Assembly: GCA_027022365.1 (NCBI GenBank)
Contig: JALVYU010000011.1
Span: 16,168-80,167, forward strand
Direction: 5' to 3'
Source of the DNA: Desulfurococcales archaeon
Lineage (GTDB): Archaea > Thermoproteota > Thermoprotei_A > Sulfolobales > Desulfurococcaceae
DNA length: 64,000 nucleotides
Each line of letters begins with the position of its first letter. Within the stretch, counting starts at the first letter, position 1. A program made the translations under genes and the position numbers. Below the pieces are notes generated by a model. That model worked only from the letters and a program-made list of their open reading frames with translations. It did not search any database and had not been told where the DNA came from. Positions 1-64,000 of this stretch are shown piece after piece.

Positions 1-1
1 T

Positions 2-541
2 TGTCGCGGTTATAACAATGATGGTGAGGAGGTTATAAGCGATGAGGGAGTGCCGTTATTCATACCTTTCAATCCTATACCTCATAGGATACCGGGAATG
101 GATAGATTTAGCTCTAAGCAAGTTGCTGTAATGGACAGAAATGAGATCCGCGTCTATAATCTCATAGATTACTCTATAGATTATACCGTTACTAGGCCTC
201 CGTTCACAAGGGGGGTATACAACATCAACCCGGACGATTTAAGCGTTACAGCATTATCGGTTATAATGGGAATGCCCGTTATCGCGAACTATGATTTTAG
301 AGGAGGCATAAGGTGGTCGAGCCACATCATAGGCAATATTTACTATGCATTGGTAGCCTCGGACATCGTTGCTGTACATGAACAGATGAAGAGAAACACC
401 GTTACTAGACTATATAAGATAAAAGACGGGTACCTCCTACAGGAAGAAGTATTCGGTCCAAATGTAATGCCCATAATAGCGAGAAAAAGCTACATCCTAC
501 TAACTGATGGAAGACTAGTTGCTTCCTATATGCTGGAGTGA
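2..541 (+). CDS. hypothetical protein, probably 5'-truncated by the window edge
   Basis: The frame is open from nt 2 to the stop at 539-541, with no in-frame stop upstream of the GTG at 50. No recognisable motif. Confidence 0.3.
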   Translation, partial: CRGYNNDGEEVISDEGVPLFIPFNPIPHRIPGMDRFSSKQVAVMDRNEIRVYNLIDYSIDYTVTRPPFTRGVYNINPDDLSVTALSVIMGMPVIANYDFRGGIRWSSHIIGNIYYALVASDIVAVHEQMKRNTVTRLYKIKDGYLLQEEVFGPNVMPIIARKSYILLTDGRLVASYMLE

Positions 542-1724
542 GGAAAGATTGTATCAAGAAGAAACATTTATACTTGGACTAGTATCCCTCCTAGTACTCG
601 CTAAGATCCTCGAGATACCATTTAGAAAATATAGGCTTCATCCAGTCGCAGCCCATGTCATCGCCGGGATAATACTCGGTCCATACGTCCTAGGAATAGT
701 ATATCCGTCCCCGGAGCTTATGGGCATAGCCTCCTTCGGCCTACTCCTACTAATGTTCTATACAGGCCTAACAACTGATTTTAGAGAACTCAGACGCCAC
801 GGGAGCGCCGTAGTGCTTATGGGTGCCATGGGTGTCACAACCACCTTCCTCCTAGTTCTTACTGTGTCTCTATCTCTCGGTGTCGGCTTATTAGCAGCGA
901 TCTTCCTTGCAGCAGTACTATCTAACACTGCGACCGAGACGGTGGCTGCTATTGTGGCTCATAGAGGCGATGTTAAAAGTAGGAGTTTGCTCGTTGGAGC
1001 GAGCTTTGTTGATGATATCATGGCTGTGTTCATTATAGGCATTATCGCCGGGCTAAATCATGGAGTCATAGATCTAAAATCCCTCGTTATACTATCAATA
1101 AAAACAACTGTTTTTCTCGCAGTAATATTCTATATTAGCGGGCTTCTATCGAGGAGATTCACGGGATTCTATAAGACGATCAGCCACGACTACTTATGGT
1201 TTGCTACGTCCTGTATAATACTAGCTCTCGGCCTCGCCTTCCTCGCGAGAATGGCTGGTTTAAGTGAGCTCATCGGTGCGTACCTGGCCGGGATACTGAT
1301 CGGTAGGGGGAGAGAATTCCATGATCCATTCCTTAGGACGAGGATAGCTATCTCTGAGTTCATAAGCGATTTCACAATAGTGTTAGATGTAATATTCATA
1401 CCATTATTCTTCACATACATAGGAGTAGTATATGTCCCCAGAGCAGTGGAGCCATTATTATATGCTATACTCCTAGCAGTAGCCGTATTCGGCAAATTCG
1501 TTGGAGCAACGCCAATAGCATACAAAATACTCGGGGATAAAAGAAAAAGCTTAGCAGTAGGTCTCGCAATGTCAGGAAGAGGCGCGCTCGAAACAGCACT
1601 GCTTAACCTTGGCTTATCAATAGGAGTAATCAATCAGACATACTATAGCACAGCCATAACAGTAGCTATAACGACAACAATTCTAGCCCCCATTCTCTAT
1701 ATGATAGCTTACCCGAAAGAATAG
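519..1724 (+). CDS. cation:proton antiporter (CPA2 / Kef-type Na+/H+ exchanger family)
   Basis: 401-aa polytopic membrane protein. 'HPVAAHVIAGIILGP' and 'IGAYLAGILIG' are typical of Na_H_Exchanger family helices. The true start may lie downstream of the TTG at 519. Confidence 0.75.
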   Translation: MLPICWSEERLYQEETFILGLVSLLVLAKILEIPFRKYRLHPVAAHVIAGIILGPYVLGIVYPSPELMGIASFGLLLLMFYTGLTTDFRELRRHGSAVVLMGAMGVTTTFLLVLTVSLSLGVGLLAAIFLAAVLSNTATETVAAIVAHRGDVKSRSLLVGASFVDDIMAVFIIGIIAGLNHGVIDLKSLVILSIKTTVFLAVIFYISGLLSRRFTGFYKTISHDYLWFATSCIILALGLAFLARMAGLSELIGAYLAGILIGRGREFHDPFLRTRIAISEFISDFTIVLDVIFIPLFFTYIGVVYVPRAVEPLLYAILLAVAVFGKFVGATPIAYKILGDKRKSLAVGLAMSGRGALETALLNLGLSIGVINQTYYSTAITVAITTTILAPILYMIAYPKE

Positions 1725-1804
1725 AGAAAAGAGTTCAGCCAGGCCCGTTAATTCATCCCCGGAGGACGGGTCATCCCTTCTAAGCCTCATCCTCAGCAAC
1801 TATC

Positions 1805-3472
1805 TTATCTAAGAATATCTAATAAATCATTAAGATAAACCTCCGCTACTACGACGGGTCTATCGATCCCTAATTCTCTAAGAGTCCTAGGATGTACTTC
1901 GCCGACGAATCCTATGCGTTTATCATTATGGACTATGAATGCTGTCCTCTGCTTCAGCAATCCATTAACATATCCTTTTTCAAATTTATGAGCCACACCT
2001 AGCCTATCAAGTATGGCGTGAACATATGCTAGACCATCAGTCAGCGTAGCTTTTTCATGGCTTATCGCTATACCGAGCCTCCTCTCGATCCTAGCACCTG
2101 TCGGGCTCTCAGGATCGGGAAGCACAACGTCGCCTACCTCAAAGATCTTTATCACTGGTTCGCGCTCCTGGTTCTCTCTCACAATATTTACTAGGCCAGG
2201 AGTCAACCATCTTCTCAGTCCGGTATATTTCTCCATTTTGGGATTAAGCACCTTAATGATGGGTTTCTCCGAGCCGAACACTTTGCTTTGCATGTAATAG
2301 TTGCTCATCATGTAGTTGGCGACCTCGACGAAGCCGTAGCTAGCTGTTATGAGCCTTATCCTTCTAGATAAGAACTCGATTGGATGAATCCTCCCCGGGC
2401 CTTTCGAGGGAGGTATATCATACGATGTCTTACCGATATTGTCAAGCCCATACATTATTGCGAGCTCCTCGATAATATCTATCTCGGTTTTAAGATCAAT
2501 ACGATATGGAGGAACTAGTGCTTCCAAGACATTGCCGGGCTTAATCCTTGTCTCTATACCTGACTTTAACAGTAGTTCAATACTTGTTTCTAGGGATAGC
2601 TCAACTCCTAGTACATCTCTAGTTTTTTCTAGGCTAATGTTTATTATAGGGCCTCTATCCCTTGGGGCTATAACGATCTTGCCTTTGTCCGTGATCGTGG
2701 AGACGTAGGCAATAGTTTTAGTTTTGCTTCTCTCTGCAATACTGGTTGCCATAATTGTTACCATATCAATGACAGTATCCAGATCAGTCCCCGTAGAATC
2801 TATCAGTATATTTTTGGTTTCAACCGTCACCTTGGTATCTTCACCATTAATTATCGGTGGCAGTGATAATATCTTGCCATTAGCATCTCTGATCACCGGA
2901 TACTTCTCCCAAGAAGCTATCAAATATCCATATTCTTGCCCCTTCTCAGTCCTGGATAGGATCTCCTTTAATGTTAGTTCTTTCTCTCCTTCGAGCGGGA
3001 CTAGCTTGGTCTTCTCAGGATCAACCAGCTCATAATAGACGGGCATTTCAAACTTATCCAGATCATAGACGCCTATACTAGCTTTTCTCCTTCTCCTGCC
3101 ATATGTTATAGCAAGTTTTTCTTGGAGCTGCATCATTTGTTTAACCGCTTCCTCGTCTAGCTCGAGATCCCTCACTACTGCGAAGGCAACATGTGGTCTC
3201 CGAGGAACTCCTTTGTTATAGGCCTTATAGCCAAGATCAACATAGTTGTATTTAGGTATCTCCATATACAAGAATGAACGAACAGCTCTAGCAACACCTT
3301 CGGCGCTATAAAGGTCGGGTCGGTCATGGGTAGTCTCGAACTCTATGGTATCATCCTCAATGACTTCGATCTCACACTTAATCCTTGGAAGAATATCCAT
3401 TATTTCTTCATCAGATAGCTCTTTACCGACAAGTCTTTCTAGGTCCTTTCTCGATACCCTAATAACGGGCAA
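1805..3472 (-). CDS. pheT: phenylalanine--tRNA ligase beta subunit (archaeal type)
   Basis: 555 aa. The N-terminus 'MPVIRVSRKDLERLVGKELSDEEIMDILPRIKCEIE' and the B3/4-B5 layout are characteristic of archaeal PheRS beta. Confidence 0.9.
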   Translation of the reverse strand: MPVIRVSRKDLERLVGKELSDEEIMDILPRIKCEIEVIEDDTIEFETTHDRPDLYSAEGVARAVRSFLYMEIPKYNYVDLGYKAYNKGVPRRPHVAFAVVRDLELDEEAVKQMMQLQEKLAITYGRRRRKASIGVYDLDKFEMPVYYELVDPEKTKLVPLEGEKELTLKEILSRTEKGQEYGYLIASWEKYPVIRDANGKILSLPPIINGEDTKVTVETKNILIDSTGTDLDTVIDMVTIMATSIAERSKTKTIAYVSTITDKGKIVIAPRDRGPIINISLEKTRDVLGVELSLETSIELLLKSGIETRIKPGNVLEALVPPYRIDLKTEIDIIEELAIMYGLDNIGKTSYDIPPSKGPGRIHPIEFLSRRIRLITASYGFVEVANYMMSNYYMQSKVFGSEKPIIKVLNPKMEKYTGLRRWLTPGLVNIVRENQEREPVIKIFEVGDVVLPDPESPTGARIERRLGIAISHEKATLTDGLAYVHAILDRLGVAHKFEKGYVNGLLKQRTAFIVHNDKRIGFVGEVHPRTLRELGIDRPVVVAEVYLNDLLDILR

Positions 3473-3581
3473 CTGATACCCCTCAAGAACAAATCTATCT
3501 GAAACAAAAATCTACGGCTAACCCTATACTAAAATCTATCACTACTCTGTATCAAAATAATATAACTGTTAGGGGAGCCTA

Positions 3582-4634
3582 TTGGACAATCATTCGCGGT
3601 TACATATCGTTTGGTGTGATAGCCTTGGTGCTAAATCGTTTTCTTTCGCTATAGAAACTCGTAAAGGATACATCCTAATTGATCCCGGTGCAGCTGCTCT
3701 TCAGCCTTCTTATCCTCTCGACCCAGACACTAAGAGAGAGCTGAGGAGAAGAGCGGTCCGTGAGATCGAGAAATATGCGCGTCGCTCGAAAATAGTCATT
3801 ATAACTCATTACCATTATGATCACCATATTCTGCCTAGCGATAAAGATCTGGGCCATAATATTTATATGGGGAAGAAACTCTTTGTCAAGAACCCGAACA
3901 TATATATTAATAAAAGTCAGTGGAAAAGAGCGAGGCTATTCTTATCAGAACTATTAGCCATGATCGGTGAAAACATCGGGAAATACCAGGAATCACCACC
4001 TGACATCGAATTACCTAACCCTACAGAAACATTAGATCATGCTCTATCTAAGGACTTCGGCGATTATAATATAAGGAGAAAAGAGTTACTGGAAAAAGGA
4101 AAAGAATGGTTCAGACGACTAATGAGACTATGGCTTGGTAACAAATGGCTTCGCGAAATACAGGCTGATCATTTCGAAATATATTGGGCTGAAGGCAGAA
4201 TTATCAAGCACAGCGATGCAGTGATAAGATTTCTGGAGCCCTGGTATCACGGCATAGAATACGATAGGACTGGCTGGATTGTCCCCGTCATAATTGATAT
4301 TGGAAATAAGAGAATATTTTATACGAGCGATGTAATGGGGCCAATAATAGAGGATTATGCCTACTATATAGCTGATTCTAAACCAGATATACTATTGCTT
4401 GATGGCCCACCTACATACCTATACCCGTTCATGTTTAACAAAATAAATTTGAATAGGGCGATAGAAAATATCCTATACATTATCGATCAGAGGCCCGGAT
4501 TGATAATTTATGATCATCATCTATTGAGAGACCCGAACTGGAAGAAATATGTAGAAAAAGTGGTCGAATATGCAGATAAAAAGAAGGTTTTACTGAGGAC
4601 TTGCCATGACATAAAGACTTGTTCTCCTCGCTAA
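3582..4634 (+). CDS. metallo-beta-lactamase-fold protein (UPF0282-like)
   Basis: 'ILIDPGAA' and the 'ITHYHYDHH' metal-binding motif. Recalled similarity to the archaeal UPF0282 family. Confidence 0.55.
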   Translation: MDNHSRLHIVWCDSLGAKSFSFAIETRKGYILIDPGAAALQPSYPLDPDTKRELRRRAVREIEKYARRSKIVIITHYHYDHHILPSDKDLGHNIYMGKKLFVKNPNIYINKSQWKRARLFLSELLAMIGENIGKYQESPPDIELPNPTETLDHALSKDFGDYNIRRKELLEKGKEWFRRLMRLWLGNKWLREIQADHFEIYWAEGRIIKHSDAVIRFLEPWYHGIEYDRTGWIVPVIIDIGNKRIFYTSDVMGPIIEDYAYYIADSKPDILLLDGPPTYLYPFMFNKINLNRAIENILYIIDQRPGLIIYDHHLLRDPNWKKYVEKVVEYADKKKVLLRTCHDIKTCSPR

Positions 4635-6259
4635 TGAAGTAGTTCTTCCTTGATCCTGTTAAAGGCATCGGTTATTTTCTTCTCTTCATTATCACGCCAT
4701 CTTAGCAGTTTCTCTGACTGATAGTACTTCCCTATCATCTTTGGATCTGTTACTCCTAAACTGTAGAGTAGAGGCGCGTAGAGGCCAAGATACTCGATCG
4801 AGCCCTTTATCTTCCTCAGCTCTTCATACTCTTCAATGCCGAGTACGTTCATTATTTTTCTCGATGTTATAGGTGATGGTAGCAACGGCTTATCGGCCGC
4901 GCTGTCCAGGAGTTTTTCGGAGATAAGCTTGGTTGGACTGATTATGGGTTGTACTCCGCGTTTAGTGCTCTCTAGATAATACCATCCAAGCCTGTAGTTG
5001 TTGAAGGCTTTGACAGCTTTCGTTGCTTCTTCATTGTTTTTGAGTATATGGTAGGCTAAAAGGGAAGCTGCTATGGCGCGGTTAAGGCTATCCCTGCTAA
5101 TAGTGTCGAAGGTATCCATGTCGGTGTGATAGTATTTGCTTGGCCACTCATTGAACATGGTTGCGGGTACACCGGTTGCAAGCGCCACATCGTGATCGCT
5201 TCCCATGGTGTATGGGTTGATCTCCCACTTATACCTCGGTAGACTATTGCCCCCGAAGCTTGAAGCCGAGTTAAACACTGTGTATGCTGCTACCCATGCG
5301 GTAGCCGCTGGTCTTTCGTCGACGAATAGTGGGGGCGCGACAATTGATAGGCTCGAGCCTGTTATCCACTGCTTTGAGCCGATCATGTCGAGGTTTATAA
5401 CGTATTCAGGCCTAATCTTGTTGAGAATAGGGATCGAGCCCGTATATTCCGGTACCCATACAACTGCCCAGTCTTCTTCGTTTTGCTCCGATAAGTACTT
5501 TGCGATCGATATGAGAGCGGTGCTTCCACTGCCATTATCATGGGCTCCTGGCTTAGGATGACATATATGAGCTATGAAGAGTATTCTCGGGTTCTTGCTG
5601 CCAACGTAAAGTATGGGGAGGCCCTTGTCGTGCCATTTAACTTTAACACTCCAGGAGACGGTTACTTCATGGCCTTTAACCAGTTTCTCAAGTATTTTTA
5701 GAGCGGCCGATGCCGGTATACCCACTACAGCCGGTCCTTTCGTGTTTCCAGGCTTTAGGAAGAGGCCTGTGTAGGGTACAGCTTCGGCGTATCTAGACCT
5801 CGTATAGTACACTATGAGCCTGGAATCTCTGTGTTTCTCGAATAAGGATGTTAATAGTCCTGTGCCAAGTATTGCTTCTTCGCCTTCTCTCTCGATACTT
5901 AGCTTGGCCTCTCCTTCACCTGCAGGGCTATGGGCTGAAACAAGGGTCGGGTGTTCATGCATGTCTAATTTGAGTAGTACTTCGTCTTCTTCTCTAATTT
6001 CGATCCAGCCATCAATGGGATCCCAAGAAGCAGGTGCTTCGAGGAATCCTAGCTTCTCGCCCTGCTTTACTTTGATCACCTTGGAGCTGATTCCATGGTC
6101 TGACAGAATCTCCCTGATGCTGTTCACTGCGTCCCATAATCCGGTCGAGCCCTGTAATCTATGGTACCATGTAATCTTTTTCAGAGAATCATAGGCTAGC
6201 CATGGATCGATCTTTTTCCTGATATTTGAGAGCGTGTCGTTTATGGACAAACACAACAC
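4631..6259 (-). CDS. M28-family aminopeptidase-like protein
   Basis: 'HICHPKPGAHDNGSGSTALI' and 'MGSDHDV' resemble Zn-ligand motifs of peptidase M28 / DUF4910-type proteins. Confidence 0.55.
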   Translation of the reverse strand: MLCLSINDTLSNIRKKIDPWLAYDSLKKITWYHRLQGSTGLWDAVNSIREILSDHGISSKVIKVKQGEKLGFLEAPASWDPIDGWIEIREEDEVLLKLDMHEHPTLVSAHSPAGEGEAKLSIEREGEEAILGTGLLTSLFEKHRDSRLIVYYTRSRYAEAVPYTGLFLKPGNTKGPAVVGIPASAALKILEKLVKGHEVTVSWSVKVKWHDKGLPILYVGSKNPRILFIAHICHPKPGAHDNGSGSTALISIAKYLSEQNEEDWAVVWVPEYTGSIPILNKIRPEYVINLDMIGSKQWITGSSLSIVAPPLFVDERPAATAWVAAYTVFNSASSFGGNSLPRYKWEINPYTMGSDHDVALATGVPATMFNEWPSKYYHTDMDTFDTISRDSLNRAIAASLLAYHILKNNEEATKAVKAFNNYRLGWYYLESTKRGVQPIISPTKLISEKLLDSAADKPLLPSPITSRKIMNVLGIEEYEELRKIKGSIEYLGLYAPLLYSLGVTDPKMIGKYYQSEKLLRWRDNEEKKITDAFNRIKEELLH

Positions 6260-6304
6260 CCCGGTAAGAAGTATTATTTAAATTTAAATAAATATAACGT
6301 TGTT

Positions 6305-6892
6305 CTAGTCCCGCCGTCTCCTAGCCTTTACCATTTCCAAGATCCTCTTGAAACCGCTATACTCACTGGTTTTCATAGCCATGTATACTAGCGATTCGGA
6401 TGGTAGAATAATGGCGCCTAGTCTAGCCATATGGGATAATGTATAATGGTAATCAGAATCTATTTGTGAAGCCGTAGCATCGGGTGGCACATAGACCCTG
6501 TAGCCTTCATCTAGGGCATCCATAACTGATTGGAGTATACAAATATGCGTCTCGATACCAGTTATGATGAGCTGTTGTTTTTGGAGACCCTCAATGTAAG
6601 CAGCTATTTTCTCGTCGCCGAAAATACTGAAGCTCTTCTTCTCAAAGAACGCGGTCTTCTCGGGGATATGATCCTTTATTTCTCGAGCTATATCGCCCAG
6701 CTTTACTTGTTTAGTTATGATCACAGGCATTTTCTCCTGCTCTGCAAGACCTAGCAGCAATACAATGTTTTTAATGACTTCTTTACGTCTATCTATTATT
6801 TTCAATAGCTTGTCCTGCATATCAACGATTACTAGTGCAGCCTTCCTAGGATTAAACCTCACGTTATCACCCAGATAATACCTGGGTAACAA
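6305..6892 (-). CDS. isochorismatase-family hydrolase (nicotinamidase-like)
   Basis: 'AALVIVDMQ' and 'LIITGIETHICILQSVMDALDEGYRVYV' carry the catalytic Asp/Lys/Cys pattern of cysteine hydrolases. Confidence 0.75.
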   Translation of the reverse strand: MLPRYYLGDNVRFNPRKAALVIVDMQDKLLKIIDRRKEVIKNIVLLLGLAEQEKMPVIITKQVKLGDIAREIKDHIPEKTAFFEKKSFSIFGDEKIAAYIEGLQKQQLIITGIETHICILQSVMDALDEGYRVYVPPDATASQIDSDYHYTLSHMARLGAIILPSESLVYMAMKTSEYSGFKRILEMVKARRRRD

Positions 6893-6947
6893 CGTTATTA
6901 TAGGTGTTATAACCTATTCATGCCCCATTATTTTTTCGGTGTAGCAA

Positions 6948-7190
6948 ATGTCGGCGGCAACAATTGATCTTGGCGGCATTGTTGTAGGCGTTGATGATAT
7001 GCTCGAGTATATTGATGAGGAGAGACGTAAATTAGCACAGAAGTATGGTGCACGGGATCTCGCCGAGCTGATATTCCTCATCAACTCAGGCCTCATACCG
7101 TTAAGTGATGTCATCTATATTAGGAATAGACTCCATATTCTCGACGAGATGGAGAAATCAGTTCTTGAGGAAAAAATAATGAGAAGATGA
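6948..7190 (+). CDS. small hypothetical protein
   Basis: 80-aa ATG-initiated ORF in an otherwise unassigned gap. No motif recognised. Confidence 0.25.
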   Translation: MSAATIDLGGIVVGVDDMLEYIDEERRKLAQKYGARDLAELIFLINSGLIPLSDVIYIRNRLHILDEMEKSVLEEKIMRR

Positions 7191-7250
7191 TCAGTCTCAG
7201 TAATGATTACTTCAGTGTTAGGTCAAAGACACCATATTTTATTCTGATAC

Positions 7251-7676
7251 ATGGATAGTATCATACTGGTGTTACCTATGATTATCGGAAAAGGTCCTTG
7301 CGGAGAAAAGATCGGATATTATGAACTCGTCGAAGAACAAAAAGTACCTGATGATATGGGTACACAAACTTTTGTTAGGTGGCTAATCAAAGAAGATGAT
7401 GGTGCAAAAGCATTCGCGATGCGTTTGTTCACGATAAAGCCTGGTGGACACATCAACCTACATCATCATCCCTGGGAACACGAAATATTTGTTCTGGAAG
7501 GTGTAGGCGAGATCAGGATAGGTTCGAGAGTATACAGGGTTTCCCAGGGATTCTTCATATATGTGCCGCCGAACGTCGAGCACGAGTACTGGAACAAAGG
7601 AGATAAAGATCTGAAGTTCCTCTGTATGATACCCCTCAAGCCCACGGTTAATTCTGATGAAAAAATTGAGTGTTAG
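7251..7676 (+). CDS. cupin-domain protein
   Basis: 'GGHINLHHHPWEHEIFVLEGVGE' and 'PPNVEHEY' are the two cupin His motifs. Confidence 0.7.
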   Translation: MDSIILVLPMIIGKGPCGEKIGYYELVEEQKVPDDMGTQTFVRWLIKEDDGAKAFAMRLFTIKPGGHINLHHHPWEHEIFVLEGVGEIRIGSRVYRVSQGFFIYVPPNVEHEYWNKGDKDLKFLCMIPLKPTVNSDEKIEC

Positions 7677-8545
7677 GTGTATTTGTTTTGAGGATAGGAA
7701 TAATAGGAACAGGAAGAATGGGCTCGGCTCTCGCAGAGTACTTGGCAGAGAAGAACATTGAGCTCGTAGTATATAATCGTACTAGGGCTAAGGCGGAAGA
7801 GCTGTGCGGGAGGATAGAATGTAGTGTAGTTGAGGCGCCCAGTAACATGGAGGATGTTGATGCGATAATAATCTTTGTTTTTGACGATAATTCCTTGCTG
7901 GAAATCGTGGGTGGGGAGCATGGCTTACTCCAGCTTAGGAACAAGGATATCCTAATAATGAACTCGACCACGATCACACCTACAACTAGCCTATATGTGT
8001 ACAATATCCTGAAGAACGCGGGGTTGCATTACGTCGAATCGCCCGTATATGGAAGCAGGGATCAAGCTAGAACAGGCAAACTAATAACAATACTTGCTGG
8101 CGATGAGGATGACTTAGATACAGCTGAAAAAATAGCTTCGCTGTATAGTCAAGAAGTGTTTAGGGTAGGCTTAGTCCCTACGGCTTCAGCGATAAAGTTG
8201 GCGCTCAACAATATAGGATTAGTTATGCCGGCTCTGATCGGGGAGAGCCTAGCTATTCTTGAAGCCTATGGGATTGAACACGAGAAATTCCTACGCATAT
8301 CGTCTAAGCTATGGTTTGGCGAAGCAGTCAAAAAGTATTACTTGAGAGCTATGAATGAGAGACAAGAATCGAAATTCAGTGTAGCTGGAGCGGCTAAGGA
8401 TTACTCGCTCATCGCTAGGGCTCTTCATGATGCGGGATATGTTGCTGTAGTATCGTCCGGTCTTGCAAACTACTATAAGGCTGCGGCCGAGGAGATGCCG
8501 GAGGAAGATTATCCTAAGGCTATGAGGCTCTTAATAAAGGAGTAA
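7670..8545 (+). CDS. NAD(P)-dependent beta-hydroxyacid dehydrogenase family (3-hydroxyisobutyrate / 6-phosphogluconate dehydrogenase-like)
   Basis: N-terminal Rossmann motif 'RIGIIGTGRMGSALAEYL', about 290 aa. Overlaps the cupin gene by 7 nt. Confidence 0.7.
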   Translation: MLGVFVLRIGIIGTGRMGSALAEYLAEKNIELVVYNRTRAKAEELCGRIECSVVEAPSNMEDVDAIIIFVFDDNSLLEIVGGEHGLLQLRNKDILIMNSTTITPTTSLYVYNILKNAGLHYVESPVYGSRDQARTGKLITILAGDEDDLDTAEKIASLYSQEVFRVGLVPTASAIKLALNNIGLVMPALIGESLAILEAYGIEHEKFLRISSKLWFGEAVKKYYLRAMNERQESKFSVAGAAKDYSLIARALHDAGYVAVVSSGLANYYKAAAEEMPEEDYPKAMRLLIKE

Positions 8546-8552
8546 AAACTTT

Positions 8553-8993
8553 TTACCTAACAATTATCACCGTTACGGGCGCATTAATAGCTATCGATAA
8601 TGCCTTGCTTCCTAGGTATATTTCTCCGCTCAGCGTTCTCCCCCTTGCACCGAGTACTACGAGGTCATAGTTTCCATCAACTATTTCCTCGAGTATTGCC
8701 TGTGATGTACTTGACTCGGCGGGATTGAACTCTTTGGTCTTATAAGCTATTTCTACTCCTCTACCCTTGACACGGTTCTTGGCTTTCTCTATTGGGTCTA
8801 CCTCGGGATTAAAACCTGTTGGCTTCACATGGATTACGGTTACTTTTGAACCATAGTGTTTGGCTAGGTCTATTGCTAGGTCTAGTGCTTTGAGACTGTT
8901 TTCGCTCCCGTCGACGGGGACGAGTATTTTGCGGAACATGAAGCTTATCTCGTATGTGGGTGCTTCTCTATAGCTCATAATTTTCACCTCCAT
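8553..8993 (-). CDS. universal stress protein (UspA family)
   Basis: 'FRKILVPVDGSENSLKALDLAIDLAK' and 'DLVVLGARGR...GSKALSI' are Usp hallmarks. The real start is probably the internal Met before FRKIL. Confidence 0.8.
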   Translation of the reverse strand: MEVKIMSYREAPTYEISFMFRKILVPVDGSENSLKALDLAIDLAKHYGSKVTVIHVKPTGFNPEVDPIEKAKNRVKGRGVEIAYKTKEFNPAESSTSQAILEEIVDGNYDLVVLGARGRTLSGEIYLGSKALSIAINAPVTVIIVR

Positions 8994-9018
8994 CTATATT
9001 CTAGGTAATTGTGGGGTA

Positions 9019-10089
9019 TTACGATTTGGGTATGGAGAACATTTCGCGAAAAATACCTATTTTGAGAGTTTGATCAGTTATCCTTATCGACTCCTCCGGA
9101 TTCTTGGCTAAGCCCATAACAGCTCTTATAGCATCGATGTTCTCGGGGACAACTATAGATTCTTGGTGTACTGCCTGCATCAGTATTACTTCGTTACCAG
9201 AGACATGGATGCTGTCCTCCCATACTATTAGCTCTGGGACGTCGCTTCTCTTCCTGCCAAGATCTCGTGCGGCCTCAATTATCTTGGCAGTAGAATCTAT
9301 GCCTGTCAGCTCTGCATTCACTAATGCTATTCTTCTCCTAGCAGAGAGAGCGTTGATTATGTCGCCTCTAGTCATCGGGTTCTCGAACTCTATGTTGACT
9401 ATGTGGAGGTGCATCAACGTGGTTGGAACGATTACAGCTGTCGTGACTATATTGAGATCCCTAAGCACAGTCTTAACATCAACGCCATGGTGACTTGGCA
9501 CTGTTACTGGATTCGGCTTGATAGAGTTTATGGGGCCTTTCTTGTCTTCCTTAGGATCAGCTGCTCTTCTGACTATTGTTGCTCTAACTCTTCTTATCTT
9601 GTTGTAGGTATTAAGGCTACATAATAGCCTTAGTAACCCGGTTGTGTTGCAGCTCACTACTCTTATGTATTTCTTGTCTAGGCATTCATCGTAGTTGCAG
9701 TAGCTATTGAAGCTCGCATCGGCAATATCCGGCTTCTCTCCTCCTTGAAACAATGCTTTAACACCGTACTTCTCGTATAGGGGCTTATACTTTGCACCGA
9801 TACCTGCAGGTGTAGCATCAACCACTATATCGGCTTCCCTAAGCATGTCCTCGATGGTTCCGGCGACACTGATCCCATTATTCTCGAAGAGCTTGACGTG
9901 TTCTCTGGATGTGTATATGGGTATCTTCATCCTATATGCTAGTAGGGCGGCATAGTCAGGCCTCGTTTTAGCGATCCCTATGAGCTCCATGTCTGGCTGT
10001 AGCATTATTGCTTCTGCAACCCTCTTGCCTATCGTTCCATAGCCGTTAACTGCAACTTTGATCTTCCTCATAAGCGCTATCACCTCCAA
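9019..10089 (-). CDS. gap: glyceraldehyde-3-phosphate dehydrogenase, archaeal type II
   Basis: 'KVAVNGYGTIGKRVAEAI' and 'VVSCNTTGL' (catalytic Cys). Typical archaeal length, adjacent to pgk. Confidence 0.9.
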   Translation of the reverse strand: MEVIALMRKIKVAVNGYGTIGKRVAEAIMLQPDMELIGIAKTRPDYAALLAYRMKIPIYTSREHVKLFENNGISVAGTIEDMLREADIVVDATPAGIGAKYKPLYEKYGVKALFQGGEKPDIADASFNSYCNYDECLDKKYIRVVSCNTTGLLRLLCSLNTYNKIRRVRATIVRRAADPKEDKKGPINSIKPNPVTVPSHHGVDVKTVLRDLNIVTTAVIVPTTLMHLHIVNIEFENPMTRGDIINALSARRRIALVNAELTGIDSTAKIIEAARDLGRKRSDVPELIVWEDSIHVSGNEVILMQAVHQESIVVPENIDAIRAVMGLAKNPEESIRITDQTLKIGIFREMFSIPKS

Positions 10090-10141
10090 GTATTCTAGTC
10101 TTAATTATAAAATCAATGAAGAGGGACCGACTAGGTGTGTT

Positions 10142-11392
10142 TTACCATCCAAGAAACATTGTTGCTGATAACTCTAGCGCTTTTAGAGCAGGCAGGGTCT
10201 CGCCAGACAGGAATAGCAATAATGCATTTCCACCTGTCGAGACATGCACATGGTCATTGAGATGCTTTGGATCAACCATTGATGCCAAGTGCCCGCCACC
10301 TATCAGTACGAAGGCGTTGCTATTCACAGCGGCATTGAGTAGTTCCTTTGTGCCTTTCCTGAACTTCTCGTCCTCGATGACTCCTGCTGGTCCGCGCATA
10401 ACAATTACTTTTGCTTCCTTAATGAAGCCCTTGTACATATTGATAGTTGCTTCACCAATGTCCTTTATCTTACCCTTGATCCCGGCGACGCTTGCATTCT
10501 CTATGGTGCCATCATCTTTTACTATCTTGAAGTCTATGGGTGTCTCTATAGGTGCTCCCATTAGCAGTATGTGTCTTGCCCTAGGTATTAGCGATAGTAT
10601 TCCCTTCTCCTCCAGGAACCTCATGTTCTCCTTACCTATATTCACTCCCTTAGCGACGAGGAACAGCTGTGCTACGAGTCCTGTGGTTAGGATTCTATCG
10701 GCTGCCTTGTTTATTACCAGGTTCTCAATGACACGCAGTAAGTCTCTGACCTTGGTTCCTCCCAGTATAAATATCCTCGGGCTCTCCATTGTCTCGAACA
10801 CGCGTTTCAAAGCCTTGACTTCCTTCTCGAATACTGGCCCTGCAACGGATGGCAGTACAAGTGGGAACCCCACTATGCTTGGTTGGCTCCTATGCGCCGT
10901 GGCGAACGCATCGTTTACGTATGCCTCGAATAGCGGTGCTAGTCTCTTTACCATAATTGTCATGCTCTGTTTCTCGGGTGTCGCTTCGAGTATTTCTTCC
11001 GAAACCAGTCTCAGATTATCGAGTAGCAGTACTTCTCCCTGCTTAAGCTTCTTGATTTCCTCCCTCGCAGTGGGACCTATTACGTCTGGTACGAACTTGA
11101 CATCTAATCCTGTATACTTTGATAATAGCTCGGCGTGTTTCTCCAGCGTTACGAAGTCTTGTTCCCCCGGTCTCCCCTGGTGGGACGCAGCCACCACGGC
11201 TGCATTGTATTGCTCTACGAGCGTTCTGATTGTCTCGGCATGAACCCTTATCCTGCGGTCATCTAGTATCTTTCCAGTGTCCGGATCAATGGGCACGTTA
11301 ATGTCTATTCTTAGAAATATCTTCCTCCCTGTTATATCAAAATCCTTTAAGGTCGGGATCCTGGGTAATTTTAGGCCGTTCATCCGCATCAC
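10142..11392 (-). CDS. pgk: phosphoglycerate kinase
   Basis: 'RIDINVP', 'ASHQGRPG', 'AFATAHR' and 'STGGNALL' are PGK signatures. Confidence 0.9.
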   Translation of the reverse strand: MMRMNGLKLPRIPTLKDFDITGRKIFLRIDINVPIDPDTGKILDDRRIRVHAETIRTLVEQYNAAVVAASHQGRPGEQDFVTLEKHAELLSKYTGLDVKFVPDVIGPTAREEIKKLKQGEVLLLDNLRLVSEEILEATPEKQSMTIMVKRLAPLFEAYVNDAFATAHRSQPSIVGFPLVLPSVAGPVFEKEVKALKRVFETMESPRIFILGGTKVRDLLRVIENLVINKAADRILTTGLVAQLFLVAKGVNIGKENMRFLEEKGILSLIPRARHILLMGAPIETPIDFKIVKDDGTIENASVAGIKGKIKDIGEATINMYKGFIKEAKVIVMRGPAGVIEDEKFRKGTKELLNAAVNSNAFVLIGGGHLASMVDPKHLNDHVHVSTGGNALLLFLSGETLPALKALELSATMFLGW

Positions 11393-11546
11393 CTCCTTCT
11401 TTTGAAAATGATTTTGAGAAAATTATCTCAATACCACTTATTCTAGAATTGAGTACTGAACTTATTAATTTACTTCTTAAAAAATTAAAATAGTTATTTA
11501 AAGTTCTATGATGAGACACTTTTTCCGGTCCAGATCTGTCTTCATA

Positions 11547-11564
11547 GTGGGAGAAACCTCCCAC
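11547..11564. other. perfect 7-bp hairpin (GTGGGAG-AAAC-CTCCCAC) in a 277-nt intergenic spacer
   Basis: Read directly from the sequence. Lies between the stop of the 11670..12917 gene and the pgk start. Confidence 0.35.
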
Positions 11565-11669
11565 AAAAGATTACTATTTAACTCTGTATAGGCTCTCATT
11601 AAATTCTGTTGGCATACTGAAACTTTTTCTCTGAGAAAAGAATAAAAATAAATAAAAATGTTGAGACAA

Positions 11670-12917
11670 TTATGGCTCGTTCTCGAAGTGGATCGCTCTA
11701 GTTGGACATACACTGGTACAGAGTCCACAGCCGTAGCACTTATCTACATTTACGGTTGCTATACGCTTACCTTCCTCGGTAACGATAACTTTGGCCGCAC
11801 CATAATCACATACCTGTTCACAGAATCCGCACCCGATACATTTCTTGGCATCGACGACTGGTGGTTTGGCCCATGTTCTCCTAGGCTCTGGGCCGAGATA
11901 CTTCAGTGCTAGGCCTTTGACATCTAGGATGCTGTCATAACCATGTCTTCTGAGCCACTGGTCTATCTCCTTGGCTATTCTCTTGAAGATTCCTGGGCCC
12001 TCAATAAGGACGGCTGTACATATCTGGACGGCTGATGCGCCTGCCATGAAGTACTCTATAACATCTGTACCCTTTGTTATTCCGCCTACACCGATTATTG
12101 GTAGATTAGTGTTCTTAGCGGCTTCTGCAACCACAGCGAGAGCTAGGGGTTTTAGTGCTGGGCCGCTCATCCACCCGTATCCCTTGGGGCCTCCTACAAT
12201 GGGGAGCCCCGTCTCGATATCAATGTGTAGTGCTGGGCCAATGGTGTTTGTCGCGACTATTCCGTCAACACCTACTTTCTCGAGCTCTTTAACGAGCTCC
12301 GGTATGTTTGGTGTGAATGGGCTGAGCTTGGCTAAGATCGGTATGTCAACGGCTTCTCTTAGAGCTTTTGCAGCCTCTACTACGGGCCTGTAGTCTTTGC
12401 CTATGTAGTGTGTTGAGAACTCTATGGCTTCGGCGCCCGCTTTCTGTACCTTGGGCCCTAGGAGAGCTAGTTCTTCCGGCTTATAGCCTATACTGACTAT
12501 GAATGGCACACCCTTCTGCTTAGCGTACTCTCTGACTATCGGGTATTCTCTCTCAAGATAATGCTCTGCCGGGATATCGCTCCACAGCTCGGCATTGAGT
12601 AGTGCATATATGAATCTATAGTTGCCACTGTCCGCGTTAACAATCCTTATGTCGCCGGGACCATAGGTTTTCAGTATTTGAGCTCTTACCAGTCCCCTAT
12701 CTACAACACCCATGCTTGGACGCGGTACTATTGCTGGTTTAACGCTTATGGTCTTGGCGACAACCGCGCCAACACCGTTGTCGATCAGTATCTTCATGGT
12801 TTCCGCGTCTCTAGATATAGGACAAGCGGCATTCATTAATGGGTTCTTTAGCTTTAGACCTGCTATCTCGACTTCAAGGCTGGGCATACAATATACCCCC
12901 ATGAGAACGAGTTGCAC
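11670..12917 (-). CDS. dihydroorotate/dihydropyrimidine dehydrogenase-family TIM-barrel protein with a C-terminal 2x[4Fe-4S] ferredoxin domain (PreA-like architecture)
   Basis: 'LEVEIAGLKLKNPLMNAA' is a DHOD-like N-terminus. The C-terminus has 'CIGCGFCEQVC' and 'CYGCGLCTSVCP'. The canonical active-site Cys motif (N-SCP) is not evident. Confidence 0.7.
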   Translation of the reverse strand: MQLVLMGVYCMPSLEVEIAGLKLKNPLMNAACPISRDAETMKILIDNGVGAVVAKTISVKPAIVPRPSMGVVDRGLVRAQILKTYGPGDIRIVNADSGNYRFIYALLNAELWSDIPAEHYLEREYPIVREYAKQKGVPFIVSIGYKPEELALLGPKVQKAGAEAIEFSTHYIGKDYRPVVEAAKALREAVDIPILAKLSPFTPNIPELVKELEKVGVDGIVATNTIGPALHIDIETGLPIVGGPKGYGWMSGPALKPLALAVVAEAAKNTNLPIIGVGGITKGTDVIEYFMAGASAVQICTAVLIEGPGIFKRIAKEIDQWLRRHGYDSILDVKGLALKYLGPEPRRTWAKPPVVDAKKCIGCGFCEQVCDYGAAKVIVTEEGKRIATVNVDKCYGCGLCTSVCPTRAIHFENEP

Positions 12918-13136
12918 TATTAAATCATATTCGTGGTTTCTATATAAGCATCCCTATCAAATGACTACATGTGTGGTAGAAACCATTGGTTCATCTAATG
13001 TAAATGTTCAGAATCATGTTTTTAAACCGATTAGAAGAATATCCCCGGAAATAATATTGGATCCATGAGAATTTCTTATTAATGCACGAGAAAATGGTTT
13101 TCAAGATATGTGTTTTTTATAAAAAAGGTTCCTTAT

Positions 13137-13325
13137 TTAGCCACAGATCGGGTAGTCGTCCGGCACTTTAGCCCTGAAGTACTTACCGGTCTCAGGGTCC
13201 TGGAATAGTCCTACCTTAACGCCCTTCCTGCCCTTTGGGCTAAGCTGCCATACCTTCTTGGGTACTAGCTCTACCTCCTTTCCGCTGGGGGTCTTGACCT
13301 TGACTGCCTCGGTGCACGCGACCAT
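13137..13325 (-). CDS. cren7: chromatin protein Cren7
   Basis: '[53 protein letters not shown]' is near-identical in pattern to Sulfolobus Cren7. Start moved to the second ATG (62 aa), which follows a GGTGAT Shine-Dalgarno-like element. The ORF track extends to 13346. Confidence 0.85.
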
Positions 13326-13382
13326 TGCTATCACCGTACTATACATTAGAGTGTTATGGGTTATTTAACTTTTTCCTATCAG

Positions 13383-13390
13383 TATATAAA
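13383..13390 (-). promoter_or_regulatory. TATA box (TTTATATA) upstream of cren7
   Basis: Consensus-like archaeal TATA element 37 nt upstream of the first ATG and 58 nt upstream of the preferred ATG. Confidence 0.45.
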
Positions 13391-13546
13391 GGTTTAATAC
13401 TGGACTATTACACTCTGTAAATTTTATGTAAACTTTTTAGATTTGTATATTCATTAACATAGAATACCTATATGGATCATTGCATAGATCAGTATAAATA
13501 TAGTGACATAAAAGAGTTATAAAAAATATAAAAATGTATTGTCTAT

Positions 13547-14935
13547 TTATTTTTTGTCAAGAACATCCAGCTGGTACTTGCCCTCATTAAGTAGCCTGTC
13601 CCAGAGTCTCTCGACAACTTTGTGGACGTATTCGAGTGCTTTGGCCTCGTCTATTGTGAGGACTTTCCTGTCCTCCATAATTATTCTGCCATTAACAATT
13701 ACTGTTTTAACGTCTTTGCCCGTAAACGTGTTGACAATGTGACCATATACAGTCTTCTCATTAACAGGTGTTGGCGGTAGTTCTGGCCTAATTATTATGA
13801 CATCGGCTTTCTTACCCGCTTCCAAGCTTCCGAGTTCTTTCTCTACACCGAACATTTTAGCGACGTTTATTGTCGCCATCTCAACGATCTCCTGTGGCGT
13901 CATGAGCCGTGGGTCGAGATTCCATACTTTGTGTATAAGGTAAGTTGTCCTCATGTTCTCGAACACATCGAAGATGTATCCATCATTGCCTATGCCGACG
14001 TTAATCCCCATCTTCATCATTAACGGTATTCTCGGTACACCTACTGCATTGAGCATGTTGCTCATGGCATTGTGTGCGACATGTGCTCCGCTTTCCTTTA
14101 TAAGTTTCAGCTCGTCATCATTGGCGTGGACGACATGTACTAGTATAACGTCCGGGCCTAGGAATCCGAGTTTGTGCATCCTCTCTATAGGTCTTATACC
14201 GTATCTTTCCATGTTATGATATACGTCTACAAGTCCTTCCTCCACATGTATTGAGAGCAGTGCACCGTATTTGTTGGCGATCTCACGGGCCATCCTGAAG
14301 AGGTCATCAGTCACGGTGAAGCTTGCATGTAAGTATATTGCGCCTTTCACAAGTTTTGACGGATCATTATTGTTTTTCTTAATGAAGCGCTCATTCTCCT
14401 TTACCCCTCTGATCCCCTCCTCAATGCTACGCCTCTGTGTGGCTTCAAATGTGAGTATTCCTCGTATACCGACCTCATTTACAGCTTTCTCCATGTGGTC
14501 GAGGACGCCCTCGATCGCATTAGGACTACTTATGTTATCGAAGAACATTGTTGTCCCTGATTTGACGAAGTCGAGAGAACCTATGAGTGCGGCAGCATAT
14601 GCGTCCTCATAGGTCAGCAGTACGTCCAGTGCCCACCATATTCTCTGCAGGTTCTGAATGAAGTCGGTGGGCGGCTCTATTTTGGCGAACCAGGGGCTTG
14701 CGCGTAGTAGTTCTCCGTAGAAATGAGTATGCGCACATAGGAATCCAGGCATTACTACTCCTTTCTTTGCATCGATCACTTTCTCAGCATCGTACTTGTC
14801 CTTGCCGTCTCCCTTACCTATGCCCACGATCTTGTCTTCGTCTATGGCGACGTAGCCATCGGGTATTATTCTGCGTTTATCGTCCATTGTTACTATTAGT
14901 CCATTGTTTATAAGAATCGAGACCTTCTCCTTCAT
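13547..14935 (-). CDS. amidohydrolase, SsnA / chlorohydrolase-type
   Basis: 'VMPGFLCAHTHFYGELLRA', 'LQRIWWALD', 'HVEEG', 'VHVVH' and 'GNDG' are amidohydrolase metal ligands. The HxHxY motif and the WW segment match my recollection of E. coli SsnA. Confidence 0.7.
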   Translation of the reverse strand: MKEKVSILINNGLIVTMDDKRRIIPDGYVAIDEDKIVGIGKGDGKDKYDAEKVIDAKKGVVMPGFLCAHTHFYGELLRASPWFAKIEPPTDFIQNLQRIWWALDVLLTYEDAYAAALIGSLDFVKSGTTMFFDNISSPNAIEGVLDHMEKAVNEVGIRGILTFEATQRRSIEEGIRGVKENERFIKKNNNDPSKLVKGAIYLHASFTVTDDLFRMAREIANKYGALLSIHVEEGLVDVYHNMERYGIRPIERMHKLGFLGPDVILVHVVHANDDELKLIKESGAHVAHNAMSNMLNAVGVPRIPLMMKMGINVGIGNDGYIFDVFENMRTTYLIHKVWNLDPRLMTPQEIVEMATINVAKMFGVEKELGSLEAGKKADVIIIRPELPPTPVNEKTVYGHIVNTFTGKDVKTVIVNGRIIMEDRKVLTIDEAKALEYVHKVVERLWDRLLNEGKYQLDVLDKK

Positions 14936-15088
14936 GATATCACCTTGCCTAAATGAAATCTTAGCGTGACGAAATTATAATCTTATCATGAAGAATGGCG
15001 AGAATGATCGATATTACGATTGACATTATTCCATAAATAGTGAGGACTGTAAGGAGAAAGAGAAAAAGAATTGTGGGTTAAGACAATA

Positions 15089-16075
15089 TTACTGGTCGGG
15101 TATTATCCTTGTTCCTGCCTTGCCCTTGAGTGCCTCGTATGCCTGCGATAGATGAGCTATGATTGCCTGTTTACCGCCGTTCTTGATGAATCTTATTGCC
15201 GCTAGTACTTTGGGCCCCATGCTTCCAGGCTTGAAGTGGCCTTCCTTATAGTATTTCTCTGCTTCGCTAACAGTCATTACATCGATCGGCTTCTGCTGTG
15301 GTGTTCCATAGTTTAGGTATACTTTCTCAACGTCAGTAAGTATCATGAAGGTCCCGGCACCGATTGCTGTCGCCAGCCTCTCGCCGGCAAGGTCTTTGTC
15401 GATCACGGCTTCTACGCCGTGGAGCCATCCTTTATCGTCAAAGTATACTGGGATTCCTCCTCCACCGCTGGCTATAACGATGAATCCTTCGTCGAGAAGC
15501 CTCTTTATAGCTTCTATCTCCACGTGTCCCTTGGGGTCTGGTGAGGGCACTACTCTTCTCCAGCCGCCGCGCGGGTCAGGCTTTACTGTCCAGCCGAATT
15601 CTTCTGCGAGCTTCTTAGCTTCTTCCTCATCGTACCATGGCCCGATATACTTTGTCGGGTTCTGGAATGCTGGATCGTCTTTCTCAACTATGGTCTGCGT
15701 CACAATTGTGACAACTCCCTTGATCTTCCCGTTGTTGAGTAGTCCTTTCTCTTTGAGCTTGTTGTATAGGCTCTGCTGGATCAGGTATCCAAGCCATCCC
15801 TGGCTCATAGCGCCTGCGATGTCAAGAGTCATTACATCCAGGTTCTTGAGCTTCTTGCCAGCAAGCATCCACTCTGCGATAATACCTACCTGTGGGCCGT
15901 TACCATGTGTGATTGCGACCTTGTAGCCCTCCTCGAGTATCTTTACGAGAAACTCGGCACTCTTGTAGGCGTTCTTCCAGTAGTTCTCGGGGGTGCCGCG
16001 TTCTCCCTTGGTCTGGAACGCGTTGCCACCAAATGCGACGACTATGTACTTCTCCTTACGATCCATCTGGTACAC
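15089..16075 (-). CDS. arcC: carbamate kinase
   Basis: '[10 protein letters not shown]', '[10 protein letters not shown]' and 'ASGGGGIPV' are classical carbamate kinase motifs. Confidence 0.9.
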
Positions 16076-16151
16076 CTTCTCGGCGTTTTTGCTAGTATAT
16101 CTTTTCTTTTCAAGATAATATGGTTAAAAAATCCTAATGTGGCAGTATAGC

Positions 16152-16931
16152 CTAGATCATAAATCCCGGTAATCCGTCCGGTCTAAATGCTTTCCTAGGC
16201 TTTAATCCGTATCTCTTCATAAGATCTACGACGTGCGGGTAAAGGATAACGTATTCAGGATCTATTGACTCTGGAAGGCTAGGATCTATCGATTTAAGTT
16301 TCTCGACAAACCATTTAATGTTCTCAGGCTCTGAGAAGCTAAGCATTATTGCCGGGTATACCCTCTCGCCGGGCTCGAGACCCGCGTCGACTAGATTTTC
16401 GAGGGCTTTGAACTGATAATCGTAAAATTTCTTCGAAGCACCTGTCAGCCTCTCGAACTCATCGGGTGAAGCGCCTTTAAACGATACTCTTACGATAACC
16501 GATTTGTGGATCGCCAGTTTTTCCGCGAACTTCTTGTCACGGCCTATGAGGAGACCGTTTGTCTCTAGAACAAATAGGTAATCAGTCTCATCGACTATAT
16601 CAAGTAGTTGTAATAGATGATTTTGTGAAAGCGTTGGCTCACCACCGCTTAGACGTAGATACTTGTACCCTCTTCTCGATGCAATATTAGTCAATCTATG
16701 GAAAACCTGATATGCATTATAGAATCTGCCATCCTTGTATCCATGGCTGTACCTCCATGACCAGCAGAACTTGCACCTAAGATTACATCCTACAACATCG
16801 CCTGTTGCTATACCTCCATACCACTTGCCCCCACGAAACCTATAGTACATCCTATACTCCATGCCGTTCCTTACCCGCACAATTTTTCCTCTAACTTTCT
16901 CAGCAAGCATGAATGGATCGAATCCTGTCAT
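16152..16931 (-). CDS. radical SAM protein (small, archaeal type)
   Basis: CxxxCxxC cluster motif 'GCNLRCKFCWS' and the SAM-binding segment 'LRLSGGEPTL'. The start ATG overlaps the upstream gene's TGA (ATGA). Confidence 0.8.
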   Translation of the reverse strand: MTGFDPFMLAEKVRGKIVRVRNGMEYRMYYRFRGGKWYGGIATGDVVGCNLRCKFCWSWRYSHGYKDGRFYNAYQVFHRLTNIASRRGYKYLRLSGGEPTLSQNHLLQLLDIVDETDYLFVLETNGLLIGRDKKFAEKLAIHKSVIVRVSFKGASPDEFERLTGASKKFYDYQFKALENLVDAGLEPGERVYPAIMLSFSEPENIKWFVEKLKSIDPSLPESIDPEYVILYPHVVDLMKRYGLKPRKAFRPDGLPGFMI

Positions 16932-17875
16932 AACTCATTCCTCAGACAAGAACCAGGTTGTTCTAGAATGTGTGAGAATCGTATCAATATTGTCTCTACT
17001 GCACTGCTTCTACTCCTGCTTCTTGTCCTGAACAGACAATATATGAGCGATTGTATAATACCTGTCAGGCTTCCAAGTTTCCTCTTTGCCGAGGCATAGA
17101 TACAGCTAGTGCTGTATAGACAAGACCTGCAATCCAATCCTGACCTTAAACATTTCTTCTTGTTCGGCACTCTACCGCTAACGCCTATAGTACTAAGGAA
17201 TTCCATAAAATACCTGTCTACAGGAGCATAACTGGTTAATCCATATGTATGTAATAGGTATGCATGGACAGTCTTGACCCCGATTCCATCTAGCGAGAGT
17301 AGTTCGACGGCTTCTTCTATAGGATCATTTGCTTTGTCGAGGATCTTATCAAGATGAGCTATAAGTCTATTAAGTAGTTTCACCTGATACGATCCGGAGT
17401 CGACACTCCTGTGTTTAATGAATTCTTTCATCCATCTCAGTGTATTAATATAGTAATCTGTATTCATACTAAGAACTATTGATGCGATTATGAATTTTTT
17501 ATCGCCTGGCGACGAAGGAATACTTATTCTCCCAATACAATCTGGTGTAATATACCCGGATACTTTGTTCATAATACGAGGGTTAAGCCAAGCTCTTTCA
17601 TAGGATTTCACGCCTAATAATGAAAATATATCCTCTAAATCACATTCCTTCGGCATTCTGCACATTAGTTCAAGTTTTTCTTTGATGTAATTACACATGA
17701 GGCCTTTACAAACACCAGTTGTTTTTGTAAATACAAGTCTTCCGTCCTTATAATCCAGTTTGAAAAGCGGGAGCAAATATGAGTGGTAAAAGCTTAAGGC
17801 ATAATCAATGCCTCTAACAATAATTTTATCGTCCTCAACTAAAACGGTCATGGCATAATATTTATTTCCTAGCAC
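16928..17875 (-). CDS. HhH-GPD superfamily, endonuclease III-like DNA glycosylase homolog with an Fe-S cluster loop
   Basis: Helix-hairpin-helix 'LDGIGVKTVHAYLL' followed by 'APVDRY' (Lys and Asp at EndoIII catalytic positions). The C-terminal 'CLRSGLDCRSCLYSTSC' has the C-X6-C-X2-C-X5-C spacing. Confidence 0.6.
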   Translation of the reverse strand: MLGNKYYAMTVLVEDDKIIVRGIDYALSFYHSYLLPLFKLDYKDGRLVFTKTTGVCKGLMCNYIKEKLELMCRMPKECDLEDIFSLLGVKSYERAWLNPRIMNKVSGYITPDCIGRISIPSSPGDKKFIIASIVLSMNTDYYINTLRWMKEFIKHRSVDSGSYQVKLLNRLIAHLDKILDKANDPIEEAVELLSLDGIGVKTVHAYLLHTYGLTSYAPVDRYFMEFLSTIGVSGRVPNKKKCLRSGLDCRSCLYSTSCIYASAKRKLGSLTGIIQSLIYCLFRTRSRSRSSAVETILIRFSHILEQPGSCLRNEL

Positions 17876-17948
17876 ATGTTCTCCCCAATGATAAAGAAGA
17901 GAAGAAAGTAAAGAAAAAAGAGTGTTGGAGTATTGGTGGATAAAAGTT

Positions 17949-19019
17949 TTAGGCTTTGCTCCCCATCACCATGGCCATTACGGCCTTCTGGACGTGTAGA
18001 CGGTTCTCGGCTTCCTCGAAGTAGAGGCTCTTCTCGTAACTGTCTAGTACTTCGTCTGTTACCTCCTGTCCACGATCTGCTGGTCCACAATGCATGTAGT
18101 ACGGCTTGCCGGCCTTCTCTAGTCTCTCCATGGTCACTATCCAGTCCTTGAACTTGGCCTGATACTGCTTTGCGCCCTCCTTGTCTACAGTGCTGTTGAA
18201 CGGTGGGAAGAAGCCCTTCGGGCTCCATGCCTTCGGGTATACGAAGGTGGCGCCCTCGAATGCCTCGTCCATATCGTGCGTTATCTTGAACTCTGCGCCC
18301 CAGTGCTCGGTGTACTTCTTCACCTTCTCGATCACGTCGTCGAGTAGCTCGAAGCCTGGTGGGTGTGCAATGTATACGTCAGCACCTAGCATCGCGGCGA
18401 TGAGCGCTACGCTCTGGGGTACTGCTAGAGGCTTTAGTCCTCCGCTATAGGCATAGCTGACAACGAACTTCTTTCCTCTCAGGTCCTTAGGCCAGCCCAG
18501 GGCCTCGAGAGCTGCCTGAGCGTCTGCTAGGGCCTGGAATGGATGGTAGATGTCGTCCTCCATGTTTAGGACTGGCACGCTTGCCCACTTGGCGAACTCC
18601 TGTATGATCCTGTGTCCACGGCCGATGATCCACTTGGCCGGGTCACCATAGATTCTGATGGCGATTCCATCACCATATCTGCTTAGGACACGGGAGACAT
18701 CACGGATAGCCTCGGTCTGATAAGGCACCATGTCTTCGGGTAGTGTGGGCGTGTATACGTCGTGTGGCGATATGAAGATACCCATACCGCCTAGCTGGTA
18801 GATTCCTGTTTGGAAGCTGTTCCTTGTTCTAAGGCTCTTATTGTAGAATATCAGGTATAGAACCTTGCCCGGCAGGTATTTTGTCTCGACTTTTTGATGG
18901 AACTTCTCCTTCAAGTCCTTGGCTGCTTCTAGTACTTTGAGTATCGTATCGATATCATAGTCTGCATTGGAGAGCCAGTGCTTGCCTTCAAGATAACCTA
19001 CATACCATGGTTTGCTCAT
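17949..19019 (-). CDS. non-canonical carbamoyltransferase (AOTCase/SOTCase/YgeW-like class, substrate unknown)
   Basis: Carbamoyl-P motifs 'SLRTR' and 'HPFQALAD'. 'HCGPA' replaces HCLP, and 'VYPKAWSP' replaces the ornithine-binding DxxxSMG motif. Confidence 0.8.
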   Translation of the reverse strand: MSKPWYVGYLEGKHWLSNADYDIDTILKVLEAAKDLKEKFHQKVETKYLPGKVLYLIFYNKSLRTRNSFQTGIYQLGGMGIFISPHDVYTPTLPEDMVPYQTEAIRDVSRVLSRYGDGIAIRIYGDPAKWIIGRGHRIIQEFAKWASVPVLNMEDDIYHPFQALADAQAALEALGWPKDLRGKKFVVSYAYSGGLKPLAVPQSVALIAAMLGADVYIAHPPGFELLDDVIEKVKKYTEHWGAEFKITHDMDEAFEGATFVYPKAWSPKGFFPPFNSTVDKEGAKQYQAKFKDWIVTMERLEKAGKPYYMHCGPADRGQEVTDEVLDSYEKSLYFEEAENRLHVQKAVMAMVMGSKA

Positions 19020-19174
19020 TTTGACTTCCCCAACCAGATTTACTGTTCTTGTCTATTGTCTAGTCTTTGCTTAGATATAAATTGTATTTCTCTCCGTACT
19101 AGTCTTTGATAATAGGTGTTATTGAAGAATCTATATAGCGTATAGAGATAATTTAGGCCCAAGTACCGGAGCCA

Positions 19175-20674
19175 GTGATCGCTATGAGGATTTCACGTCC
19201 CGCTAGAAGTATTGTAGGATTATGCCTACATAGCCCTGGAAACCCGTGCGAGAGAATTGGTCATCCAGAGCACTTGCTCATTCAATTATTCATCGATTAC
19301 TTGAAGAAAAAAAGAATACCTAAGCAAATAGTCCTAGCATATTATCCTATAGCCTTTCTAGAAGTATTTGACGAGAAAGGAATATTGGTCGACGCATATA
19401 CGCTTAAGAAGACAAAGATGCCTCTATGGTCTCCACCAATAACACTTCTGCTCAAATCTGTCGAGGAGATAGATACCTCATCCACGCATGATTTTATGAG
19501 AGGATTGAAGATAGTTAAGAGGCTTGCGACGGAGATCTATGCAGGAAAATACAGTGATATTGAGTACCAAGAAGTACCCGGCCTCATAACGGGAGGCATT
19601 AAAAATACCTTGGAGAATTTGTTCCCCATTGCCACGACGACCGGCCTTACAGGCCTAATGCTCGAACATGACGAAGGATATAGGAGCACAAAATACGTTT
19701 ATATAAGAACTATCACTTCGCTCGAAAACCTAATGTCTTTGACTCAGCAGGCTCACTCACTACTATTCAGGAAGTATAAGGAATGGATAACAAATATAAC
19801 GAGACATTATAACGAACGTTTCGGCGAATTAGAACTAAGTCTTGAAGAGACGAGAAAGATTGTTGACTCGAATATCCAGAATTTTAGTATGAAGATGAAT
19901 AATGAGATGAAACATATCGAAGAAAACTATCATTACAAGATAGAAAAATTATTGTTCAGAAGCACTCAGATCCAACGTGAACTAACTGAGATCAAAAAGA
20001 AGATCTCTGACCCAACATATGTCGATAAAGAAGAACTCCTGAGAGAAGAACTGAAAAGGCTGGAGAGAGAAAGAAAGCTCATCCTCAATGAGATAGAGGA
20101 GCTAAGACGAGAGGCCGAATCAGAGATCGATCTTGTTAAGAGGAAGTACTACAAACTCATAACAAAGGAGAGGAACAAGTTACAAGTTCTTGTAAAAGAA
20201 AAAAGAAACATAGAGCGTGAGATGAAGGGCAAAGTCAACCGTATATACATGATGTTCAAGGATGTTGAGAAATGTATAGATTACATATCGTCCAAACTTG
20301 CTGGCTTCCGTCGGATCTACGAGGACGCAATGATTCATAGCCCTGCTTTAGGCGAATCACTCTATTATCTAAATATTATCATCGCTTCCAACGAAAAGAA
20401 TACTTGGATTGTCCCCTCCTATGATGTTGTCATTGCTAACGGTAGTATCGGTATTTACAGGATCAAGGAGGTTGATAAAATTATCGAAACTGTTAAAAAG
20501 GATCTTACGAAAATAGTTCGTGCCGAGAAAGATAGGGTACTCATTTATAGGATGAATGACCTTATCGAGCAGAAGAAGGCTAAACAAATTCTTCATCATT
20601 TGTTGAAAAAATATGGTCTTAACAAGGATGTCGAGACAAAAATAGATAGGTTCATAGGGAGGCTCTATGAGTAG
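19175..20674 (+). CDS. coiled-coil hypothetical protein
   Basis: 499 aa with a long K/E/R-rich heptad-like central region ('EELLREELKRLERERKLILNEIEELRREAESEIDL'). The end overlaps the next gene's start by 8 nt. Confidence 0.5.
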   Translation: MIAMRISRPARSIVGLCLHSPGNPCERIGHPEHLLIQLFIDYLKKKRIPKQIVLAYYPIAFLEVFDEKGILVDAYTLKKTKMPLWSPPITLLLKSVEEIDTSSTHDFMRGLKIVKRLATEIYAGKYSDIEYQEVPGLITGGIKNTLENLFPIATTTGLTGLMLEHDEGYRSTKYVYIRTITSLENLMSLTQQAHSLLFRKYKEWITNITRHYNERFGELELSLEETRKIVDSNIQNFSMKMNNEMKHIEENYHYKIEKLLFRSTQIQRELTEIKKKISDPTYVDKEELLREELKRLERERKLILNEIEELRREAESEIDLVKRKYYKLITKERNKLQVLVKEKRNIEREMKGKVNRIYMMFKDVEKCIDYISSKLAGFRRIYEDAMIHSPALGESLYYLNIIIASNEKNTWIVPSYDVVIANGSIGIYRIKEVDKIIETVKKDLTKIVRAEKDRVLIYRMNDLIEQKKAKQILHHLLKKYGLNKDVETKIDRFIGRLYE

Positions 20675-21860
20675 TGAAGAGGAATGTTTCAACCGTAGAA
20701 ATGTCTATGCTCTTAGCGCTACAAGCTTATTAACCGATATCAGTAGCGAGTCCGTCTATGCAGTTCTTCCTTTCTATATCTTATCGCTTGGATACGGTAG
20801 GGATATAATAGGTTTTGTAGAAGGTCTTGGAGGATTTCTTGATAGCTTAATGCGGCTTATAAGTGGAAAACTAGCTGATCGTGTTGGGAAGTATAAGTTG
20901 CTCGCGACAACAGGTTATTTAATATCATCGGTTTCTAAGCCTTTCTTCGCTTTTACGAGTTCCTGGCCGATCATAGCACTCATCAGAGCTATTGATCGCA
21001 TCGGGAAAGGGATCAGGACATCCCCACGCGACGCACTATTATCTTTTAGCACGTCTCCAAAATACAGAGGTAAAGCCTTTGGACTACATCGGAGCCTAGA
21101 TACACTGGGTGCCATAATAGGTCCTCTGTTTGCATTCTTTATACTGCCGTTCCTAGGATTCGGTGGAGTCTTCATATTAAGCCTCGCCCCTGGGCTATTA
21201 GCGGTTCTCCTCATAGCAGCGATTGTCTCAGAGAAGGAACTATGTCTACGGAGTGAAGAGAGGAAGAAGTCGAGGACGGTGATTGCTGGCAAACTCCCAA
21301 GAGAATATTGGTTCTTCCTCTTGTCCGTGGGGATGTCTGGATTGTCGGGTTTTGGCCAAGCATTTCTTCTGATCAGATCAGTTGAGCTCGGCTGGAGCAA
21401 GGAATACAGTTTATTCTTCCTGATGATCTCTAATACTGTGTATGCCTTAACTGCTTATCCGGTAGGGCTTATCAGTGATAAGATGGGGGCTAGAAGAAAG
21501 TATCTTTATCCAATAGTTTTCATCCTTACATTCGTGACGGGAGTATTCCTAGCGATAATACAGTCTCCCTCCATGGCAATAATATCATTCATCATGCTCG
21601 GACTATACATGGCATTCAACGACACACTTAGACGTATAATCACTGGCCTTCTTCTACCAGTTAGGACACGTGGAACTGGTTATGGATACATGCATGGAAT
21701 ACATGGTTTAGCATATCTGGTCGGGAATACTATTCTCGGAAAACTGTATCAGATGTATGGAGCCACCATAGCGTTCACTTACATGTCATTAACGGCACTG
21801 ATCGGCTTTGTCACGGCGACATTGTTCTTAGTGGGGTTCTGGCGCTCAATTCTTAACTAG
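20667..21860 (+). CDS. MFS transporter
   Basis: About 12 predicted TM segments. 'GKLADRVGKYK' and 'ISDKMGARRK' are MFS loop 2-3 / 8-9 type motifs. Confidence 0.75.
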   Translation: MSSEEECFNRRNVYALSATSLLTDISSESVYAVLPFYILSLGYGRDIIGFVEGLGGFLDSLMRLISGKLADRVGKYKLLATTGYLISSVSKPFFAFTSSWPIIALIRAIDRIGKGIRTSPRDALLSFSTSPKYRGKAFGLHRSLDTLGAIIGPLFAFFILPFLGFGGVFILSLAPGLLAVLLIAAIVSEKELCLRSEERKKSRTVIAGKLPREYWFFLLSVGMSGLSGFGQAFLLIRSVELGWSKEYSLFFLMISNTVYALTAYPVGLISDKMGARRKYLYPIVFILTFVTGVFLAIIQSPSMAIISFIMLGLYMAFNDTLRRIITGLLLPVRTRGTGYGYMHGIHGLAYLVGNTILGKLYQMYGATIAFTYMSLTALIGFVTATLFLVGFWRSILN

Positions 21861-21885
21861 ACAGGAGCCATTATTAATTGAATAG

Positions 21886-22839
21886 GTGGTGCGAATGGTC
21901 ACGAGCATGAAAGGCAAGCACTTCTTGACGTTAGCCGATTTCACACGTGAAGAACTAGAATTCATGCTAGACACTGCGAAAATGCTTAAAGAAAGATACT
22001 TGGCCGGAGAAAGGATCATACCGATACTAAGGGGGAGGCACCTAGCCCTCCTCTTTGAAAAACCTAGCACCCGTACAAGAATAAGCTTCGAAACAGCGAT
22101 GCTTGAACTAGGTGGTGACGCCTTATATCTGAACTGGAGAGACCTACAGTTAGGGAGAGGAGAAACGATCGAGGACACTGCGAGAGTCTTGTCGCGATAC
22201 GTAGACGGCATAATGGCTCGCGTATACGAGCACGAAAAACTCGTCAAACTAGCACAGTATAGCCGTGTCCCTGTGATCAACGGTCTTAGCGATCTGCTCC
22301 ACCCGGCACAGGCATTGACTGATATCTACACTATAATGGAGAAGAAAGGCACAGATCTCAGGAAGCTCAAAATAGTGTTCGTTGGTGATGGGAGAGACAA
22401 CGTGTTACATAGCCTCATGCTGGGAATAGGTATCCTGGGCGGGAAGATAATAATAGCTAGTCCCGAGGGATACGAACCCGATCCGAAAGTCGTGAAGATG
22501 TTCGAGGAAACAGCAGCACCTAACGGCGGTGAATACGAGATCATAAGGGATCCCGTCGAAGCCGTCAAGGGAGCCGATGTCGTATATACTGATGTCTGGG
22601 TGAGCATGGGCCAAGAATCGATCAAGGAGAAGAAAATACGTGATCTGAGCCCATACCAGGTTAACAAGGAGCTCATGAGCTATGCAAAGCCGGATGCCAT
22701 ATTCATGCACTGTCTGCCAGCGCATAGAGGACAAGAAGTGACCGATGAAGTAATTGATGGCAAATGGAGCGTGGTATGGGATCAGGCAGAGAACAGGAAA
22801 CATGTACAGAAAGCCATACTCGCGCTCCTAATACCTTGA
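21886..22839 (+). CDS. argF: ornithine carbamoyltransferase
   Basis: 'EKPSTRTRISFE', 'HPAQALTD', 'DVWVSMGQE' and 'HCLPAHRGQEV' give the full canonical OTCase motif set. Confidence 0.9.
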   Translation: MVRMVTSMKGKHFLTLADFTREELEFMLDTAKMLKERYLAGERIIPILRGRHLALLFEKPSTRTRISFETAMLELGGDALYLNWRDLQLGRGETIEDTARVLSRYVDGIMARVYEHEKLVKLAQYSRVPVINGLSDLLHPAQALTDIYTIMEKKGTDLRKLKIVFVGDGRDNVLHSLMLGIGILGGKIIIASPEGYEPDPKVVKMFEETAAPNGGEYEIIRDPVEAVKGADVVYTDVWVSMGQESIKEKKIRDLSPYQVNKELMSYAKPDAIFMHCLPAHRGQEVTDEVIDGKWSVVWDQAENRKHVQKAILALLIP

Positions 22840-22986
22840 AACACCCGGTCCAAACACATTGATAGGACGCGATCAGGATAATACCATACAATATTTTTAT
22901 ATTCTATCAGACATACCCTTGAAACCCAGAGATAAACCTAGCATTAACCACAGGTTTGTTTATTACTTTGCTTATGGGGGAAAAGA

Positions 22987-25374
22987 ATGTCGCAAGAATT
23001 CGAAAAACTCATTACCAAGATCTATGAAGCCCTGGATAAAAGGCCCGGTCTTTCAAAAATCCTGACCGCAGTGCTCCTCACGGTTTTCGCCGGAATAGGA
23101 ATATATCTGCGCGCACTACCGGCGATCAAATGGGGTTTAGAGCTCCACGCCAACGACCCATGGATCGAGTACTGGCAGACAAACTACACCTATTATCATG
23201 GTCTGCTCAGCTGGTACACGCTGACCCCGTCCAACCCCGCCACTCATCTATTCTGGTATCCATGGGGAAGGAATTTCCTACTATCTGCTTATCCGGGCAT
23301 ACCGATATGGACAGCGCTGACATACTATGTTGTGGGCGCCCTGGGGATCACGGTCAAGGCATGGGTTGCGCTACAACCACTAGTATTTGCCGGATTCACG
23401 TTCGTAACGTTGTTCTTCGCTGTGAGAGAGATCATGGATGGGAGTAACGTAGCTGGGCTCATGGCAGCCCTTCTCTATGCTTTGGTTCCAGCGGCAAGTG
23501 ATAGAACGATCGTGGGGTTCGTGGAGAAGGAAGGCGTTGCGATGGCTATGGTCTTCCTGTTCATATACTTCTACTCGAGACTGATGAAGACATATAAGCG
23601 TAAAGACGTCGATGTAAAGAAAAAGATGATTTACCTCATACTAGCTGCTCTAAGTATGGCGTCGGTTGGCTGGTTCTGGGGTGGATTCCTCTACGTGTGG
23701 ATGGGGCTGATAGTATTCATGATCCTATACCCCTTGTTCGCGCCGAAGGAGATAACACCGAGATTCCTTAAATACAATATAGCGCTCATATTATTGTCTC
23801 TCATTCTATCCTTTGCGGCGCCAACCGTGCCAGAAGCACTGGGTTTCTTCCCTAGATTCAATCCCAAGGGTATAGGCGTACTGGCTCTAGCATCCCTGGT
23901 TCTCCCCATCATATACTATGTGCTCGGTAATAGCAAATACTTCAAGAAGAAAATACTGACTCCAGCACGTTACTTCCTAATATTATTCTTCGGAGTAATA
24001 GCCGGCGTAGTATTAGCGGTTAAAGGCATAATACCCGTCAGCGGCAGACTCGCATGGGCGCTGGGTCTGCGATTCGTACACGTGTCTCCGCTCGTAGAGA
24101 GTGTTGCAGAGCAACAGCCAGCACTAGTTGCGAAGGGATTGACCGGTCTCTTTACTGCTTGGGGTACCGGTATCTATGCCTTATTCTTCGTGTCACCACT
24201 GATCCTCGCAATAATCGGTGCTTTCTATCTCCTGTATAAGGGCCGCGCCGACAGAGTCTATCTGGCGCTGGCTTTCTTGATAGCGTTTTACGCATATATG
24301 AACGCGACATATTTTGAGGCCACAGCCGCTACCTATGGCCTAGCGGTTGCGGGCTGTTTCCTCGGCTGGCTCTTCCAGAAGTTCCTGCCGAGCAGGAAAG
24401 AAATAATGGAGCGTAAGAGGGGAAGAGTTAGCTTCAGACATAAGTCCTCGGCAAGGATCATAGCATTCGTATTCGTCGTCCTAGCACTAATAAACTTGGC
24501 AGCAGCTGGCGCGGTCACATACAATAGCCATATTAGGATGGTACCATCAATTATGGCGGGTGGTGCTCCAGTTAATGCTCGTACCAATGCATGGTATGAT
24601 ACCCTGAAATTCCTAGAGAAAAACACGGCAAGAGATGCACTCATAGTGGCGTGGTGGGACTACGGATACTGGATAAGTGTTGGAGCGCATAGAGCAACCC
24701 TTGCAGACGGCGCGACACTGAATGGTACACAGATATCCCTACTAGCAAAAATATTGACGGCATATAATGAGACCGAAGCTGTCAAGATATTAAAAGAGCT
24801 CAAAGCACCTGAGAACCAGACCTATATACTTGTCTTCGATGTCTTCCGCTTCATACCGGGCAAGAACAACACTATTACAGTGGTGCCAATTGTTGGCGGG
24901 GGAACATTTGTGGGCCTTGTTGATCTACCGAAGAGCTACTGGATGGTGAGGATAGCGCGTGAGGATGTATCTAAGTACTTCTACCTCTACATTGTGCAGA
25001 GCCAGCGCCTAGCGTTTCTATCGCCCAGATTCGATGAGCCAAACAAGCTACCACTTATCTATAAGATAATGGTGGACGGTATACTTTATCTCAACTACGA
25101 GGACAAGAACCATACTTACTATTTCGTATGGTATACAGGTAATGTCCAGCCAGTATCGCCAGAGTACCAGTTGTTCGCCGAAAGGGTCGGGATAAAGTAC
25201 CAGGTAACAGTTACTTCGACAAGGACGCTATCATTCATTGACAGGCCGCAGTTCAAGTATTTCGAGCCATATAAGGTTATTGCAGAGCCTTATCAAGGTC
25301 TCCCAGGATATTATGAGGTAATATTCATATACAAGGCGGTCTTCTCGGGAGTAAACCGGTCAACAACTGGTTAA
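22987..25374 (+). CDS. aglB: dolichyl-phosphooligosaccharide-protein glycosyltransferase (archaeal oligosaccharyltransferase, STT3 family)
   Basis: 795 aa with a multi-TM N-terminal half and the catalytic 'WWDYGYW' motif. Confidence 0.9.
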   Translation: MSQEFEKLITKIYEALDKRPGLSKILTAVLLTVFAGIGIYLRALPAIKWGLELHANDPWIEYWQTNYTYYHGLLSWYTLTPSNPATHLFWYPWGRNFLLSAYPGIPIWTALTYYVVGALGITVKAWVALQPLVFAGFTFVTLFFAVREIMDGSNVAGLMAALLYALVPAASDRTIVGFVEKEGVAMAMVFLFIYFYSRLMKTYKRKDVDVKKKMIYLILAALSMASVGWFWGGFLYVWMGLIVFMILYPLFAPKEITPRFLKYNIALILLSLILSFAAPTVPEALGFFPRFNPKGIGVLALASLVLPIIYYVLGNSKYFKKKILTPARYFLILFFGVIAGVVLAVKGIIPVSGRLAWALGLRFVHVSPLVESVAEQQPALVAKGLTGLFTAWGTGIYALFFVSPLILAIIGAFYLLYKGRADRVYLALAFLIAFYAYMNATYFEATAATYGLAVAGCFLGWLFQKFLPSRKEIMERKRGRVSFRHKSSARIIAFVFVVLALINLAAAGAVTYNSHIRMVPSIMAGGAPVNARTNAWYDTLKFLEKNTARDALIVAWWDYGYWISVGAHRATLADGATLNGTQISLLAKILTAYNETEAVKILKELKAPENQTYILVFDVFRFIPGKNNTITVVPIVGGGTFVGLVDLPKSYWMVRIAREDVSKYFYLYIVQSQRLAFLSPRFDEPNKLPLIYKIMVDGILYLNYEDKNHTYYFVWYTGNVQPVSPEYQLFAERVGIKYQVTVTSTRTLSFIDRPQFKYFEPYKVIAEPYQGLPGYYEVIFIYKAVFSGVNRSTTG

Positions 25375-25428
25375 TAGCCCCTATATTTTTAACCATTCCA
25401 TTGCCGATTTCATTACTGGTGTATTTAC

Positions 25429-25971
25429 ATGATTTTCCGAAGAAGAAAAATAGATCCTTATAGAGAAGGCATTCAAGCCCTTTACTCCGTCAAATTAGGG
25501 ATGAGCAAGATCGAGGCTTTACTCGATAGGATTAAGAATCGCCGTCACCGCATGATGGAGGTTGCGGCAGAGCTTCAGATGCGTGGAGAAACATTTCTAG
25601 CAAAGAAATATGCGGAAGAAATAGCTAAGCTTGATAAGATATCTGCTCGTCTACAAATGATCCACCTTGTCCTAGAAAAAGTGGCTTTAAGCCTAGAGTA
25701 CGCGATGACCGTTCATAATTTCCAAGGGATAGCAAAAGAGGTGCTCGAGATAACAAGGGATCTCAAGAAATTGCCTGAATCAACTATTCCGGATATGGGT
25801 CTTATGCTTTATAATCTCGAGGAATCATTGAAAGCTATAGCTAACTCAGGGGCTAATGTCCCGGATTATAGCTTGATAGATATGTCGCCATCAACGGACG
25901 AGAATACTGAGAAGATACTCAAGGAAGCCAGGGAGATATTGAAGTCAAGACTGACAGTTGATGCAGCCTAG
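25429..25971 (+). CDS. ESCRT-III / Snf7-family protein (CdvB paralog)
   Basis: Basic N-terminus and acidic C-terminus. The helical pattern 'AKKYAEEIAKLDKISARLQMIHLVLEKVALSLEYAMTV..FQG' parallels Sulfolobus CdvB as I recall it. Confidence 0.65.
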   Translation: MIFRRRKIDPYREGIQALYSVKLGMSKIEALLDRIKNRRHRMMEVAAELQMRGETFLAKKYAEEIAKLDKISARLQMIHLVLEKVALSLEYAMTVHNFQGIAKEVLEITRDLKKLPESTIPDMGLMLYNLEESLKAIANSGANVPDYSLIDMSPSTDENTEKILKEAREILKSRLTVDAA

Positions 25972-26675
25972 ACAAGGCCTTTTCTCCTTCGATTCCTCCT
26001 TATGTGCTCATGTAACACTTCCTCGCTTAAATAGTACCTGTGCCTAGGTATACCAACCGATACCATGTATACTGGCTGAACTCCCTCTCTGATACCAGCG
26101 GCTTCTCCTAGTTCATCGTCATAGAAAGCACCTATGGCGACCGCGCCGAGGCCGAGTGCTGTTGCCTCCAAATAGATGTTCTGGGCACAATGACCTGCCT
26201 CTAGTATAACATATCTGATCCCGCGTTCGCCATAGTATCGTGTTGTCCGCTCATAATCTGCGGCTATGACGATGTTAGCCTTGGCCTGGAGGACCCATTT
26301 CTGCGAGAGACAAGCCCTATAGATCTCCTCCTTGATATGGCCCGGCTTAACATATGCAAGGACATGGTACTGTGGCAGATATCTATATGACCCAGGCTCC
26401 AAGAACTCGCCATTACCTAGCTCGACATCTTCTGTCCCAACAACGAGATATAGTTCTAACGGATAAGTAGCGCCGGCACTCGGGCATGTCAAGAATCCTT
26501 TGGTAGGCATCGACAAGCCGTAGGCGGCCCACAGTAGTTGGGAAACATCACTAATGCTGAGCGGTTCATCCCTGAAGCTTCTATGACTCCTCCTATAAGC
26601 GAGCGCTTGTTCGACGCTGAGAACACCCGATCTTATCCTTGGCAGGGGAAGTGTGATCATAGACACTGCCATCAA
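25968..26675 (-). CDS. nitroreductase-fold protein, SagB-type dehydrogenase domain
   Basis: 'RRSHRSFRDEPLS', 'PSAGATYPLELY' and 'ILEAGHCAQNIYLEATALGLGAVAIGAF'. Confidence 0.7.
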   Translation of the reverse strand: MMAVSMITLPLPRIRSGVLSVEQALAYRRSHRSFRDEPLSISDVSQLLWAAYGLSMPTKGFLTCPSAGATYPLELYLVVGTEDVELGNGEFLEPGSYRYLPQYHVLAYVKPGHIKEEIYRACLSQKWVLQAKANIVIAADYERTTRYYGERGIRYVILEAGHCAQNIYLEATALGLGAVAIGAFYDDELGEAAGIREGVQPVYMVSVGIPRHRYYLSEEVLHEHIRRNRRRKGLV

Positions 26676-26750
26676 TCCTCTTAGAATAACCGATTATGAT
26701 TTCTTCATACAATTTTTGTCTCGAAGCACAGGTATTTATACAGATATGGA

Positions 26751-27521
26751 TCAGAACACGAGCGTGTAGCGTCTCTCTTCTCTGAGAATAGCGAGTTTGA
26801 TCCCTAGACTCCTAAGCATTTGTTTCACTTTTTCCGGTATCTTGTTTATTATGAAGGAAGGCCCCGTAATGATTATCTCATCATAGATTCCATTACTGGA
26901 TAGCAGAGCAGATCCTATGGCGTAAGCCAGGTTCTTTAGCTGTGTTGCCTGGTCAGTCCCTGGATCGATCACCCATACAGCCGTCTTTTTTCCGTTATCG
27001 GCGACTATATCCGGAGTTAGTGGTTTTCTGTGTTGGAGTATGATCTGGACTTTATAGCCCTTGTTCTCCAGTATCTCGGATATCTGGGATAATACTAGTT
27101 TTCTCGTGGGGAGATAATGGTGGGGTTCAAGGTATTTCTCCAGGGGGCCATGAATATCTGGGTCGTAAAGAGTATATCTCCCCCTACTGATTCTGAAAAG
27201 GAATAGTTTCTCTGGATCCTTATACCTATCTTTACTATTGCTGTTCACTGTAACTAGATCTACTTCGAAATCTAGGCTTGTCTCAGGTCTCGATGGGTCA
27301 ATGTTTTTCTTGGCGAACATGGTTAGTTCTTTCCTCGTGAAGGAGGTCTTACCCTTCTTCGTCAGTTCCTCCGCTGCTTTTTTCAGCACCATCCATGTCG
27401 GTAGCTTACTTGTTTCCATGACTATTCCCCAGTAAAGTATAGGGGGTATTAGGCCAAATATATAAGTTACGATATAAGGCAGAGAAGTAAGGAGTGATGA
27501 AAAAATGGTAAGAGGAAACAC
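26751..27521 (-). CDS. hypothetical protein: Mrr_N/HARE-like wHTH plus Hjc/Mrr-like endonuclease-fold C-terminal domain (catalytic motif degenerate)
   Basis: 'WMVLKKAAEEL...FTRKEL...ISRGRYTLYDP' is wHTH-like. 'ISEILENKGYKV...PDIVADNGKKTAVWVIDPG' parallels the Hjc 'E..L...G....DLVA.NGKK...IEVK' pattern but lacks the E-x-K. The real start may be the Met at 'METSK'. Confidence 0.35.
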   Translation of the reverse strand: MFPLTIFSSLLTSLPYIVTYIFGLIPPILYWGIVMETSKLPTWMVLKKAAEELTKKGKTSFTRKELTMFAKKNIDPSRPETSLDFEVDLVTVNSNSKDRYKDPEKLFLFRISRGRYTLYDPDIHGPLEKYLEPHHYLPTRKLVLSQISEILENKGYKVQIILQHRKPLTPDIVADNGKKTAVWVIDPGTDQATQLKNLAYAIGSALLSSNGIYDEIIITGPSFIINKIPEKVKQMLRSLGIKLAILREERRYTLVF

Positions 27522-27554
27522 TACTGTTTTTCTTTGGGGGGTTATCTATAAGAG

Positions 27555-28475
27555 TTAATTACTGTTTTTATCCGAGGCAAGTAGCTCGACTATTCTATCA
27601 GCAAGTCCCCGGAGGGCTTTTGCAGCTTCTCCCTCAGGATATTCTACTAGGTATGGTTTCTTCTTATCGAGTGCTTCTCCGATGTACGGGTCTAGGGGTA
27701 TCTTGGCCAGTAATCTAGTACCATATTTCTTCGCCAGATCTTCGCCTGTGCTCTTACCTAGGAGCTGGTATATGGAACCACACTTTGGGCACTTGAAATA
27801 GCTCATGTTCTCGACTATTCCTAGAAGCGGTATATTGTTCTTTATGATGAAGTTTATGGCCTTTGCGACTATTACCTCGGACAATATGCTTGGGGCAGTA
27901 ACAACTATTGCGCCGTCGAGATCGCTTATTGTCTGTACTATCGTTATAGCCTCGTCACCGGTCCCCGGAGGTAGATCTATTACTAAGAAGTCGTTCTCTC
28001 CCCAATTCACCTTGGCTAGTAGCTCGGTAATAGCCCGGGATTTAAGAGGGCCTCTCCACACGATCGGAGTATCTGGGGTATCGAGCATCATGTTTATCGC
28101 AACAACCTTGACTCCCAGCGGTCCTGGCACGGGCTCTATTCCGTAGGGGCCAGCGTAGTGTCGCGCATCCTCGAGGCCCAGAACCGTGGGTATTGATGAA
28201 CCATGGATGTCCGCGTCGAATATGGCTACTCTATATCCTTTCTCTGCGAGTGCAAGGCTGAGCATTGATGAGATAAAAGTTTTTCCGACACCGCCTTTGC
28301 CGCTGAGAACCATTATTTTGTACTTGGTCTTACCTAGCCTTTCACGTGCCTCGTTTATTGTCTTAAAGATAGGAGTAGGTGCTCGAGGCTTCATAGTGTA
28401 GTTTTGCGACATATTTGGCTCACCCAGATAAGCAGTAATGATCATAGCTTGAGACAACTTTATTGTAAGAGGCAA
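27555..28475 (-). CDS. Mrp/NBP35-family Fe-S cluster carrier ATPase (ApbC-like)
   Basis: Deviant Walker A 'SGKGGVGKTF', 'DLPPGTGD' and 'CPKCG'. Confidence 0.85.
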   Translation of the reverse strand: MPLTIKLSQAMIITAYLGEPNMSQNYTMKPRAPTPIFKTINEARERLGKTKYKIMVLSGKGGVGKTFISSMLSLALAEKGYRVAIFDADIHGSSIPTVLGLEDARHYAGPYGIEPVPGPLGVKVVAINMMLDTPDTPIVWRGPLKSRAITELLAKVNWGENDFLVIDLPPGTGDEAITIVQTISDLDGAIVVTAPSILSEVIVAKAINFIIKNNIPLLGIVENMSYFKCPKCGSIYQLLGKSTGEDLAKKYGTRLLAKIPLDPYIGEALDKKKPYLVEYPEGEAAKALRGLADRIVELLASDKNSN

Positions 28476-28528
28476 TTATTAATCTAACTAGCATCAAGAT
28501 ATAGTCAAGTATATGGTGCCTTATCCAG

Positions 28529-29503
28529 GTGAGCGTATTCATGAAAGTGTGCTGTAGAGCTCCTGGAAAGACGATATGGTTCGGAGAACATTTTGTGGTG
28601 AAAGGCATCCCAGCTATAGCGAGTAGTGTCGACCTATATGTTAGGACTTATGTCGAGCCATGTAAAGACGACAAGATAAAGTTTTGGTCAAAGTCGCTCG
28701 AGAAGGGATTCATATATGGAGAGAAAGAACCCGACGAAAAACTTCTCCCGTTTAAGCGTATCCTTGATCTTATCAGTAATAGGTATGGAGAACTCCCTAG
28801 TATGAAGATTACCATCGACTCGGACATACCAATATCATATGGGCTTGGCTCATCAGCTGCTTCGAGCATAAGCTTTGCCGCCGCAGTACTCAAGTACATT
28901 GGGGAAGAACCTACAACAGCCCTTATTAAGGAGCTGTCAATGGAGGCCGAAAAAATAGTGCATGGGAAACCAAGCGGTATAGACACAGCGATCTCTCTGC
29001 ACGGCGGCTTCATATATTATCTGGGCCCACACGACATAAGGCCACTAAACGCCAAGTGGATCGACGAATATACTCTCCTCGTCATCGGTACTGGAATAAC
29101 ACGTAATACCGGATTAGTTGTCAGGAAAGTACTCGAGAGATACGAGCGTTTCCCAACCATTATGAAAAGAATATATGATGCAGCAAAAGAGATATCCTTG
29201 ATCGCTAAATCCCTCACGACTATTGGTGAATGGGATAAAATAGGAGAGCTAATGAACATAAACCACGGTCTCTTAGTCTCTATAGGTGTAGCAATACCTG
29301 AAACTGAGAGAATAATACACAATAGCCTCAGACTAGGGGCGCTTGGAGCGAAGATAAGTGGTGCAGGTTTGGGAGGAATAGTGATCGTGCTGTCGAGGAA
29401 GAAGGACAAAGACATAATAGTCAATGGATTAATGAGCTTCTCAAACGAGATAATCGAGGTAAAACCAGGAGTACCCGGATTGGAGTGCTCAGTCAAAAAT
29501 TGA
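28529..29503 (+). CDS. mvk: mevalonate kinase
   Basis: 'APGKTIWFGEHFVV', the GHMP motif 'PISYGLGSSAASS', and 'KISGAGLGG'. Confidence 0.85.
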   Translation: MSVFMKVCCRAPGKTIWFGEHFVVKGIPAIASSVDLYVRTYVEPCKDDKIKFWSKSLEKGFIYGEKEPDEKLLPFKRILDLISNRYGELPSMKITIDSDIPISYGLGSSAASSISFAAAVLKYIGEEPTTALIKELSMEAEKIVHGKPSGIDTAISLHGGFIYYLGPHDIRPLNAKWIDEYTLLVIGTGITRNTGLVVRKVLERYERFPTIMKRIYDAAKEISLIAKSLTTIGEWDKIGELMNINHGLLVSIGVAIPETERIIHNSLRLGALGAKISGAGLGGIVIVLSRKKDKDIIVNGLMSFSNEIIEVKPGVPGLECSVKN

Positions 29504-29568
29504 TTGAAGCACTGATTAGGAAAAAGTATTGTTCAAACATAAATATTCCCCCTACCTATATTAGGTGC

Positions 29569-29626
29569 GGGGATGAAGAATAGTTACTCGGCGGAAAAGA
29601 TGAAGAGACTCCCATGGGCTGACCTG
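29569..29626 (+). ncRNA. box C/D sRNA candidate
   Basis: gg-ATGAAGA(C)-12 nt-CGGA(D')-aaag-ATGAAGA(C')-12 nt-CTGA(D)-cc. Both guides are exactly 12 nt with a 2-3 bp terminal stem. An ATAAATAT TATA-like element is centred about 26 nt upstream. Confidence 0.55.
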
Positions 29627-29628
29627 GT

Positions 29629-30036
29629 TTGAATAAGAAGAAACAAGAACTCGCAAACAAAACGGTGCTCCGTACAATAAATGATATTATCTCTAGCTAT
29701 ACACAGAAGATCTATGAGTATAACAACATCGTCCGAAAGAAAGGTTACTATCTGAAACCTGTGCACATAGTGGTGAAGAAACGAAAAGATGGGACAAGAG
29801 TCAAATACTACTATTATGGACGCTACTGGTACAGGATCGAGATACGTAAGAACGGCTCTTCTCAAATTAAATGGATATATCTAGGCAAAGAAAAACCCGA
29901 TAAAGACCTCCCCGATCCGCCTGAGAACCCGCTGGAGGGACTAGTTGTGAGAGTAGATAATGAAGGAGTAAGCCTAAACAAGTCCTTGCACGAGATACGA
30001 AGACTCGTAAAGGAACTTGCGGAAAAAGAAGAATAA
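29629..30036 (+). CDS. hypothetical protein (basic, 'KYYYYGRYWYRIE' motif)
   Basis: 135-aa ORF with a TTG start directly abutting the sRNA candidate. The true start may be the downstream GTG. No confident family call. Confidence 0.4.
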   Translation: MNKKKQELANKTVLRTINDIISSYTQKIYEYNNIVRKKGYYLKPVHIVVKKRKDGTRVKYYYYGRYWYRIEIRKNGSSQIKWIYLGKEKPDKDLPDPPENPLEGLVVRVDNEGVSLNKSLHEIRRLVKELAEKEE

Positions 30037-30116
30037 CCGTGTTTTAACGGTCATCCATAAAATACGTCACCGTGAAGATAATAATAATAATTTAGTGGGA
30101 AGACTAGTGATTAGCC

Positions 30117-31427
30117 TTGGACAACACTATCCTGATAAAGAATGCAAAATACATAATTACTCCCGACGAAGGAGGCGATAGAACATATATTCTTCGTGAT
30201 AAAGATATTCTTATAGAGAACGGTGTAATCATATGTATTTCTAGTTCATGTAGTGAATTCTCTCCTCGCGGAACCATCAGAATAAATGCAGATAAACACG
30301 TGGTAATGCCGGCTATGATTAACTGCCACACGCATGCAGCCATGAAAATATTCAAGGGCAGTCTTCCAGACAAGGAGTTTTGGGAATGGCTGGACAAGAT
30401 CGTCAAAATAGAAGAAAAGGTCATTACTAAGGAACTAGTGTATCAGGGATCTAAACTAGCTTCTATTGAAATGTTATTGAATGGAATCATAGGCTTTATT
30501 GACATGTACTATTATCCAGACGAGACCGTCAAGGCCGCATCAGAGTATGGGTTGCTTGTTAGGACAGGGCCATACAGGCCGGATAATGCATATGCGGTAC
30601 TGTCGATCATAAAAAATTATCCTAACGGATATCCGCTCATAAACATTCATAGCCTGTACAAGAACGATCCAGAAATTATTGATAAAATGTACGCATTAGC
30701 CGAAGAACATGGTTTACCCATCCACATACATGTCTCCGAGACACGTAGAGAAGTGTATCTTATACGTCGGGAGACGGGGAAATGGCCTATACAGTACATG
30801 TATAGTAATGGGTGGTTAAACGAGAATGTTATACTTGTGCATCTTAACTGGGTTCTAAGCTCGGAGATTCCTTTGATCAAAGAAAAGAACACTAAGGTCG
30901 TGAATTGTCCGCACTCAGCAATGAGGCTCGCAGAGGCCGGTTTCTGTCCGGTGTACGAAATACTTCGTGAAGGCATTATTCTCGGCGCGGGTACGGATGG
31001 ATCTAGCGGTGACAGATACAATTTGTTGGACGAGATCAGAATGATGCTTCTCTTATACCGTCATAATTACTGGGATACAAGGCTTAAACTCCCATATCTC
31101 TTCTCTAAGATCACGACCAACTCCTACAAGATCTTTGGTATCAAGGGTGGCGTGATAAAACCGGGTTGGCCAGCGCATTTGTCCCTGTTCAAAATAGACA
31201 ATATCCGGCATAGACCCTTAGGTACTAGTAACTTGTTGGCAAGCCTTATATTGGGTGGCGGTGCTGAAGCCGACTATGTAATGATAAATGGAGGTTTAGT
31301 CCTCACTCCTGAGATGAAGACCAAACTTTACACTGATGCGGAGATAGTGTCGGATGAGATTGAGGAAAAACTGATGAGGATCATAGATTACTATGAAGGT
31401 GTGCCAATTGAACGAAAAACAATATAG
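30117..31427 (+). CDS. amidohydrolase, MtaD/TRZ-ATZ-type (nucleoside/nucleobase deaminase-like)
   Basis: 'VVMPAMINCHTHAAM', 'IHVSET', 'LVHLN' and 'GTDG' are metal ligands. Confidence 0.75.
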   Translation: MDNTILIKNAKYIITPDEGGDRTYILRDKDILIENGVIICISSSCSEFSPRGTIRINADKHVVMPAMINCHTHAAMKIFKGSLPDKEFWEWLDKIVKIEEKVITKELVYQGSKLASIEMLLNGIIGFIDMYYYPDETVKAASEYGLLVRTGPYRPDNAYAVLSIIKNYPNGYPLINIHSLYKNDPEIIDKMYALAEEHGLPIHIHVSETRREVYLIRRETGKWPIQYMYSNGWLNENVILVHLNWVLSSEIPLIKEKNTKVVNCPHSAMRLAEAGFCPVYEILREGIILGAGTDGSSGDRYNLLDEIRMMLLLYRHNYWDTRLKLPYLFSKITTNSYKIFGIKGGVIKPGWPAHLSLFKIDNIRHRPLGTSNLLASLILGGGAEADYVMINGGLVLTPEMKTKLYTDAEIVSDEIEEKLMRIIDYYEGVPIERKTI

Positions 31428-31842
31428 AAAACTAGCTATAGCCGCTGTTATAGCGACTTTCACGGCATTTATATCATCTATTATAGCATATGTTCGTGGT
31501 TACGGTAGAATTTATGCTGGCTACGCGTTTTTCTGGCTATTAATGTTCCTGCTAGACTTGTACTTGCTGAAACACCCGCCAGAACTGAGATCAGAAGGAA
31601 TTGATTGCAAATATCTTGAGGAGCTAGCCCGTATAATAGCTGGTCTGGAAGACAAGTATAGTATGGCTAAGAAAGCATCAAGGATGCTTAGCGAAGGCCT
31701 CACAGACAAGATCAGGGCTATCTGTGGAGATAATACACTATCACTACTGAACCGACTATTGGAGGGCGATGAAAGTATTAGGGAAAAACTTATTGAAGCA
31801 CTGGATAACTGTTATGCTACTCGTTGTCGTGAAGCGAGATAA
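31393..31842 (+). CDS. hypothetical membrane-anchored protein
   Basis: Two N-terminal hydrophobic helices. Overlaps both neighbours, so the exact extent is uncertain. Confidence 0.3.
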   Translation: MKVCQLNEKQYRKLAIAAVIATFTAFISSIIAYVRGYGRIYAGYAFFWLLMFLLDLYLLKHPPELRSEGIDCKYLEELARIIAGLEDKYSMAKKASRMLSEGLTDKIRAICGDNTLSLLNRLLEGDESIREKLIEALDNCYATRCREAR

Positions 31843-32626
31843 TCCATCGCATCCTTGCGTGTTTGAGAACAGGGATTAGCTTCCTTGCATCATAAACGCT
31901 CTCCTTATCAATGCTGATCTCCACGTATCCAGGCCTTGGACCTAGATCAATTATCCTATAGCCGTAAGGGCTAAATACACCGCTTCGACCAACATATTTT
32001 TCACCGCTATGGCTCGACAATATGATATAAATAGTGTTTTCATGGGCTCTTGTCACCAAAATATGTTCTAGGATTTCTTCTTTTAGCGGTCCTCTAACCC
32101 ATCCCGCCTGTACGATCACGGATTCAGCTCCTTTCAAAGCATATGTTCTGAAGAGCTCGGGGAACCTGATATCATAACATATTGCAAACCCTGCCTTCAC
32201 TCCCGCTAACTCGACTATCTGCGACGGCGACTCGCCGGGTATAAAATAATCCGATTCCCTATACCCATAAGCGTCGAATAGATGTATCTTCCTATAAACA
32301 GGCTCAATCCTTCCCGATGGGTGGATTAGAACTGTTGTGCTTCGAGATAATGGCGGTGTATCGGTTTTCTCGATAAGGTGTGCAACTATGATTGCAGAGT
32401 ATTTCAGTGCCATATCAGATAGACTAGATAGATACGCACTATCTTCGAGGGGCTCAGCGATATCGTATACTCGTTCTGGTTTAAGTGATAATACATCCGC
32501 CATAGAGTACTCGGGGAGAACAACTATATCTGCCATATTGTAGCTACGATCAAGTATTTCTCCCGTGATCTTCAAGTTCTCTATGGGATTTATACCGTAT
32601 CCTGCCTGCAGAACACCAACTATCAT
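31817..32626 (-). CDS. carbon-nitrogen hydrolase (nitrilase superfamily)
   Basis: The Glu-Lys-Cys triad contexts are 'VVLPEYS', 'YRKIHLFD' and 'FAICYDIRFPE'. Confidence 0.8.
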   Translation of the reverse strand: MIVGVLQAGYGINPIENLKITGEILDRSYNMADIVVLPEYSMADVLSLKPERVYDIAEPLEDSAYLSSLSDMALKYSAIIVAHLIEKTDTPPLSRSTTVLIHPSGRIEPVYRKIHLFDAYGYRESDYFIPGESPSQIVELAGVKAGFAICYDIRFPELFRTYALKGAESVIVQAGWVRGPLKEEILEHILVTRAHENTIYIILSSHSGEKYVGRSGVFSPYGYRIIDLGPRPGYVEISIDKESVYDARKLIPVLKHARMRWIISLHDNE

Positions 32627-32669
32627 TACATGTTCATCTCCATACTCTAAGAACGGCTTCTGGGTTATT

Positions 32670-33032
32670 TTACCCGTTCGCTATTCCTTTCTTCTTAAGC
32701 AGTAGTTTCTTGACTTCACTAGTGGTATTCTTGGTAAGGATCTCGTTTAGATCATAGACTTCTATTTTGATATCCTTAACTCTGAATTCTCCACCCCCCG
32801 TATTATATTCAAGGATAATATTGACTATAGCTTCTTTTGGTACCTCAAACTTATTAATAAGAACTTCATAGATAGCCGTATTTATCTCGCTAATCTTCGT
32901 GTTTACTTCTCTAGAACTAATCTTCTTCTCTCTATAGAGAGGCCTTAAGGAGGCATTAACTACCCTCCTAAGCTTTATGGCATAACCGCTGACCCTAACA
33001 GGCCCTGTCCTGACCACAGGCAATTTTACCAT
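32670..33032 (-). CDS. conserved archaeal hypothetical protein (DUF2258-like)
   Basis: 'SGYAIKLRRVVNASL' resembles the DUF2258 N-terminal motif as I recall it. Confidence 0.4.
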   Translation of the reverse strand: MVKLPVVRTGPVRVSGYAIKLRRVVNASLRPLYREKKISSREVNTKISEINTAIYEVLINKFEVPKEAIVNIILEYNTGGGEFRVKDIKIEVYDLNEILTKNTTSEVKKLLLKKKGIANG

Positions 33033-33089
33033 CCAAGTAAATGATTTTGTCTATGGATCATAATATTCCTTATCATGTGAGGTGAGCTT

Positions 33090-33524
33090 ATGCCATACAA
33101 AGTGCCGAGATTAGCAGATATCAATGCCCGCTCCAAGCTTTTCAAGCATAAGAAAAAACTCTTGATTATAGGTCGTTGCGTCGAATTAGAACACCCCGAT
33201 ATACTTGCTCGATTCCCAAGAGAAGAATATGGAGTGCTCAGCGTATGCCTCGAGGCCGAGCATGTAAACATGGTGGGATTCAAGCTTGCCGGTATACTTG
33301 CGAGAGGTAGTTATGAAGAGGTAGCTGTCCTCACAGTTGACGGGAGTCTTCACTGCACCCAGCTACACTGGATGGTTGAGGAAACATGTAGGATCCTCGG
33401 CGATAGAGCTCCCAGTAGAAGCCATTACGTTATTTACAAAGGTAAGCTATATAGAATAGGAGAAGACGTGGTCAAGACAAGCAGGTATCTCTACAAGGTC
33501 AATAAACTCGTGTCAGGACAATAA
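33090..33524 (+). CDS. hypothetical protein
   Basis: 144-aa ATG ORF with normal composition. No motif recognised. Confidence 0.4.
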   Translation: MPYKVPRLADINARSKLFKHKKKLLIIGRCVELEHPDILARFPREEYGVLSVCLEAEHVNMVGFKLAGILARGSYEEVAVLTVDGSLHCTQLHWMVEETCRILGDRAPSRSHYVIYKGKLYRIGEDVVKTSRYLYKVNKLVSGQ

Positions 33525-33535
33525 TCGCCTTACGG

Positions 33536-34324
33536 GTGTATATGGATTTGATGAATTCATCTGTGGAGAGGATACTGAAAGCCTTCGACCTCTCAGTAAA
33601 ACGTATGCTTTCAATGAAAGGTCTTGACAGCAGGTTCATAATCCTAGGCACTGTAATGACGTATGTCTGGCTCGCCGTTATGGTGTTTATGAATATCTAT
33701 GATCCCAACAACATATTCCTACAGCTAATAGGAATGATAACAGGTTTCGTGGGTCTTACCGTTATTTTTGCTTTTCAAGTAATCCTCTCCTACAGGATAT
33801 GCGAACATGTAAAACTCGCGGGATATTATATCTCCTACGCCAGGGACATCATATCATTGGCCAGTAAGGAAGTCCTACAAGAATATGACGAGTTCCTAGA
33901 GGAGGCTTACCTATATAAGTGTCCACATACAGAGTACAGCCCCTTAGCACTGATCCTTGGTTATCTAGCCATACTATCCATGTACATCTATATCGCGCCT
34001 CTCTTCTATGCTGGATACTTGGCCATACTCGGTATTTTCGCATACACATTATATGATGCGGTCATAGAGCATCAAGAGATCGAGAGAAAAGTCAATAGGC
34101 TTCTCCTCAAGCTTATCGGCATGGATGATGAGACAATGTCTTTCCATGAACCGCCAGATTTTAAACCAACATATGTATTGACCACCGTGTTTACTCTAGG
34201 GCTACATTTATTCGTCTGGTTATCGTGGATTAATTCCTACCTTGATGCCCACATAGTCGACCATAGGAGAATGTATGAATTATTCAAAAAACGGTATGTC
34301 AGCATGTACTTGAGCCGGTCATGA
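33536..34324 (+). CDS. hypothetical integral membrane protein
   Basis: Several hydrophobic helices. No family call. Confidence 0.45.
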   Translation: MYMDLMNSSVERILKAFDLSVKRMLSMKGLDSRFIILGTVMTYVWLAVMVFMNIYDPNNIFLQLIGMITGFVGLTVIFAFQVILSYRICEHVKLAGYYISYARDIISLASKEVLQEYDEFLEEAYLYKCPHTEYSPLALILGYLAILSMYIYIAPLFYAGYLAILGIFAYTLYDAVIEHQEIERKVNRLLLKLIGMDDETMSFHEPPDFKPTYVLTTVFTLGLHLFVWLSWINSYLDAHIVDHRRMYELFKKRYVSMYLSRS

Positions 34325-36301
34325 AGCCTTAATTGTCCCAATATCATCAGGGATCTTATAGCCGGGGAGCAGCGAAGCGATCTTCTTAATACGTTCTTTG
34401 TCACGAATATATTCTATGAAGGCCTTCACATACTCCTTGTCTAACCTATTCTTGTGTATTAGGAAGTCGTATTCCTCCCACGCCAATGGTATGAAATCTA
34501 ATCCGTAGAGGTAGGCTGCAGCCTCTATCGCTATGCCTGCATCTGCTCTTCCATGCTTTACTGCGGCGGCGACAGCCGTGTGTGTTTTCACCTCATAGGT
34601 GTAGCCGTTGATCATCTTTTTAACATCGTCAAAACTCAACCCTTTCTTCTCAGCTACTCTGTGGAGAAGGATATCCAGGAGAACTCTGGCGCCTGCCCCC
34701 CTTGTCCTGTTGACTATTCTGATATCATTTCTTAGGAAATCCTCTATGCTGTGTATGTTTTTCGGATTGCCTTCCTGGACGACTATACCTATCTTTCTAT
34801 CATATCCTCTAATGATGACTGCTTTACCCTTCAAACCATATTTGTCTAGGAACGGTGTATTGTATTTCCCTGTTTCCTTATCGAGAAGATGTGTGGGCGC
34901 TATATCGGCCTCACCTCTGATAACGGCTTTCCAACCTCCCGTGCTCCCCGTCACGATCACTCTAGAAATACTTCTTAATCCTGATTCGGCGAGAATACGG
35001 TGGATCAACATGTCGTTGCTACCTATAATGTTTAGTTTACTGAATCCTCTCGTCTCATCGAATAACTCCACAGTAACTTCTTCATCTTCTATCAGTAGAT
35101 CTCTATCTTCAGGTAAGACCACGTATCCATCACTATTGTATAGAGGCGATATCGCACCGCTCCTCATAGAGACGGGGTAGGCCGTTAATCCTTTCTCTGA
35201 CTCGACGAGTGCAACGGGCAGTAGCCATGTCTTGCCTAGGGGTTTCTTGACCCTATAGGGAAGCCTAGCCTTTAGCCTGTATGTTCTTGTCCTCTTTAAG
35301 CCAAGCATAGACGCCACTATGGGCCTGACTATCACGTTGAATATCATAAAGCATGACAAAGGAAACCCGGGAAGACCGAACAATAATTTATTCTTGGCGA
35401 CAGCAACAACTGTTGGTTTTCCGGGCTTTACCTTGAGGCCATGTATAATTATTCCAGGCTCACCCATGTTCTCGAACACCCTATAAACCAGGTCTCCCAC
35501 CCCAGCGCTTGTTCCCCCACTGGTTATGACTATATCTGCCCATCTCAGCGCGTCATCAATCGCATCGTATACTTCATCGTAGTCGTCGGGGAGATGGCCC
35601 ATGAACCTTGCGTCCGCCCCTATTTGTTTGAGTCCTGATGTGATGAGCTGGCCGTTAACATCATAGACTTTTCCCGGGCTTAGCTTCTTCCAGGGCTCTA
35701 TGACCTCGTCACCGGTCGAGAAAACCGCTATCTTTGGGGGGATGTAGGTCTTTATCCTGGTTATTCCCAGACCTGCGAGTAAACCTATCTCTCTGAATCC
35801 TAGTCTTGTGCCCGCCTCGAGGACGAGGTCTCCGAACGATATATCGTTTCCTGTTGAAGAGATGTTTTCTCCAGGTACGACGCTCCTATATATCTCGACC
35901 TCATCGTTAAGCCTACGCGTGTACTCGACCATGACAACAGCGTCTGCCCCTCGCGGGATCATCGCGCCCGTCGCTATCTCAGCCGTTTCTCTTGGACCTA
36001 TGCTTATATCGGGGTGTTGGCCAGGCTTAACTACACCTACTATTTTCAAGCGCATTGGATGAAGATCGTCCGCCCCTGCAAGATCCTCGGATCGCACCGC
36101 GTACCCGTCGACTAGACTTCTGTCAAAAGGAGGGTGATCGATGGGTGAATATATGTCTTCGGCCAATACTCTTCCTAGAGCCTCCGTTATATTTACCTCC
36201 TCTATACCGAGCGGTTTGAGCGGATAGTATCGCTCTATAATCTTCATGGCATCATTGAGAGACACTAGTTTATGGAAAATCCTTCTCTCCGGCACTTCCA
36301 A
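34319..36301 (-). CDS. moeA: molybdopterin molybdenumtransferase MoeA fused to a periplasmic-binding-protein-like (molybdate-binding type) C-terminal domain
   Basis: MoeA N-terminal, MoCF and C-terminal domains ('DRSLVDGYAV', 'ITSGGTSAG', 'GLPGFPLSC'), then a roughly 240-aa PBP-like extension. Confidence 0.85.
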   Translation of the reverse strand: MEVPERRIFHKLVSLNDAMKIIERYYPLKPLGIEEVNITEALGRVLAEDIYSPIDHPPFDRSLVDGYAVRSEDLAGADDLHPMRLKIVGVVKPGQHPDISIGPRETAEIATGAMIPRGADAVVMVEYTRRLNDEVEIYRSVVPGENISSTGNDISFGDLVLEAGTRLGFREIGLLAGLGITRIKTYIPPKIAVFSTGDEVIEPWKKLSPGKVYDVNGQLITSGLKQIGADARFMGHLPDDYDEVYDAIDDALRWADIVITSGGTSAGVGDLVYRVFENMGEPGIIIHGLKVKPGKPTVVAVAKNKLLFGLPGFPLSCFMIFNVIVRPIVASMLGLKRTRTYRLKARLPYRVKKPLGKTWLLPVALVESEKGLTAYPVSMRSGAISPLYNSDGYVVLPEDRDLLIEDEEVTVELFDETRGFSKLNIIGSNDMLIHRILAESGLRSISRVIVTGSTGGWKAVIRGEADIAPTHLLDKETGKYNTPFLDKYGLKGKAVIIRGYDRKIGIVVQEGNPKNIHSIEDFLRNDIRIVNRTRGAGARVLLDILLHRVAEKKGLSFDDVKKMINGYTYEVKTHTAVAAAVKHGRADAGIAIEAAAYLYGLDFIPLAWEEYDFLIHKNRLDKEYVKAFIEYIRDKERIKKIASLLPGYKIPDDIGTIKAS

Positions 36302-36395
36302 AGCACCTTGACAAGCCTTGATATAAAGTCCATGTTACCTGTAGATAAAATATCCAGTTTATACCGTTTTTATTATACTGTGGCAGAATGGTGGC

Positions 36396-38543
36396 TTGTT
36401 AATGGAAGTGGATAAGCTCGTTGATTATGGTCTTCCAAACACTGTTGTCGAGGTATTGAAGAAACGAGGAATCAAGAGCTTGAATCCCGTGCAGGCAGAG
36501 GCTGTTAAGAAAGGATTATTGTCCGGCGAGAACTTGGTCGTAGCATCGCCTACCGCCAGCGGTAAAACCCTTATCGGCGAACTAGCTCTTGTCAAGGCCG
36601 CTCTCGAGGATGGTATGGGTCTTTATCTTGTCCCATTAAGGGCTCTTGCATCGGAGAAGTATGATGAGTTCAAGAACTGGCAAGAACTAGGCCTCAAAAT
36701 AGGGATCTCTACTGGCGACTATGAATCCCCGGGCGAGTATCTAGCCAGATACAATATCGTTGTAGCTACTTATGAGAGATTCGATAGCTTGCTACGGCTT
36801 AGGCCGCGTTGGCTCAACAGGATTAGAACCATTGTTGTTGACGAGCTACACATGATCGGCGATCCCGAAAGAGGCCCCGTCCTGGAAATGATTATCGCGA
36901 GACTAAGGAATACAGGTGTCCAAATAGTCGGGCTATCCGCAACGATCAGTAATGCGGATGTACTGGCCGAATGGCTGGAAGGAGAATTGGTAAGAAGTGA
37001 TTGGAGACCGGTAAAGCTGGTTGAGGGAGCCTTTGACAGAAGGCGTCACACAATAGTATTCGTTGATGGTAGGAAAGAGAAGGTGGTACATCGCCTGGGC
37101 TCCTCTGCTCTCTCGATAGCACTACATAGTGTTGAGCATGGAATACAGGTACTGGTATTTGTAAATAATAGAAGGAAAGCAGAAGAATGGGCTTTCAGGC
37201 TTTCCGAGCACATGAAGATATTAGTGCACCTAATCGATAAGAACAAGCTCGAAGAACTGCTTTTAAGGCTCAGCGAGTCTCCAAGCAGGAAAGAACGGGA
37301 AATGCTCGAGAAACTACTTAGGAAAGGCGTTGCTTATCACCATGCGGGATTGACGAGTATTGCGAGGAAAGTAGTCGAGGAAGCATTTAGAGAAAAAATA
37401 GTCAAGGCGGTCTTCGCCACACCTACGCTCGCAGCAGGTGTTAACCTGCCTGCACGCAGGGTGCTTGTCTCGATCAAAAGATATGATCCGTATAGGAGGA
37501 GAATGGTTGGAATACCTGTTTTCGAGTACAAGCAAATGGCTGGTAGAGCTGGTAGGCCTATGTATGATGATATAGGTGAGGCGATTATCTATGATGCAAC
37601 CAGTATCTCAGAAGCAGCCAAATATATCAGGGGAGAACCCGAGCCCGTAGTTAGTAGGCTAAATAATGAAAGGAGCCTAAGAATACACACGCTCTCACTG
37701 ATCGCTACAGGCCAAGCACAGAGCATAAAGGAGCTCATCAAAGTATACAGGGAGACACTATTCTTCAAACAATACGGTAGTACAAGATATCTCGAAAACC
37801 TACTGGATAATATAGTCGATGAGCTCATCGACTGGGACATGGTAAGATATAGGTCGGGAATACTGGAGCCTACGAGGATCGGTACATTAACAGCCATAAC
37901 ATACCTCGACCCATTATCAGTACATAGGTATCTCTCGCTCGTGAAAGATGGGGCAGGCGCATTCTATCTATTACACCTCATAGCATACACACCGGACTAT
38001 TTACGGAGCAAACCATATATCAACTATAAGGTGGTAGATTACCTAGAGCCTGAAGCCTGGGATCTCGCTGAAGAAGGAGTGATACCAGAGCCTCCTCAAG
38101 ACGAGTTCGACTACCAGCTATGGCTACAAGCCTTTGTACAGGCAAAGATGCTTCACGACTGGATAAACGAGGTGTCAGAAGACAATATAGTCTCAAAATA
38201 TGGTGTAGGGCCAGGCGACATATACTCGGCTAGAGACACGGCTGCATGGATCGCTTCGGGGCTTTCAAGGATTGAGCGCCAAAGAAATCCCGACATCGCG
38301 GATAAGCTCGAGAAACTAAGTATGAGGCTAGAATACGGAGTTAAAGAGGATGCGCTAGAACTCGTAAAGATAGAAGGTATAGGCAGAGTAAGAGCACGCA
38401 TACTTCTCAGCCACGGTATAAGGAGTATAAGAGATCTAGCGAAGATGACCGTAGAGGAACTATCCAAGCTCCCTACCTTCGGCCCCAAGATCTCTGAAAC
38501 CGTTATACGAGAGGCTAAAGCCAGAGTAGAGGTACATGACTAG
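36396..38543 (+). CDS. hel308: Ski2-like DNA helicase Hel308/Hjm
   Basis: Walker A 'SPTASGKT', 'DELH', 'SAT', 'HHAGL' and 'ATPTLAAGVNLPA', with a C-terminal HhH domain. 715 aa. Confidence 0.9.
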   Translation: MLMEVDKLVDYGLPNTVVEVLKKRGIKSLNPVQAEAVKKGLLSGENLVVASPTASGKTLIGELALVKAALEDGMGLYLVPLRALASEKYDEFKNWQELGLKIGISTGDYESPGEYLARYNIVVATYERFDSLLRLRPRWLNRIRTIVVDELHMIGDPERGPVLEMIIARLRNTGVQIVGLSATISNADVLAEWLEGELVRSDWRPVKLVEGAFDRRRHTIVFVDGRKEKVVHRLGSSALSIALHSVEHGIQVLVFVNNRRKAEEWAFRLSEHMKILVHLIDKNKLEELLLRLSESPSRKEREMLEKLLRKGVAYHHAGLTSIARKVVEEAFREKIVKAVFATPTLAAGVNLPARRVLVSIKRYDPYRRRMVGIPVFEYKQMAGRAGRPMYDDIGEAIIYDATSISEAAKYIRGEPEPVVSRLNNERSLRIHTLSLIATGQAQSIKELIKVYRETLFFKQYGSTRYLENLLDNIVDELIDWDMVRYRSGILEPTRIGTLTAITYLDPLSVHRYLSLVKDGAGAFYLLHLIAYTPDYLRSKPYINYKVVDYLEPEAWDLAEEGVIPEPPQDEFDYQLWLQAFVQAKMLHDWINEVSEDNIVSKYGVGPGDIYSARDTAAWIASGLSRIERQRNPDIADKLEKLSMRLEYGVKEDALELVKIEGIGRVRARILLSHGIRSIRDLAKMTVEELSKLPTFGPKISETVIREAKARVEVHD

Positions 38544-38603
38544 TATGATTAGTTTTTATATACTCATCACGATGAATAAGATGTTAATGCAAGGTGAACA
38601 TTT

Positions 38604-39989
38604 ATGTCATCTACATGGAATATGCTGGTGAATGCCTTCACTAACATGGTCATAGAAATAATCAACTATTTGCCGAAGATAATAGCTGCCATAATAATCA
38701 TACTCATAGGATACATGATCGGCTACCTCGTCAAAAAAGGAACTAAGGCCCTCATAGATAAACTGCTATCTGGCGTCATCAAGAAGACAAGGATTGGGCA
38801 GAGCATGATCGAGTCAGGCGTAGATCTAGGCAGTCTTGTAGGCAATGTCCTCCTTGCACTGATCATTGCGTTGTCAGTTCTCGTATCCGTGACAATACTG
38901 GGTTTCACGGGCTATGTTGGATCAATAATTGTGTTGGCTGCCCAGATAATATTCAAAATAGTTGCCGGTCTATCGATAATTGTGATCGGTATACCTGTTA
39001 TCCTAGTTCTTTCAGAATATATTGCAATGTTCTTCAGTAAAATGTTCCGCGAAAAACATGATCTAATGACTGAGCTTATATACGATGTATCAGTTCTTGT
39101 TCTATCGATATTCATATTATCGGTAGCTATTGACGTTATGTTCAACTACTCACTACTTCTCAACTATTTGATCACCTCTGCACCCGCCTTCATAGGGGCC
39201 GCCATAATCCTCATCATAGGCTATGTTATTGGAGATACTATTGGTAAGATAGTAAACCGTATAGTGAGCCAGATCCTAGATAGGCCTCTCGAAGCAACCG
39301 ATATAGGACGTACGATCAAGAATATGAACATTAATATATCTGATCTAATAGGGGGCCTTACAAAGGCATTCATAATAGTGGTAGCGATCGTTGCAGCAGT
39401 CGAGATAATGAATATAGGCGGCCTAACAGGACAGCTGGTATACCAGGTGGCCGTCTACCTGCCCAAGCTAATCGGAGGCATAACCGTTCTAACGCTAGGA
39501 CTAATACTCAGTATTGGGTTAGCAAGGTACATTGGTAAATTCCTCCAAAAAGCCTTCAGTAACGGGTTCGAGGATGTAGCGAAACTCGTGGAGAACCTGA
39601 TCCTGCTAGGTCTAACAGCAGTAGTTATAACTATCGCTCTAAACATACTCATGCTTCAAGGATCACTCATATACCCGCTAATACTAGGCATACTAGTCAT
39701 AGCCTCCGGCATCTATATTGCTGGGGTCGCCGGCAAGATACTGGCAAAGATCCATCCCACCTATAAGTACACGGTGCCACTTATCGAAACCATGATAATA
39801 CTTTCGTTTTCAATAATCGGTATCGCCGGGATATTTGCAGAATACACTGGAGCCGTTGATGTTATAAAGAACATATCGTGGGGAATAGCCATAGCATTTG
39901 CCGCATTACTAGTACCAATAATATTCCACTACACGAGGCTGGCTTGGAGAACAGTACCCGAAGAGGAAGAAAAGCGAAATAATCAATGA
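38604..39989 (+). CDS. integral membrane protein with repeated TM-helix units
   Basis: 461 aa, highly hydrophobic, with an internally repetitive I/L/G-rich helix pattern. Confidence 0.5.
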   Translation: MSSTWNMLVNAFTNMVIEIINYLPKIIAAIIIILIGYMIGYLVKKGTKALIDKLLSGVIKKTRIGQSMIESGVDLGSLVGNVLLALIIALSVLVSVTILGFTGYVGSIIVLAAQIIFKIVAGLSIIVIGIPVILVLSEYIAMFFSKMFREKHDLMTELIYDVSVLVLSIFILSVAIDVMFNYSLLLNYLITSAPAFIGAAIILIIGYVIGDTIGKIVNRIVSQILDRPLEATDIGRTIKNMNINISDLIGGLTKAFIIVVAIVAAVEIMNIGGLTGQLVYQVAVYLPKLIGGITVLTLGLILSIGLARYIGKFLQKAFSNGFEDVAKLVENLILLGLTAVVITIALNILMLQGSLIYPLILGILVIASGIYIAGVAGKILAKIHPTYKYTVPLIETMIILSFSIIGIAGIFAEYTGAVDVIKNISWGIAIAFAALLVPIIFHYTRLAWRTVPEEEEKRNNQ

Positions 39990-40004
39990 GGATGCACGTG
40001 TATC

Positions 40005-41573
40005 ATGATAAGAAAAACGGTCATCCTCGACCTCTATACGGATGAGCCGGCTGGCCTGGGTGTTCCCCCATATATTAATACATGGCCCAGGCTAGTTGCT
40101 GGAGCTATATGGTTGGAGAACAAAGACGTAGACATAAGATATTACACTATTGACGAAGTTCGGCATAACATGGATTCATTCATTAGGCAGGCCGACGCAT
40201 CTGATATGCTAGTAGTTATAGGAGGCGTAGAGGTTCCCGGTAAATATATTGGGGGGAGGCCAGGCACCATCGATGAAGTTGAAAGAATACTAACATTAAT
40301 AACCAAACCCTTGAAGATACTGGTAGGCCCGGCGGCACGTCATGGCTTCGGCTCTGGCGGAGGCACAATAGCCTCCTCAAGAAATACACTTACGAAAATA
40401 TTCGATGAAATAATTGCCGGAGACCCGGAAATATTCTTCAGCGAGCTCATAAGATACGGTTTTGAAAAAGCGGACTCGAGAAAAACACGGACAAACTACG
40501 AATTAGCGGATAAGGCGTTCATTAAGGGTGCGAAGATAATAGTGATGCATCCAAACCATGGTAGGAACCTTGTTGTCGAGATAGAGACCTACAGAGGATG
40601 CCCAAGATATATTTCTGGGGGATGTAGTTTCTGCATAGAGCCTCGATGGGGTAAACCGATTCAGCGAAGCCCTAGATCAATTATTGAGGAAGTAGAAGCA
40701 CTATACAGACATGGTGCAAGACATATCAGGCTCGGAAGACAACCAGACATACTCGTATATGGGAGCAAAGAGATGGGAGAGAGGGAGTTCCCCAAGCCCA
40801 ACCCAGAAATACTTAGGAAACTCTTCTATGGGATAAGAAACACTGCACCGGGCATAAGGATATTACACATAGACAACGTCAACCCCGGAACAATAGTGCA
40901 TCACCCAAGGGAAAGTATTGAAGCACTAAAAACAATAATAAACTACCACAGCCCGGGCGACGTTGCCGCCCTAGGAATAGAGTCATTTGACGAGAAAGTC
41001 GTTAAGGCAAACAATCTCAAGGTTTACCCCGACGAAGCAGTAAAGGCTGTCAAGATAATAAATAGAGTTGGAAAGATAAGAGGCTGGAATGGTCTCCCCC
41101 ATCTTCTTCCAGGAATAAATCTTCTCTATGGATTGCCGGGTGAGACCAGGGAGACGTACAGGATAAATTATGAGTACTTAAAGAGAATATATGACAAAAA
41201 TCTTCTTGTGAGAAGAATAAATATCAGACAAGTAACTGTCTTGGAGAACACGCCTCTATGGCTAAAGAGGGATACGGTTAGGAGTATACTTAGACGACAC
41301 AAGGGCTTATTCAAAACTTATAGGCTCCGGATAATGAGTGAGCTTGATAAGAAGTTCCTCGAGAAAATAGTCCCATCTGGAACCATTCTTGACTATCTGT
41401 ACGTTGAAAAACACGTGGGGAACCTAAGTATTGCGAGGATGCCGGGAAGCTACCCGATAACAGTTAAGATCCCGTACAGAATAGGCTTGTGGAAAATAAT
41501 TTCTGCAAGAATAAGTAGTGTAGCGGCAAAAAGCGTTACAGGTAGACCCATAGGACTTAGTTACCGTGGATAA
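40005..41573 (+). CDS. radical SAM protein (YgiQ/UPF0313-like, with an N-terminal B12-binding-like domain)
   Basis: 'YRGCPRYISGGCSFC' cluster motif. Confidence 0.7.
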   Translation: MIRKTVILDLYTDEPAGLGVPPYINTWPRLVAGAIWLENKDVDIRYYTIDEVRHNMDSFIRQADASDMLVVIGGVEVPGKYIGGRPGTIDEVERILTLITKPLKILVGPAARHGFGSGGGTIASSRNTLTKIFDEIIAGDPEIFFSELIRYGFEKADSRKTRTNYELADKAFIKGAKIIVMHPNHGRNLVVEIETYRGCPRYISGGCSFCIEPRWGKPIQRSPRSIIEEVEALYRHGARHIRLGRQPDILVYGSKEMGEREFPKPNPEILRKLFYGIRNTAPGIRILHIDNVNPGTIVHHPRESIEALKTIINYHSPGDVAALGIESFDEKVVKANNLKVYPDEAVKAVKIINRVGKIRGWNGLPHLLPGINLLYGLPGETRETYRINYEYLKRIYDKNLLVRRINIRQVTVLENTPLWLKRDTVRSILRRHKGLFKTYRLRIMSELDKKFLEKIVPSGTILDYLYVEKHVGNLSIARMPGSYPITVKIPYRIGLWKIISARISSVAAKSVTGRPIGLSYRG

Positions 41574-43351
41574 TAATCTTTAACATTGTCCTCATACCTT
41601 ATGATCAGTTCACCATCATTGTTTTCATCAATTATGATCTCCGGGTATTCTTCGAGCATGTTATGACCCATTGCAAGAGGATCCTGATACGCGCCTGTGT
41701 GGAGGAAGGCTACGTAGTAATCCTCGTTTTTTCCGGGAAGATGAAGAGGTATACCACGTAGAATTATCCTTTTTCCAGGGATCCCGAGTAATCTATTGTC
41801 TTCTTCGGTGAATATGTCGTCAAACCCCTCTGGAAGCTTGCTGATAAACTCGGATATCTCTCCCATCGAGTCACATGTTATATCGCTTATCGTGGCGAGT
41901 ACATCTGGTCTTTTATCGAGCATGCTGCAAGGAACGATCTGGAAATATTGGTTCAGAATAACATAGTCGGGAAGTACATTGAACAACGAGAATGATAGGA
42001 CATACCTTTTACTAGGGGAGGTAAGGAATCTATACAGTGGTCTACCCGTTCTAGCATTTTCTGCCAGGTCTTTTAGCGCATTGTCTTTGTCCATCAGGTA
42101 GATTTCTTTGGCCTTCCCGGCTATTTCCTCGTATATGGTTTTGATCATTCCTTCTAGGAGCTCCCTACGCTTCAGGTCTATGTTCTCCGTGAACGATAAG
42201 AGCCTATTGATGATGTTCTCGGATTCACGGGCTATTTCTGATAATTCTTTAATTGTTTTTGAAGATTGTATCTTCTCAATCAACTCTATTTCTGTTCCCA
42301 ATTCTGAGATATACGGTCGTATGTCTATGACCTTGGCCACGCTGATCCTGTGGGGTGCAACTATTGCCCTGCCAGACTCAAACACTATATCGGGTGGCAG
42401 GATGCCTTGTTCCTCCGCGTGTTCCTTGAAGGTTTTAACCATTATCTCCACGTATTCGCGGAAAGTATAGTCAGGACTGTATGATGAGCCGGACAATGTA
42501 GATTCATAGTCGAAAGCAAGTCCTCCACCTGTATCGATATATCTAAGATTGGGGAGATACTTCTCCTTGAGAACAGTGTAAGTGTTTATCATTTCTGTAA
42601 ACATTTTCTTCAAGGCGTCCTTGGTAACGATCTGCGAACCATAGTGGAAGTGGAGCATTATAATCTTGTCTTTGATCCATGGCTGTTTCTCTATTATCTT
42701 ATAAATACTTGATAATGGTAGGCCGAACTTCGATGACAAGCCTGAACTGGACGACCATATGCTTTCTCCTCTGAACATAGGCCTAATCCTAAATCCGACC
42801 CAGATCTTGTCCCCGAGTTGTTCACGTATTTCCTCAAGTAGCTCTGCCTCTCTTATACTCTCAATATCTATGATCGCTTCACCATATGCTTCTTTGTTTT
42901 CAATAACACGTTTTAGACCCCTGAAGTCTTTCACTCCGTCAATAACTAGTAGGCCTTTAGTCTTAATGGATAATGCCTCATAGAGTTCGGGAAGCGTGCC
43001 TGCCTCCCAGCCCCACGAGTATTTCCCGCCGTATCTCTTTATACTCCTAAGGACTAGTTCGTGGTGGTTGACTTTTAATGGGTATACTGGCCTGAATTCG
43101 CCGCGGTAATTATTCTCTCTAATGTTTTTGAGGAATAAGCCTGCGATATAGTCTATCATCTCTCCTATCCATGGCAGTATCCTGATATTAGCACCCGGTA
43201 GCCCACGTTTTTTCAATAGTTCGGCTATGGACAGGGTTTTCCCCTTGATCTTAACTACTAGCTCGCCTTTTTCATTGATATCGAATAGCTGGTTGTTCAG
43301 TACCCCTTTAAGTCCGTAGAGCTCTCTGGAATTCTCTATACCCCAAACCAT
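41561..43351 (-). CDS. speA: biosynthetic arginine decarboxylase, PLP-dependent SpeA type
   Basis: 'YPLKVNHH' (PLP Lys), 'SKFGL', 'MLHFHYGSQ', 'DTGGGLAFDYE', 'ESGRAIV', 'DITCDSMG' and 'GAYQD' track E. coli SpeA motif by motif. Confidence 0.8.
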   Translation of the reverse strand: MVWGIENSRELYGLKGVLNNQLFDINEKGELVVKIKGKTLSIAELLKKRGLPGANIRILPWIGEMIDYIAGLFLKNIRENNYRGEFRPVYPLKVNHHELVLRSIKRYGGKYSWGWEAGTLPELYEALSIKTKGLLVIDGVKDFRGLKRVIENKEAYGEAIIDIESIREAELLEEIREQLGDKIWVGFRIRPMFRGESIWSSSSGLSSKFGLPLSSIYKIIEKQPWIKDKIIMLHFHYGSQIVTKDALKKMFTEMINTYTVLKEKYLPNLRYIDTGGGLAFDYESTLSGSSYSPDYTFREYVEIMVKTFKEHAEEQGILPPDIVFESGRAIVAPHRISVAKVIDIRPYISELGTEIELIEKIQSSKTIKELSEIARESENIINRLLSFTENIDLKRRELLEGMIKTIYEEIAGKAKEIYLMDKDNALKDLAENARTGRPLYRFLTSPSKRYVLSFSLFNVLPDYVILNQYFQIVPCSMLDKRPDVLATISDITCDSMGEISEFISKLPEGFDDIFTEEDNRLLGIPGKRIILRGIPLHLPGKNEDYYVAFLHTGAYQDPLAMGHNMLEEYPEIIIDENNDGELIIRYEDNVKDYYPR

Positions 43352-43479
43352 ACCCCTTTTCCCCTGGACATCCCCTACCCTAGACTTGAAGGGTCTTGGG
43401 GGATATAGAGGTTTCCCAGAATTTTAAAGAACTGACCCATATCCAATAAATAGATGCTCGCCCGGTATTCAAAAATGGA

Positions 43480-44190
43480 GTGATCTCCATGGAGGACCGT
43501 GAGAGGATCGAGGCATACATAGTGAATCTGGAGAGGGCAATAAAGATACTGAAACACAAAGAGATACCAGCCAAATATAAGCCTTTACTCGAGAACGCTA
43601 AGGCCTATCTAAGTGACGCAAAATACTATCTTTCAAAAAATGATTACTTTACAGCCTTAGCATGCGTAGCTTATGGTGAAGGCCTGATCGATTCCCTCAG
43701 ACACATCGGCGAAATAGATATGGATTGGAAACCATTATCCAGCCTCCTATCTAGGCCAAAAGTACTAGTTGCGGGTAGTTTCGAGATACTCCATCCAGGC
43801 CATATATACTTGTTCGAGAAGGCATGGGAATTGGGAAGAGTCTATGTGATAGTCTCTAGGGACTCTAATTTCGAGAAGTTCAAGGGGAGAAAACCAGCTA
43901 TACCGGATAAATACAGGGCTGAAGTTGTTCGTTCGGTACGCTATGTCCATGAAGCTGTCTTGGGTGATGAAAAAGATTATCTGAAGCCGGTTCTCGATAT
44001 ATCTCCTGATATAGTATTATTAGGCCCTGATCAGTGGCCTGATAAGGCGAAGCTCGAGGACGAATTGAGGAAACGAGGCCTCGAAAAGACTAGGGTATTA
44101 AGGCTTAAGGAGCCATTCAAGGACGATGTGTGTAGGTCTTCAAAAATAATCAGACGTATCCTGGAGATACACGGGTGTGTTGATGAATAG
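43480..44190 (+). CDS. ribL: FAD synthase-like cytidylyltransferase (RibL-type) with an N-terminal DUF357-like domain
   Basis: 'VLVAGSFEILHPGHIYLFEKA' is an HxGH nucleotidyltransferase motif. Confidence 0.65.
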   Translation: MISMEDRERIEAYIVNLERAIKILKHKEIPAKYKPLLENAKAYLSDAKYYLSKNDYFTALACVAYGEGLIDSLRHIGEIDMDWKPLSSLLSRPKVLVAGSFEILHPGHIYLFEKAWELGRVYVIVSRDSNFEKFKGRKPAIPDKYRAEVVRSVRYVHEAVLGDEKDYLKPVLDISPDIVLLGPDQWPDKAKLEDELRKRGLEKTRVLRLKEPFKDDVCRSSKIIRRILEIHGCVDE

Positions 44191-44195
44191 AACTC

Positions 44196-44915
44196 TTAGT
44201 TCTTCTCTGCACCAAGCAGTTTCTCGAAGAGCTTCCTTCTTTCTTCCAGCTGTGCTTTATTTTTCTCAGCCTCATTGTTGGCTAGACTCGCCAGGCTCTT
44301 AAGGTCGACGTCCGGCTTATACCATGTACCAGAATTCTTTACTATGTCTGCAAGCCTCGCAACATTGTAGCCGACATTATATGAGTCGAGAACTGCTTGG
44401 TCATCCTCTGTGACATCGTCCATTGAGTGATGATATGCAATAGCCCATCCGGGGATATGTACGCCCATACTGTTTAGAACGATCATCATGTGGGCGAGCG
44501 CCAGTATTGTCCCGCTATCATTTCCCGTAGCGATTAGTCCCGCCACTTTCCCTTCGAGGAGGCTCCTGCCAGTTATGAATATCATGTTCTCCATGCTTGT
44601 GAGCCTGTCAATAAAGTTCTTCATGATACCGCTCATGCTGTACCAGTAGACAGGGGTGACCATTATGAATCCGTCGCTCTCAAGGATCTTTTTCCCTATC
44701 GTGTTGAAGTCGTCATCATTGATGATGCACGGGAATCGACAGTATTTTGTATCGTCACTAACGCATCCTAGGCACCCTTTTATCTTGTAGTCATAGAGAT
44801 ATATGATCTCAGGGGTTCCGCCTGCGTCCTCAACGCCCTTAGCAGCTATAGATGTGAGCTTGGTTACAGCTCCGTATTTTCGGGGAGAGCCGTGAAGTAT
44901 TGTTATTCTGGCCAT
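44196..44915 (-). CDS. NADPH-dependent FMN reductase-fold / iron-sulfur flavoprotein-like
   Basis: 'ITILHGSPRK' flavodoxin-like start. Cys cluster 'CLGCVSDDTKYCRFPC'. Confidence 0.65.
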   Translation of the reverse strand: MARITILHGSPRKYGAVTKLTSIAAKGVEDAGGTPEIIYLYDYKIKGCLGCVSDDTKYCRFPCIINDDDFNTIGKKILESDGFIMVTPVYWYSMSGIMKNFIDRLTSMENMIFITGRSLLEGKVAGLIATGNDSGTILALAHMMIVLNSMGVHIPGWAIAYHHSMDDVTEDDQAVLDSYNVGYNVARLADIVKNSGTWYKPDVDLKSLASLANNEAEKNKAQLEERRKLFEKLLGAEKN

Positions 44916-44986
44916 TTCTATCTCCCTCTTGCTTCCTTCTCAGTCCTATGGTTGATTGCGGAAATATTATTTAAATGAATTGAAAA

Positions 44987-45070
44987 GCCTCAGTAACGCC
45001 GACCCACTTCATAACCTATACATTTGAGGAATAATGTATAGGCTCCGACACGGGTTCGCTCATCATCGGC
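44987..45070 (-). ncRNA. box C/D sRNA candidate with an internal 9-bp hairpin between D' and C'
   Basis: The minus strand reads GCC-G-ATGATGA(C)-12 nt-CGGA(D')-g[CCTATACAT-10 nt-ATGTATAGG]tt-ATGAAGT(C')-12 nt-CTGA(D)-GGC. A GCC/GGC terminal stem is present. Starts 29 nt downstream of the HAD gene stop. Confidence 0.45.
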
Positions 45071-45098
45071 CACAAACTAACACTAAGATAAGTCGTGT

Positions 45099-45821
45099 TT
45101 AAAGTATTTTAAGGAGTTCAGTGAGCGATGTTATGCATGGCTGGGGATCCGCTGGACGGCACAAGGTTTTCCATCCATAATATATTGTTTTTAGCCCCGC
45201 TTTTCTCGCGGGCAATACATCGTTCTCGATTGAGTCGCCGATATGGACTATTCTGGCTGGATCCGCCCCGAGGAGATCGGCTAGTTCCGCGTAGAATAAT
45301 GGGTTACGTTTAGGGATGCCTACGAGCTGCGTACTATAAATGATCTTAAAGTATTTCATTAACTCATTGTCTTGGAGAACCTGATATGGTAGATCATGGG
45401 CGCCAGTAGCTGTTGTGAGGATGAGTCTATAGCCCTTACCAACTAGTCTCTCGATAACTATTCTTGTATGATCCACGGGGACGAACCATTTCGCTCTCTC
45501 GGCTATGAAGTAATGATAGATCTCCTCTAGTTCGCTCTCGGAAATATCAACTCCTGATTTCTTGAGGAACTTCAATAATACATATCTGTGCCAGTGCTGG
45601 TAGCCGGGGTGCTTAGCCTCTATTTCACGCCATATATCATCGTAGAGCCTAAGAGGATCAACAATATGTTTTGGAGCATACCCTTTCTTTTTTAGATAGC
45701 ATAGTATGTCTTTGAGAACATCGCGTGCTGGTCGCACAGGGTTTCTAGGCTCGCACCCGATATCCCAGAATAGGGTGCAGGCGGAATCTAGGCTAACATA
45801 CTCGATCTCTCCCTTCAGCAT
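45099..45821 (-). CDS. HAD-superfamily hydrolase
   Basis: 'VSLDSACTLF' (DxxxT-type motif I variant), 'LILTTATG' and 'HIGDSIENDV'. Confidence 0.65.
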   Translation of the reverse strand: MLKGEIEYVSLDSACTLFWDIGCEPRNPVRPARDVLKDILCYLKKKGYAPKHIVDPLRLYDDIWREIEAKHPGYQHWHRYVLLKFLKKSGVDISESELEEIYHYFIAERAKWFVPVDHTRIVIERLVGKGYRLILTTATGAHDLPYQVLQDNELMKYFKIIYSTQLVGIPKRNPLFYAELADLLGADPARIVHIGDSIENDVLPARKAGLKTIYYGWKTLCRPADPQPCITSLTELLKIL

Positions 45822-45902
45822 ATTGCAACACCAATCACAATATTTTGGTGGGAAAGCAAGGTTATATTACTGGTTCACTAATTCCGTGGCTGGTGCTAGG
45901 TC

Positions 45903-46997
45903 TTGCCTAGTATAGATTGGGATGAAGTAAGAAGGCGTAGGGAGGAATTCTGGAGCTCCAGCCCTGTCTATAGGGCAATATACGAGAAGATGAAGAAGCA
46001 GGGATATCATTTTATCGCCACACTTGGTGTTGTTAAGAGGTGCCACTGGACACGTGAAGCCCTCGTGAACAAGAGGTTCTGCTACAAATGCCTCTGGTAC
46101 GGGATCGAGAGCCATAGATGCATACAGATGAGTCCACTAGCTGCTTGGTGCTGGCTTAGATGTATGCATTGCTGGAGGCTACAGCCTGAAGATATTGGAA
46201 TGCACTGGGATGAAACAAGGCCCCCGGTTGTTGATGAGCCAGAAGTTATCGCTGAAGAAAGTATTAGGGTACAGAAACAGATCGTGTCGGGCTATAAAGG
46301 TAATCCACGAGTCGATCCAAAGATGTATGAGGAGGCAATGAACCCGAAGCACGTAGCGATAAGTTTGACAGGTGAGCCAACGCTATATCCGCGCCTAGGA
46401 GAGCTGATCAAAGAATACCATAGAAGAGGCATGACGACGTTCCTCGTAACGCATGGTGTACGGCCAGATATTTTAGCTAGCCTCGAAGAGGAGCCCTCCC
46501 AGCTCTATATAAGCCTAGAAGCATGGAATAAAGAGAAATTCATGGAGTTTAACAGACCCATAGTCCCGAGAGCATGGGAACTAGTAATGGAGACTCTAAA
46601 GCTTCTCCCAAGCTTTTCCTGCCCGACAGTTTACAGGTTAACAATTATAAAGGGATTCAATGACTCCGAAGAGGCTTTAAAGGGCTTCGCAAAACTGATC
46701 GAGATCGGTAATCCGACATATGTAGAGGTAAAAGCATACATGTATGTCGGCTCAAGCAGGACGAGACTACAGCCGACCAATATGCCGAAGCACGAAGAAA
46801 TAAGAATGATAGGCAAGAGACTCGCCGAGCTAACAGGATACATGTTGCTCAGCGAAAGCGTGCCGAGCAGAATAGTATTGCTAAGCAGGATCAAACATCC
46901 GAAGAGGCACGGCAAAGGCTGTCCAGATGGTGTTGAGTACCCGGAGAAGTATGCCCCTGTAATAACGCATGATTATGAGGAGATGGCTGGTCAATAA
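45903..46997 (+). CDS. taw1: tRNA 4-demethylwyosine synthase (Taw1/TYW1, radical SAM)
   Basis: '[33 protein letters not shown]', the radical SAM motif '[10 protein letters not shown]', and '[10 protein letters not shown]'. The TTG start is uncertain. Confidence 0.85.
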
Positions 46998-47099
46998 GGT
47001 TGAAGTCGGGTATTAGTTGATAAGTTCAAATCTCTAGATTTTTATATATAATCATTGATCATTTTTCATAGCAGGTATAGGATATTTTGGTGACAAAAT

Positions 47100-47603
47100 T
47101 TGGATATTAGTATACGCAAAATAATAGATTTGATTACAAAAGGTGATGACACAGTTCTGAAACGATTCATCGAAATGTACTCAAGGAATAGGATCGAAAG
47201 ATCTTTTTACACCCTAGAAGAGATAACGATATCGCTCCTCCACTACATCAAGAGATACACTCCCCAACGCATTGCAGAGATCCTAGGTATGAGCAGGAGC
47301 AATGTGTATGCAGTTCTAAAAAGATTCTCGCAGAAATACGAGAAAGCAGTGAATACGATCAACCTATACGAAGCTATAACAAACGTTATCTACATAACGG
47401 TTAGGAAAGGAGAACCTCTGGACGAAGTAGCAAGAAGAATATACTCGATAGCAGATAAGAAAAAGATAAAGATCCCGTTTAGAGGCTTAGAGCTAATAAA
47501 TATACTCGAGCGTCGGGACATTGTTGATGAAAGGCTTAGATTCAAGGATAATTATCGCCTAATATTGTTACCAAATATCGACATAATAGTTGAGAAGATA
47601 TAG
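47100..47603 (+). CDS. Tfx-family DNA-binding protein
   Basis: HTH 'PQRIAEILGMSRSNVYAVLKRFSQKYEKAVNTINLYE' parallels the Tfx 'EIAKILGTSRANVSILEKRA.EKIEKA.NT' pattern, and a Tfx-like C-terminal domain follows. Confidence 0.55.
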   Translation: MDISIRKIIDLITKGDDTVLKRFIEMYSRNRIERSFYTLEEITISLLHYIKRYTPQRIAEILGMSRSNVYAVLKRFSQKYEKAVNTINLYEAITNVIYITVRKGEPLDEVARRIYSIADKKKIKIPFRGLELINILERRDIVDERLRFKDNYRLILLPNIDIIVEKI

Positions 47604-47648
47604 TGTTCCTTTTAATAGAACGCCCCTATGGCTTGCAACAATAGATCA

Positions 47649-47870
47649 TTATATCTTTACTGGCTTTACAGTATTTTCATCAAATGAATTATAACCTACA
47701 TGCTCACCTACCCTGATCAGACCATTACAGTTATGCAGAGCGAAGGTTATTGCTTTGACCCCATCGATTCCTCGAAGAAGCGCCTTACAAGTTCTCTTAT
47801 GCTCGTCTACAACGTATTTTGAGCCCGGATAATCATAAACAAGTACCTGGCAATAATGAACAAATCGCAT
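47649..47870 (-). CDS. small hypothetical protein
   Basis: 73-aa ORF immediately downstream of the ParB-like pseudogene. No motif. Confidence 0.25.
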   Translation of the reverse strand: MRFVHYCQVLVYDYPGSKYVVDEHKRTCKALLRGIDGVKAITFALHNCNGLIRVGEHVGYNSFDENTVKPVKI

Positions 47871-47898
47871 CGTATGTTCCCAGTATTTCCGACGGAGG

Positions 47899-48344
47899 CT
47901 ACTTAGGCTTCAGAACTTTAATTAGCGGCTCCTCCTTCCATACCCTCGCGATTGTGCCATACATCTTTTCTAGGAAAACGATTGTATTAACCATGTGTCT
48001 GAGGGGCAGGGCTTCTTCTGGTGTATAAGATGGAGGATTAATGATATCAGTTACACATAGAGGATTGTTTATTCTAGGCTTGTATGCCAGAACATATATG
48101 GGATGTGCTGGGAGCTTTTTCCAAGCCGTACGTATACTCGAGCTCTATGATGGCCGTCTAGAATATAGTTATAGTAATCTCCTATGTTATTTTATACGAC
48201 TATTACTGGTACCTTGTATTCTTTGAGGAGAGCCAAGTATAAAACTAGTCCAAGCTTGTCTGATTATATGGTAGGTTGTGTTGCATACAGGTTTAATGGA
48301 TCTAATTCTTTGATCCCGATATACCTTATAACGCTATACTTCAT
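47899..48344 (-). pseudogene. ParB/Srx-like nuclease-domain gene, disrupted
   Basis: My minus-strand translation is MKYSVIRYIGIKELDPLNLYATQPTI*SDKLGLVLYLALLKEYKVPVIVV*NNIGDYYNYILDGHHRARVYVRLGK. The frame then shifts at GGAAAAAGC into ...KKLPAHPIYVLAYKPRINNPLCVTDIINPPSYTPEEALPLRHMVNTIVFLEKMYGTIARVWKEEPLIKVLKPK*. The DGHHR motif is typical of ParB/Srx N-terminal domains. Confidence 0.6.
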
Positions 48345-48434
48345 TCCAATAAGATCTATGATTTCACGGGGTTTTGATAAAATCCTTATGCGTCGACAGA
48401 GGTAGGTGTGAAGGTGTATTACGTAATTATTTCC

Positions 48435-49241
48435 TCATACGAGCCGGTATTCTTTTCCCGCATAGAGTATTACTCTCGCATCCCGCTTCATTTCCTCTAA
48501 CAATGTCTTCTCGAGGGGAGGTAGCTTCTCGGCTTCTCGTATGGATAATGGGAACTTCTTAATGAATTCTTCATAGTATCTCTTATCCACTGCAAGTCTA
48601 CCCACGACTTCAATACGGCCCTGGTAGACTAGCGTGTTAAACATAGATCCTAGTGCATTCATTGCCTCGTTAATATACATAATCGGTTTTGGTAGCCCCT
48701 TCTCTTCTTTTTTGTTCTTCTTTTCCTTGGTACTCCGGGTTTTTGCTTTCTTTAGTTCCTCTCTAATTTTATCGAGCTCTTGTCTAAGACTAGATACTTG
48801 CTTCTCTATTCTTATGATCTCTTTCTCGATCTGACGTATCTTCTCATCTAGATTGGTTAGAGGTTCTTCCGTAGTTCTTGGATATGTTGTTTTGCGTTCT
48901 TGTGCTTTAATCTCAGCTTCTACTTCTTGTTCTTCGGTCAATATAACCTCATGTGTAGCTTCTTCACTTCGAGCTTCTCTAGGGACTTCTTCGATGTTCT
49001 CTTCTCTAGGTCCACCAAACTTGTTAACAAACCATTCACCCTTATCCGTCAATATGTATCCTTTCCCTGCTTTCTCGATGTAGCCATTATTGCGTAGCCT
49101 GTAGACAACAGTTCTTGCGAGCGACATGGATATCCCTAGGGTTGCGGCAATATCTTTTATTGTAGCTCCGCTATATTCTTTGAGGAACTCGAGTATTCTT
49201 AGCATTAGCGTTTTCTTAGGCACTTTCTCATCCCTGATCAA
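48435..49241 (-). CDS. winged-helix DNA-binding protein with a central coiled coil and an unknown C-terminal domain
   Basis: 'LRILEFLKEYSGATIKDIAATLGISMSLARTVVYRLRNNGYIEKAGKGYILTDKG' is a MarR/ArsR-like wHTH. An E/K-rich heptad segment follows ('IRQIEKEIIRIEKQVSSLRQELDKIREELKK'). Confidence 0.55.
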   Translation of the reverse strand: MIRDEKVPKKTLMLRILEFLKEYSGATIKDIAATLGISMSLARTVVYRLRNNGYIEKAGKGYILTDKGEWFVNKFGGPREENIEEVPREARSEEATHEVILTEEQEVEAEIKAQERKTTYPRTTEEPLTNLDEKIRQIEKEIIRIEKQVSSLRQELDKIREELKKAKTRSTKEKKNKKEEKGLPKPIMYINEAMNALGSMFNTLVYQGRIEVVGRLAVDKRYYEEFIKKFPLSIREAEKLPPLEKTLLEEMKRDARVILYAGKEYRLV

Positions 49242-49316
49242 ATTATTATGTTTTTAAGCGGTAATAATCTGTCGCGTTGAGGCGGAATTGTTATAAGGAG
49301 TTTTTTCGATAGCTGT

Positions 49317-49332
49317 GTTAGGTATGCCTAAC
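49317..49332. promoter_or_regulatory. palindrome GTTAGG-TATG-CCTAAC in a divergent promoter region
   Basis: Perfect 6-nt inverted repeat 22 nt upstream of the 49354 ATG. A possible operator. Confidence 0.3.
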
Positions 49333-49353
49333 AGGAGATGTATGGTGTAGGTT

Positions 49354-50076
49354 ATGTCGCAGGGATTATTTGATGAAGAAACAATAAGTGCACTAAGATC
49401 GATATTCGGGCAAATGAAGAAGGAACTCGTTGATATACTGGTAGTTGATGATCCAATGGCTCCATCTAGTGGAACTCCAAGTTGTGCGACATGTAAAGAA
49501 GCAAAGATCCTTGCTGAGGAGCTTGAAAGGATCAGTGGGGGTAAGCTGAAGTTCCACATAATTGGCAAAAATAGTCCGGAAGCAAAGCTCTTGAAGCCCA
49601 GATATCTTCCCGCATTCATTTATGATACGCCGAAGAGAAATATTAGGTACTATGGATTGCCTAGTGGGCAGGAGTTTGCACCGTTCATATACATTCATCG
49701 ATATGTTGATTGGGGTAATGTGAAGCTACAGGAGAGTGTGATCAAAATAATTAAAGAAATAGATGTGCCTCTTCATATAAAGATATTTGTAACCCCTGAA
49801 TGCCCGTACTGCCCGCTTGTCGTCGATCAATTCAATCAGTTCGGCCTAGTAAACAGCAAGCTGATTGTCGAAACCATAGAAGCCATGGAAAACCCGCGTG
49901 AAGCAGATATCTATGGTGTATCATACGTACCCGATGTGGTAATAACAGATCCGTCAGAATATGATACCTATGGCGCACCACCAGTAGAACGAATAAACGG
50001 GTACCTACCAGCTGAGCAGACAGTATTATTCCTTAAATCAGCCGCTGAGAAAATAGCCTCTAAGTCGAGGCGTTAA
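49354..50076 (+). CDS. protein disulfide oxidoreductase (two thioredoxin folds, glutaredoxin-like)
   Basis: Two CxxC sites, 'CATC' and 'CPYCP'. About 230-aa PDO architecture as in Pyrococcus/Sulfolobus PDOs. Confidence 0.8.
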   Translation: MSQGLFDEETISALRSIFGQMKKELVDILVVDDPMAPSSGTPSCATCKEAKILAEELERISGGKLKFHIIGKNSPEAKLLKPRYLPAFIYDTPKRNIRYYGLPSGQEFAPFIYIHRYVDWGNVKLQESVIKIIKEIDVPLHIKIFVTPECPYCPLVVDQFNQFGLVNSKLIVETIEAMENPREADIYGVSYVPDVVITDPSEYDTYGAPPVERINGYLPAEQTVLFLKSAAEKIASKSRR

Positions 50077-50081
50077 TAAAA

Positions 50082-50504
50082 TTGACATCTACTCCAGCGT
50101 GTAGAAAATACAATCTCAGCCGAAGAGCGGAGGAATACCTTGAATTAATTCATATCATGCTAAAGAACGGGGAAAGGCCGAAGATTAGGGAGATTGCGCG
50201 TCGTCTGGGTGTTAGGCCTAGCAGTGTTGTCGAGTACCTCAAGAGACTGGAGAGCAAGGGATATATTGTGTACGAGAAAGGCGGGCACATATACTTGACG
50301 GAGAAAGGCCTCAAGTATGCTGAGTCGATCTATGAGAGACACAAGATTCTCACGAAATTCCTAGAACTTCTCGGAGTCCCACATGATGTTGCTGAAGAAG
50401 ATGCGTGTTATATCGAGCATGGCATACATGATATAACACTTGAAAAAATAATTAGTTTTATCAAGAAATGTGGTAGTTTCCTCGATGAGATCAATACGAA
50501 ATAA
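50082..50504 (+). CDS. DtxR/MntR-family metal-dependent transcriptional repressor
   Basis: 'AEEYLELIHIMLKNGERPKIREIARRLGVRPSSVVEYLKRLESKGYI' and 'HKILTKFLELLGV...DACYIEH'. Confidence 0.8.
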   Translation: MTSTPACRKYNLSRRAEEYLELIHIMLKNGERPKIREIARRLGVRPSSVVEYLKRLESKGYIVYEKGGHIYLTEKGLKYAESIYERHKILTKFLELLGVPHDVAEEDACYIEHGIHDITLEKIISFIKKCGSFLDEINTK

Positions 50505-50509
50505 GAACG

Positions 50510-51319
50510 CTAGGCTCTCCTTCTACTGAAGAATTTTTCAAGCCTAACAACTAGTTTGATCGGATCATCATCAAAAACACAACAGTATCTATTATTGCAC
50601 TTGAAAAATCCTCCATCGTTTTCTAGATTATTTCTATCGATACAAATAAATGTTCTTTTTCTCACTTTCATACCCGGTAATAGGTTCTTTATAGACACTA
50701 TTCTTATGGGGGGAGTTGCAAACATGTTTCTACCCCATACTATTATCTTGGAGGCGAGAACGTTTAGATTATCGTTCATGAAACCAATAAGTATCTCCTT
50801 GCTCCTACGACCCTGTATTTCAAGTAAATTACTCCTAGACAATAAGCGCTCAGTAGCCTCCAATAACCGTTTGTACATCCTATAATAGTTTAGTCTCTTC
50901 CAAATATTTGAGACCGGATTATCATTCTCCATGGTTTTGATTATGTCGATTGCTTTATCCATGGCATCTACCGGGTTGTTCGAGATGAGGTAAAAGCCGA
51001 TGAAAGCACCTAAGAAATAGTATTTGTTTATTGGTTCAAACGTGACCCATTTCTCCTTAATACTGGTTGTTCTAAGGATATGTATGTATGATTCTGAAAT
51101 TGGTTTATTCAGTATTACAACTATGTCTCTAGCGGCTTCGTGTTGTTGATCGTTAGTAGTAATCATTATGTTTTCTCCATGTAGTGACGCTGCCAGAACA
51201 TCGTTATCCATTGTTAGTGGTATGTTCTCAATTTCCGATAGGTCTGAACCTGTAGCAATATATCCTGCAAGAAGAAATATTAGCTTGTCATCTACTGTTG
51301 CTTGACCAAACAATTTCAT
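50510..51319 (-). CDS. hypothetical protein
   Basis: 269-aa ATG ORF with normal composition. No motif recognised. Confidence 0.4.
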   Translation of the reverse strand: MKLFGQATVDDKLIFLLAGYIATGSDLSEIENIPLTMDNDVLAASLHGENIMITTNDQQHEAARDIVVILNKPISESYIHILRTTSIKEKWVTFEPINKYYFLGAFIGFYLISNNPVDAMDKAIDIIKTMENDNPVSNIWKRLNYYRMYKRLLEATERLLSRSNLLEIQGRRSKEILIGFMNDNLNVLASKIIVWGRNMFATPPIRIVSIKNLLPGMKVRKRTFICIDRNNLENDGGFFKCNNRYCCVFDDDPIKLVVRLEKFFSRRRA

Positions 51320-51441
51320 CTGGTATTGTCACCCAGTTAAAAACATTATTTTAGTGGTTTAAGAAAATGGTACTCCGGATGAAGAAGGTCCCGAACACAT
51401 CTAGAGCCTTCCTCGGCGATGATGAAGCGGTGGCTGTCGGA

Positions 51442-52188
51442 TCAAATTATTCTAAGTACATAAAGAACTAGGATAGAAGCCTCAAAGAGTATGCTGGCAA
51501 GTAAAAGAACGACATACTTTTTTTCTGAACGATAGGGCAGAAGCGTCTTGAGAGGCAATTCGAGCCTATAGTAATTGTTTTCCCAGACAATCCGGCTGTA
51601 CTCTATCATGCTAGCGGTTGCTGGGCCGAGTCTCTTCCAGGCTTTCTCTCCTTTAAGAGCCCCGATCGCGAGGGACTCCATCATATCATGTAGTCCCGCA
51701 GGCATAGTTCTCCATAGGATTATGGGCGTGATTGCCTTGTCACCCAACCCTATTTTTATGAGGAAATTGGATAGCTGGACAGGACTAATTATCGAGCCGG
51801 CGAATAAGACTAGGAATGAGATATACGTGGTTCTGAAATAGATCATGCTAGCATCTATGGGGGATATGTGGGCCGCGAAACCGAGAAATCCGAATAGGTA
51901 CGCGGTTAAGCCATACCATATCCCTGGGATACTTGATAATGCCAGGCTTGCTCCTGCCCACCATCTGTTAAAGCCTAGGAGGCCTGTTATTGACAGTATT
52001 AGGACAGGTATGTAGGGCTCGTTATAAAATGGGATATAGATCAATGCTGAGAGGATAATTATTGTTATTTTCAGCACGCTCGGCGCTGCTCTTAATCCGG
52101 TCTCCCCGCTCATGAACAGGGACCTATAGATTAGCCCGACAAGTGCACCTATTATTTGCATTTTAACACGCCTCCTTCGATCACGCAT
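51442..52188 (-). CDS. ECF/CbiQ-like transporter transmembrane (T) component
   Basis: Polytopic membrane protein at the end of the S-component / double-ATPase operon. Called mainly on position. Confidence 0.5.
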   Translation of the reverse strand: MRDRRRRVKMQIIGALVGLIYRSLFMSGETGLRAAPSVLKITIIILSALIYIPFYNEPYIPVLILSITGLLGFNRWWAGASLALSSIPGIWYGLTAYLFGFLGFAAHISPIDASMIYFRTTYISFLVLFAGSIISPVQLSNFLIKIGLGDKAITPIILWRTMPAGLHDMMESLAIGALKGEKAWKRLGPATASMIEYSRIVWENNYYRLELPLKTLLPYRSEKKYVVLLLASILFEASILVLYVLRII

Positions 52189-53492
52189 GTTTTATCATAG
52201 ATGCTGTGTAGCCTCTTGTCATGTGATGCAATAACTACTGCTTTACCACTACTTGCAGTGGCGAGAATGGAGTCGATCACTTTCCTAACTATATAATTAT
52301 CAAGACCGCCGCTCGGCTCATCAAAGAGGAAAATATCATACCCTGCGAGAAAAGCTGACGCTAGGGCGGCTCTCCTTCTTTCCCCACTGCTTGTCTCCGC
52401 CAATGGTTTCTCAAGAATATGCTTTATACCGAATTCTTCCGCGGTAGCCGTGATTTTTTCCTCGCTGCAACCTCTTCCGCAGGCCAGTTTTAGTTCTTCT
52501 TTGATTGTGGCTCCTGAGAAGTACAGGAGCGGGTTTTCTGGAATAAGTATTGTCTTTCCTTTACGCATCACTACTCCTCTCGAAGGCTTGTATATTCCAG
52601 CGAGTATTTTCAAGAGAGTTGATTTACCGGCTCCGTTTGATCCCGTAATGCCTATGATCTCTCCTTTACCTACAGTAATTGATATGCCTTTTAGAACGGG
52701 TTTTTGTCCCGGATAACTGTACCAGATATTATCAGCAACTAATAAAACATCATTTCCTCTACTTCTCATGGTCTCTGATGCGAAGCCTTCCTTTGGAGGT
52801 GTGGGCACCTTATCTTCTCGGAAAACCCCTTCATATACTGGCCTTCCGTTCTCCAGCACTAAGAGTTTAGGTGAGAGACGAGCCCATAGTAATGGATCAT
52901 GATCAACTATGATAGCGGAGCCCCCGTTTTCGAGATGTTTCTTTACCAGGTTAACGAATTCTTTCTTGCCTTGCTCATCAATATATACTCCAGGCTCATC
53001 CATGAAGAGTACTTTTCCGCCCTTGTCGATATTCGAAGCCCAAAGGAGACGCTGGATCTGCCCAGCGCTTAGACCATAGGTTATATGGTCTCTGAGCCGT
53101 CCTAGACCATATATACTGAGTCTGGAGGGGTTACACTGGAGGCCTAGCACGGAGAATGATAGACAATACTCGGTCTCGACCGTGTGGCCCAGCACGCCGT
53201 ACCATGGATCCTGCGGGATATATCCGATTATCTGGAAAATCTTTTCGGGTTTTTCACGGTACGGATTTATCCCCGAGACAATAACTTCTCCCCTAAAATA
53301 CCCGTTTCTCGAGAGCTTGATGAGGCCCAGCAGGGATTTGAGAAGAGTGGATTTACCACTACCCGATCTCCCAGTTATAACTAGGGCTTCGCCATAATCA
53401 ACCTGCAGAAACACGTCTTTTATAGAAAATCCTCCCTTATACCCTGCCTCACTCACCTTGGCCTTGACCGCTGCTTGAGACATATCCTGCAC
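52152..53492 (-). CDS. ABC ATPase with two fused nucleotide-binding domains (ECF A/A'-like)
   Basis: Walker A 'GRSGSGKST' and 'GSNGAGKST'. Signatures 'LSAGQIQRL' and 'SSGERRR'. Walker B 'LFMDEP' and 'FLFDEP'. Confidence 0.85.
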   Translation of the reverse strand: MQDMSQAAVKAKVSEAGYKGGFSIKDVFLQVDYGEALVITGRSGSGKSTLLKSLLGLIKLSRNGYFRGEVIVSGINPYREKPEKIFQIIGYIPQDPWYGVLGHTVETEYCLSFSVLGLQCNPSRLSIYGLGRLRDHITYGLSAGQIQRLLWASNIDKGGKVLFMDEPGVYIDEQGKKEFVNLVKKHLENGGSAIIVDHDPLLWARLSPKLLVLENGRPVYEGVFREDKVPTPPKEGFASETMRSRGNDVLLVADNIWYSYPGQKPVLKGISITVGKGEIIGITGSNGAGKSTLLKILAGIYKPSRGVVMRKGKTILIPENPLLYFSGATIKEELKLACGRGCSEEKITATAEEFGIKHILEKPLAETSSGERRRAALASAFLAGYDIFLFDEPSGGLDNYIVRKVIDSILATASSGKAVVIASHDKRLHSIYDKTCVIEGGVLKCK

Positions 53493-54222
53493 GCCTCAGC
53501 CATGATGCCAGTGGTATGGCTATGGCAGCACCTATTACTGCTTGGCCTATATTGACTGGTACCTCAATAAACGCCGCGGCTGGCGGTCTCCCCGTTAATG
53601 GATTACTCACAAAGTACTCGTATAGCAGGTAGCCTGTAACCATTATTAGACCCGACAACAACACGGCAGCAGCCTCTCCTCCATATACGTTCTTTGCGAC
53701 ACTATATGCGATGAGAGCTCCTAGGACGAAGGCAATAATTATCCATACTGCAAGAGGGATCTCGATCAATGGGGATTCAAACTTAAAGCTGAGCCACTGC
53801 TCCGGCCCAACATATATTTTCCCCCTCCAGTAGAACACCGAGAAGGACAGTAACAATGCAGTATAACAAGCACCAGTCAATGCACCAATAGCTTTGCCAC
53901 GCAGCCCTTTAAACCTCCTAGCAAGATATCCGGCCACGTAGCCCTCAGTAAACTTAATAACTAGTGTTGCAGGAGCGAATATCCCATAACCCGTTGATAA
54001 GTCTGCAAGACTCGATCCTATGCCTCCCGCTATACCGGCAACCAATGGCCCGGCTGTAAGGGCTGCTAGGTAGATCATTGCCTCTCCTAGGTTGAAGTAT
54101 CCACCCGTAGCCGGCTGATATATCTGTAAAGCAACTGTGGCGACGTAAACAGCTACTGTATACGCTATAGTTAGTAGAAGCTCCTTACTGTGTGTCTTCA
54201 TTTCCTTCACCAATAAATACAT
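53449..54222 (-). CDS. ECF transporter S (substrate-capture) component-like membrane protein
   Basis: 'GGYFNLGEAMIYLAALTAGPLVAGIAGGIGSSLADL..GYGIFAPATLVIKF' matches the ECF_trnsprt-type pattern. Confidence 0.6.
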   Translation of the reverse strand: MYLLVKEMKTHSKELLLTIAYTVAVYVATVALQIYQPATGGYFNLGEAMIYLAALTAGPLVAGIAGGIGSSLADLSTGYGIFAPATLVIKFTEGYVAGYLARRFKGLRGKAIGALTGACYTALLLSFSVFYWRGKIYVGPEQWLSFKFESPLIEIPLAVWIIIAFVLGALIAYSVAKNVYGGEAAAVLLSGLIMVTGYLLYEYFVSNPLTGRPPAAAFIEVPVNIGQAVIGAAIAIPLASWLRRAGYVSSSGQGQGE

Positions 54223-54266
54223 TCTTGCCTTTCTGAATTAATATAAAGTTTTTTCTTTAAGAATCC

Positions 54267-55598
54267 CTAGGATAATCGATAGACAGTGTTCAAAAACTCC
54301 CTTCCCTTATCAGTTAACCTATATTTTCTAATACCCTGCTCCACATACGATTTGATAAGCCCCATTTTCTCCAGCTCTCTAAGATGCTGGTAGACGGCCT
54401 GAACAGATATCTTCACCCCGAGGAGCTTCCACAAGCCGTAACCATGTATGGGCTCGTTCTCCGCTATTTTCTCAAGGATAATTAACTTAGTAGACGGGGG
54501 GAATACGCTTATCTCGCTTCTCGCACGACTAGGCCTGCTATAGGCTTTCGGGCCTTTCAAGCCGTGGCCCGTCAATACAACGACTGTATCGCCCTCTAGT
54601 TGTTCGGAGAGCTTCAGGACTCCGGCAAGTGCTACGGCTGAGGATGGCTCAACAAATAACCCCTCGTTCCGTGCTAGAAGCTTAGCGGCTCTAAGTAATT
54701 CCTTCTTAGAGACCGCCAGTACATCGCTCCTACTCAGGATCTTCGATATTTTGTCTTTAACCGGAGAATCTGAGTACATGAGGCCCGGTGGAGGCTCTTC
54801 ACGACATCCATATGGTATGCCGAAGATTCTTGAATAAACGGGGTTTCCGCAGCTCTCGATCCCTATGAGTCTCGGCATAGTTGATATTATTCCTCGATCA
54901 TACATTTCCTTGTATCCATGATATACGCTATAGAGTGTTATGCCTGAACCTAGAGGTACTACAATGTTCTTGGGGACCTTCCCTAGTTGCAGGTATATTT
55001 CTATACCTATGGTCTTAAGGCCCTCGATAGATAATGGGTTGTGGGATGTTGAGCCCGGATAAGCTTTCATCTCGGGAATCTTCTTCGAGACAATATCCAG
55101 TAGTTCATCTATTGTTTTATCAAGAACCTTTACGTGTGCACCGTACGCTTTCATAAGGAGTATTTTCTCGGGATCTGTTTTCCTTGGAACCACGACGTAC
55201 GCTTTGATCCCAGCCCTAGCACTATAGGCCGCTACGCTTGAACCCATATTGCCATCGCTTGCTAGTAGAATTTTCTTTTCCCCAAGACTACTGGCATGAC
55301 TAACGATCAGAGCGGCCGCTCGATCCCTGAAACTACCTGTCGGGTTTCTCCCTTCATCCTTGAAGTAAACGGGTAGATTCTTGAAGAGCCTTGTAGACCT
55401 TATTAGTGGTGTCCATGCTTCGCCAAGACTTATCTTTGTCTCTATATCGGGTAGTATTGGTGAGAAGCTCCATATGTTGGATCCCTTGAACCTTGTCCAC
55501 TTCCATTTATGCCCAGGATGCATTATTTCTCTGCAAATAGGGCACTTCATAACGGGTGTTACTGTGCTGTAGCCGCATCGTGGACATATGAAGAACAA
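54267..55598 (-). CDS. threonine synthase-like (fold-type II PLP) protein with an N-terminal zinc ribbon and a C-terminal PadR-like wHTH. The Schiff-base Lys is replaced by Arg.
   Basis: 'CPRCGY..CPIC'. 'YFKDEGRNPTGSFRDRAAA' sits where ThrC has NPTGSFKDRG; Arg91 is codon AGG at 55326-55328. The C-terminus 'IHGYGLWKLL....VYQHLRELEKMGLIKS....RKYRLTDKGREFL' is PadR-like. Confidence 0.75.
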   Translation of the reverse strand: MFFICPRCGYSTVTPVMKCPICREIMHPGHKWKWTRFKGSNIWSFSPILPDIETKISLGEAWTPLIRSTRLFKNLPVYFKDEGRNPTGSFRDRAAALIVSHASSLGEKKILLASDGNMGSSVAAYSARAGIKAYVVVPRKTDPEKILLMKAYGAHVKVLDKTIDELLDIVSKKIPEMKAYPGSTSHNPLSIEGLKTIGIEIYLQLGKVPKNIVVPLGSGITLYSVYHGYKEMYDRGIISTMPRLIGIESCGNPVYSRIFGIPYGCREEPPPGLMYSDSPVKDKISKILSRSDVLAVSKKELLRAAKLLARNEGLFVEPSSAVALAGVLKLSEQLEGDTVVVLTGHGLKGPKAYSRPSRARSEISVFPPSTKLIILEKIAENEPIHGYGLWKLLGVKISVQAVYQHLRELEKMGLIKSYVEQGIRKYRLTDKGREFLNTVYRLS

Positions 55599-55677
55599 TA
55601 TTTTATCCCCGGGTGAGTGGCTCGTACATTCTATCCTAATATATAATTAAGGTATTAGCTTCCACCATATTAACCAG

Positions 55678-56421
55678 TTGCGATATACTCTTCAATGGTG
55701 TAACGTATTGGCCGAGCAACTATTGACGCCCGTAGATGTTATCATTGATTCTAGAGAGGACTCCAAACATCCTGAATTTAGGAAATCATTGATCTCTAGC
55801 GGTTTAAAGGTTGCAGTCAAGAAGCTAGAGGCGGGGGACTTCCTATTGCTCGCCTCCCCTGGGAAGAGACCGGTTCTCGTTGAGAGGAAAACAATTAATG
55901 ATCTGGGGAATAGTATTCGTGATAACCGTATATGGGAACAAGCCAAACTACTCGTTGAAGCCGCCAGGAAGGATGGCTACATACCAATGATTGTCATTGA
56001 GGGATGGCTCGGTGCCCTCGAAAGATATAGGGGATGGAAGATACAGAGTGTGCTAAGGATACTTGACACGCTTATGATAGATTTTGACATCAAGATATTG
56101 AATACACCAAACAAGTCAGCTACTATAGGATGGCTGGTATCAAAGGCTAAAAGTCTAGGCAAGACTAGCGAGAAGAGAGTTTATAGGCTACGCGTCGAGA
56201 AGAAACCTATGACTATCCAGGAGAGGATAATATATGTCGCTGAGGGTCTTGTTGGCCCTAAGCTGGCCCGGAAACTATTGGGAGTATTTGGTACATTGCG
56301 AAACATTGCGAATGCTAGTATCCAGGATCTTATGAAGGTTGAAGGGATAGGTGAAAAGAGAGCTAAGGAGATATATCTCGTCTTCAATACTAGATGGGGA
56401 GGAGAAGAAAGGGAAAGGTAG
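55678..56421 (+). CDS. xpf: XPF/ERCC4-family structure-specific endonuclease (crenarchaeal short form)
   Basis: ERCC4 motif 'GDFLL...VERKTINDL' and a C-terminal (HhH)2 'VEGIGEKRAKEI'. About 240 aa with no helicase domain. Confidence 0.8.
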   Translation: MRYTLQWCNVLAEQLLTPVDVIIDSREDSKHPEFRKSLISSGLKVAVKKLEAGDFLLLASPGKRPVLVERKTINDLGNSIRDNRIWEQAKLLVEAARKDGYIPMIVIEGWLGALERYRGWKIQSVLRILDTLMIDFDIKILNTPNKSATIGWLVSKAKSLGKTSEKRVYRLRVEKKPMTIQERIIYVAEGLVGPKLARKLLGVFGTLRNIANASIQDLMKVEGIGEKRAKEIYLVFNTRWGGEERER

Positions 56422-56427
56422 CCCGAA

Positions 56428-57453
56428 TTGTTGTCTACATGGACAGAAACATTCTACGTTATCCTAGCATCTATAATAAGCTTCATGCTAAGCCTCCACT
56501 TGGTCCGCTGGTGGATCCATAAGGCACGCGAGATAGGCCTGACTGGTAAAGACATGAATAAGCCCGAGGAGATACAGATCCCTGAGAGCGGCGGAATATG
56601 GGTCGGTGTCGCCGCTAGTTTCGGTCTCCTAGTCTTCATCGCGCTACAGATATACCTTTCCAAGTACAAGGAATACAATTTAGAGCTCATGGCACTAGCT
56701 CTCATGCTCTTCATGTCTAGTTTCCTCGGCTTCTTAGACGATATTCTTGGCTGGAAGAAGGGATTGAAGCCATGGAGCAAGATCATCTATATGGCCCCTC
56801 TTGCTCTCCCCATAGTAGTGATCAAGGCGGGCTACTCCATCATAACACTGCCTATCATAGGGCCGGTTAACCTAGGCCTCATATACCCCTTAGTACTGGT
56901 CCCCATCGGTATACTCGGCGCAGCCAATGCGTTCAACATGTTGGCAGGGTATAACGGACTGGAGGCTGGACAGGGCATACTATTGATGCTGTTCACGCTC
57001 ATCTACTCGTGGATCAAGGGTTTACACCCAAGCCTCGAAGCCTCAGCGATAATGTTGGCCGCAATACTGGGCTTCATGATCTATAACTGGTACCCGGCAA
57101 AAGTGTTTCCCGGCAATAGTTTTACGCATGGGCTGGGAGCATACTATGCAGCAATTGTGATTATGGGTAACTTCGAGAAATTCGGCATAATGCTCTTCAC
57201 TCTCTACTTCATAGAACTAGCATTATTCTTACGTGGACTCAAAGACGGTGTCTACAAGGAGAATTTCGGCAAAGTACAGCCGGATGGCACTATCCTGCCG
57301 CCATACGAGAGGGTTTATAGCCTAACTCATCTAGCGATAAAGGCCCTGATTAGGATGAGGGGGTATGCTCGGGAGAAGGACGTCACCCTATTCATACTTT
57401 CCTTGCAGGTAATAGTCGGTGTTCTCTCCCTAGTTCTTATAAGATATGTTTAG
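56428..57453 (+). CDS. glycosyltransferase family 4 UDP-HexNAc:dolichyl-phosphate HexNAc-1-phosphate transferase (AglH-like)
   Basis: 'FLGFLDDILG' and 'NAFNMLAGYNGLEAGQ' are MraY/WecA/GPT-family motifs. Confidence 0.8.
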   Translation: MLSTWTETFYVILASIISFMLSLHLVRWWIHKAREIGLTGKDMNKPEEIQIPESGGIWVGVAASFGLLVFIALQIYLSKYKEYNLELMALALMLFMSSFLGFLDDILGWKKGLKPWSKIIYMAPLALPIVVIKAGYSIITLPIIGPVNLGLIYPLVLVPIGILGAANAFNMLAGYNGLEAGQGILLMLFTLIYSWIKGLHPSLEASAIMLAAILGFMIYNWYPAKVFPGNSFTHGLGAYYAAIVIMGNFEKFGIMLFTLYFIELALFLRGLKDGVYKENFGKVQPDGTILPPYERVYSLTHLAIKALIRMRGYAREKDVTLFILSLQVIVGVLSLVLIRYV

Positions 57454-57456
57454 ATA

Positions 57457-58218
57457 CTAGATAACGTTTGGTGGAAGAGGATTAGACACGTATCCATTAT
57501 ATCCTGTCCTAACTAGCTCGGAAGCCCTTATGCCGCTTTGGATTAAAGGTGAGACATAGGGCCATGGCTGGCTACAACTATAGATCATCGCGGCAGACAT
57601 GCCAGCGACAATAAATCCGGGAATCAACCAATAGGTTCTCTCAACGAGCTCTTGTGAGCCAGGAATAGTAGGGCCCAAACCCTCTGATACAACGCCGATC
57701 TTAAGCCTGTCAAGCACCATGCCCGTTAAATAACCATTAGCTGTTGCATCGATGACTATTCTTGAGCCTATGATCTCCTTATCGCCGAGCATATGCTCGT
57801 TAAGTTCTCTTATTATAATGCCTGCGATGGTTATCCCTGTTCCGCCGGGTGAGAACAGGGGCTCTAGGTCAGTATTAACGATGATTTCGCCACCTAGGTC
57901 GAGTATTCTCGAGGAAAGCTTAACGATGTACTCGAGAGGCCTTATCCACTTCTTATCATTATCGCTGAAGATCTTTACTCCGGACTTGGTTAAGAAATCA
58001 ACTACACTGTCATCGATATAGGCTTTATCGCCTAATCCAGCGTAGTAAGTGTACTGCGAAAGCCCCGGTTCGGGCTCGATCACGATGACGTTATATCTGT
58101 TTTCGAGGAGTGAAGCAGCTGCCGCGAGACCTGTATATCCGGCCCCGATGATTATTACGTCATAGTTTCTCGACATCAACACGCTTTCTCCCTTAACCCG
58201 TAGGACTTGGCTCGGCAT
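57457..58218 (-). CDS. small FAD/NAD(P)-binding oxidoreductase
   Basis: Dinucleotide fold 'YDVIIIGAGYTGLAAAASL'. The real start is probably the Met before SRNYDV. Confidence 0.55.
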   Translation of the reverse strand: MPSQVLRVKGESVLMSRNYDVIIIGAGYTGLAAAASLLENRYNVIVIEPEPGLSQYTYYAGLGDKAYIDDSVVDFLTKSGVKIFSDNDKKWIRPLEYIVKLSSRILDLGGEIIVNTDLEPLFSPGGTGITIAGIIIRELNEHMLGDKEIIGSRIVIDATANGYLTGMVLDRLKIGVVSEGLGPTIPGSQELVERTYWLIPGFIVAGMSAAMIYSCSQPWPYVSPLIQSGIRASELVRTGYNGYVSNPLPPNVI

Positions 58219-58260
58219 AGGCTTTTACAGTTTTTTAGAAAAAGAACTTTACGAAAAGTA

Positions 58261-58330
58261 TGTGGTTGGCGGTGAATACGTCCCTGGCCGTTTCATCCCG
58301 CCAGGACTTGCCTGGGCGTCGCGGCCACAA
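58261..58330. ncRNA. GC-rich, potentially structured intergenic element (class unknown)
   Basis: 70-nt GC-rich island within an AT-rich spacer. Ends TGTGG/CCACA pair. Two internal helices are mutually exclusive: CCTGGC/GCCAGG and CCAGG-acttg-CCTGG. Confidence 0.3.
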
Positions 58331-58350
58331 TATATTTTCGTTGTCTAGCC

Positions 58351-59628
58351 TTATTTTGCTTCACCCTTTAGATATTCTTCGAGGAGCTTCTTTGCATAGT
58401 CATACCTTATTCTCCCCTCACTAATCATTCTCTCCGCTATCTTGTCTACGAGCTCGCCCTGGGCGCCAGCCATTATCGCTAGGTTTCTAGCATGTAGTCT
58501 CATGTGTCCTTTCTGTATTCCCTCATGTACCAGTGCACGTAGTGCAGCGAGGTTCTGTGCTAGACCGACGGCGGCCATAATATCTGCTAGTTCCTTGGCG
58601 GTCTTGACGCCAAGTATTTTCAGAGCGATCCTGCTTATTGGGTGTACTTTTGTCGCCCCACCAACAATACCTACTTGCAGTGGTAGCTCGATGCTTCCAA
58701 CAAGGTATCCTTCCTCGTCTAGCTCCCAGTAGCTGAGCGGCTTATATACCCCTGTTCGGGCGGCGTAGGCGTGGGCTCCAGCCTCGATCGCTCTATGGTC
58801 TTGGGCTGTAGCGAGAGCTACTGCTATTACCCCGTTCATAATCCCCTTGTTGTGCGTCACGGCCCTGTATGGATCAATGTCCGCCAGCACGCTTGCCTCC
58901 ACGATCTTCTTTGCTATATCTTCTCCGCCAACGTTCTCCGGTTTAGTTCTCGCCCATGCCCGGACTATTCTTCTAGTAGCATAGTTGCTTATGATCCTTA
59001 GCCTCGCCTCGCCACCCGTGATCTTCTCGAGCAATGGTGCAATGCATTCTACCATGGTGTTCACGGCATTAGCGCCCATGGCGTCCAGGACGTCAACGAT
59101 TAGATGAACAACTATGACTGGCCCGATCCTAGAGTCTAGGACGCGTACCTCTAGGTCTCTAGGGCCGCCTCCAAGTCTTAATAGTGTTGAGTCTTGTTGC
59201 CGCGCATGATCAAGTATCTCCTCCTTATGCTCGATTATCTTCATGGCCTTGTACCGGGGGGCAGTCACGTTGACCAGCATGACCTGCCCGATCATCTCCT
59301 GCGGGCCAGCCCTAGCTATTATCCCATCACCTTCCCTGAGCATCTTAGCAGCATTACTCGCTGCGGCTACAACACTTGTTTCCTCGATAACCATTGGGAC
59401 AAGATAGTCCTTGCCGTTAATCTTGAAGTTAACTGCTACGGCGAAAGGCATAGTCATGCCGCCGATCACGTTTTCGATCATACTATCAGCTATTTTCTCG
59501 GGAAGATTACCGAGATTCCTGAGGAGCTCCACCTCTTCATCGCTAAGACCCGCCCACTCCGCAACAATCTTAAGTCTTTCGTCAAGACTTAACTTATAGA
59601 AACCCTTGATCCTCGAGGACCTGGCCAT
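58351..59628 (-). CDS. hmgA: hydroxymethylglutaryl-CoA reductase (class I)
   Basis: 'EETSVVAAAS', 'DAMGANAVNT', 'HNKGIMNG' and 'VGGATK', with the C-terminal 'GHMRLHARN' catalytic His region. Confidence 0.9.
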   Translation of the reverse strand: MARSSRIKGFYKLSLDERLKIVAEWAGLSDEEVELLRNLGNLPEKIADSMIENVIGGMTMPFAVAVNFKINGKDYLVPMVIEETSVVAAASNAAKMLREGDGIIARAGPQEMIGQVMLVNVTAPRYKAMKIIEHKEEILDHARQQDSTLLRLGGGPRDLEVRVLDSRIGPVIVVHLIVDVLDAMGANAVNTMVECIAPLLEKITGGEARLRIISNYATRRIVRAWARTKPENVGGEDIAKKIVEASVLADIDPYRAVTHNKGIMNGVIAVALATAQDHRAIEAGAHAYAARTGVYKPLSYWELDEEGYLVGSIELPLQVGIVGGATKVHPISRIALKILGVKTAKELADIMAAVGLAQNLAALRALVHEGIQKGHMRLHARNLAIMAGAQGELVDKIAERMISEGRIRYDYAKKLLEEYLKGEAK

Positions 59629-59653
59629 GTGACCACCTAATTATATCCTTAGA

Positions 59654-60466
59654 ATGATACTAGTTATTAATTGCAGGCTGGGGGTGCATGGTTTGCTTGT
59701 CGAAGAGATAGCAGAGAAAGAGATCTCCCTACTACGGGAAGAACCACTGATCACCGAGTGCCTTATAGGATTAAGGTACTCGTACTGCGAGATCATGGTT
59801 GATGGCGAGAAGTATCTGGGCGTATCTATCACGCCCATAGAGGATCTACTTAACGTCTCTCCCAGCCTAAACCTCCCCAAGACGATTCATGAGTTGCGAA
59901 GACTTGTCAGGAGCCCTAATCCATATGACAGGACAATAGCGCAGGCTCTCTTGAACGCGCTCGGCTCGTACTTAATAAGAACAATGATGCAGGAGGAAAT
60001 AGAGCTTATTGAAGCAGATATTATAGAATTGATAGGAAGACGTATTGTAGAGCCAGTATTACTAGTAGGAAACATGGGTCCCCTAAGGAGAAAACTCGTT
60101 GAGCAGGGAATCGGCGAAATATATGTCGTTGAGAGAAATCCATTGAATAGATATAATGCCTTACCCGACGTATCGCTTCCCAGGCTCATCGGAAGAGCCA
60201 AAACGATCATAATAACCGGCGCGACACTAGTAAATGATACGATCGACTATATAGTTGAGAAAGCCAGAAACAATAAAAACCTAGTGCTCGTAGGCCCTAC
60301 AGCATCTGTTTACCCGCCCATAATAGTTCCGAAGTACTTCAACATAGTAGCGTCCATGATACCTAGGAACATAGATGCCGTGAAAAACGTGATCAGGGCG
60401 GGCGGCGGTAGATGGGATTTCAGCCGATACTGTAACAGCTACTTGTTTTCCGGGGAGAAGAATTGA
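59654..60466 (+). CDS. DUF4213/DUF364-family Rossmann-like protein
   Basis: 'LLVGNMGPL...VVERNP....LPD....LIGRAKTIIITGATLVNDTIDYIV' matches the DUF364 pattern as I recall it. Confidence 0.5.
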   Translation: MILVINCRLGVHGLLVEEIAEKEISLLREEPLITECLIGLRYSYCEIMVDGEKYLGVSITPIEDLLNVSPSLNLPKTIHELRRLVRSPNPYDRTIAQALLNALGSYLIRTMMQEEIELIEADIIELIGRRIVEPVLLVGNMGPLRRKLVEQGIGEIYVVERNPLNRYNALPDVSLPRLIGRAKTIIITGATLVNDTIDYIVEKARNNKNLVLVGPTASVYPPIIVPKYFNIVASMIPRNIDAVKNVIRAGGGRWDFSRYCNSYLFSGEKN

Positions 60467-60819
60467 TTGTGTGGGAGCCCGATAAAGGGGTCATAAGGAA
60501 AGCGTCAATAAATGATCTCATGGAGGCAACATATATCCTGCTCAATCTAGTGCCCCCAGGCAAGACCATAACGTACGGCTCACTGGCTAAAATCCTAGGT
60601 ATTACTCCGAGATTGGTTGGACTGTTCATGAAGAAGAATAGGAAACCAATAATAATTCCGTGTCATAGAGTTGTGGGGAGGAATGGTGAGCTTAAAGGAT
60701 ATAGCCGTGGAGGCCCCGAGATCAAGAAGAAACTATTGATGCTTGAAAACGTGCGGTTCAAGAATGACCGGGTAGCCAAGGACTGTATCATTTCTCTCGA
60801 CTGGATCCTCGACCCATAA
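60463..60819 (+). CDS. MGMT-family protein (methylated-DNA--protein-cysteine methyltransferase DNA-binding/active-site domain only)
   Basis: 'YGSLAKILG' and the active-site 'IPCHRVV' motif. 118 aa with no N-terminal Ogt domain. Confidence 0.75.
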   Translation: MIVWEPDKGVIRKASINDLMEATYILLNLVPPGKTITYGSLAKILGITPRLVGLFMKKNRKPIIIPCHRVVGRNGELKGYSRGGPEIKKKLLMLENVRFKNDRVAKDCIISLDWILDP

Positions 60820-61363
60820 TGTATGGTAGATGTATGTGGAGATACTCGGCTATCCTAAACGTGAGATAAGGAAGTGATTGCAATGTACTCACTATTCCTT
60901 TGATGAACACCGTTTTTTGTCTACCAAGTAGGGCCTTATTCATTTCTAAGCTCCTATAGTATCGCTCGATAATTATCCCATAGATCTTGAGCGCTAAAAG
61001 CACGAGAACAAGTTTATTACCCCCATGCTTAACCGTGTACAATAATTCCCGGTCTGTGACTGTGCCGAAGAAGAGTATAAACATGCTATAGTACCCGATG
61101 TATGTTATGTTATGGTATACCCCATAAATGCTCATGAAGAAAAATGTGAGACCTAATATTATTAGTACGCTCACAACATAGGATACAGCGGAGCCTGCAC
61201 CCCTTATTTCCAGGAGCATAACAACCGTTATAATAACTAGTAATGAGCAAATTAGTACAGGACTAATATCTCCAAACAAATAGAGTAGGATCGCGCCCGT
61301 TATGAATGCTCCCCCTCTAATCATAAGGGGAAGGTAGGCCTTCAACGACACCGAGCTCCTCAC
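60788..61363 (-). CDS. integral membrane protein (possible transporter T-like component)
   Basis: Hydrophobic 191-aa ORF at the end of a membrane / double-ATPase / membrane triad. Confidence 0.4.
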   Translation of the reverse strand: MRSSVSLKAYLPLMIRGGAFITGAILLYLFGDISPVLICSLLVIITVVMLLEIRGAGSAVSYVVSVLIILGLTFFFMSIYGVYHNITYIGYYSMFILFFGTVTDRELLYTVKHGGNKLVLVLLALKIYGIIIERYYRSLEMNKALLGRQKTVFIKGIVSTLQSLPYLTFRIAEYLHIHLPYIMGRGSSREK

Positions 61364-62510
61364 CTCGTGGAAGCGTTGTAATGACTACTCCGCCCCCTTC
61401 AAGATACTGGTTGATAAGATCATAGATCACATTTCTTCTCATGGAATCTATTCCCTCAAGCCATGAATCCAGCAGAAGGACGGATCTACCGGAGAACAGC
61501 TGCGGGATCAGTAGTGTTAGTCTCCTTTGACCATCACTGAGCGCAACGTAGGGTTTATCGCCGCCTTCAACACCAAGTTCTCTCAGAGTGAAGAATGATT
61601 TCTTAGCACACTCTTTTTCATGCCTGCACAGGTTTCCTACTACGTCCCTAAGAGTCACCCCTGGAGATACTAGGAGTGTGTCGTCTGGAACAAAACCTGT
61701 TTTTCCCTTGATCTCTATTCTCCCCTTATATTTGAGAGCACCAGCTATAGCTAGTAATGTGCTTGTCTTTCCCGAGCCGTTCGGACCAATTATTGTTACT
61801 GCTTCTCCGCTCCTGAGCCTTAGTTCTTCGAGCTCTATTTGTTTTCTACCGCGTTTAACGACGAGGTTTTCAATGACTATTTCTCCATTTGTCGCTATCG
61901 GCGGCGGTGGGTCGATCTTGTCTATTAGCTGTCTCGCCATTACGCGTGCTTCACGGCCCTCTGGATATGAATTTTCCTTATTAGTTGCAACTACTACTAG
62001 TATTCGCCCACTCAAATCTTCTATGATCTTTTTTGCCAGCTCTACGTATTTCTCGTCTAGACCACTATAGGGTTCATCGAAACACACTAGTTCAGACATT
62101 ATGTTATGAGCCTTAATTATTTCGAGGATCTTTCTCTCCCCATAACTCATATAACCGATCTTTTTATCTAAAACCCTCTTGACAAGCTGAACACTTGTCA
62201 GCGGTGCATGATCATTACGGCTTATCAGCCACAGCTCATCATACCCTGTATCGCCAAGGGTTATTAGCCATGGTTCTTGGGGAACAAACCATTTCCTTGT
62301 ATTACCCGGCTCTACTTCTATGCCCTTATACGATATCTCGTTTATTTCATCTAGTCCCGCTATTGCTTTTAGAAGGATGGTTTTTCCCGAGCCATTTGGG
62401 CCTTTAATGTAGAGTATTCCCGGCGATTCAGCTATAATGTCGGATACACGTGCAGTGTGATCGCCTATCCTTATCTCGGCCTCGCTAAATCTAATAGTTG
62501 TCTGCGCCAC
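61317..62510 (-). CDS. ABC ATPase with two fused nucleotide-binding domains
   Basis: Walker A 'GPNGSGKTILL' and 'GPNGSGKTSTL'. Signatures 'MSYGERKIL' and 'LSDGQRRL'. Walker B 'VCFDEP' and 'LLLDSW'. Confidence 0.85.
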   Translation of the reverse strand: MAQTTIRFSEAEIRIGDHTARVSDIIAESPGILYIKGPNGSGKTILLKAIAGLDEINEISYKGIEVEPGNTRKWFVPQEPWLITLGDTGYDELWLISRNDHAPLTSVQLVKRVLDKKIGYMSYGERKILEIIKAHNIMSELVCFDEPYSGLDEKYVELAKKIIEDLSGRILVVVATNKENSYPEGREARVMARQLIDKIDPPPPIATNGEIVIENLVVKRGRKQIELEELRLRSGEAVTIIGPNGSGKTSTLLAIAGALKYKGRIEIKGKTGFVPDDTLLVSPGVTLRDVVGNLCRHEKECAKKSFFTLRELGVEGGDKPYVALSDGQRRLTLLIPQLFSGRSVLLLDSWLEGIDSMRRNVIYDLINQYLEGGGVVITTLPRGEELGVVEGLPSPYD

Positions 62511-63264
62511 TGATCCTCCTCCTAATCAGTATTTCCCATGGCTTCAGCGTTGAAAGTATGATTATACTGCCTATTATGATTAGAATTGTGCGCTCAATAG
62601 GATAGATGTAGGCGGACATGTTCCATATCTTATACCAGTTAGCCTGGAACCTCGGGTTTGTGGCGAGCTGCGAAATGTTTCCTTGTAGATACAGGTAGTT
62701 CAGAACCCATGCAAGGTTCCCTCCCATATGATCTCCTATAACCCCAGCTATAATGCTTCCTATGCCTCTTAGAATCTTCTTGCCGATGATATAGGGTGTC
62801 GCGATCGCCAGGCCTACCGTGACCGCTACATCGTATACTAGTACGCCTAGATAGTTCAATATGTATGGATATTGAACAGCTACGAATACTATATAGAGTA
62901 CCGCCAATATGCCGAGCGAGTAATGAGGCTTCCCCGAATAATATGTTCCCGCGACAATGAAGCTGATCACAAGGGGCATGAAGAAGAAGGGACCGAAAAA
63001 CGTGATCAGAGACGAGTTATACTGAACAGCGACAATGAGTGTTATCAAGACAGCTGTTACGCCGAGTCTCAAACCAAGATAAATGCCTATAATGCTCCCA
63101 GCGAGGGCGCCGAGGGTGATGAACCCAGCACCACCGATTATCGGGAACGCTGGGATTAAATTAAGGGCGATAGCGGCGCCAGATACGACGATTATTGATG
63201 CAATGACTAGTGCTGCCTTACTATTTTTTCCGGTTTTCATCATCATTTTTGACTCCCATTTCAC
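62491..63264 (-). CDS. integral membrane protein (possible S-component-like substrate-capture subunit)
   Basis: 257-aa polytopic protein at the same position and of the same length as 53449..54222 in the other triad. Confidence 0.45.
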   Translation of the reverse strand: MKWESKMMMKTGKNSKAALVIASIIVVSGAAIALNLIPAFPIIGGAGFITLGALAGSIIGIYLGLRLGVTAVLITLIVAVQYNSSLITFFGPFFFMPLVISFIVAGTYYSGKPHYSLGILAVLYIVFVAVQYPYILNYLGVLVYDVAVTVGLAIATPYIIGKKILRGIGSIIAGVIGDHMGGNLAWVLNYLYLQGNISQLATNPRFQANWYKIWNMSAYIYPIERTILIIIGSIIILSTLKPWEILIRRRISGADNY

Positions 63265-63373
63265 ACAATAGTGGTGGGAGGGATTTTTATTCGCTACTAA
63301 TGAGGATTGCTATGTACTTGAAGTAATGATCAAAAACTACAATAGAAACTACTGCTCTTTACTTTCCTTCTTT

Positions 63374-64000
63374 CTAGTACTTGTTCGTCCATGTGACTAT
63401 TAAGGCTCTTAGATAATCAGCCGCCTCTTCACATGCATCGGCCGCGTCTTCTAAGTCGCTGTTAAGGTCATGAAGTAGGATAGCTAGTGTTATGGGCTTG
63501 ATATTATCGGAGTACTTGAGTAGTTTGCCCCTGTTAGAAACATCTATCTCGTCCGCCTCTTCCTCAATAGTCTCTATCTTCTTTAGGATCTCTTTTGCAT
63601 CCTTATATTCTTCATCAAGTATTTTCTCGACGGCTACGCCGAGGAGCCTTGTCATAGATACTACTTTTTCTATGAGTAAATGAATACCGTCTCTTATGTC
63701 TGCAGGGGTTTCTAGATAGGGAATTATAGTGAGGTCTCTGGCTGCTTCTTTTACCCAGTCAGCTATTCTATCTATTCGTTTGATCAGATGGAAGAAATCC
63801 TCCTTGAAGCTCGGATCTAGTCTGCTCTCTTCAAGTAATAGGAGGATTTTTTTCCTTATCTTGTCGGCTTCGCTCTCGGTCTTCATCGTCTCAGCTAGCT
63901 TTTCCCTCGCCTCGCCTATACGCATATCGTTGAGTAATTCTATTCCCCGGTGGAAAGAGTTGACAGTATCTATGATCTTAGATACGTATTCCTCGAATAA
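63374..64000 (-). CDS. DUF47 / PhoU-like protein (TIGR00153-type), 5' end beyond the window
   Basis: 'FHLIKRIDRIADWVKEAARDL' and 'LLHDLNSDLEDAADACEEAADYL' are typical of PhoU_div/DUF47 helical repeats. The reading frame stays open to nt 64000. Confidence 0.6.
   Translation of the reverse strand, partial: LFEEYVSKIIDTVNSFHRGIELLNDMRIGEAREKLAETMKTESEADKIRKKILLLLEESRLDPSFKEDFFHLIKRIDRIADWVKEAARDLTIIPYLETPADIRDGIHLLIEKVVSMTRLLGVAVEKILDEEYKDAKEILKKIETIEEEADEIDVSNRGKLLKYSDNIKPITLAILLHDLNSDLEDAADACEEAADYLRALIVTWTNKY

Follow-up and report, generated by a model that had tools for sequence, protein, structure and literature searches.

On balance, we lean towards the reading that four minus-strand genes in a 64,000-nucleotide stretch of a Desulfurococcales genome (the window) make up the core of an archaeal version of anaerobic reductive purine degradation, one that is linked to ferredoxin and gains energy via carbamoyl phosphate. 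This would amount to ATP-yielding purine breakdown in a heat-loving archaeon, built around an uncharacterised transcarbamylase family; no archaeal report of such a pathway was found in the literature searched. The ATP-yielding anaerobic reductive uric acid/2,8-dioxopurine pathway of gut bacteria was solved in 2025 [PMC12507026; bioRxiv 10.1101/2025.04.24.650524]. There, YgfK or the PF01180-family protein UacX, coupled with SsnA, converts 2,8-dioxopurine to ureidomethylhydantoin [PMC12507026], and one ureido group of 2,3-diureidopropionate is phosphorolysed by YgeW, after which YqeA yields ATP [PMC12507026; bioRxiv 10.1101/2025.04.24.650524]. The genes of the window that bear on this reading, and their neighbours, are:

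11670-12917, minus strand: PreA/DHODH-family Fe-S flavoenzyme (reductase), PF01180 and Fer4 domains
13137-13346, minus strand: cren7, chromatin protein gene (Pfam PF11520, 119 bits)
13547-14935, minus strand: SsnA-like amidohydrolase, NF005540 and TIGR03314 as best models
15089-16075, minus strand: carbamate kinase (CK), TIGR00746
16152-16931, minus strand: small radical-SAM gene (PF04055, 67 bits)
16928-17875, minus strand: 315-aa EndoIII/Ogg-like gene (K/D spacing, Cys loop)
17949-19019, minus strand: non-OTC transcarbamylase (TCase), both OTCace domains (Pfam PF02729 and PF00185)
20667-21860, plus strand: MFS transporter (PF07690), divergent from TCase
21886-22839, apart from the four genes: argF, true OTC (434 bits against a cutoff of 306)

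The TCase, CK, SsnA-like and PreA-like ORFs named in an earlier sequence-only reading are all present on the minus strand, but its description of a same-strand grouping left three intervening genes unmentioned. The 315-aa and radical-SAM genes lie between those for TCase and CK, and cren7 separates the SsnA-like from the PreA-like gene. Because these three unrelated genes interrupt the module and a pattern search assigned each of its genes an own TATA-like box, co-transcription in the window is doubtful. The dN/dS values of the four genes are the lowest in the neighbourhood (0.024 for CK, 0.027 for TCase against the orthologue of locus L002, 0.028 for the reductase and 0.047 for the SsnA-like gene), and all four are under strong purifying selection. 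Homologues of XdhD, HyuA, YgeY and YgeX were not found within the 64 kb window, nor were TCase's companions at other loci, the ThrC-like and TC2 genes. Since counterparts of xanthine dehydrogenase (XDH), hydantoinase, YgeY and YgeX are missing, the window holds only part of the pathway; it may represent a reduced archaeal variant in which the other steps are encoded elsewhere or absent, or in which the pathway ends early.

The TCase passes no curated NCBIfam model, scoring 246.5 with AOTCase (cutoff 288), 218 with OTC (306) and 140 bits with YgeW (453). That it is not an OTCase, as had been claimed, is borne out by the low OTC score and by the missing DxxxSMG motif; a canonical argF lies separately. 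It is 34% identical to the OTC of its own genome and 25-30% identical to PyrB, and is not ATCase-like. Among NCBIfam models AOTCase scores highest, and in the PDB the closest match is the AOTCase of Xanthomonas campestris (3KZC and related entries; 36% identity), with which TCase has in common 80's and 120's loops extended in the same way, a proline loop (KPLAVPQ) at the same place and the carboxylate anchors K252 and E144 (K263 and E154 in TCase). In contrast to AOTCase, HCLP (HxLP) is changed to HCGP, the gene lies in no arginine cluster but beside that for CK, and residue mapping places T102/P197/E319 at the positions of E92/N185/K302, the triad that defines AOTCases [PMC4581275]. The motifs SLRTR and HPFQ are present, and all carbamoyl-phosphate-binding motifs are retained. 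With YgeW, a knotted catabolic carbamoyltransferase (PDB 3Q98 and 2YFK), TCase shares a catabolic context beside CK and SsnA genes, the motifs KPL(A/S)VPQ and VYPK(A/S)W(S/A)P and several substrate-site residues (K196, P197, K263 and E319); K203, P204, K270 and E344 of YgeW are conserved, K270 and K203 corresponding to carboxylate anchors. However, TCase is only 30% identical to YgeW and 40 residues shorter, has no extra terminal helices or 240's-loop insertion, has a long 80's loop where that of YgeW is short, and differs at YgeW Q98, D124, Q160 and S200. The proposed resemblance to YgeW thus holds for part of the substrate site, but TCase is not specifically YgeW-like.

In the tree, TCase and its relatives form a tight clade of their own, with 66-88% identity over Desulfurococcales, Hadarchaeota, MSBL1 and Caldarchaeales and an invariant HCGP motif (alignment A1). 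Judged by sequence, this is a distinct, very conserved and so far uncharacterised archaeal family, here named 'HCGP-type'. Identities as YgeW, AOTCase or OTCase were rejected in view of the sub-cutoff scores, the separate clade and the replaced AOTCase triad. Databases call the family ornithine or N-acetylornithine carbamoyltransferase, and the OTC label is a mislabelling. The sequence-only reading had named membership of the anabolic AOTCase/SOTCase group as an objection to its proposal; TCase lies outside that group, and the genes beside it encode CK, the SsnA-like protein and the reductase, with none for arginine biosynthesis.

CK scores 403 bits with TIGR00746, above the curated NCBIfam cutoff of 358, and is 43% identical to E. 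coli YqeA. For the amidohydrolase, NF005540 (404 bits) and TIGR03314 (387 bits) are the two best models, just under their curated cutoffs of 444 and 455.5, with the next family at 285. Aligned over 434 residues, the protein shows 33% identity to E. coli SsnA, with which it also shares the motifs CxHxHFY, HNAxSNM and G(N/T)DG and a PxxDF...WW.LD block, and it clusters with SsnA away from deaminase-type paralogues and GuaD, which agrees with its original designation as SsnA-like.

The reductase, which probably starts at M11 (about 12887), consists of a DHODH/DPD-family FMN domain (DHO_dh) and a C-terminal 2x[4Fe-4S] domain. It reaches 198 bits with the PreA model (cutoff 335) and is 28% identical to E. 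coli PreA; among solved structures, the FMN domain of pig DPD comes closest. Homologues of PreT or YgfK were found in none of the 81 loci examined, and the reductase is nowhere accompanied by an NAD(P)H module. In its architecture, with FMN and ferredoxin domains and no FAD/NADPH module, it resembles PF01180-family UacX and PydAc, a proven ferredoxin-dependent uracil reductase [PMC7332683]. It differs in having only one ferredoxin domain, as in E. coli PreA and the C. pasteurianum variant, in some 25 additional residues close to the N-terminus, and in an invariant FSTHY where PreA has the SCP catalytic-Cys loop. Because this canonical loop is missing, the chemistry of the enzyme may differ. 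The suggestion that the PreA-like gene supplies a ring-reduction step fits the recent biochemistry, in which UacX or YgfK pairs with SsnA [PMC12507026].

A genome scan returned 299 TCase relatives, 80 of whose loci were fetched, and neighbours were counted within 10 kb of TCase over 81 loci. The expected co-conservation was found: CK is nearby in 37/81 loci, the reductase in 28/81 and a true SsnA-like gene in 25/81, and after dereplication at 90% identity the figures are 15, 12 and 10 of 31 TCase groups, respectively. In 21 loci CK follows within 200 bp downstream of TCase, and 34 of the 37 nearby CK genes share its strand. About 20 other Desulfurococcales loci have the gapless order TC2, TCase, CK, SsnA-like, reductase, ThrC-like, and the reductase gene immediately follows the SsnA-like gene in all loci whose contig continues. 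The four-gene grouping is above chance, because the same families recur adjacently in many independent genomes. Gene order and strand are shared from the window's clade to Thermogladius isolates, whose TCase is 82-83% identical. Additional, purine-specific neighbours in relatives are subunits of the XDH type (Mo, FAD and FeS; 10-13 loci), an enzyme resembling hydantoinase (8), adenine deaminase (6; TIGR01178, 587 bits against 472) and a YgeY-family hydrolase (2; NF009555, 350 bits against 321), as well as a BMP-type nucleoside ABC transporter and ribose-1,5-bisphosphate isomerase-like and PfkB kinase genes. Richer relatives add PLP enzymes (ThrC-like, CysK-like) and a second transcarbamylase, and one locus (L043) carries nearly the whole gene set in one run. 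The Hadarchaeota TCase has no CK, SsnA or reductase gene within 10 kb; since it stands without SsnA nearby, the TCase substrate need not derive from the SsnA reaction.

In the proposed pathway, the PreA/UacX-like enzyme would dearomatise an oxopurine-type ring by ferredoxin-dependent reduction. Hydrolytic opening of the reduced heterocycle by the SsnA-like amidohydrolase would pull this unfavourable step forward and expose a ureido group, the HCGP-type TCase would cleave that group with phosphate to give carbamoyl phosphate, and CK would convert carbamoyl phosphate and ADP to ATP, NH3 and CO2. We infer the catabolic direction and a purine, not pyrimidine, substrate class; the ureido compound could be ureidomethylhydantoin, 2,3-diureidopropionate, or albizziin or its isomer. 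The bacterial gene sets (in E. coli xdhD-ygfM, ygfK, ssnA, hyuA and ygeW, together with yqeA, ygeY and ygeX; in C. difficile a variant with UacX and UacY) and the archaeal loci have homologous families for four steps, a reductase gene adjoining that for SsnA, a transcarbamylase gene adjoining that for CK and, in the window's relatives, XDH-type, hydantoinase-like and YgeY-family genes. In contrast to the bacterial systems, the host is a hyperthermophilic archaeon, the TCase is no YgeW orthologue, the reductase is of the ferredoxin type without the Cys loop, and the window has 4/8 functions. Moreover, many archaeal clusters contain two tandem transcarbamylases, usually without YgeY, and YgeX was not found, ThrC-like and CysK-like PLP enzymes occurring in its place. 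Other fermentations linked to carbamoyl phosphate (arginine deiminase, agmatine/putrescine transcarbamylase, allantoin/oxamate and the ureidoglycine transcarbamylase of Rubrobacter) similarly couple a phosphorolytic transcarbamylase to the pull of CK, with one ATP per ureido group, but use a different transcarbamylase family and other upstream enzymes; arginine deiminase, agmatine deiminase and allantoinase-type genes were not found in the window.

The four steps of the module would also mirror a reversed PyrB-PyrC-PyrD sequence, and reductive pyrimidine catabolism with ATP yield is an unlikely alternative. Here, the reductase would work with ferredoxin as a dihydropyrimidine (or dihydroorotate) dehydrogenase, opening of dihydrouracil or dihydroorotate would fall to the amidohydrolase, and TCase would phosphorolyse N-carbamoyl-beta-alanine or N-carbamoyl-aspartate for CK to make ATP. 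A single-ring substrate suits a four-gene minimum without hydantoinase or xanthine dehydrogenase, both of whose genes are absent from the window, and dihydropyrimidine dehydrogenase and PydAc are, respectively, the nearest solved relative and a proven uracil reductase of similar architecture. However, the amidohydrolase is of the SsnA type, neither dihydropyrimidinase nor dihydroorotase, and the pairing of SsnA with a reductase is the distinguishing mark of purine degradation [PMC12507026]. The reductase lacks the Cys loop of DPD and PreA, TCase is distant from PyrB, and the extra neighbours in relatives (adenine deaminase, XDH-type, YgeY, hydantoinase-like) are purine-specific, with no uracil or cytosine genes seen among them.

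Carbamate kinase acting as a carbamoyl-phosphate synthase was proposed earlier for Pyrococcus, and in this genome CK could be partnered by the bona fide OTC that is encoded 3 kb from TCase in the window's clade. An anabolic role, with CK making carbamoyl phosphate for this OTC and for an AOTCase-like, N-acyl-ornithine-type TCase in arginine synthesis and with the SsnA-like and PreA-like proteins unrelated, would agree with the AOTCase matches and the database names. We find it improbable: the AOTCase triad is replaced and the score sub-cutoff, the genome already has a canonical OTC, arginine biosynthesis genes flank TCase in no locus, and most lineages run TCase and CK together with SsnA-like and reductase genes and no OTC near. 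A TCase gene adjoining one for CK is, moreover, a recognised sign of catabolic enzymes [PMC4581275]. The interruptions, separate promoter-like elements and missing pathway genes of the window might instead mark the four genes as leftovers of a larger ancestral cluster that now have separate roles and no longer work as a unit, with CK serving OTC, for instance, and the amidohydrolase deaminating nucleosides or bases. One close relative (L004) keeps TCase and CK while other genes replace those for the SsnA-like protein and reductase, and another locus (L017) is without CK. Such decay seems hardly probable for four intact genes with the region's lowest dN/dS and an order and strand conserved up to Thermogladius, and the SsnA-reductase adjacency is kept, the cren7 insertion notwithstanding.

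The intervening genes are probably not part of the purine pathway favoured here. The 315-aa protein matched no Pfam or NCBIfam model and gave weak PDB matches to Ogg and EndoIII (E 0.07-0.17). Its residues K201 and D220 are spaced as expected, and there is a C-X6-C-X2-C-X5-C loop together with an additional Cys cluster at the N-terminus (alignment A2). By these features it appears to be an HhH-GPD protein of the EndoIII/Ogg type, and it is probably outside the pathway. Its gene has a dN/dS of 0.26 and is found only in the window's clade and Thermogladius/Staphylothermus relatives (14 loci). The radical-SAM gene, for which no NCBIfam model came close to its cutoff, overlaps it by 4 nt, is always paired with it (13 loci) and probably lies outside the pathway as well; cren7 is not a module member. 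The divergent MFS ORF, which may tentatively be regarded as a carrier of substrate or product, belongs to a cluster found beside the HCGP-type TCase in 10 loci of the window's clade.

On the minus strand, seven genes lie within 11.6-19.0 kb of the window:

17949-19019 (-), transcarbamylase, 356 aa, with both Pfam-type OTCace domains and no curated model passed
16928-17875 (-), 315-aa protein, between the transcarbamylase and carbamate kinase genes
16152-16931 (-), radical-SAM protein, 259 aa, with a 4-nt overlap with the 315-aa gene
15089-16075 (-), carbamate kinase, TIGR00746 above cutoff
13547-14935 (-), SsnA-like amidohydrolase, with SsnA as the two top models
13137-13346 (-), 69-aa ORF for the chromatin protein Cren7, Pfam PF11520, 119 bits
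11670-12917 (-), DHODH-family protein (hereafter the reductase), 415 aa, PF01180 and 2x[4Fe-4S]

The trio of amidohydrolase, carbamate kinase and transcarbamylase genes recognised in the sequence-only reading consists of real ORFs on which the family scans agree, the carbamate kinase gene lying 1.9 kb downstream of the transcarbamylase gene on the same strand; the three intervening genes, for the 315-aa protein, the radical-SAM protein and Cren7, had been overlooked. The supposed PreA-like neighbour is an Fe-S DHODH-family gene close by on the same strand, but cren7 occupies the 630-bp gap separating it from the SsnA-like gene; hence, the window does not have the module as a single tight operon. 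A TATA-like box precedes each separated gene, although the simple pattern search used makes this suggestive only. The presence of cren7 supports a crenarchaeal (Thermoproteota) origin of the window. Beyond the reductase gene follow PGK and then type II GAPDH, and on the upstream, divergent side of the transcarbamylase gene lie genes for a 499-aa coiled-coil protein, an MFS transporter, OTC and AglB. The OTC gene is the separate canonical argF already pointed out (21886-22839), with the DxxxSMG motif (as DVWVSMG), the HCLP motif and a curated score of 434 (cutoff 306). The 499-aa protein (19175-20674, +) is without a family match; in the window's clade, its gene and that of the MFS transporter keep their divergent position upstream of the transcarbamylase.

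With scores of 218 (cutoff 306) and 214 (cutoff 281) against the OTC models, and with YPKAWSPK replacing DxxxSMG and HCGP replacing HCLP, the transcarbamylase is not an OTCase, as had been maintained. The further proposal that it is specifically YgeW-like does not hold: the YgeW models NF005538 and TIGR03316 give 139.9 (cutoff 453) and 139.2 (cutoff 500), E. coli YgeW is 30% identical, and the 356-aa protein lacks the 240's insertion and the C-terminal extension of the 396-aa YgeW, whereas its 80's loop is extended as in AOTCase. What it shares with YgeW is a proline loop, a 240's-region motif (KPLSVPQ and VYPKSWAP in YgeW) and the proximity of a carbamate kinase gene. The PTC model scores 163, and pairwise identity is 36% to Xanthomonas AOTCase and 34% to the OTC of the same genome. 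Foldseek comparison of an AF2 model (pLDDT 79.8, with low-confidence, poorly defined specificity loops) with the PDB retrieves OTC, PTC and AOTC alike (TMq 0.73-0.79).

Relatives found by protein search are 66-99% identical, with Desulfurococcales, Hadarchaeota and MSBL1 as named source organisms; proteins attributed to Desulfurococcus amylolyticus, Thermosphaera and Staphylothermus marinus are 77-82% identical. An alignment of 13 sequences over these groups has a mean column identity of 76%, and the motifs SLRTRNSF, HPFQ, YAYSGGLKPLAVPQ, YPKAWSP and HCGPxDRG are invariant, the near-universal HxLP motif being HCGP in this family (hereafter the HCGP type). The HCGP proteins form a single tight clade near AOTCase and outside OTC in an NJ tree that, like all trees here, has no bootstrap or other support values and few references. 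Judged by its sequences, the HCGP type is a transcarbamylase family of its own and very conserved, with 66-98% identity between phyla. Its named database records read 'ornithine' or 'N-acetylornithine carbamoyltransferase'; these names are probably wrong, and the OTC label can mislead the reconstruction of arginine metabolism in MAGs.

At the AOTCase-defining positions E92/N185/K302 (X. campestris numbering; PMC4581275), the window protein has T102/P197/E319, which are invariant in 22 family members, and YgeW has G/P/E. As far as alignment goes, the protein resembles the knotted transcarbamylases in having a proline-rich loop, in which SGGLKPLAVPQ aligns to the proline loops of AOTCase and YgeW, and an extended 120's loop equal in length to that of AOTCase. 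Residues that anchor the carboxylate in knotted enzymes are conserved: AOTCase K252/E144 and YgeW K270 recur as K263 and E154, and YgeW K203 as K196. Since these anchors are conserved, the second substrate is probably a carboxylate-bearing ureido compound.

The other core assignments are firm for the carbamate kinase, as already named, which scores 403.2 bits against TIGR00746 (arcC; cutoff 358.25) over residues 9-325. The amidohydrolase falls slightly short of both SsnA models (404 against NF005540, cutoff 444; 387 against TIGR03314, cutoff 455.5), which nevertheless lead by more than 100 bits, the next family scoring 285. An NJ tree containing GuaD, HyuA and archaeal paralogues (few reference sequences, no bootstrap) places E. 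coli SsnA with the archaeal SsnA-like clade. The bit scores of E. coli SsnA are 153-202 with this clade and 82-113 with the deaminase-type paralogues, and it has distinctive motifs in common with the archaeal SsnA-like proteins. The SsnA identity suggested earlier thus stands as to grouping and not as to the model cutoffs. The reductase combines a Pfam PF01180 FMN domain with a 2x[4Fe-4S] domain, which bears out the Fe-S DHODH-family part of its former description; its best model is that of PreA (NF006183), at 197.6 far under the cutoff of 335. Like PreA and C. pasteurianum-PydAc, it consists of the FMN domain and one ferredoxin domain without an NAD(P)H module (PMC7332683), and by the published description it can be likened to UacX, which has PF01180 and [4Fe-4S] without an FAD/NAD(P)H domain (PMC12507026). 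No Pyr_redox-type (FAD/NAD(P)H) partner is encoded near the reductase. In contrast to PreA, the family has an invariant FSTHY at the FSCPQ catalytic-Cys loop and a ~25-residue insertion after the first strand, and may use a catalytic acid and a substrate other than DPD and DHODH do.

The 315-aa and radical-SAM genes form a translationally coupled pair (16152-17875, -) inserted between the transcarbamylase and carbamate kinase genes, and are restricted to the window's clade and its Thermogladius/Staphylothermus relatives (L002, L004, L005, L008, L011, L014-L019). Even at E=5 the 315-aa protein has no Pfam or NCBIfam match, and in a profile search its only PDB matches are marginal ones to EndoIII/Ogg (E 0.07-0.17). 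Its EndoIII/Ogg-like features are K201 and D220, spaced as expected, a C-X6-C-X2-C-X5-C loop and a further 4-Cys motif at the N-terminus. Together, the two proteins may serve in base excision or base modification as a pair not yet characterised.

When one genome per GTDB species was scanned, 299 relatives emerged, from which 80 loci with flanks of up to 10 kb were fetched; in these, conservation of the neighbourhood was followed by tBLASTn and ORF clustering, neighbours being counted in the 10-kb flanks of the transcarbamylase. As the sequence-only reading had proposed to check, the transcarbamylase, carbamate kinase, SsnA-like and reductase genes recur together. In about 20 loci of Desulfurococcales (Zestosphaera and relatives), one strand encodes without interruption, in this order, a second transcarbamylase (TC2), the HCGP transcarbamylase, carbamate kinase, SsnA-like protein, reductase and a ThrC-like protein. 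In the window's clade and two Thermogladius isolates, the order is transcarbamylase, 315-aa protein, radical-SAM protein, carbamate kinase, SsnA-like protein and reductase, with an EamA transporter between carbamate kinase and the SsnA-like protein in the Thermogladius loci. The SsnA-like gene is directly followed by the reductase gene at every locus where the contig continues, whereas cren7 intervenes in the window. Of the 81 loci, 37 have carbamate kinase within 10 kb of the transcarbamylase, and 21 have it no more than 200 bp away. After dereplication of the transcarbamylase at 90% identity, the neighbours within 10 kb are, among 31 groups, the ThrC-like protein (20), carbamate kinase (15), TC2 (15), the reductase (12), the SsnA-like protein (10), a CysK-like protein (7), an XDH-type Mo subunit (5), a hydantoinase-like protein (5), adenine deaminase (4), a TRZ/ATZ deaminase (4), a BMP-type ABC transporter (4) and a YgeY-type protein (2). 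Family scans identify adenine deaminase (587, cutoff 472), a YgeY-family hydrolase (350, cutoff 321), XdhA/PucD-like Mo subunits with FAD and 2Fe-2S subunits, and a DHOase/allantoinase/hydantoinase-like enzyme. Counted by locus, XDH-type genes occur in 10 of the 81, HyuA-like in eight and YgeY in two; E. coli queries bear out these homologies and find no homologue of YgeX, YgfK or PreT in any. A nearly complete set, in L043, reads hydantoinase-like, adenine deaminase, deaminase, TC2, transcarbamylase, carbamate kinase, SsnA-like, reductase, CysK-like, ThrC-like and YgeY.

These genes recall a bacterial pathway encoded in the E. coli ygeW-yqeA and ygfK-xdhD region, which was solved only in 2025, in gut bacteria only, when two studies reconstituted it (PMC12507026; bioRxiv 10.1101/2025.04.24.650524). 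Urate is reduced by XdhD to 2,8-dioxopurine, which YgfK dearomatises; in C. difficile this step is carried out by the PF01180-family UacX, apparently with ferredoxin, and the reductase product is seen only with SsnA present. HyuA then leads to 2,3-diureidopropionate, YgeW cleaves one ureido group with phosphate, YqeA makes ATP, and YgeY and YgeX complete the route to pyruvate (PMC12507026; bioRxiv 10.1101/2025.04.24.650524). An unknown 'dehydrogenase X1' had already been linked to ssnA, hyuA, ygeW, ygeY, xdh and yqeA in 2013 (PMC4016543), and adjacency to carbamate kinase is regarded as a mark of catabolic transcarbamylases (review, PMC4581275). Neither 2025 paper mentions archaea, and targeted full-text searches gave no archaeal report of the reductive purine pathway, in agreement with the earlier remark that no such module was known to have been characterised in Crenarchaeota; the only archaeal purine breakdown in the literature searched is a proposed oxidative route in haloarchaea.

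The archaeal loci share with the bacterial pathway its chemistry-level logic and homologous SsnA, carbamate kinase and reductase families. They differ from it in a different, uncharacterised transcarbamylase family, often with two transcarbamylases in tandem, in other PLP enzymes, in the usual lack of YgeY and in a ferredoxin-type electron input. TC2 (STRTR, HPTQ, HV(L/M)P, ~345 aa; e.g. L041:8838-9872, also L022, L043 and L072) is in tandem with or near the HCGP transcarbamylase in 35 of 81 loci, is 33-36% identical to the window protein and is absent from the window. Although TC2 stands beside YgeW in an NJ tree, it is not claimed as the YgeW orthologue, because TC2 and the HCGP type score equally against YgeW (138 against 140 bits by HMM, 141-159 against 129-150 bits by BLAST). 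The presence of two transcarbamylases and one carbamate kinase, usually without YgeY, suggests that phosphorolysis may act on both ureido groups. The ThrC-like PLP enzyme is of the PRK08197 type, has a zinc ribbon at its N-terminus and is encoded at L041:15039-16313 and 36 further loci, Hadarchaeota and Caldarchaeales among them. It is the commonest neighbour of the HCGP transcarbamylase even where carbamate kinase, SsnA and the reductase are not nearby, and may replace YgeX. In L039-L062, a HIT-family nucleotide hydrolase gene is directly upstream of TC2, and the base-degradation run is flanked downstream (e.g. at L041:18382-20425) by a PfkB-family kinase gene and two genes for proteins like ribose-1,5-bisphosphate isomerase. 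We take the isomerase-like and PfkB genes to resemble those of pentose-bisphosphate nucleoside-ribose catabolism.

The window itself holds four of the eight pathway functions. No XdhD-, HyuA-, YgeY- or YgeX-type gene lies within its 64 kb, where the search returned only an unrelated TRZ/ATZ amidohydrolase, a Nit-type CN-hydrolase and a housekeeping, non-adjacent ThrC (54267-55598, PRK05638 type, 36% identical to the ThrC-like enzyme). With four functions present and the genes separated, the remaining steps may be encoded elsewhere, the route may be truncated or the substrate may differ. The TRZ/ATZ-type gene (30117-31427, +), deaminase-like and under every cutoff, is convergent with the Nit-type hydrolase gene (31817-32626, -), which is followed by a MoeA-PBP fusion for molybdenum/tungsten cofactor insertion (34319-36301, -); none of these three is conserved near the transcarbamylase in relatives.

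The simplest interpretation is that the window encodes, in an archaeal form, the part of the reductive purine pathway that conserves energy, in which reduction would be followed by ring opening, ureido phosphorolysis and ATP formation. The transcarbamylase and carbamate kinase would act in the catabolic direction, as the adjacency of such genes suggests. Carbamoyl phosphate is very labile at such growth temperatures, as known from Pyrococcus CK/OTC channelling work, and tight coupling of the two enzymes would therefore be expected. The reductive breakdown of pyrimidines or orotate would follow the same logic and would suit a DHODH-family reductase, but a purine substrate is suggested by the SsnA-type amidohydrolase and the purine-specific accessory genes of relatives, and we regard the pyrimidine route as unlikely. 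The cluster run in reverse, as a de novo pyrimidine-like biosynthesis, was likewise rejected as the main reading because the relatives' accessory genes are purine-catabolic.

An anabolic, AOTCase-like transcarbamylase, with carbamate kinase acting as carbamoyl-phosphate synthase, would agree with AOTCase being the best NCBIfam model and PDB match of the transcarbamylase. Yet the AOTCase model NF003384 is not reached (246.5, cutoff 288), the triad is T/P/E and the gene is in no arginine biosynthesis cluster, the sole nearby arg gene being the separate, divergent argF, so that the protein is not placed within the anabolic AOTCases and we give such a role little credence. A LysW-ornithine transcarbamylase was also considered and set aside, the annotated conserved neighbours including no LysW, ArgX, LysZ, LysY, LysJ or LysK gene. 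It is equally improbable that the four-gene association is non-functional in this genome: while three unrelated genes interrupt it and half of the functions are not found in the window, all four genes are under purifying selection. Against L002, a Desulfurococcales MAG and the nearest relative (DNA ~91% identical over 21 kb), their dN/dS is 0.024-0.047, lower than that of PGK, OTC, GAPDH and AglB and far lower than that of the 315-aa gene (0.26).

Beyond the reductive purine core of the window, it is conceivable, if doubtful with all parts taken jointly, that a re-engineered reductive pathway allows hyperthermophiles and subsurface archaea (Desulfurococcales, Hadarchaeota, Caldarchaeales, MSBL1) to ferment purine bases. 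The HCGP type and TC2, as two transcarbamylase families not recognised before, would each phosphorolyse one ureido group of the ring-opened purine, giving two ATP per purine compared with one in bacteria, the ThrC-like PLP enzyme would stand in for YgeX, and carbamoyl phosphate would be channelled at 80-95 degrees C; the substrate of the window transcarbamylase would be new for the enzyme class, e.g. ureidomethylhydantoin or albizziin. If the main reading of the window holds, nucleobases would give anaerobic hyperthermophiles ATP by substrate-level phosphorylation, and direct testing is feasible, as cultured Thermogladius isolates share the window's arrangement.

Hadarchaeota loci show a further context, in which the transcarbamylase gene is accompanied either by genes for a tungsten enzyme of the AOR family and a YgfS-like polyferredoxin and a PurC-like gene, or by those for CoxLMS-like XDH-type subunits (L065, L067, L074-L078; also listed for this context are L068-L070, L072 and L077). 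The CoxLMS-like genes are easily taken for CO dehydrogenase, and it may be worth re-examining genes so annotated as purine hydroxylases. Finally, a contig binned as 'candidate division Kazan bacterium' (L010) encodes an 86% identical transcarbamylase and a carbamate kinase, and looks like a mis-binned archaeal contig.

Follow-up and report, generated by a model that had tools for sequence, protein, structure and literature searches.

The 64,000-nucleotide stretch of contig JALVYU010000011.1 analysed here (the window; Desulfurococcales archaeon, assembly GCA_027022365.1) carries a minus-strand open reading frame labelled "threonine synthase" in databases. It is followed by genes for an ECF transporter S component, a fused double ABC ATPase and a membrane protein of 248 residues (Table 1). 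The protein starts at a TTG codon and combines a zinc ribbon (CPRC at residues 5-8, CPIC at 19-22), a threonine synthase (TS) fold that includes the motifs NPTGSFRDRAAA, LASDGNMGSS and PLGSGIT, a flexible linker, and a C-terminal PadR-type winged helix-turn-helix (wHTH; IHGYGLWKLL...VYQHLRELEKMGLIKS...RKYRLTDKGREFL). The window has no second thrC and no pdxS, and no tRNA, Rfam family or tandem repeat was detected in it.

Table 1. Features of the TS-like/wHTH gene and the adjacent transporter genes, in window coordinates.
Feature	Coordinates	Strand	Residues or sequence
TS-like/wHTH protein gene, predicted ligand-sensing transcription factor	54267..55598	-	443 aa
N-terminal Cys4 zinc ribbon	55509..55598	-	about 1-30 (C5, C8, C19, C22)
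Fold-type II PLP (TS) domain, predicted to be catalytically disabled	54570..55433	-	56-343
AGG codon at the Schiff-base lysine position	55326..55328	-	Arg91
Flexible linker	54495..54533	-	356-368
PadR-type wHTH	54273..54491	-	370-442
Predicted operator, overlapping a TATA-like TTTATATT in front of the S-component gene	54242..54261	-	CTTAAAGAAAAAACTTTATA (core TAAAG-N6-CTTTA)
ECF transporter S component (PF07155, the PdxU/PdxU2-HmpT family), predicted regulated target	53449..54222	-	
Fused double ABC ATPase (ECF A-A' components)	52152..53492	-	
Putative, highly divergent ECF T component	51442..52188	-	248 aa

Pfam identifies the PALP domain with an E-value of 1e-71 and the PadR domain (residues 375-436) with 30.7 bits against a gathering score of 27. 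AlphaFold2 models the full protein at pLDDT 91, falling below 50 in the linker. The best PDB hits are threonine synthases (1e-45), and Foldseek gives a TM score of 0.84 to the B. subtilis TS 6cgq. Translation of 55317-55343(-) yields PTGSFRDRA, and in HMMER alignments to solved threonine synthases Arg91 aligns with the Lys of NPTGSFKDRG, which by count along the alignment is Lys69 of the M. tuberculosis TS 2d1f. A sequence-only reading of this DNA had noted the Arg, proposed that an enzyme fold was repurposed as the sensor of a transcription factor, and asked that a sequencing error be excluded; both points hold. That reading also treated the zinc ribbon as part of the unusual fusion, which needs correction. 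The four positions are Cys in 100-103 of 109 homologues where the residue is present (three have His at position 19), but the ribbon is also found in bona fide, Lys-bearing ThrC encoded next to family members in Bathyarchaeia, and a 2017 paper (Kaur & Subramanian, cited in PMC5906684) describes it in TS.

The substitution of the Schiff-base lysine is family-wide. Arg occupies this position in 99 of 109 aligned homologues from Thermoproteota, Thermococcales, Bathyarchaeia and Asgard archaea (Lys in 6, Leu in 3, Tyr in 1), and in 111 of 121 in a first pass, while 14 of 14 bona fide TS have Lys. Although AAG to AGG is a single transition, a sequencing error or strain-specific mutation is thereby refuted. 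Also altered are residues that probably bind the phosphate of O-phosphohomoserine in TS such as that of T. thermophilus: the Arg of NPxRxEG, here Ser, is absent in 109 of 109; the Thr after G-N, here Met, is mostly Met, Ala or Leu and is retained in only 8 of 109; and GNAGN becomes GSGxT, with the Asn replaced by Ser in 107 of 109. By contrast, residues that contact PLP are retained (F/Y90, N117, T343, E317 and the Gly-rich loop), and 49 positions remain identical to real TS, a pattern of lost catalysis with purifying selection. The protein scores 126.2 bits with TIGR00260 (thrC) against a cut-off of 167.1, whereas a neighbouring Lys-bearing paralogue in Bathyarchaeia scores 372.9. In a rough NJ tree the family is monophyletic and the Lys variants form one nested clade.

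The C-terminal domain is predicted with confidence to be a winged helix (H-H-H-wing-H, pLDDT 95) that superposes on DNA-bound MarR/PadR-type regulators (TM scores of 0.75-0.87 to wHTH regulators, including DNA complexes). The fold alone does not separate PadR from MarR or ArsR, but the best hit of the family profile is the PadR structure 5dym (6.5e-8). Moreover, the PadR hot-spot residues that contact DNA, Tyr20, Tyr42 and Lys67 (PMC5728393), correspond to Y387 (109/109), Y403 (104/109) and K/R424 (105/109).

The S-component gene (PF07155, 2e-26) lies immediately downstream of the TS-like/wHTH gene in 52 of 75 related genome loci, and also in Odinarchaeum; it is divergent in Promethearchaeota and Hodarchaeota. 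Together with the ATPase gene, which has two ABC_tran domains and ECF_ATPase models among its NCBIfam hits, it forms an operon of overlapping genes on one strand, as in a group I ECF transporter, and this order is conserved in Desulfurococcales loci. The putative T component is assigned only from its conserved position after the ATPase gene, as no Pfam, NCBIfam or PDB match was found, even with a profile; the Promethearchaeota counterpart operon does have CbiQ. PF07155/COG4720 contains the vitamin B6 transporters PdxU and PdxU2/HmpT (PMC9997740), and among all solved structures the family profile hits only 4hzu_S (HmpT, which binds pyridoxamine; PMC4860826), with an E-value of 2e-16. Pocket residues differ from those of HmpT, however (His84 becomes an invariant Lys, Gln87 becomes Glu), so the substrate may not be a B6 vitamer.

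The spacer between the two genes (54223-54266), which the sequence-only reading had suggested as a binding region, carries a palindrome, TAWAG-N6-CTWTA, that is conserved across archaeal phyla. It is exact in 35 of 52 homologous spacers and within one mismatch in 47 of 52, against 0.1 and 1.3 in shuffled spacers, and the remaining 1.03 Mb holds 28 exact hits. The window copy is the only match in the 64 kb, where 0.1-0.16 would be expected by chance. The pattern was derived from the same loci on which it was first scored; only a metagenome scan and the scoring beside pdxS described below are independent. The scan, made with the Bathyarchaeia operator, placed the site directly after the TS-like/wHTH gene in 9 of 120 stretches and beside the S-component gene in a 10th, the other 110 being unrelated chance hits. 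Additional hits inside loci fall in coding sequence (gatE, EcfT-like) and were treated as chance. Half-site sequence is conserved rather than pairing, and mixed half-sites (TAAAG...CTATA) keep the consensus but would break RNA pairing, so an RNA-hairpin reading was rejected. B. subtilis PadR binds two half-sites separated by 6 bp, the same geometry as this predicted operator. No such site occurs in the other region that had been suggested, 55599-55677; nor was an operator-like palindrome seen upstream of the TS-like/wHTH gene in same-strand arrangements or in the divergent thrC regions inspected in Bathyarchaeia.

A further link to vitamin B6 comes from a Heimdall-type clade. In three independent contexts (loci L065, L204/L205 and L206) the gene is divergent from pdxS-pdxT, encoding PLP synthase, and the palindrome CAAGTT-NN-AACTTG lies beside the pdxS start, with a second, one-mismatch copy following in L065 and L204/L205; the background of 1.09 Mb contains 2 exact hits. 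Not every context agrees. In the one Thermococcales locus fetched (P. horikoshii) neither an S component nor pdxST is next to the gene, and a search for S-component homologues was uninformative for Thermococcales, as its top 120 were only from Bathyarchaeia.

Taken together, these observations suggest that the gene encodes a member of an old, pan-archaeal family of one-component transcription factors, in which a threonine synthase with its ancestral zinc ribbon was duplicated, lost catalysis and gained a PadR-type winged helix. It is inferred that the protein, as a dimer, binds a 16-bp palindrome (family core AGTT-NN-AACT / TAWAG-N6-CTWTA) overlapping the TATA/BRE region of the downstream ECF operon. 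The vestigial active site, which keeps the residues that hold the PLP ring and phosphate, is proposed to bind a B6 vitamer (PLP, or PMP/PNP) non-covalently, and the open-to-closed domain movement typical of TS would then change the presentation of the two wHTHs and hence operator occupancy. The net effect would be feedback control of vitamin B6 uptake here and of PLP synthesis in the Heimdall-type clade. That the protein is a DNA-binding regulator of the adjacent transporter is likely; that its signal is a B6 vitamer, and the model as a whole, are only somewhat more probable than not; DNA binding, ligand identity and repression as the sign are inferred without experiment. Absence of the Schiff-base Lys would make this an unusual way to hold PLP, and Leu, Tyr and Phe variants show that even the positive charge is dispensable.

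Other signals may be considered, though each appears unlikely. A regulator of this design could sense an amino acid or a threonine-pathway intermediate, with non-covalently held PLP forming a dead-end external aldimine as in GabR, frozen because the catalytic Lys is gone, and the ECF transporter importing that compound. The carboxylate-binding S-x-G-N loop is retained, the domain derives from TS, and 11 Bathyarchaeia loci have a bona fide thrC nearby, with hom, ACT or ilvD in those inspected. Yet this linkage was found only in Bathyarchaeia loci and could be a relic of the duplication, the thrC divergent regions inspected lack the operator, ECF S components mostly carry vitamins, and the pdxST linkage and PdxU-family S component point to B6. 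Alternatively, the thiamine pyrimidine moiety (HMP-P or HMP-PP), a close structural mimic of PMP/PLP, might be sensed to control HMP or thiamine salvage; a ligand without an aldehyde would explain why Lys is dispensable. HmpT was first assigned to HMP (PMC4860826), and in one locus the exact 24-bp operator precedes a PF07155-like gene followed by genuine thiL (TIGR01379, 261 bits). ThiL/HypE-like genes follow the S component in 22 Bathyarchaeia loci, although these AIRS-like genes score below the ThiL cut-off, and a ThiL homologue lies 2.6 kb upstream in locus L017. The operator-associated pdxS-pdxT linkage is hard to explain by thiamine, however, no thiC, thiD or thiE linkage was seen, and Archaea already have ThiR for thiamine genes (PMC10746257).

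It is also improbable that the protein does not bind DNA but acts as a cytoplasmic partner or processing factor of the transporter, with another factor binding the palindrome. Tight gene linkage alone cannot distinguish a regulator from a partner, but the recognition helix (QAVYQHL) is near-invariant, the PadR DNA-contact residues are kept, operator dialects track the lineages of the protein, and the gene is linked to pdxST where no transporter is present. Still less likely is a working threonine synthase with an incidental wHTH. The TS fold is intact and the NCBIfam equivalog model matches above its cut-off, but this reading is contradicted by the altered active site and low TIGR00260 score described above, by the co-occurrence of real ThrC paralogues, and by the conserved predicted operator and PadR DNA-contact residues.

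If the B6 model is correct, which remains possible rather than established, this would be the first recognised vitamin-B6-responsive transcription factor of Archaea, an ancient pseudoenzyme regulator present from Thermoproteota to Asgard archaea that senses a B6 vitamer in a TS active site without a Schiff base. Its regulon would identify the archaeal B6 importer and possibly a new PurM-superfamily B6 salvage kinase, in an area that a 2023 survey (PMC9997740) calls a poorly studied gap. It would also be a clean case of enzyme-to-sensor evolution, and would correct a systematic misannotation, as about 590 matching stretches in species-representative genomes carry the family-specific motifs. No published description of a TS-wHTH regulator was found in full-text searches, although the ECF S component HtsT may have been named for linkage to a "homologue of threonine synthase" (the name HtsTUV is listed as entry 31.1 in a table of ABC uptake families).

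Among known systems, the MocR-subfamily regulators of Bacteria, especially PdxR, similarly reuse a PLP-enzyme fold as the effector domain of a wHTH transcription factor, and PdxR regulons contain pdxST and the ECF S component pdxU (PMC5320631), matching the linkages found here. MocR factors, however, have an N-terminal GntR wHTH, a fold-type I aminotransferase domain and a Schiff-base Lys, and are reported absent from Archaea (PMC5320631), so that the resemblance is analogy and not homology of architecture. ThiR (thiamine) and RbkR (riboflavin) are likewise archaeal one-component regulators of vitamin genes and transporters (PMC10746257), probably enzyme-derived, but with different sensor folds (ThiN-like and riboflavin-kinase-like), DNA-binding domains and operators. 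In PadR-family regulators (B. subtilis PadR, LmrR, AphA, AspA), which share the wHTH profile, the Tyr/Tyr/Lys signature and a palindromic operator (here only predicted) with a 6-bp spacer, the wHTH is N-terminal and followed by a helical dimerisation or effector domain, whereas here it is C-terminal to a 350-aa enzyme-like sensor. Canonical archaeal ThrC has the same fold and zinc ribbon, 30-36% identity and the position of sister group in the tree, but possesses the Schiff-base Lys, the Thr and Arg for the substrate phosphate, and GNAGN, and has no wHTH. The family and its architecture are already catalogued as NCBIfam NF004170 (PRK05638) "threonine synthase", of which the protein is a full-length member (435.7 bits against a cut-off of 421; residues 5-438 match profile positions 4-440 of 442), but that name assigns an enzymatic function that the conserved sequence features contradict.

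The minus-strand ORF (TTG start, 443 aa) is real and contains every motif that the sequence-only reading had quoted. Translation of the segment spanning Arg91 gives PTGSFRDRA, which places that residue on an AGG codon. The reading frame stays open for 12 codons upstream of the TTG with no ATG, GTG or TTG, and a tblastn alignment to ThrC extends into this segment, but the 443-aa length matches the three closest database homologues and the TTG was retained as the start. Pfam finds a PLP-dependent enzyme domain at residues 56-343 (E 1e-71) and a PadR domain at residues 375-436 (30.7 bits, gathering score 27). The best solved relatives are threonine synthases (2d1f, 1e-45), and in those alignments Arg91 sits under the Lys of NPTGSFKDRG. 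AlphaFold2 with a 109-sequence alignment gives a model of mean pLDDT 91, with a TS-like core, a disordered linker at 356-368 and a helix-helix-helix-wing-helix domain at 370-442; the core superposes on B. subtilis TS with TM 0.84. The upstream neighbors (55678-58218) include XPF/Hef-type and GT4-family genes that stay linked to the TF gene in several Desulfurococcales, apparently by plain synteny, while the Thi4-family gene does so only in the closest relative.

Coordinates of the features discussed in the text
Sequence	Position	Strand	Feature
window	54267-55598	-	ORF of the TS-like/wHTH protein (TF gene)
window	55317-55343	-	segment translated as PTGSFRDRA
window	55326-55328	-	AGG codon of Arg91
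window	55599-55634		open reading frame upstream of the TTG start (TTG at 55598)
window	54242-54261		palindrome, predicted operator
window	53449-54222	-	ECF S component (PF07155, 2e-26)
window	52152-53492	-	fused double ABC ATPase
window	51442-52188	-	248-aa membrane protein at the position of a T component
window	55678-56421	+	XPF/Hef-type ERCC4-HhH nuclease
window	56428-57453	+	GT4-family glycosyltransferase
window	57457-58218	-	Thi4-family protein
L057 (Bathyarchaeia locus)	10198-11223		PurM/AIR-synthase-superfamily gene
L197 (metagenomic contig)	12051-13027		region with an exact 24-bp operator directly in front of a membrane-protein gene

The sequence-only reading had asked that a sequencing error be excluded at Arg91, and the substitution is neither an error nor confined to this genome. 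NCBIfam NF004170 (PRK05638, "threonine synthase", equivalog) matches the protein end to end above its cut-off, and the whole architecture is therefore a catalogued family, although a curated model with this name probably propagates a wrong enzyme name to many archaeal genomes. The 120 best homologues come from Desulfurococcales, Thermococcales, Bathyarchaeia, Odin-, Prometheo- and Hodarchaeota, and the closest match is a Desulfurococcales MAG (locus L001) with 92% identity and the same gene order. At the Schiff-base position the 109-sequence alignment has Arg in 99, Lys in 6, Leu in 3 and Tyr in 1. In a rough NJ tree the family is monophyletic and sister to Zn-ribbon ThrC, and the Lys and Leu variants each form one nested clade.

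The family was compared with 11 Lys-bearing ThrC neighbors and three solved TS, with roles of the TS residues assigned provisionally after the T. thermophilus TS structures. The Arg of NPxRxEG is absent in 109 of 109 members, the Thr following G-N is mostly Met/Ala/Leu (Thr is kept in 8), the Thr preceding G-N is Asp/Asn in 107, and the GNAGN loop becomes GSGxT. In contrast, the ring-stacking Phe/Tyr is kept in 98, the Asn of the S-x-G-N loop in 108 and the Thr of the T-G-x-G-L-K motif in 97, and the EP(S/A)S(A/S) motif and the Gly-rich phosphate loop are also kept. Forty-nine positions are conserved and identical in both groups, and only four are conserved but different. Against TIGR00260 thrC (cut-off 167) the query scores 126 bits, compared to 373 for the neighboring Bathyarchaeia paralogue. 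These features are read here as those of a pseudoenzyme under selection, in which the cofactor pocket is preserved while catalysis and O-phosphohomoserine binding are not. The four Cys of the N-terminal Zn ribbon are nearly invariant, but the sequence-only reading, in which the ribbon was one of the fused parts, needs correction on this point: bona fide ThrC neighbors have the ribbon too, it is described as a TS feature in a 2017 paper cited in PMC5906684, and it is not part of the novelty.

A profile of the C-terminal domain hits PadR-family structures first (5dym, 6.5e-8). The isolated domain models at pLDDT 95 and superposes on MarR/PadR/ArsR-type regulators, including DNA complexes, with TM 0.75-0.87. 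B. subtilis PadR uses Tyr20, Tyr42 and Lys67 as its conserved DNA-binding hot spot and recognizes two half-sites separated by 6 bp (PMC5728393); the equivalent residues here are Y387 (109/109), Y403 (104/109) and K/R424 (105/109). The recognition helix QAVYQHLxEL is almost invariant across phyla.

Directly downstream of the TF gene, on the same strand, lie three overlapping genes, for an ECF S component, a fused double ABC ATPase and a membrane protein at the position of a T component. The last has no Pfam, NCBIfam or PDB match, even as a 13-sequence profile, but keeps an invariant W-R-x-x-P motif and may be a very divergent EcfT. Among the 79 of 80 genome loci in which the TF gene could be called, a homologue of this S component is the next gene on the same strand in 52 of the 75 that have a called downstream gene, and the same holds in Odinarchaeum. 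In Promethearchaeota and Hodarchaeota the ECF operon is divergent from the TF gene, and in Pyrococcus horikoshii neither an S component nor pdx genes are adjacent.

The spacers between the TF and S-component genes carry a conserved palindrome, CTTAAAG-N6-CTTTAAG in Desulfurococcales and ATAGTATAGTT-NN-AACTATACTAT in Bathyarchaeia. The shared pattern TAWAG-N6-CTWTA is exact in 35 of 52 spacers (mean length 72 bp) and within one mismatch in 47 of 52, whereas shuffled spacers give 0.1 and 1.3; the other 1.03 Mb of the loci holds 28 exact hits. The window copy, CTTAAAGAAAAAACTTTATA, is the only match in 64 kb, with a chance expectation of 0.1-0.16, and it overlaps a TATA-like TTTATATT about 20 nt before the S-component ATG. 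Mixed half-sites such as TAAAG...CTATA keep the consensus but would break RNA pairing, which argues for protein recognition rather than a hairpin. Lys-variant members have the same S component and operator, and no such site lies upstream of the TF gene itself. As an independent check, metagenomes were scanned for AGTATAG-N6-CTATACT; ten of 120 stretches carried this system, nine of them with the site 30-60 bp after the stop of the TF gene. Several promoters (loci L008, L009, L011, L049, L056, L054 and L059, and the intergenic regions of L065, L204 and L205) carry two operator copies 17-20 bp apart, suggesting cooperative binding of two dimers in some lineages. A Desulfurococcales member with Tyr at the Schiff-base position (L020) has an S-component upstream region that shares AGTATAAACTTGAATA with the operator of Odinarchaeum (L083) rather than the Desulfurococcales dialect, a hint of horizontal transfer of the TF-target pair.

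Several features link the system to vitamin B6. PF07155/COG4720 is the family of the B6 transporters PdxU and PdxU2/HmpT (PMC9997740), and among all solved structures the archaeal S-component profile matches only 4hzu_S (E 2e-16), a protein that extracts pyridoxamine (PMC4860826). Glu41 of HmpT is conserved, but the substrate-contacting His84 of HmpT/PdxU2 is replaced by an invariant Lys (residue 90 in the window S component) and Gln87 by Glu; a Lys in the pocket could in principle form an aldimine with pyridoxal. The archaeal proteins are also about 80 residues longer than bacterial S components. The strongest evidence is the Leu-variant clade. In a Heimdallarchaeota MAG (L065) and two metagenomic relatives (L204/205, L206), the TF gene is divergent from pdxS (SOR_SNZ) and pdxT (SNO), the PLP synthase, and the shared intergenic region carries ACAAGTTATAACTTGT beside the pdxS start; in L065 and L204/L205 a second copy with one mismatch follows. 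The same CAAGTT-NN-AACTTG element lies beside the S-component start in Prometheo-, Hod- and Odinarchaeota, where it occurs once or twice per locus and only there, against a background of 2 exact hits in 1.09 Mb. All operator dialects share the core AGTT-NN-AACT. Bacterial PdxR regulons consist of pdxST, pdxK and pdxU, and MocR factors are reported absent from Archaea (PMC5320631), while the 2023 survey of PLP metabolism (PMC9997740) lists no archaeal regulator and calls B6 transport poorly studied.

It is inferred from these observations that the protein dimerizes, as TS and PadR proteins do, that it binds the palindrome across the S-component promoter, and that occupancy changes when a B6 vitamer fills the vestigial active site, giving feedback control of uptake or synthesis. 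Repression by the liganded form is the more likely sign, because the window site overlaps the TATA-like element, though operator positions at pdxS do not settle the question.

Other gene contexts do not fit the B6 proposal and keep two alternatives alive, an amino-acid signal and a thiamine-pyrimidine (HMP-P) signal, the latter being chemically plausible for a Lys-less PLP pocket. In eleven Bathyarchaeia loci (L032, L039, L040, L041, L044, L047, L050, L053, L063, L069 and L070) a Lys-bearing Zn-ribbon ThrC gene lies close to the TF gene, directly divergent from it in the loci whose gene maps were inspected; the one representative scored gave 373 bits against TIGR00260. In some of these (for example L044, L053 and L070) hom and an ACT-domain gene, and in L044 and L053 also ilvD, lie beside it. 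This may be either a relic of the founding duplication or a sign of a threonine-pathway connection. In 22 Bathyarchaeia loci, L057 among them, a PurM/AIR-synthase-superfamily gene follows the S-component gene within 6-50 bp. It is HypE-like at 135 bits and ThiL-like at 104 bits, below all curated cut-offs, and could be an unrecognized kinase acting on the imported compound, for example a non-orthologous B6 or HMP salvage kinase. Finally, the metagenomic contig L197 has an exact 24-bp Bathyarchaeia-type operator (ATAGTATAGTTGTAACTATACTAT) in front of a membrane-protein gene whose C-terminal part matches PF07155 only if an in-frame stop is read through. This gene is followed by bona fide thiL and an AmmeMemoRadiSam radical-SAM gene, with no TF gene within 900 bp, a thiamine link that the B6 model does not explain.

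The proposal of the sequence-only reading, an enzyme fold repurposed as the sensor domain of a transcription factor, is supported and extended. The family is catalogued but named as an enzyme, and no paper describing it as a regulator was found in the literature searched. Enzyme-derived one-component regulators are themselves already known, and the protein is analogous to PdxR/MocR and, it would seem, also to ThiR and RbkR.
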